A stretch of 63,860 bases of DNA, filler included, from Kipferlia bialata (Eukaryota), in assembly GCA_003568945.1 (NCBI GenBank). It is 3 parts of 3 records of this genome, joined end to end, with 100 filler letters (N's around TTAATTAATTAA, not from the genome) between each part and the next. Parts side by side here need not be neighbours in the genome. Positions count along the whole stretch, not along the records: positions 1 to 21,281 come from BDIP01000331.1; 2 more parts are not named here. The stretch is one strand, 5' to 3'. The notes beneath the pieces are model-generated. The model was not told the DNA's origin. It saw nothing but the letters and a program-made list of their open reading frames with translations, and made no database searches. How positions within the stretch are numbered: the first letter of the stretch is position 1; every line of letters starts with the position of its first letter. Made by a program: the position numbers and the translations under genes. Shown here piece by piece: positions 1 through 63,860 of this stretch.

Positions 1-14000: not shown

Positions 14001-15753
14001 AGCGGAACAAGGGGAGACCCATGTTTGCATTTCCTCCCAACAGTGGAGCAGCTTTCCCTCCTACTAATCAGGGTGTATTCCCTACTCAGCCGCAGAGAGA
14101 GGGAATGGGGGGCAAGAGGGGGAGGGAGAGAGAGAGAGAGACTGGGCCATATGGTGGGACTGAGGCCACACACCGGGTGTCACCAAGGTATATATCTGTC
14201 CATCTCTCTCTCTCTCTGTATATAAATGTGTGTATATATATGCCTTACTCACTCTAGTATAGAGTTGTCAGACAGTGTTGACTTCTCCGTCAGTGACCCT
14301 CTCTCTCTCTCTCTCTCTCTGACCCTTAGTATTGAGCTCAGTGATAGCGTTGACTTCTCCGTGAGTGACACAGAGATGGGTCCCAGCCTAGGAGTGCAGA
14401 TGAGGGAGAGGGAGAGAGAGAGAGAGTACTACGCTCCGTCTCCAGAGGTCATGGACTTTACAGCAGGTATGTGTCAATATATGCAGTATATAGGAGGAGT
14501 GTGTGTATGTATATACTAGTGTATATCTCATGGATTTCACAGCAGGTACACATATCTATTTCATGTATAAATTACAGTATATGTGGTGCATACTACATGT
14601 GTTTCGTTTGGCTATGATCTCACACATACAATATCTCTTCCTCTCTCTGTTCTCACCCACCAGACGACTTTGATCTATCCCCCGCCCCTTCGGTCAAGCG
14701 TCGTCCTAGCCAGGGTCCGGGATGGTCTCCCTCGGTCAAGCCAAGTCAATTAGCACCTCCTGTTGTACGTACAGTACCACCCATGCCCAGTGGCCATAGA
14801 GAGAGAGAGAGGCACCTACCACATAGACATAATACTATGGGAGGGGGAGAGAGAGGGCGAGAGAGAGGGAGGGGTGGTCTCTCTCATAGTGTCTCCACTG
14901 GGTCTCTGGCACCACCTACCCATGCACACCCTGGACTCAGACACAAGGTACTATGTATATATATATATGGGTATATGTAGTTTGTGTGTATCAATGTATG
15001 TATAATCATTGATAGATACTATTGTCTATGATTCCACCTAACATCCTGGACTCAGACACAAGGTAGCAAGTATGCACTATAGTATAGCCGTGTATAGTGT
15101 ATTTATGTATACTATACAATTGTACTCTCTCTCTCTATGTATATGTGGTTGTTCATGTAAATATGGGTCTTATGTCCAGGCTTCCTTCCCTGGATCCGTC
15201 TCACACCCCCTTGTGCCACAGAGACATAGGAGAGATGCTGGAGATACGCGAGTTACCAACCAGACACCTAGAGAGCCTACAGAGTCCCCAGCACCAGCAC
15301 CACCTCTAGGGCGGTTTGCACCTGTGGGTGCCATATACTCTGCATCGAACACGGCGAGGTATGATATATCTATACATACACATATATGAATTTATATATA
15401 TACCATTTACTGTGTATATAGTAATTGTATCACGGTATTGTATACTGTGGGTGCCATATACTCTGCGTCCAACACTGCGAGGTATGCTCTAGTGTGTAGT
15501 ATGTATAGTGTGCATATGCATATCTATATAATTGGTTTACCACCAGGCGCGATACACTGCGAGGTATTATATACTATATATATACTATGATACATATACT
15601 TTACACTGTATATCCGAAGGCCAAGCATATATATATATCTATAATTCTCTATACTGTGAATTGTATATATATATGTGTGTGTGTATTAACAGTAGGCGTG
15701 ACACCCCAGCCCCCAAGCCCAGTCCCTTTGGAGGGAAGTCTCGCATGTTGTAA
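7346..15753 (+). CDS. SPRTN: SprT-domain DNA-protein crosslink protease Spartan
   Basis: Exons 7346-7467, 7924-7976, 8576-8652, 9314-9378, 10196-10267, 10608-10682, 11185-11247 and later ones give LHTLFQEYNETYFYNRLGHVTVEWSKRMTLCGGICYY...IKVRLSLPLLKLRPHTDYVNTLLHEMIHAYLF...GHGPRFLAEAARVNKASGANVTVYHNFHGEVDHYRQHVWECKKC. This contains HEXXH and is closely colinear with the metazoan SPRTN SprT domain. SHP-box-like GKGRTLGG at ~12360-12383; ends PFGGKSRML*. Confidence 0.92.
9180..9830 (+). repeat. Exon-echo array around SPRTN exon 9314-9378
   Basis: Two upstream ag|ATGATCCATG.. copies (~9181, ~9257) and four downstream ..CAGGAG(GAG)AAYGGACAY...AG|gt copies (~9457, 9574, 9671, 9797). Confidence 0.92.
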
Positions 15754-17421
15754 GGGTGTAGAGAGAGAGACAGAGACAGAGACAGAGACAGAGAGAGAGA
15801 GAGAGATTTCCTAATGACCCCTTTTGTTGAAGGGAAGATTCACCGCTGTTCCTATAGTGAAAGCTGACAGTCATTTTTACACGCTTCGCTTACTGATTGT
15901 TTGTTAGAGATATGTATAGCAATATATTCGTTGCTCATAAGTTGGGATGCGTTGGGGTGTAAACATCTGCTATCTTGATACTGTACTGCTTTGCAGTCTG
16001 GTGCCTACTTCAAACAGACTCTCGGTCAAACACAAGGAGTGAACGAAGGCCTGACCAACGTTACCCCCTCCTTCACGTCTTCGAGACAGGAGTGAATGCT
16101 AATTAGCGTAGATGTGTCTGGTAAGCAAAAGGCTGCTTCCTTGCTGCAACAGTGTCTGCTAGACTCTGTCTGTGAGGCGTTCGTCCATGAGTGATGAAGA
16201 GTAATCGGTACAAATATCCCCACTATTTCTTGACCTAACAAGTATTCGATCGTGCCGAGAGGTAACGCATATTGGACGAAAAGTGTCAACAAGTTGTTAA
16301 GAAGTTGTGCAAGACCATACTCACCACTCTTCTCACCACGGATGAAACTCCACAGTCCTGGGTCAGAGGTGCTGGCCTGGTGCTGTCAGTGGCATATACG
16401 GTACTAAATCTCCTTTTCTCTCTCCCTTACTCCCTATATTCTCAAACTACACATATTGACTATGAACTAGCTCCTCATTAGTAGCTGTAGTGGTATGAGT
16501 AGACTGCTGCGAGTCATGAAGCCAGGCTCATACATTTCCTCACTGTTTGATCACCAAACTTTAGTATGTAGCTCACACTTTGGAGTGCCCCTTGCCTTGC
16601 TTTGATCTAAGAAACTGAAAAGTCTTCCTTTAATGAATAGAAAGGCCCACTTTGAGATACTGACTTAGAACGTAGCACCATCTCTCTCTCTGTTCCCACA
16701 CCGTCATTCCCACGGCAGTTGTATGCAAATTCCGGTATCACTTTCCCAGCCTCCCTTCCCATTGAGGTATACCACTACCTCCACAGCATCCTCTGAATAT
16801 ATAATGATATATAGTATATAGTATAATAATATATTATATTCATTACTGATGTTGATACATCAGTATTGCTGTGGCTAAAGGTAATGTACAGGAGTAAAGT
16901 GTATGCATGTAACGGCGTTACATTGTAACGCTACTAAAGTATACTTATACAATGAGCCGACTGTTGCTAGCATCTTCCTGGATGGGTCATCCCCCGTGTC
17001 GGGCAACATTGAGAATATAGAGAAGATTGCTGACTCTTTCTGGAACGAAATTGGAAGAACACCGTAAACAATCTGTCAGGCTCTCTCACGTGTGTTGTCA
17101 GGGTATTGGTAACCACACTTTGATGTCGAGTTTACACTCTGTCAGAGGAGTGACACTGTTCTGCATATCTATTTCGACCTCATTATCACCCGAAGAGGTG
17201 TACGCATTCGTAGATTGGATCACTCCCTTGGTCTCTGAAGGTTTTGGAACAAGAGCACCCAGGAATGAGGGTGAGAAATGGTTCATTGGAGCGAACCGTT
17301 CTTATAGGACATTTCAGTGTCTCCATTCCAAGAGTTCCCACGAGAGTCAGTCTCTGATACTCTCTTTCCTCTCTGTGTACTGGTGTATCATAGCATGCTG
17401 GTTCCATTCTTCCGAAAATCA

Positions 17422-17466
17422 GACCATGTGGCAGAGTGGTTAACGCGGTTCCCTGCTAAGGAATTG
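17422..17466 (+). pseudogene. 5' half of tRNA-Ser(GCT), truncated in the variable arm
   Basis: GACCATG-TG-GCAGAGTGGTTAACGC-G-GTTCC-CT-GCT-AA-GGAAT-TG has the acceptor 5' strand, A-box/D arm (one A-C mismatch) and anticodon stem. No T arm or acceptor 3' strand follows. Confidence 0.7.
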
Positions 17467-17520
17467 TTGTATTAGTGGTATATAAGTATATATATATACA
17501 TCAATGTATATATATAGTGT

Positions 17521-18874
17521 CTGGAGACTCTACAGCAGCATGGACTGATCTCACTATACCTGAGGTATTAGTGATACATATAGTCAGTGATATATATATG
17601 TATATGTATATTAATAGTGTCTATAGATAGACTCGACAGCGGCATGGACTGATCTCACAATGCCTGATATTAGTATATATATAGTTAGTGATATATATAT
17701 GTATATATATATGTATATGTATATATAGTGTCATGGACAGACTCGACAGCAGCATGGACTGATCTCACAATGCCTGACATGTTAGTGGTATAAATATATT
17801 AGTGGTTAGTGACATATATAAATAGATGTACAAAAATGAACATACAAAGAATAATACAATAGTTGATATATAGATACCTGCGACCCCAAACCCACTGGCT
17901 ATAAACAGAGGCCCCTCCCCCTGCCCCACTCTCTGGGCCCCTCTCCATGTGACACGCATGTGGGTGCCACTCTCTCTCTCTCCCTCTGCACCCTCATTAC
18001 CATCAATAGGCACAAACCCACTGATACCGGTGAGTGTGGGCTCCACAGCGTGGGACAGGGCGTTGAATACATTGCGTGGTGTGTCGTCCTCTAGGGACAG
18101 GGAGGTGGATACAGGGGCTTGCATTCCCTATAGTAAGAGATATAGATAATATATGGATAGGGAGGTGGATACAGGGGCCTGGACACCCTGAGGTAAGCAG
18201 ACACACTACATATATATACTACACTATATATTTATATATACGTGGTGTGTCGTCCTCTGGGGATAGGGTGGTGGATACAGGGGCCTGGACACCCTATAGA
18301 GTCAGTGATATGTATACTAAACAGTGTACTTGTACAATATACAATTGAAAAGGGCAGATGATAGAGGGACCTGGACCACATGTATATCCTGCACTATCTA
18401 TAGACAGAGCCTACCTCAGTGATGTAGATAGTATACAGTGTACTATCTATATATATTATATACATATATATATATGGATAGGGAGGTGGAGAGAGGGGCC
18501 TGCATTTCTGTTATGCCTCTGTGCCTATACAATACACACATATATATATCCTGCACTATCAATAGACAGAGCCTACCTCACCAAACATAATATAAATATG
18601 TACATTGTTATACATACATAATATCTACGAAACACACCATAATACAAGTCACATACATATGAATTTTTTTCATTAATATGTATATTGTTATACATACATA
18701 TTAATTGATACCTTCATGACTGGCCTCACCACACTCCTCTCCACCGTGACATTACTCTCTCCCTCTCCCTCTCCCTCTCCCTCTGTCTCTATTGGTAGGG
18801 GTGGGATGGGTACACTGGTGTTGCCCTCTGCCGCTGAGGTTAGAGAGAGAGAGAGAGAGGGAGAGAGAGAGATA

Positions 18875-18918
<44 letters not shown>

Positions 18919-18994
18919 GGGGTGGGTGCCCTCTGCCGCTGAGGTTAGAGAGATATATCATATATATATATAATGATTAATAATATATATATAC

Positions 18995-19033
<39 letters not shown>

Positions 19034-19272
19034 GGCACACTGGTTGCCCTCTGGCGCTGAGCTTAGAGAGATACAAATAGACATAAGTGTATACAGGGAG
19101 TGCTCCATATTACTGTAGACATTTGTACACATAGGCATTCATACATTGCTACATACACTATAAACATACATATACACTCAATATATATGTACCTGTCAGT
19201 GACATCCCCAGCAGTGCAAGGGGTGCATGGGAGGATGAGACAGAGACGGGGGCAGGGGCAGAACTGGGGATT

Positions 19273-19325
<53 letters not shown>

Positions 19326-19940
19326 CGGGGGCAGGGGCAGAACTGAGGATTAGATAGAGAGAGAGGGGGGGGGGAGAGAGAGAGAGAGACCGGGACAGGA
19401 CCAGGGCGGATAAGATAATGAGAGCCTGAGACAGAGAGGGAGGAAAAGGGACGGAGATATGTGCGGGAAGAGGAATGAATCTATATATACACTATACACA
19501 CTATGTATTTATACTATATTTACTTACATATATATACATAAATATTTATACATACATATACATACCTCTCTGCCTGCACGGCCAGGTCCAGGAAGGCATG
19601 CTTGGCTCCTGGTATGAGCATATCTCTATATATATACATAAATATATACAATAGCAAAGCATATATATGTGCATATGTATACTATATTTACAGGAAGGCA
19701 TGCTTGGCACCTGGGTATGAGCATCTCTCTCTCTATCTATCGATCTATATACATAACTACATACACATATATATATATGTATATGTATACTATATACACA
19801 TGAAGGCATGCTTGGCACCTGGGTATGAGCATCAATCTATCAATATATATATACATACATATATGTCGGTGTGGGTGTATACAACACCTCTTCCCTTCTT
19901 GGCCGTCATTTTGGCCATCTCTCTCTCTCTCCCTCTCTCC

Positions 19941-19975
<35 letters not shown>

Positions 19976-21204
19976 CATCCATATATATATATATATATAT
20001 TAATATCATACCTGTTCCCTTCTTGGCCGGCATCTTGATCCTCTCTCTCTCTCTCTCTCTATACCTCTCCCTCTCTCTCTCCCTCTCTCTCTCTCTCTCT
20101 ATATATATATACTGTTCTGTACCTGTTCCCTTCTTGGCCGGCATCTTGATCCTGCCCATGTCATCAGAGGCTGGTATGAGTATACATATCAGACCATTTA
20201 TATATATATTCATGTACAATAATTTACATATATATAATATATATATATACATGTACAATAATATATATAAATAGAAATTTTGTAATATACTTCAGTGGTA
20301 GTGACGTCTTGATCCTGCCCATGTCATCAGAGGCTGGTGGTGAGGATAGGATATATAGTATTACACTGCTATATATATATATGTATTCTATCAATTAACC
20401 TAATAATACAAGTCATAATAATGGCATCTTGATCCTGCCCATGTCATCTGAGGCTGATAGTCAGTGTGTATACACATACATACATACATACATTTCTGCA
20501 TATCCATATACACCCATACATACCCTGTAGCTGTGTGCTGTAAATATACTCTCTCTATAATATAGTACTCTATACTCTCCCTATAACTACATATTGTGTA
20601 TATATATACATACCCTGTAGCCTTGTGTGCTGCATGACATGCTGAGGCAGGGTGAAGACAGCCTTGCCGGAGGGCAGGACCTGGAGTTAGATATACATAC
20701 AGAGAGAGAGAGAGAGAGAAAGAGGGTGAAGACAGCCTTGCCGGAGGGGAGGACCTAGAGTCATATAGATAGGGATATACTATACAATATATATATATAC
20801 AGAGAGAGCGAGAAGACAGCCTTGCCAGAGGGGAGGACCTGAGGGTTATAAGTATAAGTAGAAGGCCAAAAGAGATAAAAACCTGATGATTACTATCCAC
20901 TCCTGATCGGAACATCACTATAATATATCTCTCTCCGTATTCATACTATGTATATACTTCATTATTACAATACTCACACACACATAAACAATACACCCTA
21001 TTCTATATACACTCACTATATACAGTATACAAGGTACCTGTACTGATCCGTTGTTCCTGGAGACAGCCAGACACCGAGTGTCATTAATACTATACAATAT
21101 ATATTACCTCATAATTACTATAATAATATATATTCTATAGCGATGTGTACCTGTACTGATCCGTTGTTCCTGGAGACGGCTAGGCCAGACACAGAGAGAG
21201 GGGC
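17521..21204 (-). CDS. Multi-exon WD40-like protein fragment, C-terminus reminiscent of TFIIIC subunit GTF3C2/Tfc6; truncated at both ends
   Basis: Exon peptides include LAVSRNNGSVQ, VLPSGKAVFTLPQHVMQHTRLQ, SDDMGRIKMPAKKGT, AKHAFLDLAVQAER and ...THMRVTWRGAQRVGQGEGPLFIASGFGVA|GIVRSVHAAVES, a closing WD blade of the form 'V.W......LASGG..GIVR'. Family assignment is from motif recall only. Confidence 0.5.
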
Positions 21205-21234
21205 TGGGATTAGTGTACGCACTGTAAATATATG

Positions 21235-21281
<47 letters not shown>

Positions 21282-21381
21282 NNNNNNNNNNNNNNNNNNN
21301 NNNNNNNNNNNNNNNNNNNNNNNNNTTAATTAATTAANNNNNNNNNNNNNNNNNNNNNNNNNNNNNNNNNNNNNNNNNNNN
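21282..21381. other. Artificial scaffold linker
   Basis: 44 N + TTAATTAATTAA (stops in six frames) + 44 N. Confidence 0.97.
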
Positions 21382-21422
21382 GTCAACATGGGGGGGGGGC
21401 CTCCCCCCCCCCCCCCCCCCCC

Positions 21423-21465
<43 letters not shown>

Positions 21466-21639
21466 TCTCGTGTTGTCTTGGTGTGAATACATGCGCATTT
21501 GTTCACCGTGTATCCACTTCCCGGCCCTCAGTTGATTCTCTGTTTCTGTCACTATTCCTTCCGCCTCTCTCCTGGATACTCTCCCCAATATCACTCTCTG
21601 TATTGTCCCCCCTCTCTCACTGATAGAGAGAAGGCTGGA

Positions 21640-24600
21640 ATGGTCAACCGTCAGTACCAGGCGGATGTAAGGGTACGCATATATAACACTCAATGTATAC
21701 ATTGTAGATGCTCATGTGTAGTTGTATATGTTTCACAAGATTGGAGAAATAGTAATAGTATTTTTGAGGGGTATTGTATTATAATGTGTGTATCTATTGG
21801 GACTAGGAAGCCAGTACAAGGAAATTAGTTGCATGAATGGCCACCGTACCCACAGGGGGCACACATACTTTCATATATGTATATGGCTGTATTCGTATAT
21901 TCCTGTATATTCATGTATATATATATCTGACTGTATGCCTATATGCCTCTATACTTACCCCAGGATGGCCACCGCATCCACAAGAAGAAGATGCTCAAGA
22001 GAAAGACAGGGTCAGGTGGGGCCGATGCCTCTCTCTCTCTCTCTCTCTCTCTCTTGCTCTTCTCTCCCGTTGTGTCTCATCTGTTTCAATCCTGCTCACT
22101 TTCAGACAACCTCAACACCCACAAGGACATAGTCGAAACTCTTGTTGTCCCTGATAGAGTGGCCAGAGACATCGAGAGGGAGTGCGAGAGGACAAGACAG
22201 GTAAACCTTTGTATATAGTATATAGTGTATATTATATAGTATATAGACCCTCACGTGTGTGAATATATATATATATGTACATAGTAATGTTTTAGTATCA
22301 GATGGAGTGGCGAGGGAGAGCGAGAGACTCAGGCAAGTACACCATTGGGCTACAGAATATCAGTTTCTGTGTTCATACTCTATACTAAAAGGTTACTTTT
22401 GTATGCTGATCACCAGGCCTCCCTGAAGCAGTACGGCCTGTCCCCCGATACCCCCTCTGAGGTACAGCCTGACCTGGCACCCATACCGGAGACCGGGACA
22501 CCGATGGAGGTATGGATACATACATACATGAATATATATATGGGTATAGTATGCATCTATCAGTACATGAATTGCCTGACCTGGCACCATACCAGAGGGG
22601 ACACCCATAGAGGTACATACACACATATATGTATAGTACGTATAAAGTATGTATATATTAGTATCTGGAGTACAGCCTGACCTGGCACCCATACCAGAGG
22701 GCACACCACAGGAGGTACATACACACGTATATATATGTGACGAATTAGTATATAGTATATGCATTTGGCTATAACTGGGGTACAGCCTGACCTGGCCCCC
22801 ATACCTGAGGGGACACCGCCGGAGGTATAGAGGCATGATAATATATGTGACATATAAGTACATAGTATATGCATCTGTCTAGAACTGGGGTACAGCCTGA
22901 CCTGGCACCCATACCGGAAGGTACACCCATTGAGGTACATATATATGAGCTACTCATGGTTCTATAGTATATGCACATATGTATATGTATGAAGTGGGGC
23001 CTGACCTGGCACCCATACCAGAGGGCACACCGGTGGAGGTACATATATAGATGACATTTATATACAGTTAGTAGTAGTACATATAGTAGTAGTACATATA
23101 GTATGCATCCATCTTTATATAGAGTGGGGCCTGACCTGGCACCCACACCATGTGTACTGTGTAAGCAGTCAAATATGATATATATAGTCACTACCTTATC
23201 ATTACCCATCAGGATGTGCTGCGTATCAAGAGGGAGAGACTCTTCCACAGGGCAGTGCTGCAGTCCAGGTGTGTCAAATACATACACACATATATATGAG
23301 TGTATATTGATGTATATATATACTAATATAGAATAGAGTGTACAGTTTGAGAGGCTCTGATACAGGGTAGTGCTGTAGTCCCGGTATGTTTTCTTCATTC
23401 AGACACAGAAGAGTACATATTATGTTTGTGTTATCTGTAGGTTGTGCATAGTTATGGCTCTCACCCCAGGTGGGATGAAATTGAGCGCCCAGAGAGAGTG
23501 GAGGTATGGTACTGTTGTATCAGCTAGATACCATGAATCCCATCACTGAGGGTGCTGATATTTCACATTACTTCTAAATACTACTGCATCCTAAAATAGT
23601 TCCTTGGTATATCCCAAATGGAAGAAGAGAGTATACTCAGAATTTTTTTGGAGGAGAATATATTCAGTATACTTTCGCACCAACCACCAGTGGGAAGAGA
23701 GGATGAGAACCAGCCGGTACAAATCGCATGGCGGGGGTTCCTTCAGAGACCAGAGGAGGAGGCAGATTGAAAACAGGGTGAGCATTGACCATATATGTCA
23801 CGTGTGTATGCTACAGTGGTGTATTGTGCATTCATGTGTTCTGATGTCAGAAGACAGCAGTATATTGATATGCCTTAGAATAGAGTCTTATGACAGCTTA
23901 TATTATTTCTTATGTTCTGCTGTCTTTGTATCTATATGTTCCCTTCTGAAGTATGTGGTGAGTTACATGTCTCTCTTCACTAGCTTTGGCCTCTTCTCAC
24001 CCACCTAGAACAAGGTCGTCCCCCCTCTTTAGTTCTTCTGTGCGATTATGACTCTCTCCTACGTATTGTAGAATTATACACATACATATTATAGTTGTTG
24101 TACTTCTCACCCTACAGAACAAGGTTGTCCCCCCTCCTGAGTTCAGTGCTGACACTGACCCAGCATACCAGCCAGAGGGGGAGACAGAGACATATCCTGG
24201 GATGTCAGAGAGGTATATACTGAAGATACATCGCTATTATCATTACTACACTATATATTATATATACTATATACTATACACAGAACACTATATTCTCAGT
24301 TGGAAGTATGTCTCTATCAGGTAGGCTTGTGGAATTCATCAAGCGAGGGTTCATACTGTTTCTATCATGGTTCAGTCGGATGCCCTTCTGCGAGTCTGGA
24401 TACATTTGTAACTGTATCTCCTTTGCTGTGATGCTTATCGCAGGTGCTGGTTCCGGTTTCCAGACCAGACTCAGTGCATGCTTGTGAAGCCAGATGATAA
24501 GTGTACGTATACATATATATATATATATATGTGTGTGTGTACTATTGTGTATCCATGTATCTGCCTGGTATCACTATACTATATATGTATGCTACAACTT

Positions 24601-26698
24601 TCGATGTGTTGTGTGTGCTGTCGCTCTCTCTCTCACTTACCCCAGGCTTCTGTCCATACCACCAGAGATACATCCACACACTGGGTGGAGTGATAGGGCG
24701 AGGTACTACTACTACGTAAATGTATAACTATGGTACGGCTGTTGATTCCTAATTGTCAGGCACCCACGAGCCCCATGATCCCATCCCAGAGGAGGAGGGG
24801 GAGAGAGAGAGAGAGGAGAGGAGGGTGGCTGCAGTCAAGCTGTCAAGGTCAGTTGATGTGACTCTGCCAGGCTCTCTGGTAGTTTGGCGCATGTTGCTCT
24901 ATTGGCCTCTAGCATTGTCTCCTGTTGTATAACATAGGAGTACTCTGCAAGTGGTGAATATAGAAGAGTATGTTATATATATTCGCTGTTGCATTAACAC
25001 ATAGGGCCACTCAGTTGAACCCCGGCAGTCAGAGCTACGTAGTGCGGATGACACCGGAGGAAATAGAGGTATCTTCACATATTCATATACAAATACACAG
25101 TATATAGTGTATATATTCAGATAGAGAGTTACCTTGTGGGCATGACACCGTAGGAAAGGGAGGTTTAGGATATACAGTGTATATATCGTATCAGTTGTGA
25201 CGTATTAGAAGCAGTAGTATGTAAATGTGGTATTGCTATATAGTATACATTTGCAGCGCTGTGGAAGGATATGATGTTGCTATGGTATAGTTCTTCTATA
25301 TTCTTCTACTGTACTGTGTAGTGTTCAGCACTTGCCTAACACAGCTCAACGACATGCGCAAGAAGGCCGTAGCAAAGGCCAAGGCTCTGGGAAAGGGAAA
25401 GGGGGCCTCCAAGGTCAACCCCTTTCCCATCTCCTACAAGTCAGACCCCATGTACAAACCAGAGGGCAGGACTAAGAGGACAAAGGGATACACAAAGAGG
25501 TATATTCATATGTATTCATATACATATAGATGTATAGACACAGAGAGAGAGAGAATTGACAGTATAGCTTCCATTCCTACAGTAATTAGTGTTGTTCTGT
25601 CTCACCATCGATCCTATATCCGCACTTTCATTGGTGCTTGATCCGTTTCCCTGACCCAGAGTTGATCTAGTTACTCTTTGTCTTGCTTATCTCGCAGGTG
25701 CTGGTTCCGCTTCCCTGACAAGACCCAGTGTATGCTGTTCGTCAAGGATGGAAATTGTACGTCTTTTTGTAGTATATGTATTGGTTCCGAGTCTCTTAGT
25801 TCTCTAGTCATTATTGACGTGTATTATTTCAATAGTAAAGACATCATGTATATACACTTTCAGTAGTTTTCCCTTCAGCATAATCACACCAGGTTTCTGC
25901 ACCTATCACAGAGAGTACACACGCATAGTTGGATGGGTCATGTCCGCAAGTAAGTATAGATTGATGTACATATATTCATTGATTCTCTTATTCTCTTTTC
26001 CCTTCAAGTTCTCCTTACTCTCCTCACACAAGCTGCGTGTACCTCTCATGATACTCCTGAGCCTCCTGCACTGGTAGCGGAAGTGACAGATGTTGAGGTT
26101 GAGAGGGAGAGGGAGAGAGAGGAGGAGGTTGAGAGAGAGAGAGAAGAGGACGTAGAGACTGAGAGGGAGAGGGAGAGGGAGAGGGAGATGGTGGTAGAAG
26201 TTACCGAGGAAGAAGCTGAGCCATCAGTCATTGATGTTCCGATGGAGGTTAAGGCAGAGCCGGAGCTTCTCTCGCTTGTCAAGGTACAGGGGGACCAGGA
26301 GAGAGAGGTAGAAAGGGAGAGAGAGGATGTTGCAGACCCTGCTGCTGGAGATGTACCCATGGGCGTTGATCTTCTGAATGGAGCACAGGGAGATGCCGTT
26401 GCAAGGGAGAGAGAGATGCAGAGAGAGGGAGAGAACTGGGAGGAAGCGTACGTATACTTTGATATAGCCATCTCTTCACTAGTTATCTCTATGAATGTCC
26501 TTCTCACCTCCAGCAAAGCCTACCTGGCCACCCACTCCTGCTACAACAGATATACATTTATATAGTATATACTTATGTCTGTGATGTATTCTCACCTCCA
26601 GCAAGGCCTACCTAGCCACCCACTCATGCTACAACACAGAGATGAGGGAGGAGGTTCTAAGAGTTCTTAGGAAATACGGGTTCCAGGGGCAGAAGTAG
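21640..26698 (+). CDS. Hypothetical basic protein with two C-x8-C-x~10-C-x2-H zinc-finger-like repeats
   Basis: Canonical GT-AG exons give MVNRQYQAD|DGHRIHKKKMLKRKTGS|...RCWFRFPDQTQCMLVKPDDK..GFCPYH...RCWFRFPDKTQCMLFVKDGN..GFCTYH...ER-rich...RKYGFQGQK* (TAG 26696-26698). Confidence 0.7.
22575..23148 (+). repeat. Exon-echo array downstream of zinc-finger-gene exon 22417-22509
   Basis: Six copies starting CCTGACCTGGC, five ending GAG|gt, separated by dissimilar AT-rich spacers. Confidence 0.92.
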
Positions 26699-26904
26699 GT
26701 TATAAGATATAGTGACTGTGGGAGAGAGGGTTCCCTCTCCTATTTGTACGTCGTTGGGCTTTCCTGATTGACACATGTATAGTTATACATCTGCATACTG
26801 CAATACCGACAATCAATAGACACCAAGCAGTTTAGATCTATTGAGTTCAGCATACGTACCCGTCACGGGTCCCGTGTGGTACTTCTCCAACAGATATTGT
26901 CTCT

Positions 26905-29900
26905 TCACATGTCCATATCCACATCCTCCATACCCTCCGTCAACAACTCCTGAAGCCTCTCTCTCTCCTCCCCCTTTCTTGACCACTGGATGTTCCATAC
27001 AGCCTCAGCTACTGACTGACCCACTCCGCAGTCATCTAGCGAGCACTGAGGATAAGAATATAGAATCATGATATTCACATGAAACACAGGATACCATCAC
27101 AGAAACCCATGCAGAACTCGCAGTATATGATAATCATACTAGCTAGGAGCACAATGCCGTACCAGGAATGTTGACACTTCACTTGGTATCGCCACACCAA
27201 TAGCCACCGCCCCTCGGTCTCCAATGGGGTTGCCGTCCATGTTCAGCTATACATCAGAGTGGACAAAGAATGATTGAATAGACACATACCATTTCTATTG
27301 GACTCGATGATACTAATCCTCACTCACACCTCTGCGAGACATATATATCAGGACACATGAATAATCACTGTTACGGTATGATACAGTATCATTGATACCG
27401 TACTTAGTATCACTTTGAATTGATTCCCACACCCACCTCTTCCAGCACTGGCAGGTGTCTCATGGCCTGTGCGAGGGAGATAGCGCCCACAGATGTGATG
27501 CCGTTGTTGGAGAGGCACATCTAAGAGTGAGCATACGTACTCACACGTCATTCAATGAATGGGTCAGAGTGCTGCAGTGAGTAACAAGTAAATATGCACC
27601 TGCTGGAGTCTAGGCACATGCATCAGTCCATCTGCTATTGCCAACATGCCGATGTCTGATATGTGGTTGGAGCCCAAATTGAGCTAGGATTAAGGAAGAG
27701 AATCTAGGCGAATGTCTTGGGTAGAAAGCAAGACTTTTACGTTATCACATGGCAGATGGCACCTTCATCAGCATGGGCAGGTGCAACAGAGACTCAGCTA
27801 GGACTGTGGCATCGGATGGGGTCATACCCACATTGTGTAGGTGGATCTGGGTGTTAGGAGTATAGTGTAGTCACACTCATTGTCTAGATACAGCTGGGTG
27901 TCACTAGGGTAATGACGAAAGTATCAAGTGGTAATCAGGACTGCTTACCTCAGTCAGTCCCGGGAAGAGTGTCAGGGCACCAAAGAGGGTACAGTGGCTT
28001 GAACCGCCAACATGTGAGGTGTCATCAACTATGCAAAGCTAATCGTCAAAGTGAACAAGTTAAACCTAGTGATGCGACGGATACGGAGAGGTAGGTGTAT
28101 GATTACACAGATACAACAATCATACATACACACACACAAAGTATTACCTGTCCACTTCCTTGACGATGGCACTCCCTCAGTCTCTCAACCACCCAGGCGT
28201 CACCACACCTGGCACAGTACTCATCCAGCGCTCTCTGTCTCTCTGCCTACAGTTATACAGGCAGATATGAGGGAGACACATCAGAGTACAGATAGAGTGT
28301 GTGGATAATCAGTGTGTAATACGTACCAGCACTGGGTGTGTCTTTGCTTCCAGGTCTGCTAGCAGTCTCTTGGCTACAGAGCGGCTCTGGCTTGTTGGTA
28401 GCTTTACCCTGCTGTCAAGATGAATATGTATATCTCCACTATATCACATGTAGTGCTAATACTGTAGTCTGTCGATACCTGAAGTCAAGTATGCTCTTGA
28501 TGCTGTCTTCGATAGAGGCTGGGGCACCACAGTCATCAATACAGAGCTGGCGGTAAGGCTGCAGAGCCAAAGGCACTCATACACTATACAATACGCAAAT
28601 AGTTGCAATGTCGGTACCCACCTCCTTTAAGCGTCTCCTCTTTGGTAGCTGTCTGGCCAGGCCAAGACACCCACTCACACCGATGTTGTTCTTGCTCAGA
28701 TCTAGCTGCAAGGTCAGATAGGCCAGACTATATTCAAGATGGTTAATGCAACATCTACAAAAGAGACTGTCCGATATATATCGAGTTCATACTTACCGCC
28801 TTCAGTCTGGGCACCAGTCTGGTATCCATTCCACGACAGAGGACAGATACCCCCGCTGCTGATATGTGGTTCTCACTGAGGTACAACTGGGGGTTGGAGT
28901 TGAGAACTAGACAGATACGAGTGAATACCAGTAGAGTCCTTAGAGGGGGGGTAGGTCACCATTCACGACCCGTCCTATAGAACATACGAGTACATATTTG
29001 ATATATACATGATGAGCCAGAGGGAGAGATACCTCCTCGAGCAGGGGTATATGGTGCAGGTTGTCGACCAAGCACTGTAGGGATGTGTCTCTTAAGCCAC
29101 ACTCAATGAGGGTCAGCTGAGAGTCAGACACCTGACGTACACATGTACGTGTCTACGTTACAGAGTATATAGTAGACAAGTTTGAGGGTTGTATATGTCT
29201 CACCGTTGTCAGCCTTGGCACTGTGGCCAGGGACCTAGAAAGGGACATGACATCACCAGACTTCATGGGCAGGTAGGGGAGCCACAGCTGAGAGTTAGCT
29301 CCTCCTCATGTGTACACATATAGTAATCGCGTCCAGCATTCGTAGTGTGAGGTATAGGCTTGTGGATGTTGTGTGTCTGTAATACCTCCTCCAGATCTGG
29401 GAACAAGGGGAATGCCCCTGTGAGTGTGGTAAGACTTGTGTCACAGGCCTTGTCGGCATCTGGTTCATCGTTCAATCCCATCTGGTGTGAGGGTGAATAT
29501 AACACATTCACAACAGAACACAATGGGTGTGTGCTTGCAATATACACTGGCTCACTGTCGACATTCATGTGTATATATGATATAAATTGCATTCATACCC
29601 TTGTCCCTCCATGACAGTAGCACCCCCGCACCGACCATGTGACCCACTTGTCAGAACAGGTAAGGATGAAGGCAGTGACTGCATTGTCATACTGGGTCCA
29701 CTCGGCCTGGAATGAGACCAGACTAGGGACACGACTTATTATCAAGAGCAAGTATATATACTGTCATAATACATGTGTGTCTATGTGCCACGTACCAGCC
29801 TTGTCTGTGCATGGTGCATCAGCCTTTGCACTGCAGTGTATCTGTCACCCTGCTGTGCTGATAGTACCTCCTCTACCATCTCACTGATACATGGGGGGAC

Positions 29901-31165
29901 ACCACAGTTGGCAATACAGAGCTTGGGGTTAAGATTCTTAACTTAAGAACCATCTTCCACTATATTTACACACAAATAATTAGAATAGTGTGCATGTCTC
30001 GTACTACTCCTCTAATACATACCGTCTTCATACTGGGCATGTCTGCCAGGGCCCTTCCTAGACTGATGGCACCAGCTGCTCCAAGGTAGTTCCACCTGAG
30101 ATGGAGCTGGGGTAAAGACGACAGTTATACAGAAGAAGAGAGTATATGTACTCAGAGGCTAGATGTAAGCATATATGGTGAATATTCATACCTCACTTAG
30201 GCGTGGACACACTCCACTGGCTAGTGTCTCTGACAGCTCTTGTGCTCCAGTAGCTGTGATGTGGTTGCTTCTCAGACAGAGCTGGAGGGAGAAGAGGGCA
30301 AGCAATGACAAGAGATATAGTGTACTTGCAGTTTCCGGTGATATGAACTTGAGAGACAAGAGATAGGGACAAGTGGCCTCTGAATACTACGGTAATGAGA
30401 CAGTGTGCAGTACTTTGCACACCTTGTGAAGCTGTGGCAGATGAGGTAGGCTAGGGCAGATGGTTCCAATGTCCTCGTCACCCATGTCGGTACTATCCAG
30501 GTCTAGCTAGGATTAAGAAGTAATTCCGGGACAGAATGGGAGGTCAAGTGCAGGAAAATACACACAATAACACTACATACCTTCTCCAGCATTGGCACAT
30601 GCAGCAATGCTTCTGCTAGTGCCTGCACATCACCGCTGCTCATTGTCTTACTACTCAGGTTGAGCTGGTGGGTCAGGAGAGAGTGGGGGGGGAAGCAGAG
30701 ACTGGAAGAACCAACTACAAGACATTCTGGTGTAAAAGAGCATATATGTGTGATACTGAGAGTATTAAAAGGGTTCCGTGTAGCCTACACGGACCGTGTG
30801 GGGGGGTCACTTACCACTCTGAGTCCAGGGAACAGAGGAATGGCTCTTATGAGAGTGCGTGCCTCATCAATACCCTCCTCGCAGTAGGTGTCGCAGCCCA
30901 GCTCAGGTGAGAGTGGAGAGAGGGGGAGAGAGAGAGTTGAAAAGGAATATGCTATTATCAGACCATTGCGGTCTCATATATAGAGAGTGGATAACACAAC
31001 ATAGAGACATTTGTTCTAATCGGTCTGGTGGCGCCACATGAATGATAATCCAAAGCGTGTAGAACCTACCTTAACCCCTCCTCCCTCCTCACACTCTAGC
31101 ACTCTCTCCACAACCCACTCATCTTGACACCCATCACAGACAGCCAGGACAGACGCAGACACCAT
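26905..31165 (-). CDS. Ribonuclease-inhibitor-like leucine-rich repeat protein, roughly one repeat per exon
   Basis: Exon peptides LHLSWNYLGAAGAISLGRALADMPSMK, LYLSENHISAAGVSVLCRGM, LDLSKNNIGVSGCLGLARQL, LNLGSNHISDIGMLAIADGL, MCLSNNGITSVGAISLAQAM, LNMDGNPIGDRGAVAIG. Start MVSASVLAVC at 31165; stop at 26905. Confidence 0.85.
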
Positions 31166-31530
31166 TGCAGGGTGGTATATACACGCTTTGAGAGCGTCGC
31201 TCTTGTATGTTGTATGAGTGAATACATAGAGAGAGAGAGTGTGGACACTGCACTATGAGCAGTGACAATTGGCCACACACTTTAACTCTACAGTGTACTA
31301 CTGGACCCTTTTCTCAGTTTTTCGTCGATACATATGGACCGTTATAGTGACCATATATGCAATGCACATAACGGCTAGGTTACACACGCGTTGTGTAGAT
31401 TGCGTCAAAAATGCGGGGAAAGACCCAACCTGACATTTTCTATGAAACCCCGTTCGTTCTCCGTTCACATATTCAGTGTGAAACTAACTGCCTGCTCTAT
31501 TCACCCCATACGCCAAGGGAAGAGCGATAG

Positions 31531-33391
31531 ATGGAAGACACGACAAGGGACCTGATATACACCATCGCTCTTGGATCCTTCATTATTGAGCTCACATACT
31601 CATTTGCCCTGCTACGGTGGAGAAAGAGGTGGGTTGTCCAACTATATATACCATGTGTCTTGGGGTTTATGGCACCACTGTCCTATACTTATACACTTCC
31701 TCTCGCACCTTCACTTACTTCTGCAGACTGCATAGAAACATGCCACCCTGCTCTTCTCAGTTGTTCTTTCACATTCTCTGTTACTGCGTCAAGCTCTATG
31801 TATGTATAGGTATATGTGTGTCCATCCTAGTCTTGGTATCATAGCGATTTTAGTATGATGTTAACCTTCACCCACAGGTTTTTAGCTAACCGTACCAGAC
31901 TCTTTCGCATTCTCTCATTACATATTGAATAATACACTATGTCCGTTTGTTCTAACCCCCAGGTCTTCCCCCCACCGTGCCTCTGTTAGATGTCTGACCC
32001 TGACCTATGCCATGGAGTAAGTGGCCTCTCTCTCTTCTTCCTCTCTCTCTCTCTAGGTATATATGTGCCTATCCAGTCATAGACCTCTATCAAGACGTAT
32101 TTTTTCTGGCCCCCCGCTACATGTTGTTGTTCTCTCTCTCTGTCTGTGTCTCTATATATCCTGCCTCACCCCCAGCATGATCACTCTTCTAGTAGTCATT
32201 GCCAAGGTCAATGCCGGGCTGCCCGTCTGGATCCAGAGCACATACTCATTCCTCACATGGGGGTTCAGTGGCCTCATGCTGATCCCACTTAACACGGTGT
32301 TCATTAAGGTGGGGTTATGTTTTCTTGTCAACAGACGCTATATTTTCACTTAATGAGTATTCACCTTGAAGACAAGTTTCTCTCTAAAGACAGGCGTTCC
32401 ACGGGATGTACTCTGTCTCCCACTACAAGAGGGTTCGCTCCATCAGCCGTGTTGTCTCCATAGTACTGGGCACCCTGGCCCTAGTCATCTATGGATGGGA
32501 TACTGTCTATACCTATGGGTATGTGATGTCTCTCCATCCAGCCTGTCTAAGTAAATCTTTACACCAGTTATTCCCAATCGGACTCAACCCATACCACAGA
32601 GTCCTTTGATACCCATGAGACACTGGTATCCACACTGTACAAGGCAGTGTACATGGCAGAGGTGGGTTACTGTTACACCACTAGACTAGTGGTCCACTAG
32701 TGTATATACTTACATGTATGTGTGGCGGTAAAAAACTAATTATTTACATACACTGTACAAGGCAGTGTACATGGCAGAGGTGGGGTAACTGTAGTATATG
32801 TATATATGTGTCTGCAAGAGGGTGATGTATAAATGTATCTACTGTCCACAGCAGTGTATATGGCAGATGATTGTCAAGACAGTATCAGACTGATACTATC
32901 AGTGTTGCATATAGTGTCTATCCTGCCGATGCAACGTATAATGTTCCCCGTACTCCCAGAGAGACTAGAAGTACCCCCCCCGCATATCAGGTAACAACTG
33001 TAGTATGCCACCATATCAGTATATGTTATTATGAAAATTCATGTCTTATGTCAGCTTGTGTAGTAGGGTGCCATTATGACCTCCATATCTATCTGCAAGT
33101 ATATAGATATACGTCATGTCATGTAGTACGACTAAGAGGTGTATATACAAGAACTGGGTTCATACATATATCTCATATCAGGTTGTGCAGCTGGGTGCCA
33201 TCCTGACCTCCATGTCCCTCCATGCATGCACCATGACCAGAAGGATACAGATGACCAGCCCCACTGACTTCAGGAAGACGTCAACAAGAGAACGCAGGTG
33301 GCGGATTGTTATGATGTTGATTCATTATACCATATTTCCTATATGGGGTCATTTACCATTTTCCTTTGCGCTGGGATGTGTTTCTTGCTGA
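31531..33391 (+). CDS. Hypothetical multi-pass membrane protein (3' end uncertain)
   Basis: Several hydrophobic segments across spliced exons: LIYTIALGSFIIELTYSFALL; YSFLTWGFSGLMLIPLNTVFI; VVSIVLGTLALVIYGW; VVQLGAILTSMSL. Confidence 0.55.
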
Positions 33392-33848
33392 TGCCAGTCT
33401 TTCCTCCAAGCTGATCGCCCTTCCTTTAGTCGTAGCCTCCTATGCCATATCCACTGGCCTGATAGCATGGGCCACCCTGCACAAACCAAGTGCGGTGGAT
33501 ATACTGACTGTAGTGTGCAACCAGGTATTGTAGCTCCCTTTTGCATTATACACTGTCTTTCATCTAAAGTCCCTGACCAAAAGGTAGAAACGTTATCCCT
33601 CTGTCTCCTAATGTATCCTGGCAAGCCAACTCAGAGTATACCTGAGTTTACAGGACGTGTCTCCGTTTGAGGGCTCATTTGAGTTATTCGGTGTGTTTGC
33701 ACCGCAACTACATTATAGAATCTAGAGATCTAGAGAAGTATTTCACGTCAAGTGGCAAAATAGTCTATACTGCATGGTAATGTAAGTACTGCGTCCATGT
33801 ATATTGTCTCCACGTTGATGTCACGTCTCTCTCCCTTCAAGTGAAGCC

Positions 33849-35045
33849 TCAAATGTCTGCCAGCTCTGGCATCCTACGGCACAGGCTGTGCTCCATATAG
33901 TACCTCCAAGCAGAGCTAGCCGTTCCTTGACCCCAGAACCCAGTCTCCCAGTAGGAGTGGAAGGCGTCATACCGCTCATCGCGGACATGGTCTATGTACT
34001 CCCCTCCCCTCTCTGCGTCAGCAGCGTTGGTGAAGACCATAGGGTACTTGACCACTCTCCAGTCCCCCTGTATCTCTCCGTCCCCAATGTGTGGATATTG
34101 TAGGCCGTTACCAAAGGACAGCCGTGCAAAAGTATATATTCCACCTGACAGGGATGCGCACCAATCATCACTTAGAGTATAGAGTCTCATTCCCAAGTCG
34201 GCCTCTTTCCAACAGTACAGTCCCACAATGGGGCTGCCAGGATAGAGTGGTGGTAGAGGTAGTTCCTGCCACTCACCAGAAATGGTGTCTAGGGCGAATA
34301 TCCCACATGAGAACCCCTCGCTACCCCTAAAAGCTACTAAGAACTGCCCTATGCTGTGAACAGACAAGAGTTCCCCGTCCGGAGCCTGACAGAGAGGCCC
34401 CAAACCATTTGAGGGGGAGTAGGTGAAGTAGGCATTAGACCTGTTGTGGAGCTCGGGCTCACCCTCGTCATCCATATGCCGTGTTGTAACAAAGACATAG
34501 ATACAGCTGTCCATCAATGTGACATGGCTAAACTGTCCCTTCCACTCCCAGTCAGGTCCATACGTCCATGTCCTCCCTAGACCCTCTAGAGATATTCGCT
34601 TCCACCCCATAGAACTCTTGTCAAGTTCCAGTCGCCACATAGACTTCCTAAACGTACACCACCTTGTATCACTGTTGTCCTGGTCACTCTCGGCAGGCAG
34701 AAGCCCATCATCTACTGCATAAAGGCAACCGTCTAGTGCGATCACATGCTGTAGCAGACAGTCACCTGTCAGAACACCACTGTACACACTCTCCCACTCA
34801 AGAGTGTCCAAAGACTGTGCTTCCACTACACCAGACGGATTACACTTGTAGAGCACCCCTCCTACTTGTGTCTCTAACTTCCCAGTCCAGAGGTCGTGGA
34901 TGTCAGAATCTAATACTCCAAAGGCCGCTGCGGTCTGAGCATCTGAGGTCACCAGCGGTGTGCGCATAGGCAGTGTCTCTATGACCACAGATGATGCCTT
35001 TGGTGAATACAGAGCATTTAGGGTTACCACCAGACGGTATTGCAC
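33849..35045 (-). CDS. Kelch/galactose-oxidase-type beta-propeller-like protein (start uncertain)
   Basis: 398-codon uninterrupted ORF with blade motifs (VGGVLY; SLDTLEWES; LDGCLYAV; MDSCIYVF; ALDTISGEWQEL). Confidence 0.6.
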   Translation of the reverse strand: MQYRLVVTLNALYSPKASSVVIETLPMRTPLVTSDAQTAAAFGVLDSDIHDLWTGKLETQVGGVLYKCNPSGVVEAQSLDTLEWESVYSGVLTGDCLLQHVIALDGCLYAVDDGLLPAESDQDNSDTRWCTFRKSMWRLELDKSSMGWKRISLEGLGRTWTYGPDWEWKGQFSHVTLMDSCIYVFVTTRHMDDEGEPELHNRSNAYFTYSPSNGLGPLCQAPDGELLSVHSIGQFLVAFRGSEGFSCGIFALDTISGEWQELPLPPLYPGSPIVGLYCWKEADLGMRLYTLSDDWCASLSGGIYTFARLSFGNGLQYPHIGDGEIQGDWRVVKYPMVFTNAADAERGGEYIDHVRDERYDAFHSYWETGFWGQGTASSAWRYYMEHSLCRRMPELADI

Positions 35046-35808
35046 ACGGCCTACATATACTCGTATATCAGTGGTATCATCAATATCTCACTACTCTCCA
35101 AATGCCTACCTCTGACACGTTGAGTGGCTCAGCGATGGGTGGGAGAGCCATGTGGTGCACCAAGTGACAGGGATGTTGCCGAGTCAGAGGGCTAGTGGGG
35201 GCCCATGGCACACTGTGGAGAGGGGATAAGTGGCTGCGGCTACTTGTTAGATCTGGTGGTGGAATCAGGTCCCTGTGAATCCACCAAATGATTCAATAAC
35301 GGGATAGGTCGTAATTGATTGCACTACGACTTAATCAGGCTGTAGTCTACAGTTGTATACTCACTCAGGATACCATACCTAGAGGAGCCAGAGTCAGAGA
35401 CTGACCCACTCTGGTCACTCATGAGGAATATAGGGTTAGAAACGCCGCTTGTAAGGCCACGTCCGTGAATGGACTGTTGCTGGAGAGAGTTGAAGGAAGC
35501 TTGGGGGTATCGATGTGAAGGTGTGCCCAATAAGAGAACGTCAGCGAGATACCCTCAATCAATCATTATCAGTACCACGTCAACTTACCGAATTGCGGCA
35601 ACTATACCTGTCAATGTTGCTTCTTTGTATACTCTCAGCGAAAGCCTAACGTGGAAGAAGAACCACAATCTTTGCCGTTGGTGAAGACTATGAAGAATAT
35701 GAGTCTACACTGTTCACTGATGTTCGGGAGAGAAGACCGACGGATCAGTAAGTGTAGGTTCGTATATGATGGTTTCATCTGTAGAAGGTAGACCCATATT
35801 GGTCACTA

Positions 35809-36533
35809 ATGTCTGTTAGCACTGTCTTATCCAAGATGAGTCGCATTCTCTCCCAGAGTGGAAGCGATCTCTCCGAGGTGGTGAAGGCACTGAACAAGAG
35901 GTGCCAGGAGTGCATCGCTGTCTCTCACACAGACCATGACCACTACTGGTTCACAAGGGACTGCCCCATTGACATGACCATACCTGTTGTCCTACACGGT
36001 GCTGTACGTCAGCTCATGGTATCCTTTGTGGTACCCGCTGACTTTGTCACTGACCTAGGTAGTCTTTCACAAACATGGATGAATACTGTAGAATTACTGT
36101 TATGCACTATGTTTCATTGAACTCTTTTACTGACCTAGGTACAGTGGGTGTCAAGTGGGACATGGAGTATGCCCTTGCCTTCGTGGTGCATGATGTCCTG
36201 TTCTGCTGGAGTGACGACACTATAGTCTGTGGGCCCAAGGGTCTCTGGGGCCACTCCCGCAAGAGGATCGCTGACGCCGCACTCAGGTCTATCCTCTACC
36301 TCTTAGGGTTTGGCAAGTGCAGGTCCACTCTTGTTGAGGCTGCTGTACACCTATTCTCACACTCTGCTTGGAAGGTGCAGGAGTGGGACACCAAGAACAG
36401 GCAGCTATTCAGTCCCGAGGGTAGGCCCAGAGTAGGGTTCATCCCCAGGCACGAGAGGGGTAACAGGAGACGTACCCCTGGGGTCAGCACCCCCGGTGTC
36501 CCTAGGGGATGGGTGGTGCGGCATGTTGCCTAG
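35809..36533 (+). CDS. DUF1353-like protein (bacterial/phage-type family), two exons
   Basis: Exons 35809-36058 and 36139-36533 with an 80-nt phase-1 intron give VVPADFVTDLG|TVGVKWDMEYALAFVVHDVLF...SRKRIADAALRSILYLLG...AAVHLFS, matching the VPAGF.TD.AS / A..HD.LY / R..AD..F..L / AVR.FG pattern. Confidence 0.7.
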
Positions 36534-37014
36534 GTGTCTATGAGTGCTAGAGTCTCTTGCCACAACAGCTCTCCCTTAGTGTCTTCTCTCTTCAGCATGT
36601 TAGAGTAGCTGTTATAGATGCGCATTAGACATAGTGTCTATGAGAGTGTCACACTCGCCTAGAAATGGACACACATTCAATAGACCCAACTATTATACAC
36701 CCTCAGGATCATACTGCAATAGTATCAGAATTGTGTTTTGACAGTGTGCAAACCCATCGCCATATACCTGTTATGCATTTAGACGGTACCTCTCCCTACA
36801 CTAACGACTCACACACAAATAATGACTATTAATTCTAGACACTATGTTTCATCAGCCAGTAGTACTATATCAATACCATGATCAATTGTACCGCCTGTAT
36901 ACAGTCAGTGTTCCACGAGTCATCTATTAATACCAGCTCTGGCACACACACACATTATCCATTTTCACCAACCAGACATCATTCCCTCCCTCTCACACAA
37001 TCTCCCTCAGCCCC

Positions 37015-39960
37015 TCACTTGGGCACCTTGTCCTTCATGACGAAGCTGGTCCTGACCCCATCTATGGACTCAGTACCGTCCACACACAGAGGCACACCTG
37101 AGAGTGAGAAGTAGTATGCATACATTTATACTTACACACACAGGTATATAAAGAGGTATGTATATAAGAGTGATGTGAACGGAGCGTGGACCAAGCACGG
37201 AGGCACACCTGGGGTTCAGACGGTCAGCTATACCTATCTATATACACACTACATATATACTATAGTGAATGTATTGGATATGACATACCGTCAGCGAGGG
37301 GCAGTCTCTTCATGGCATAGTAGATAGTATACATATACACATATAGATGCATAAAGGAGTATGTAAAGGAGACAAAGGACGTACCGTCTGCAAGTGGCAG
37401 TCTCTTCATGGCGTACAGGGTGGTGGGTGCATATGCACCAGAGCGACGGGACAGGTGCAGGGCCTCATAGACCTAGGGTGAGGGAGTGACCAAGATGTAT
37501 ATATCTTAAGTGTGTTTGCAGAGGGTGTCTTGCAATGCTGAGTGTAGAGGAAGTTGATGTACCTGTAGGGAGTGCTTCCCATGGTAAAACCCGATGTTTC
37601 TGTCCTGGCGTAAGAGTGTTGACTCATAGAAACAGTCAAGGAGTGGTGATATCGCACCATTATCTATGAGAGACGTCATATATATATCATACCTTGCTGT
37701 TCTCGAGGTACAAGTGTGACATGTGCTGGGGCAGGTCGCACTGGGCCTTGGCCTAGAATTAGAAGAGAATATTGGTTTTAGAGAGAGAAAAGGGGTTGAT
37801 AGAGTAGGGGGTATACAGAGAGTGCATCGTACCTTGTTCATGAGAGTGGACCCTATCCCCTTGCCCCTCATTATGGAGGAGGCGGTGATGTAGTACACGT
37901 AGAAGTGGTTGTCCTGGGTGTAGGGCTACAAAGAATATAGAGTTATGCAAGGGGTGTAGATAATGAGTAGCATTCTACTATACTTTTGAAACCATACCTG
38001 GGTGTACTTGTGGTGGCACTCACCAAGCCTGCCTAGGAGACTGCCAGCAATAGCAAGGGAAGCTGGAAGTAAGTGATATTATTACCAACATATACACACA
38101 GGGGATACTGGATATATAATAGTATTACTACGTACGGTACTTGAAGCTGGCTGTGACCATGGAGAGGAGAGGGATGGCGGAGACCTGGTCAGCAGTGCCT
38201 GGGGGGCAGCCTGGGATTAGGGCACTAAGTTAGTGCCGCACTAACTCAGCAGAGAGAGAGGGCGGGGAGAGAGAGAGACAAGGACGCACCCAGCATCGCA
38301 GCAGACGGCTGCGTAGGGAGGGATCCCTCAGGGACAAGAAGGGACAGACCCCCATATCTCGCGGACTTGGGGAGGGGGAAGCTGAGGACCATCTGGAGCA
38401 TAACAATCCTGGGTGTGAGTCAATGGTTCTCCTCCAGGAAGTGCGGGGTATACCTGACACCCCGCGGGTGTCTCACTAGGAAGGGGTAGGGAGGGGTGGG
38501 TACCGCTCAGTCTGCTCGGGGAAGCACAGGTTGAACACTCCGTCGTCCTGGGGGTGAGGAAGAGAGTTGAGATATAGAAAAGGTACTTAGTTATAGACTG
38601 TAGTAGGAACACAATTAGTGCTATACATTGGCAGTATATGTAGTGTGCACTCGATACCTCAAAGTTGAGTGCAATGAAGTTGAGGGCGGCACTGAGGTAC
38701 ACGCCGTGGTCAGGGAGGAAGACGCGGTGGATGTGCCCAGTCTGGAGTTGGATATATAGATATACACGCATACATTAGACAATACACTGCAGGTATACAG
38801 CAAGTACAACTGTGATGTAATAAATAGTCACTAGACATCCATACCCTGTCCGTGCTAGGTGCAAAGGGTGTCTCTGACAGGAGGGCGTCGAGAGTCTCCT
38901 GGCTAGGACCCACTGCATCTACAGCCTCAGGCCACTTGACAAGGAGGGAGCCGTGTGGCACAAAGCCTGTATGATGAGAGAGAGACATATCCAAAGAGAG
39001 ACTCAGAGAGGGTGAGAGAGAGAGAGAGCAAGTAGTTGTACCTAGTGATGACAGGTCCAGTCCTTCTTGCACACCCTCCCTGACAATAGCAACAGGGACA
39101 TTCATGAAGAGAGCCTGGGGGTGAGGGAGAAGGGGACAGCAGACAGAGAATGAGAGATGGAGAGAGCAGGAGAGAGAGGGGAGAACACCCTCATATATAT
39201 ATATGTATATATACACCTGCTGCATGTGGAAGGCCAGGAGCTCGGAGGCCCTATCGAGGTCCTCAGCAGCCAAGAGAAATACAGTGAGGTAGGCGGCGTA
39301 GGGCTTGTTGGACTCCGGGTGCACGAGAGGGGTCTGAAGGGGAGAGAGAGAGAGAGAGAGTAAGAGAGGGAGAGAGAACTAGAGTGATGTGTACCTTGTG
39401 CAGCGACTTGCCGAGGTCCTTGGGCAGGGCCTTCAGCAGGTCCTTGGGTAGACCCTAAGGTGAGTGCGAGGGTATGTATGATATATAATACTAGAGTATG
39501 TACATAGTATGTAGTATGCATACCTGTGGCATGCATGGCATCCCAATGCACACGTTGTTGCCATAGGGAGTGTCTGCCTCTGGGGTGCTATTGACAAGGG
39601 TCCTGAGGGTAAGAGGGAGGGGGAGAGAGAGAGAGCGAAGTGAGGACTGACCAGGTTCCAACAAGTCACAGCACAATATGAACTGTGTTGATTGATGCAC
39701 TATACCTGTGGAATGTAAGGAGGGCCTTGATGACTCTCTCGATGCTAGGGTAGTTTGAGAGCAGAGGAACACCCTCCAGAGTCTGGCAATGAGTGTACAT
39801 CAGTGACAAGTCGTGGCAAAACAGAAATAGAACGAAGAATCTCGAAGAAAGCCGTTGCTCAATAATATTCAGGGTATATGATCTATATAATGCACATATA
39901 TACCTTGACATGGGCAGTAAAGGCGTCGTAAGCCGGCTTCCAGGGTGTGATGTATGGCAT
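37015..39960 (-). CDS. Multi-exon protein with a C-terminal GNAT acetyltransferase domain
   Basis: Start MPYITPWKPAYDAFTAHVK. C-terminal exons DNHFYVYYITASSIMRGKGIGSTLMNK|AKAQCDLPQHMSHLYLENSK|DRNIGFYHGKH carry motif A (RGKGIG) and the 'N..FY' motif. Stop TGA at 37017-37015. Confidence 0.75.
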
Positions 39961-40366
39961 ATCGTTCCTTTTGAAGAGAGGAGACAAGCAAATGGTATCG
40001 GTGTGGTGCCAAGAATACGGTTGACTTATTCCAATATCGGTTCCGTCACTTCGGTGTGAAGGTCAAATATCTCTCATTTTGGCACTAACGACAATGCAAT
40101 CACCTGCCAGCGCTGGCCCCAGCAGAGTATACTACTGGATGACATTCCTGTTTAGAGGCAAAGAAAGGCACTGTAATATACTGATAGATACTCTTATCAC
40201 TCACTCCATGTCTATTATCTATTGGACTGGTCCTGGTAACGACACCTTTTAGAGGCTCATGCTCCAGGAGGTTCTTTACATCCTGATTGTAAGTGATCAA
40301 AAGGGAGAGGTTCAGTTTCGGGAATGTATATCGAACAGGTAAAAGTATCAGTAGATCTGGAACTGA

Positions 40367-42506
<2,140 letters not shown>

Positions 42507-42590
42507 CTAGGGTCAGAGAGAAAGTAAGAGAGAGGAAGCGAGTGAGACTCCGGGGGGGGGGGGGGGGGTAAAAAAAAAGGGAAGGGGAAA

Positions 42591-42690
42591 NNNNNNNNNN
42601 NNNNNNNNNNNNNNNNNNNNNNNNNNNNNNNNNNTTAATTAATTAANNNNNNNNNNNNNNNNNNNNNNNNNNNNNNNNNNNNNNNNNNNN
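42591..42690. other. Artificial scaffold linker
   Basis: 44 N + TTAATTAATTAA + 44 N. Confidence 0.97.
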
Positions 42691-42729
<39 letters not shown>

Positions 42730-42756
42730 TCTCTCTCTCTCTCCCCCTTACCATAG

Positions 42757-43916
42757 GCCCTCTCCTCCCAGTCTGCTGAGGCCGTCAGGGTGTGTGACTA
42801 CGGCAGTGCCAGCGACAAGACATGGGTCGGCAAGACTATGCGGAGGTATAGCTAAGTAATATGGTGTATGTGTATTTGTCAGATAGTTGTATATACTATA
42901 TATATATGTGTAATAGTGACAAGACATGGGTCGGAAAGACAATGCGGAGGTACGAGACACACACACACATATATATACCCCATCATCCACTCTAGTACTT
43001 GATTGTCACCCTCACCCCCAGGAATGGTACCATGCGCTGTGACGCAGAGATCTTCATCTCCCACAACACCACCCCTGCGTACAGGGCACCTGAGATGGCC
43101 GACCTGTACAGTGGACAGGACATATCCTGTAAGGTATATAGTATATATAGTATATATACATGAAAATCTATATGGTTATAGGGGTGGATGGCCGACCTCT
43201 ACAGTGGGCAGGATATATCTCTCTTGCAAGGTATGCCCTAAGCGTTGATGTAGAAGCAGTGCATTGTAGATTGCTATGATAGTGTATGTATTAGTTAGCA
43301 CTCCACTGTGTATTCACTGACCCCCAGACTGATGTGTGGGCCCTGGGAGTGCTGCTGTACAAGATGATGTACTTTAAGGTATGGGTATTGATGGTGTATC
43401 TTTATCTACATAGCTCCCTTTGCCGACATTCATATCCATATTCCCTATATATCAATATACATGTATATATGAAGTATCATTCATATACCTGATACCCAGG
43501 CCCCCTTTGCGGACACCGGCATCCCCTTAGATATACATTCGCATACCTATATATGTATATATATATAATGTATCACTACATGTACTGATACCCAGGCCCC
43601 CTTTGTCGATACCGACATCCCCTTAGATATACTTACACATTGATACTCGGATATAGCTGTCTATATGTCTATCTATGTATACTGATCTCCAGGCCCCCTT
43701 TGCTGACACCGACATCCCTCTGGGCATCATCCAGAACAAGTGGCACTTCCCAGTGCCCGTGTCCAACCTGAGGTATATACATACATATTGAATGTTATGT
43801 GTAATGCACGCATGTGAGTGCAGCCTCTCTCATAATATATATATAGATCTATCTATATATGTGCCCATCTAACCCCCTAGGGACACTGAGCTGCGGCACA
43901 AGAAGAAGGAGTGCAG

Positions 43917-43951
<35 letters not shown>

Positions 43952-44021
43952 GTATATATACTATTGTATGTACTTACCTCTAGAGACACTGAACTGAGGC
44001 ACAAGAAGGAGGAGTGCAGTG

Positions 44022-44054
<33 letters not shown>

Positions 44055-45152
44055 ATATATATATATATGTGTGTGTGTGTACCCTTACCCTCTAGAGATA
44101 CTGAGCTGCGGCACAAGAAGGAGGAGTGCAGGGGCAAGGGCCTGTCTGTGGACGAGAGGGCAGCTGCGCCAAGGGAAGGTGAGCTCACTTAGCTAGATAT
44201 GTACATGTGTATTGTATTGTATCTGGCATGTGTTTCTCTGTCTGTGGACGAGAGGGCAGCTGCACCCAGAGAGGGTATGTATGTACACATATGTACAGAG
44301 AGAGAGGGGGGGAGAGTACATATATATATATATATATATGCATAGAATGTGTCTATATATCTCTGTCGATGGCAGCTGCGCCAAGGGAAGGTGAGTGCTG
44401 ACTCTAGTATTACTATGTATAGATTCAATATCGTGTAGACCCAGAGATGGCAATGGTTCGACAGTGTTTTCGATATAGTTGTATTACCCCCTCACCCCCA
44501 GGCCTGTGCTACTCCGAGTCCCTCAAGGCCTGTGTCCGTATGTGTCTGACCAAGAAGGTGGACGAGAGGGCTACGGTGTTCGATGTGGCTAGGTATATAT
44601 AGATAAGTAACATATATATATACATATTTGTTGATTATATAGGTCGAGGAGAGGGCAACGGTGTTTGATGTGGCTAGGTATGTATATATGTGTGTATGTA
44701 TAGAGAGTGTATCGTTTCTCTATGTCTCTGTCTTTCTTCGCTCCCCCCTCTTACCATCTAGATACATCACCAAGACATGTCTCTCTCTCTCTCGGCCTCT
44801 GTCTCTCTCTCTCTCTCTGACCATCTAGATACATCACCAAGACAGCCGGTGTTCCCTGCCCCCTGCCCACATCCCTCAGACTAAGGGGGACACCACAGGT
44901 ATGTATATGTATGGAATATACATATAGATATAGACATTGTATATGTATATGAGTACTATGTATAGTTTGTATGTCCATCCCTCAGGCTCAGGGGGACACC
45001 CCAGGTACTCATATACCCACATGAACTTCATTGTTGGTAGTACTCACATACAATTCTATACATCTATCATAGATGACTCATTCTCTGTCTCTGTCTCTAT
45101 CTCTTCTATGGATATGTATTATGTAACGCCCAGGTCACTGAGCCTAGTCAGT

Positions 45153-45197
<45 letters not shown>

Positions 45198-45637
45198 ATA
45201 TATATATAACGCCCAGGTCACTGAGCCCGGTGCCATTGAGGTGTCTGGTGGAGACGAGCCTGCCCCAGCTCAGGTTAGTATTTGAAGGATATTAGACACA
45301 TATATGGTTGTACACATGCATGTGTAAACATGTATATATGTGTGAGACTCACCTGCACCAGCTCAGGTGGGTGTAGTATATCTATACAGGGTATCAATAC
45401 TGTTGGTGCCTGCTATACTATTCTCTCATCACTAGGGTAGCCTCGATACCTTCTGGGCCAAGCACTACATGTATTCATATATATATATATATATATAGTA
45501 TTGACTATTCTCACCATCAGGGCGGCTTCGATGCCTTCTGGGCCGAGGACAATGCCACCCCCCATGCCCCTGCCCAGGACATGTTCAGTCAGGCGGTGTC
45601 ACCTCAGGTATATGATGTATATGTACAGAAATATTTC

Positions 45638-45682
<45 letters not shown>

Positions 45683-47298
45683 GGGGTCAGGACATGTTCA
45701 GCCAGGCAGTGTCACCACATGTATACACATGGACATCTATAGATTATAGATAGTGTATGTGATATACCTCACCTCCTAGGTATCTGCCCCTGCCCCTGCC
45801 GCAGATGATGCCTTTGGTCTCTTCGAGTCCTTCGAGAGTGCCCCTGTGGCATCCACAGCCAGTGCCTCCAACCCCCCCTCTGCCGATGGGTCCTTTGACT
45901 GGGGGGCATTCAGTACGGCACCTACACAGGTGGGTATATAGACTACATAGATTGGATATATATGTATACTATATATGTATACTATATGTGTATATGTATA
46001 TACTATATATGAGTATACTGTTGTTAGCTGGGGGGCATTCAGCACAGCACCTGCTCAGGTGGGTATATATATATATGTATATGCTATTATACATGAATAC
46101 TATATACTGTAATTATATATTGATCTGTCCTTTGACCGGGGGGCATTCAGCACAGCACCCACTCAGGTATATACATGATGAATACTATGTATATGTATGC
46201 TTTCAATGTAGACCGTATATAGATGTATGTGTCGTGTGTTTATAGTTTGGCTTTGTATACATCTGTAGTATTGTCTCTGACCCTCCCAGGCTGTTGTCTC
46301 TGCACCCCCATCATCCATGGCTAACCAGGTACAATCTCTCTACCGTACTCACATGCTTGCGCTCTCTCTCTGTCTTGTACTAGTTGCCATGGATCTCTCT
46401 CTCTCTCTCCCTAGCCCCTTATTCCAAGGCCAAGACCACTGATGCCATGGACATCTTCAGTGCCAGACCAGCTCCCAAGCAGACGGTGCAGCAGGTATTA
46501 CAGAGTGTATGTAGCATATGTATATATATTTGTGTGTGTGTGTGTATCTATAAGACATATTACCTCACCTCCCAGGCCACTGTTCAGCCCAAGCAGTCCC
46601 ACGGGATAGGGTCACTGTTCCACAGCAAGCAGGCACCCGCTTACCAGGTACTCTCTTTCTCTATATATACACTTACTCTCCCCCTCTATCTGACCCCCAG
46701 GGTCTGACCTCCCCCGTGGCAGCTATGTATATACCTACTTCTATCTCTCTCTCTCTATATATATGTGAATACATACTCCCCCCCTCTCTCCCCCCCAGGG
46801 CCTGACCTCCCCCGTGGCAGCCCCCACCCAGACACAGACATTTGCAACACCTGCCAAGGGCCACAAGGTATTGTTTGTGCTGCTGGATACTATTTGTATA
46901 TATACTCTGTGTTTGTGTTCTATATCTGATATTCCACCTCTCTCTTACCTCTAGGCCCCAGCCCAGGCTGCCGAGAGGCACCCTTCGCACATGGCTGATA
47001 CCCTGCTCAAGAAGCTGCTGAGGCACTCGGTCCCAAAGTGGAAGCACATTCAGGTGAAGATATATATATATATGCGTATTTATATATGTATATGTGTGTA
47101 TAGTGTACACACGTTGTGTTGATGTAGACACTCAGTCCCTAAGTGGAAGTACATTCAGGTGTGTATATGGTATCTTGCATTTCCAGAGCAATACGTCATA
47201 CCTTGAGTCTCTGAATGGTTGTATGTGTACATGTCCTCTCTCACCCCCAGGGTCTAGCCTATCTGACCTGGCCCCCCAACTCCCCCTCTGCCTATCTC

Positions 47299-47332
<34 letters not shown>

Positions 47333-49117
47333 CCTCTCTCTCTCTGACTCTAGGGCCTTGCCTACCTTACCTGGCCCCCCAACTCCCCCTCTGCCGGTCT
47401 GGTCACTGTATTGACATGTGCCGCCAAGCAGAGCCCGGTCAGACAGAAGCCAGAGGCTAGGTATACCCATAGTGCATAGAATAGTAATATATATATGTAT
47501 ATGATATATGTGACTAATTAGTGCCCAGTCAGACAGAAGCCAGAGGCTAGGTATATACTGTGCTAATTATATAATGATACATTCTACTTACTATATTATG
47601 TAGATACTACTATAGAAGAAGAATTCAGTCAGACAGAAGCCAGAGGCCAGGTATGCAGAGTGTAGTTATTTATATACCTATTTGTTGTCTCTTTCCTAAT
47701 ACTATACTACTGTGTATCCTCTCCTTACCCCCAGGGTTGCCTGTCTGGCCTCTGTGCTCAGACTCCTCCAGCTGGTGCCAACTGCAGCTGTCCAGGGTGA
47801 GAACAGTGATGTATACTCATCTAGTATACTTTTGTATTTGTATATGTGTTTGTTTCTCAGTCATCTTACCCCCCAGGCCCCTCTGATCCCGTGGCCAAGT
47901 TCCTCGCCTCCCTGCCACGCCTGCCACCCTCACCCCTGTCCGGTATCGATGATTGGCATATATATATATATATATATTTATACTACTATATGTACCCTAT
48001 CGTTCATGAGTTTCTTACCCCAGGTGTGATTGATGCCTATACCGCATATCTTAGGGCCAGAGTCACCACCCTCAGGGGCAACACTAGCCTGCACGCCAAC
48101 CTCTGCATCCGGTGTGTGTGTATATATCCTTACACCATTTACAATCTCTTCCACTTCTTTTGACCATATAGCGACGTCATTCTCCTCATGTACGCATTCT
48201 TTCCCACAGCCATTTGTGTCGCTTGTTCCTATGCTCTGTTCTAACCCCCCCAGTGACGTCATCTCCCGCCCCCCTCTGTGCCGTCGTGCCGACCAGGCCC
48301 TGCTATCACTAGGTACCTCAATACATATTTCTATGTGTTTATATGTATGTATATATCTTCTCACCCCAGGCACCTCCCTTGTCTCTCTCTGCGATGCAGT
48401 GTCTGCCATCGGGGCTGGGTCACTCCTGTCCACAGCACAGGGGGAGGGTGATGACACCATGGCAGTCCGGACAAGTGCAGGCATACCAGTGCTCAGAGAG
48501 TGCAAGGACATACTCGGGGCCATAAGGGCGGTGCATGACAAGGTATAGACATAGTACATTATTTATTCATAAAAGTGTGTGTAAGTGTCTCACCCCCCAG
48601 GTCTCCAAGCTGGGCTCCCCCTCTGCCGGTCTCTCTCTCTCTGTATATATATATGTATACTATGGATATGCCTCACCCATAGGTCTCCAGGCTGGGCTCC
48701 CCCTCAGCCGGTCTGGCTGGGAAGAGCACCGACCCCTTCGCCGATCTCCTCTCCTCCCCCGGTGTGTCTCTAGCACCCACTGTGGACGAGGCCCACATCG
48801 TGTACACTGGTCTCAAGGGGTACATGCAGGGTGCCTCTAACAGCATGGATAGAGAGGAGGTATCGGTGGTGGGGGTGCCTAGGATGGGGGAGACACTCAT
48901 GCAGTGCTCACAGACAGGTATGCAGTGCATGTGGTATGTAGTGTACAGTGTGTAATGTGTACTCCACCTCACCCCAGCCCTCCCCGTCCCCACCCCCCTC
49001 GTCCCACCCCCTGTGCCTACTGACATGGGGGCAGAGGCAGAGGGACAGAGTGCACACACTGCTCCTGTGCAGCAGCAGCAGCCTAGGGTGGTGCAGGCAG
49101 CCCTGCTCGACTTCTAG
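42757..49117 (+). CDS. NAK-family (AAK1/BMP2K/GAK-like) Ser/Thr kinase, 5'-truncated, with C-terminal ANTH-like region and terminal clathrin box
   Basis: VRVCDYGSA; ISHNTTPAYRAPEMADLYSGQ; TDVWALGVLLYKMMYFKAPF; SESLKACVRMCLTKKVDERATVFDV (NAK 'TT..YRAPEM.DLY' signature). Later PKWKHIQGLAYLTW...VLRLLQ...IDAYTAYLRARV; ends AALLDF* (TAG 49115-49117). Confidence 0.88.
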
Positions 49118-49795
49118 GATGACTTCTAGGACGACTTCTAGGGTACCTATTATTGACCCGGCATCTACCTACCAATATGGATGTATGATGTGTATAGGGT
49201 AGTCAGTGGCCTCAGATGTGCCTTTGTGGGCTGTTACCGTGTGTGACAGTCTTAGTGCAGACACCTCTAGTGCCACTGTTGGTAGATCTTGATGTGAATG
49301 TGGATTTGGTTGAGAATGAATAATGTGAATAGATTTTGTATGTGATGTCCCTGCATTATTATTATTCCACACTGTAGAATCCACAGATCTGTACATTTCT
49401 GGGATCTTGAAAGTGCTGCCTACTGTAGGGACGCACACTGTGTCAAGCTGAATGCACGTCACAACAAGATGGCCTCTCAGCCACACCGAGACACCTGGTC
49501 ACACCGATTCTTCCTACCTCTTCCTCTTCCAGTCACTGAGCCACGATATTTGAGTATTGCGTATGACACTAGTGCTCTCCGAGAGCCACGCACATGACAA
49601 TGTCGGTGGGGCGGCCTGTGAGCCCCCTCCTGCGGGTATTGCACCAACTGTAGAGAGGTTTGATGGAGAGTGCCTAGATAGCCAGAGACAGAGGTGGGGC
49701 CATACATATACACCAGTAGCATCATACACATCATGTTTCTGTCTTTCTATCTATATATACTCCGTCACAGGGTGTCTAGTGTGTTACAGTTGACC

Positions 49796-52700
49796 ATGTC
49801 AACTGGAACTACCGAACCCGCAACAGCAGCCATCAATCCTGAGTGTACACTACAGTTTCAATTCTTACCTCTTCACCATCATCCGATATAGCAATTTCTT
49901 CTGTCCAAGTTGCTGACCCCAAGATGTGACCGTGTCAACCCCCCCTTCTTCGACAAGTCCGGGAGTATGTATGCCTTCCATGCCCATGCACAGGCCGTCT
50001 TCACCATACTGCTGATGAGGCTGATAGGGGTGGCACGTCTGTACTGGACAAGAACAGAGACTGCGTCAGGTGCGCCAGTACAGTGTATACGCAAGGGTTC
50101 AATGGGTGCATGTACTATATACATACTATATACTATATTCAGCCTGTCTCACCGACAGGAGTGGACCTCGCCATGATGCTCGTAGACCTCATTCTGATAG
50201 GGTTAGATGGCTACATGTTCATGCACATCAACCGAGAGGGACAGACACACACCAGAACCAGTGTCTTCCATAGACACCCCAAGACAGCTGGTATAGACTG
50301 TATTGACGCAAACGTCTGCCCAGACCACGTTGGGAACAATGCACCTCCAAGGACCTCAAGAGCTACTGCTAGAGTGCACAGTGCGTGGATGAAAGGGTTC
50401 CGTTCCAAGCAACCACTGTTTATAGCCACGTACGTCATACATACAAATCACATACGACACCCCTCCATGTTACATCTGACACAGGGCAATGTCTCTGACC
50501 CTCGTGCTAGTGAACTGGTATATCGCCCTGAGGACAAGAGTACTGGCTACCGCCTCCTTCCGGACATACTTGTTCACTGAAGTGACATGTGCGTGTGTGC
50601 TGCAGGCCTTCCTCTCAGAGGTACCCAATCTGTTACTCATGCTGTGGTGATTCCTGCCTGACGTACTCTTAGGAACTATCTCATTCATAAGTGTTCTGCA
50701 GCGAGTGCTTGGCTCAACTAATTCATTCAACATTGCAGTACAATACATTCTAAATGACGCTATCTGAACACTCTACAGCCCTCACACAAGGCTGCCGGTG
50801 GGCGATTCCGCGTAAGACTGCGAGAGCTACACAAGCGGAAATACATAACGAAGCGAGAGCAGAATGGTGCGGTGTGTCAGGCTACCCATGCGGCCGATGA
50901 AGACCCAAACCTGAACAAACTCGTTCACAAGAGCCGTCTTCTACACCGTCTCTTCACATCCCTTACTGTCATTACGGTACCCCTTTCATTGTGTGTCATA
51001 CAACCGTCACCAATGCACAGATACGCTACCAGGATATATGTGACTAATTAACACTCAGGGTTGTGCCACTCTGGTTTGGCACCACAAGTTGCTCTCGGTG
51101 ACACATGTGTATGGACCAGTAATTGCGGTAATTAACAATTGTTGTGCAATTCCTACAACAGTATATCGCCAATGCCAAGAAGACTTCATCTTACGCAGGC
51201 ACTTCGAGAGAGGAACTCCCTTCTGGCTCATCTGGTGGAGATGGCTGTGTCACCCCCTTGTGTGGCGGCCAGTGTCTGCATTGGTCTCTACGCGGTGGTG
51301 AGTATCATGTGGCTCAGCGCAGTTGCAAAAGAGGACACCTTAGATGCCCATGCGGTCAAGATGAACAGGTATTTACGCGATATATCACCTCTCTTCAAGT
51401 ACAACACCGAATGTCTGTTTCGCTCCGCAAAAGAACCCTTATGATTTCATTGTACTACAGTGAATACCACACTATCCCCACCCAGGGTCATACACACCGC
51501 CCTAGGCATATTCAGCTCTGCTCTCCCCAAGCGGACCAGAGACTATGTTACCCGCGCCAAGGCTCACCGTGCTGCTGACAATGGTCAAGAGAGGCGAGGT
51601 GCGAGTACTGACGAAGAGCAGACTGACGCTGATGAGGGGGCGCCTGGCATGATACACACTGACGAGTCTGCAGTCGTAGCCTTTGTAGGCGTTACAACAG
51701 CGGTGGAGCTTCCAGCTGTGGAATACATACGGGTATGCAAGTCTTAATCTGATGACTGAATCGTATACAGTACATGCTTACCGTTAGGATATCTCTCTGC
51801 TCTTCATGGCGCTTGATGGGGTGATAGCCGCCTTCTCCCCCCTGGTGGAGAAGGTTAAGGGCGCTGATGGGTTCCTCATAGTACGCAGTGGAGAGAGCCT
51901 TGACACTGGTGACCCTTCCCTGGAGAAGCAAAGGACACGTCTGGCCACCAACTGTAGGGCAATGTGTCAGTTCTGTCTATTGGCCAATGCAACTGTCGCA
52001 TACTGCAGACGGCAGGGGTACCCGCTCTACACCATACAGGTTCCTTGTGATTGAGTCTTGTCATTGTCTCATGTTGTTGTAAGATACTTGCACCACCTCT
52101 AATGCCAGAGCCTTAGAGCCGGGGTGGCCTGTGGGAGTGTGACAGGTGGTGTCCTCGGCTCTAAGGAGCTCATGTATGACGTCTTTGGAGACACAGTCAA
52201 CACTGCCGCAAGGTACTTGGACTCTTGGATATCGCGTAACTCTGCCAGTTCTCTCTAACCGTGAGGCTGATGAACAAGTCCTGTCCCTGGCAGGTCATGG
52301 TGACAGAGGCCGTGGCAGAGGCCATCCTAGGGTGCAGTGACCATGTCTTCGACAATACCATTTCAAGTGGCATCAGTGTATCCCCACTAGAATGCCTTAG
52401 GTATCGATACAGTGGTGTCAGTAACGCAGCTTGCTTTCAATCCAACGTCTCACTCACACAGGGTCTGTAACCTAGCGCTCTCTGTGTCTGTGTGCAAACC
52501 TCTCTACCTCAAGGGAAAGGGAATGTGTCCGATAAGAAAGGTCACGCTGGCGTCAGAGGATGCCAGGTAGGCTGTCTGAGAAAACTCAACCCAGCGATCA
52601 TACGTAATCAAAATTTTATTACATAGAATGAGAAGAGTGAAGATATTTGATTCAAATATCTTCACTCTTCTCATTCTAACACTCAGCTCTTGCATCATGA

Positions 52701-55700
52701 GTCTGCTTGACTGCATCATGCACACATACTGCACGGACTGCAAAACCAGTTCCCCTGCCGACACAACCAGAGCCCTAGAGCCCCTCGACGGTCAGACTAG
52801 TTCGGCCAGTGATAGCCAGGCATGAGTGGCGGTAGCAGAGTGTACTCAATAGCAAAGTGGAATATATAGTCAATGATGATTTATCATTGATTGGCTGGAT
52901 CTGTTATCCATCTTATATTCAGGGTGAGACACTGGCGCTAATCTTTCAATCGCCATGGGAAGTAATACGAGCGAGGTGATACATCCTGAAGAGAACAAGT
53001 CTCAACTGCAATGTTTAATGCAAGGCTATCTCCATATTTGTTAGCCTATGAATCTCCGTGAAGCTCTCACCTCAGATTTGACAGTCTCAACGCCTCACAG
53101 TCCACGTCAATGCTGGCCGAGAGCATTTCTCGCACACTACAATCAGTACCATTCTGGCAGGCACACTTGAGCCTGTCAGAGGGTCTTCCTAGCGTTTCCA
53201 GTGTGCTCTATGCACTCTCGCCACTGGCGTCATCACCAAGTGCCCCGACAGGAAAGTGGACATCCTTTGACGAGCACCCCAGTGGCACAACCACACCCAT
53301 GAGGGCCCTACAGTCCCATAATGCTTGGGAGATGCCTGCTATGGCCGCGACTGGTGTCGGTGCAGTGAGTGGGGATTGTTGGAGAGAGCCCCATTCACCA
53401 GTGTGTGACGATACCCTCAGTCAGAGTGAGAGTACGTGTGTGAGCTCCGAGGGTTCAGTATTGTCAGTCCGTACCACAAGGCCTACGCTGCGACTCCCTA
53501 TACTCCCTGGAGCTCCTGAAAGTCCACCAAGTAGCAGTACCGTCGCTGGTGCCCAACACATACCTGTGGCTACACGCAGCCCCCTGCAGCTACTGCTAGC
53601 CAACATAATCAATACCCCTCGGCAGCAGTGTTCAGTCTCTACGACCCCCAGTGATACTACAGTGTCCACATCTCAGCACATTACTGAGACCCCTAATTCT
53701 CTGAGCACACACTCCCTAGCAACAGCAGTATCCACCCTCGATGGGTACCTACTGGATGACCTCCAGGCACTGCATTCGCAGTACATAGGTGGGAACAGGG
53801 TCAACATAGTACGGCAACACTCTTTGTTCTATCTCGTATTCAATTCTCATAATGAGACCTTAGGAACTCCCCTGGGCACCTTAGCCGACATGCACATGAA
53901 ACACTTCAGCAAGGTCCATCGCACTGTACCACTACGCGATAGCATCCCTCGCGGCTCCTCTGGTAACACCCTCTCCAAGACAGGGCACGCACCTTCATGC
54001 CCCACACACCGTCATCAATTGAACATGCTGTATCGAGCGGGGGCCCACTGTGTTAGGTATCAATGTATCAGTATGCAACATGTTGAAGTGTATGCGCCCG
54101 TGTCCGTGTTGCCTCGTGTGCCTTTGAACATACTCTGCGCTGTCTTCTCATATCCAGGCACATATCAAGAGAGAACGGGCGACACAATGTCTTTTCAGTG
54201 TTTTTCGACATAGCAGCCTTTAGGGTATGTGACATCTAGTGGCCAAGCTTACTCATACAAGTGGAACCGTAGTTCTGTAATGAGTAGCTATAGTGTGGCG
54301 TCTCCTACCCCAGAAGCACTTCGTACACACCGTGATCCTGCTCGCCCTAGAGGTTGTCACTGCATTCTATGCAGCATTGTACAGGTACGTGACCCATATT
54401 CTGGCTGTGAGTAGTACTCACTGAGTACATATGGATATCACACGTGGCATTGACCCAAGCATACTGTCGGGAGACGAGGCACGGTTCCACATCGAACTCT
54501 CTCTGCTGGCCCACGTGACTCTCATCAGAGTGGGGCTGTGCTATGCTATGGACAGACTGGGAAAAAGCGTGTTCGAGAGAGTTGTGGCGAGGTACGAGAG
54601 AGAGCCGTGAATACACATATATCTAGAATTGTTTGTACATTCACTTAGTGTCAGCTCTGGCCGTATACTGCACTGCCACCACCCTACAGTGTCTGACATC
54701 AGGAGCCTAGTACACGGTAGCCGTGAAAAGTGGACAGAGATCAAGCGACAGGTAAATGTCCTGATGTCACTGCACTTCTTCCTGTTATTAGTCACGCTCA
54801 TACTTTGGTACTGTCACTGATTGCTATAACCATCAGGCTCTGCGGCCCTACATGATCTGTCGAGACGTCTACATTTGCTGTGGGTACATAGTCACCGTGT
54901 TGGCCCTCACTTCACTGGTGACAGGTGCCAAAATGGTCAAGGCTGCAGGTGGGAGTACTACTAACAGTCCGTGCTAAGGGAACTACTGGAGCTAAATCTA
55001 ACTCATCAGTGCTGGAGGCAGACGCTGCCCAAGTCGCTGATGATCTGCCATCAATATGGGTATGTATAATACTTTCCAACTTAGTAATACTAAGTATTGC
55101 ATATGTTTAAGAGACAACTTCTCTTACGCTGCGAGTGTCTGTGTTGACACCTGTACCTGCATTACAAGAGAATCTACAGTGTAGAGAGGAACCGCTTGCG
55201 ATTGTTCCATGCCTGCTCCACACTGAGAACTAACCTGCAGAGAGTCGTCCTGATCACCGTTCTAGACCCTCTGGTTGTACTCTTGTCAGTGCCGCTGCAC
55301 CTAACCACAATCACTCTCTTTGTGCAACACTGGGTGTTCAAGGCTATTGCAGGTAAGTACCTACAACTGAAGACACCTGTAACGAAGACAACTGCTGAAT
55401 CTCCAAATGAGCCATTCAAGATCCTTCCTTGTTTCACCGCAGTGTACTGTGGGACGCTAGTGCCCCTTGGGAACTATTTAGCTATCGCAGCCCCACTGTG
55501 TTCCATGTTTGCTGTACTACAGGCGGTCATGAAGGCATATATCATTGTGTACACTGACAGCACTGCTAATGTTTGCGAGTTCTTCTGACACCAGGTAGTA
55601 TCTAAACACGTAGGTGTCACATATGTAGTGGACAGTGTTGCCACAAAGGTCTTGGTCTCCCGCGTTGCATCTGGCCGTTTTATGAACCCCCTGGCAGCCA

Positions 55701-63860: not shown

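What the first reader, a model, noticed from the sequence alone, without database searches (positions are those of the whole stretch)
14258..14369. Echoes diverge from their exon mainly at synonymous sites, although apparently untranslatable
Seen: echo 14259-14297 (ATA GAG TTG TCA GAC AGT GTT GAC TTC TCC GTC AGT GAC) and exon 14331-14369 (ATT GAG CTC AGT GAT AGC GTT GAC TTC TCC GTG AGT GAC) differ at 9 of 39 nt yet both read IELSDSVDFSVSD, including a TCA/AGT serine switch. SPRTN echo 8353-8390 vs exon 8576-8613: 6/6 differences synonymous. ASF1 echo 6322-6271: 4/4. ASF1 echo 5368-5416: 3/3. NAK echo ~43984 has GAC/GAT, GAA/GAG and AGG/CGG. Some echoes do carry replacements (P>L at ~9484, A>S at ~9999). 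Established: neutrally decaying copies accumulate mostly non-synonymous changes. Inference: echoes are fragments of divergent functional alleles or homologues captured by recombination, or they still contribute to protein via gene conversion or unusual splicing. Neutral tandem duplication alone does not explain this.
Basis: partly seen in the sequence, partly recalled or inferred. Interest (0 to 1): 0.94.

Follow-up and report, generated by a model that had tools for sequence, protein, structure and literature searches.

The report
Introns archive fragments of working alleles
In the free-living protist Kipferlia bialata, 51 of 83 introns examined carry short copies of their own exon ends that differ from the working exon mostly at silent positions, likely because they are pieces of once-working alleles stacked up by out-of-register recombination, which would record hidden sex and very high diversity in a single genome.

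Summary
Observation confirmed and extended. The focal pair differs at 9 of 39 nt with an identical peptide. A codon-blind search found 89 exon-end copies ('echoes') in 51 of 83 introns. Mismatches at codon positions 1/2/3 are 24/12/122; dN/dS is 0.10 (95% 0.065-0.146). The right null is about 0.5, not 1; 160 simulations of it never fell below 0.275. Echo-versus-echo dN/dS is also 0.12, and echo acceptors keep a valid but different branch motif (34/36), so the echoes themselves evolved under selection. They are real DNA; an RNA contig skips three donor echoes and reads the exon letter at 6 of 6 diagnostic sites. Acceptor echoes, including the focal one, were not seen directly in RNA. Best explanation (0.55): out-of-register crossovers between diverged alleles, anchored in exon ends, cycle units through the working position. 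A tuned toy model reproduces the numbers only with outcrossing and silent diversity near 0.2. Against: this strain shows no SNP at 153 silent sites, and no second isolate was found. The architecture is the known 'mirage' type; this scan met such copies before in other genomes (a sea-urchin case fitted the 0.5 null). I found the selection signature in no paper searched.

The parts
14240..14297 (+). Focal acceptor echo: branch motif and AG (14240-14257) plus the first 40 nt of exon 14 of the SprT-like gene
14298..14329 (+). (CT)n spacer and the working acceptor, with a different but valid branch motif
14330..14466 (+). Working exon 14
   Evidence: public protein P0001 maps here and holds the peptide once; 3' end covered by the RNA contig
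14188..14329 (+). Intron 13 (142 nt, GT..AG) that contains the focal echo
   Evidence: skipping of the echo is inferred from RNA contig lengths, not seen directly
14528..14545 (+). Donor echo of exon 14, spliced out
15041..15062 (+). Donor echo of exon 15, spliced out
15445..15481 (+). Donor echo of exon 16, spliced out
7346..15753 (+). SprT-like gene (KIPB_002121), 17 exons, 28 echoes in the strict set, dN/dS 0.07
1321..7039 (-).
909..1181 (-). Three clear copies (and one weak one) of the end of the coding sequence, downstream of the ASF1-like stop codon
17520..21203 (-). Unnamed 8-exon gene segment, 14 echoes, dN/dS 0.06
22574..23149 (+). Array of six donor echoes of exon 22417-22509; several states at silent sites, amino-acid changes concentrated in one codon
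41281..41441 (-). Donor echoes in a beta-amylase-like gene (label by recall); the copy across the 21-N gap was dropped as an artefact
42757..49117 (+). Protein kinase gene (KIPB_002135), 23 exons, 21 echoes, dN/dS 0.05-0.10

Best explanation
The echoes are real copies of exon ends with their splice signals, lying in the introns and differing from the working exon mostly at silent sites, and they are likely pieces of once-working alleles that out-of-register recombination stacked beside the working exon. Step 1 (inferred): a rare duplication spans a coding/non-coding boundary, about 30 nt of exon plus 75 nt of intron. Step 2: it is tolerated because the spliceosome takes the exon-side site, the first donor (shown for three introns) and the last acceptor (inferred). 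Step 3 (inferred): the microsatellite-rich introns diverge fast between alleles, so the exon end is the only good homology. A crossover between one haplotype's echo and another's working exon adds or replaces an echo with selected sequence. The reciprocal product puts an echo into the working position, where selection purges it. Every unit therefore spends most of its history as a working exon end in some lineage. Echo-exon divergence (silent about 0.2) would then approximate allelic diversity in a large, at least occasionally outcrossing population.
For: dN/dS 0.10, bootstrap over 65 exon ends 0.065-0.146; half-neutral simulations through the same pipeline average 0.42-0.52, minimum 0.275 of 160. 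The value holds without CpG-prone sites (0.12), with one echo per exon end (0.11), in the two genes with public models (0.07) and without gap-adjacent echoes (0.105). Echo-echo dN/dS 0.116 (95% 0.06-0.18; 24 pairs), where any history with a single working lineage gives 0.5 or more. In 24 arrays, echo-private changes are 27 silent/18 replacement and exon-private only 8/1, so the signal is not exon drift. Echo acceptors differ from the working acceptor by 4.8 edits in 16 nt, yet 34 of 40 keep a branch motif; 18 are expected if half the edits were neutral. Intron flanks are homologous (p 7e-9) but none of 80 is identical, and flank divergence rises with silent divergence (Spearman -0.34). Neighbouring echoes share their inner junction in 12 of 24 pairs vs 21% by chance (p 0.002), and donors precede acceptors in all 14 mixed introns. 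Five three-state sites, all at position 3, imply more than two source haplotypes or repeated hits. Toy model: outcrossing with theta 0.24 gave pS 0.17, dN/dS 0.07-0.09, 22-27% identical echoes and echo-echo 0.12-0.14 (observed 0.19, 0.10, 20/89, 0.12); clonal exchange at that theta gave dN/dS 0.50-0.69. Metamonads lack NHEJ, Fornicata lost Rad51A, and meiotic genes are conserved (PMC8516963, passages).
Against: No second haplotype is seen. DNA contigs over 597 coding nt (153 silent sites) show no other letter and flat depth, whereas silent diversity of 0.19 predicts about 29 heterozygous sites, about half visible in collapsed contigs. The strain must therefore be inbred or homozygous here, which also makes the high exchange rate harder to reach. 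The toy model was tuned: 2 of 24 settings fit, needing 300-600 exchanges per per-site mutation rate per junction plus a cost per echo; at lower rates outcrossing gave only 0.19-0.57. Replacement changes are no commoner outside folded domains (0.11 vs 0.09) and include 2 stops in 34, so they look like neutral decay, not allelic polymorphism. Four-gamete patterns in two arrays involve CpG sites in a CpG-depleted genome (o/e 0.33) and are weak. No other isolate was found.
Confidence: 0.55

Rival explanations
1. Same capture, without true sex: two homologues of a long-clonal diploid (or rare hybrids with sister species) diverge under selection. Break repair off the homologue with one sloppy end leaves echoes, and loss of heterozygosity then erases the donor allele.
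For: K. bialata is reported as diploid from k-mer peaks (PMC5874029, passage); NHEJ is absent in metamonads; homozygosity at the tested locus fits loss of heterozygosity.
Against: Three-state silent sites and a six-unit array need repeated rounds. Early echoes would then decay neutrally, yet dN/dS does not rise with rank (0.11, 0.08, 0.13; only 3 echoes at rank 3). This diploid model was not simulated.
Confidence: 0.2
2. Echoes are still read into protein: a minority of transcripts use echo sequence, by alternative splice sites or by a repeat-guided RNA or DNA swap that replaces the exon end with the echo.
For: Only translation gives 3-nt periodicity. 80 of 89 echoes keep GT/AG, with donor scores equal to real donors. 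The focal echo is in frame and stop-free. Acceptor echoes were not seen in RNA.
Against: The RNA contig takes the first donor at three introns and reads exon letters at 6 of 6 sites; no DNA contig joins echo to exon there. In-frame 27/78 and in-frame plus stop-free 7/78 are at chance. Contig lengths fit skipping of the focal echo. Echoes also lie beyond a stop codon. Contigs drop rare variants, so minor use is not excluded.
Confidence: 0.1
3. Clonal birth-and-death with second-order selection: deletions between echo and exon occasionally make the echo the working end, which purges harmful echo mutations without any allele exchange.
For: Explains conserved codons and splice signals together and needs no partner; shared junctions fit.
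Against: In 12 clonal toy settings, dN/dS stayed at 0.38 or above in 11; the exception had pS 0.013, far below the observed 0.19. No echo has an identical intron flank.
Confidence: 0.08
4. Ordinary decaying junction duplications ('mirages') in which only the working exon is protected; the silent excess is the half-neutral effect plus selection by eye.
For: The architecture is that of known mirages; an earlier sea-urchin case in this scan had 43 of 107 silent changes, as this null predicts.
Against: Silent share here is 72% vs 37-41% simulated; echo-echo dN/dS is 0.12; detection was codon-blind.
Confidence: 0.04
5. Assembly artefact: exons of a second haplotype placed in tandem.
For: Short-read assemblies of diploids can do this; one exact duplicate flanks a 21-N gap and two echoes flank an 86-N gap.
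Against: Echoes are partial (12-53 nt) and up to six per junction. DNA contigs of run X1 bridge three echoes and their exons at flat depth 442-458 with no other letters, and hold 96% of the words of 8500-15800. That run may be the source of the window, so it is a second assembly, not a second sample. Dropping gap-adjacent echoes leaves 0.105.
Confidence: 0.03

Closest known systems
[quoted passage not shown]
   Same: Head-to-tail units span a splice boundary at either end of an exon, mostly keep AG/GT and do not disturb splicing; unit lengths overlap (about 105 nt here; 10-160 there); unequal crossing-over was proposed.
   Different: Here they occupy 51 of 83 introns in a protist. Units are mostly too diverged for a tandem-repeat finder (about 7 arrays detected against 65 echo-bearing exon ends). 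They show purifying selection at codons and branch motifs instead of concerted homogenisation. The word 'synonymous' does not occur in PMC3087553; its supplementary alignments were not seen.
Human junction-spanning VNTRs: F7 intron 7, CBS intron 13, lamin B2, PDGF intron 4 (PMC1557585; abstract and passages)
   Same: Repeated donor sites downstream of the real one; the most upstream donor is used.
   Different: Those are near-identical repeats at single loci with only a few exon bases (4 in F7). No acceptor arrays or codon-level selection are described in the passages seen.
Silent partial cassettes of antigenic variation (Borrelia vlsE, Anaplasma msp2, Neisseria pilS; recalled, no call)
   Same: Untranslated partial gene copies that keep coding-like evolution because they recombine into the expressed position.
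   Different: Those are dedicated loci with programmed one-way conversion. Here housekeeping genes are affected at most exon ends, differences are silent rather than diversifying, and no DNA switching was seen at three echoes.
Tandem exon duplication giving mutually exclusive exons (recalled)
   Same: Exon-like copies with dN/dS below 1 next to an exon.
   Different: Echoes are partial and carry one splice site; none of the three testable in RNA was used.

Membership tests
Mirage (junction-spanning tandem duplication) | Units span an exon-intron boundary and lie head to tail in the adjoining intron | tested here: met
   89 echoes within 8 nt of the exon end; unit median about 105 nt; +108 nt of intron per echo; flanks homologous
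Mirage (junction-spanning tandem duplication) | Many units keep AG/GT signals | tested here: met
   80 of 89
Mirage (junction-spanning tandem duplication) | Regular splicing is undisturbed | tested here: inconclusive
   Met for 3 donor echoes in one RNA contig; acceptor echoes only inferred
Mirage (junction-spanning tandem duplication) | Minisatellite-like unit identity (81-100%) with concerted evolution inside the cluster | tested here: not met
   About 7 arrays found by TRF, at 72-87% matches; 0 of 80 flanks identical; echo-echo pS 0.22. Filed as a variant that works like a mirage, not as a member
Mirage (junction-spanning tandem duplication) | Copy-number instability between haplotypes or cells | not testable with these tools
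   One sample only; no second isolate found
Mutually exclusive tandem exons | Copy has both acceptor and donor and appears in mRNA | tested here: not met
   Copies are partial with one splice site; skipped in the RNA contig at 3 of 3 testable
Silent cassette gene-conversion system | Cassette sequence is switched into the expressed locus within a culture | tested here: inconclusive
   No echo letters or echo-exon joints in DNA or RNA contigs at three echoes, but contigs drop rare variants
mRNA-templated insertion | Copy joins exon to exon without intron sequence | tested here: not met
   Echoes carry intronic splice signals and homologous intron flank

The most novel reading that the evidence does not exclude
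Echo codons still reach protein: K. bialata swaps an echo for the matching exon start at the RNA or somatic-DNA level by a repeat-guided process, so that introns act as a genome-wide bank of interchangeable exon ends. This is excluded as the major route at three donor echoes but untested for acceptor echoes, including the focal one, and for minor transcripts. The favoured reading (an intronic archive of alleles that records cryptic outcrossing, probability 0.55) is itself new and would deserve about 0.85.
Probability: 0.07. Interest if true: 0.97.

Novelty: new variant of a known kind. Interest (0 to 1): 0.78.

Why it matters
Sex has not been directly observed in any metamonad (PMC8516963, passage). 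If echoes are captured alleles, one genome holds thousands of samples of its species' gene pool. Silent diversity (about 0.2, at the top of known eukaryote values, by recall) and recombination between haplotypes could then be estimated without population sampling, and the claim can be tested with a second isolate. The pattern would explain why many K. bialata introns are long (about 108 nt per echo). It also shows that a protist with about 120-nt introns and a reduced spliceosome (87 of 174 proteins searched, PMC6679479, passage) ignores perfect internal splice sites, which points to exon-side definition. Finally, it gives a test (echo-echo dN/dS) for telling dead junction copies from recycled ones in amphioxus and sea-urchin mirages.

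Tried and rejected
No whole genome is held, so all counts come from this window. Reads could be laid only on 14010-15500, and the tool skipped 14110-14432, so the focal echo was not seen directly in DNA or RNA. The RNA label of run X2 is the tool's guess; its spliced GT..AG joints support it. The share of words in X2 (0.23) fits exon-version mRNA (0.229-0.235) but is too coarse to exclude echo versions (0.21-0.22). Searches for another isolate found nothing: two metagenome scans (60 and 42 pattern matches, none confirmed), two protein searches (one hit each, identical to the query exon) and a cluster look-up (1 member). No echo was found upstream of three start codons. A rank effect was absent. 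The folded-domain versus other-exon contrast gave no difference. Four-gamete patterns were set aside because of CpG homoplasy. CpG hypermutation, transition bias, exon-only drift, pseudo-replication and gap artefacts were each tested and do not explain the signal. Rows dropped before counting: one two-exon gene fragment (171-682) whose frame could not be fixed independently; one kinase intron with an uncertain boundary; the exact duplicate across the 21-N gap; low-complexity exon parts, including the ASF1-like acidic-tail arrays; hits more than 8 nt from the exon end. Genes at about 26-37 kb and 49-60 kb were not modelled; they hold few short-range repeats, so 51 of 83 overstates the window-wide frequency. 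Pfam did not name the one ASF1-like exon tried. The original mirage paper (PMC117041) is not held. Ten literature searches found no report of echoes in Kipferlia and no report of a synonymous bias in mirages; most were seen as listings only, and subscription journals are not covered.

Full report
Setting. The window is three scaffolds joined by spacers. Two exons match K. bialata proteins at 100%: the SprT-like KIPB_002121 and the kinase KIPB_002135. No whole genome is held. The SprT-like protein maps uniquely to 17 GT..AG exons and contains the focal peptide once. I modelled nine further gene segments by hand, fixing frames by open-frame continuity. The kinase model agrees with the public protein except for one exon start. 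Total: 93 exons and 83 introns.

The observation. The focal echo (14258-14297) follows a branch motif and AG and differs from exon 14 at 9 of 39 nt, with an identical peptide including an AGT/TCA serine switch. The focal echo happens to be in frame and stop-free.

Is it more than chance? I searched each intron with its two flanking exons by nucleotide local alignment, masked low-complexity exon parts, calibrated thresholds on exon-intron pairs from different genes (0.2 false hits expected), and kept hits within 8 nt of the exon end. This gave 89 echoes at 65 exon ends in 51 of 83 introns. Mismatches at codon positions 1/2/3 were 24/12/122, pS 0.194, pN 0.022, dN/dS 0.10; nine scoring schemes gave 0.07-0.17. 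The bootstrap over exon ends gave 0.065-0.146. Simulated echoes put through the same pipeline gave 0.98 (neutral) and 0.42-0.52 (half-neutral, four settings, minimum 0.275 of 160 runs). The result holds without CpG-prone sites (0.12), with one echo per exon end (0.11), in the two genes with public models (0.07) and without gap-adjacent echoes (0.105).

The echoes themselves were selected. Neighbouring echoes compared with each other give dN/dS 0.116 (95% 0.06-0.18; 24 pairs). If only one lineage were ever functional this would be 0.5 or more (inference from branch lengths). In 24 arrays, changes private to an echo are 27 silent and 18 replacement, and those private to the exon 8 and 1. In the six-echo array at 22574-23149, silent sites show up to three states while replacements pile up in one codon (M, I, Q, P, I, V). 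Splice signals behave the same way. 80 of 89 echoes keep GT or AG; echo donors score like real donors (5.69 vs 5.69; random intronic GT 4.07); 34 of 36 AG-bearing echo acceptors have a branch motif (real 75 of 83; random AG 6%). They do so despite 4.8 edits per 16 nt, where half-neutral decay predicts 18 of 40 against 34 observed.

Anatomy. Each unit is about 30 nt of exon plus 75 nt of intron (median about 105 nt), and introns grow by 108 nt per echo. Intron flanks are homologous to the working flank (p 7e-9), but none of 80 is identical, even beside the echoes that match the exon perfectly; flank and silent divergence covary. Neighbouring echoes share their inner junction more often than chance (12 of 24 vs 21%, p 0.002), and donor echoes always precede acceptor echoes, which points to one founding event and later amplification. 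Copies also lie behind a stop codon, so the anchor is the coding/non-coding boundary, not splicing as such. The template was genomic or unspliced, since intron signals come along.

Real DNA, and spliced out. Run X1 holds 96% of the words of 8500-15800. On 14010-15500 its contigs bridge three donor echoes and their exons at flat depth (442-458) with no other letters. X1 may be the source of the window, so this is a second assembly, not a second sample. One contig of X2 (RNA by the tool's guess) joins 14463>14661 and 14945>15178 at GT..AG and continues into the last exon. It uses the first donor each time and reads exon letters at 6 of 6 diagnostic sites. The tool skipped 14110-14432. The 180 unlaid letters of that contig fit an mRNA without the focal echo (it would start at 14111 and overlap the previous contig by 29 nt) better than one with it; this is an inference from lengths. 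Using an echo site would be in frame in 27 of 78 cases and also stop-free in 7, as chance predicts.

Mechanism. I favour out-of-register crossovers between diverged alleles, anchored in exon ends because the repeat-rich introns align poorly. Each such event refreshes or adds an echo with sequence that was functional in another lineage, and the reciprocal event exposes an echo to selection. All of these steps are inferred. A toy forward model was run in 24 settings. Outcrossing at theta 0.24, with 300-600 exchanges per per-site mutation rate and a mild cost per echo, gave pS 0.17, dN/dS 0.07-0.09, 22-27% identical echoes and echo-echo 0.12-0.14, close to the data. Clonal exchange never combined low dN/dS with high pS, low diversity gave pS of 0.05 or less at high exchange, and lower exchange rates gave 0.19-0.57. 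Only 2 of 24 settings fit, so this shows sufficiency, not proof. Passages of PMC8516963 report that metamonads lack NHEJ, that Fornicata lost Rad51A and keep two Dmc1 paralogues, that meiotic genes are conserved, and that sex has not been directly observed.

Evidence against. The strain shows no SNP over 597 coding nt (153 silent sites), where about 14 differences should be visible if it were outbred at this diversity; the species is reported as diploid (PMC5874029, passage). Replacement changes are not enriched outside folded domains and include 2 stops in 34, although they are somewhat conservative (BLOSUM p 0.008). Four-gamete patterns are confounded by CpG decay. No second isolate was found. 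The genes modelled were chosen largely for visible echoes, so the frequency is not window-wide.

What is known. The architecture is that of amphioxus 'mirages' (PMC3087553 and PMC3902484, passages; lead from earlier scan notes) and of the human F7-type VNTRs, where the most upstream donor wins (PMC1557585, abstract and passages). Mirages are described as minisatellite-like, with concerted evolution. Here a tandem-repeat finder sees only about 7 arrays and the units are diverged under selection, so I file this as a variant, not a member. Passages of the K. bialata genome paper and of the spliceosome paper that I saw do not mention echoes. Ten searches found no report of them or of a synonymous bias in mirages. 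I did not see the original mirage paper or any supplements; the globin mirage alignments could bear on novelty.

Verdict. The feature is real and far beyond the correct null, and it is best read as an intronic archive of once-functional alleles (0.55). It is a new variant of a known kind; interest 0.78.

Noticed in passing
window 14954: A full-depth DNA contig of run X1 aligns with 17 letters left out just after the donor of exon 15. It may be a heterozygous intron length variant or an alignment quirk; no other full-depth contig differed from the window there.
   Followed up: partly
window 21282-21381 and 42591-42690: The window is three scaffolds joined by N-padded spacers; echo-rich and echo-poor blocks do not follow the scaffold borders exactly.
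   Followed up: partly
window 24000-40000 and 48000-60000: Short-range repeats and dinucleotide repeats are scarce here (4-9% vs 17-28% in 1-24000). Among modelled introns, echo-bearing ones are richer in dinucleotide repeats (0.27 vs 0.20, p 0.016).
   Followed up: partly
window 2011-3590, minus strand: Two long donor arrays (about six copies each) of acidic-tail exons of the ASF1-like gene, with varying GAG-triplet lengths; masked as low complexity and not counted.
   Followed up: no
window 49108-49142: A 12-nt unit that includes the kinase stop codon is repeated about three times.
   Followed up: no
window 24444-24702 and 25698-25949: An internally repeated Cys/His domain (CWFRFP...CFC...H) has the same intron position in both repeats.
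   Followed up: no
whole window: CpG is depleted threefold in exons and introns alike (o/e 0.33-0.34, TpG and CpA 1.3-1.4 in exons), suggesting present or past cytosine methylation.
   Followed up: partly
window 59975-60107 and 59179-59213: Conventional 24-nt (5.5 copies) and 14-nt tandem repeats outside the modelled genes.
   Followed up: no
window 17410-17480 and 63660-63850: tRNA-like stretches by eye, some apparently partial or repeated; no tRNA scan was run.
   Followed up: no
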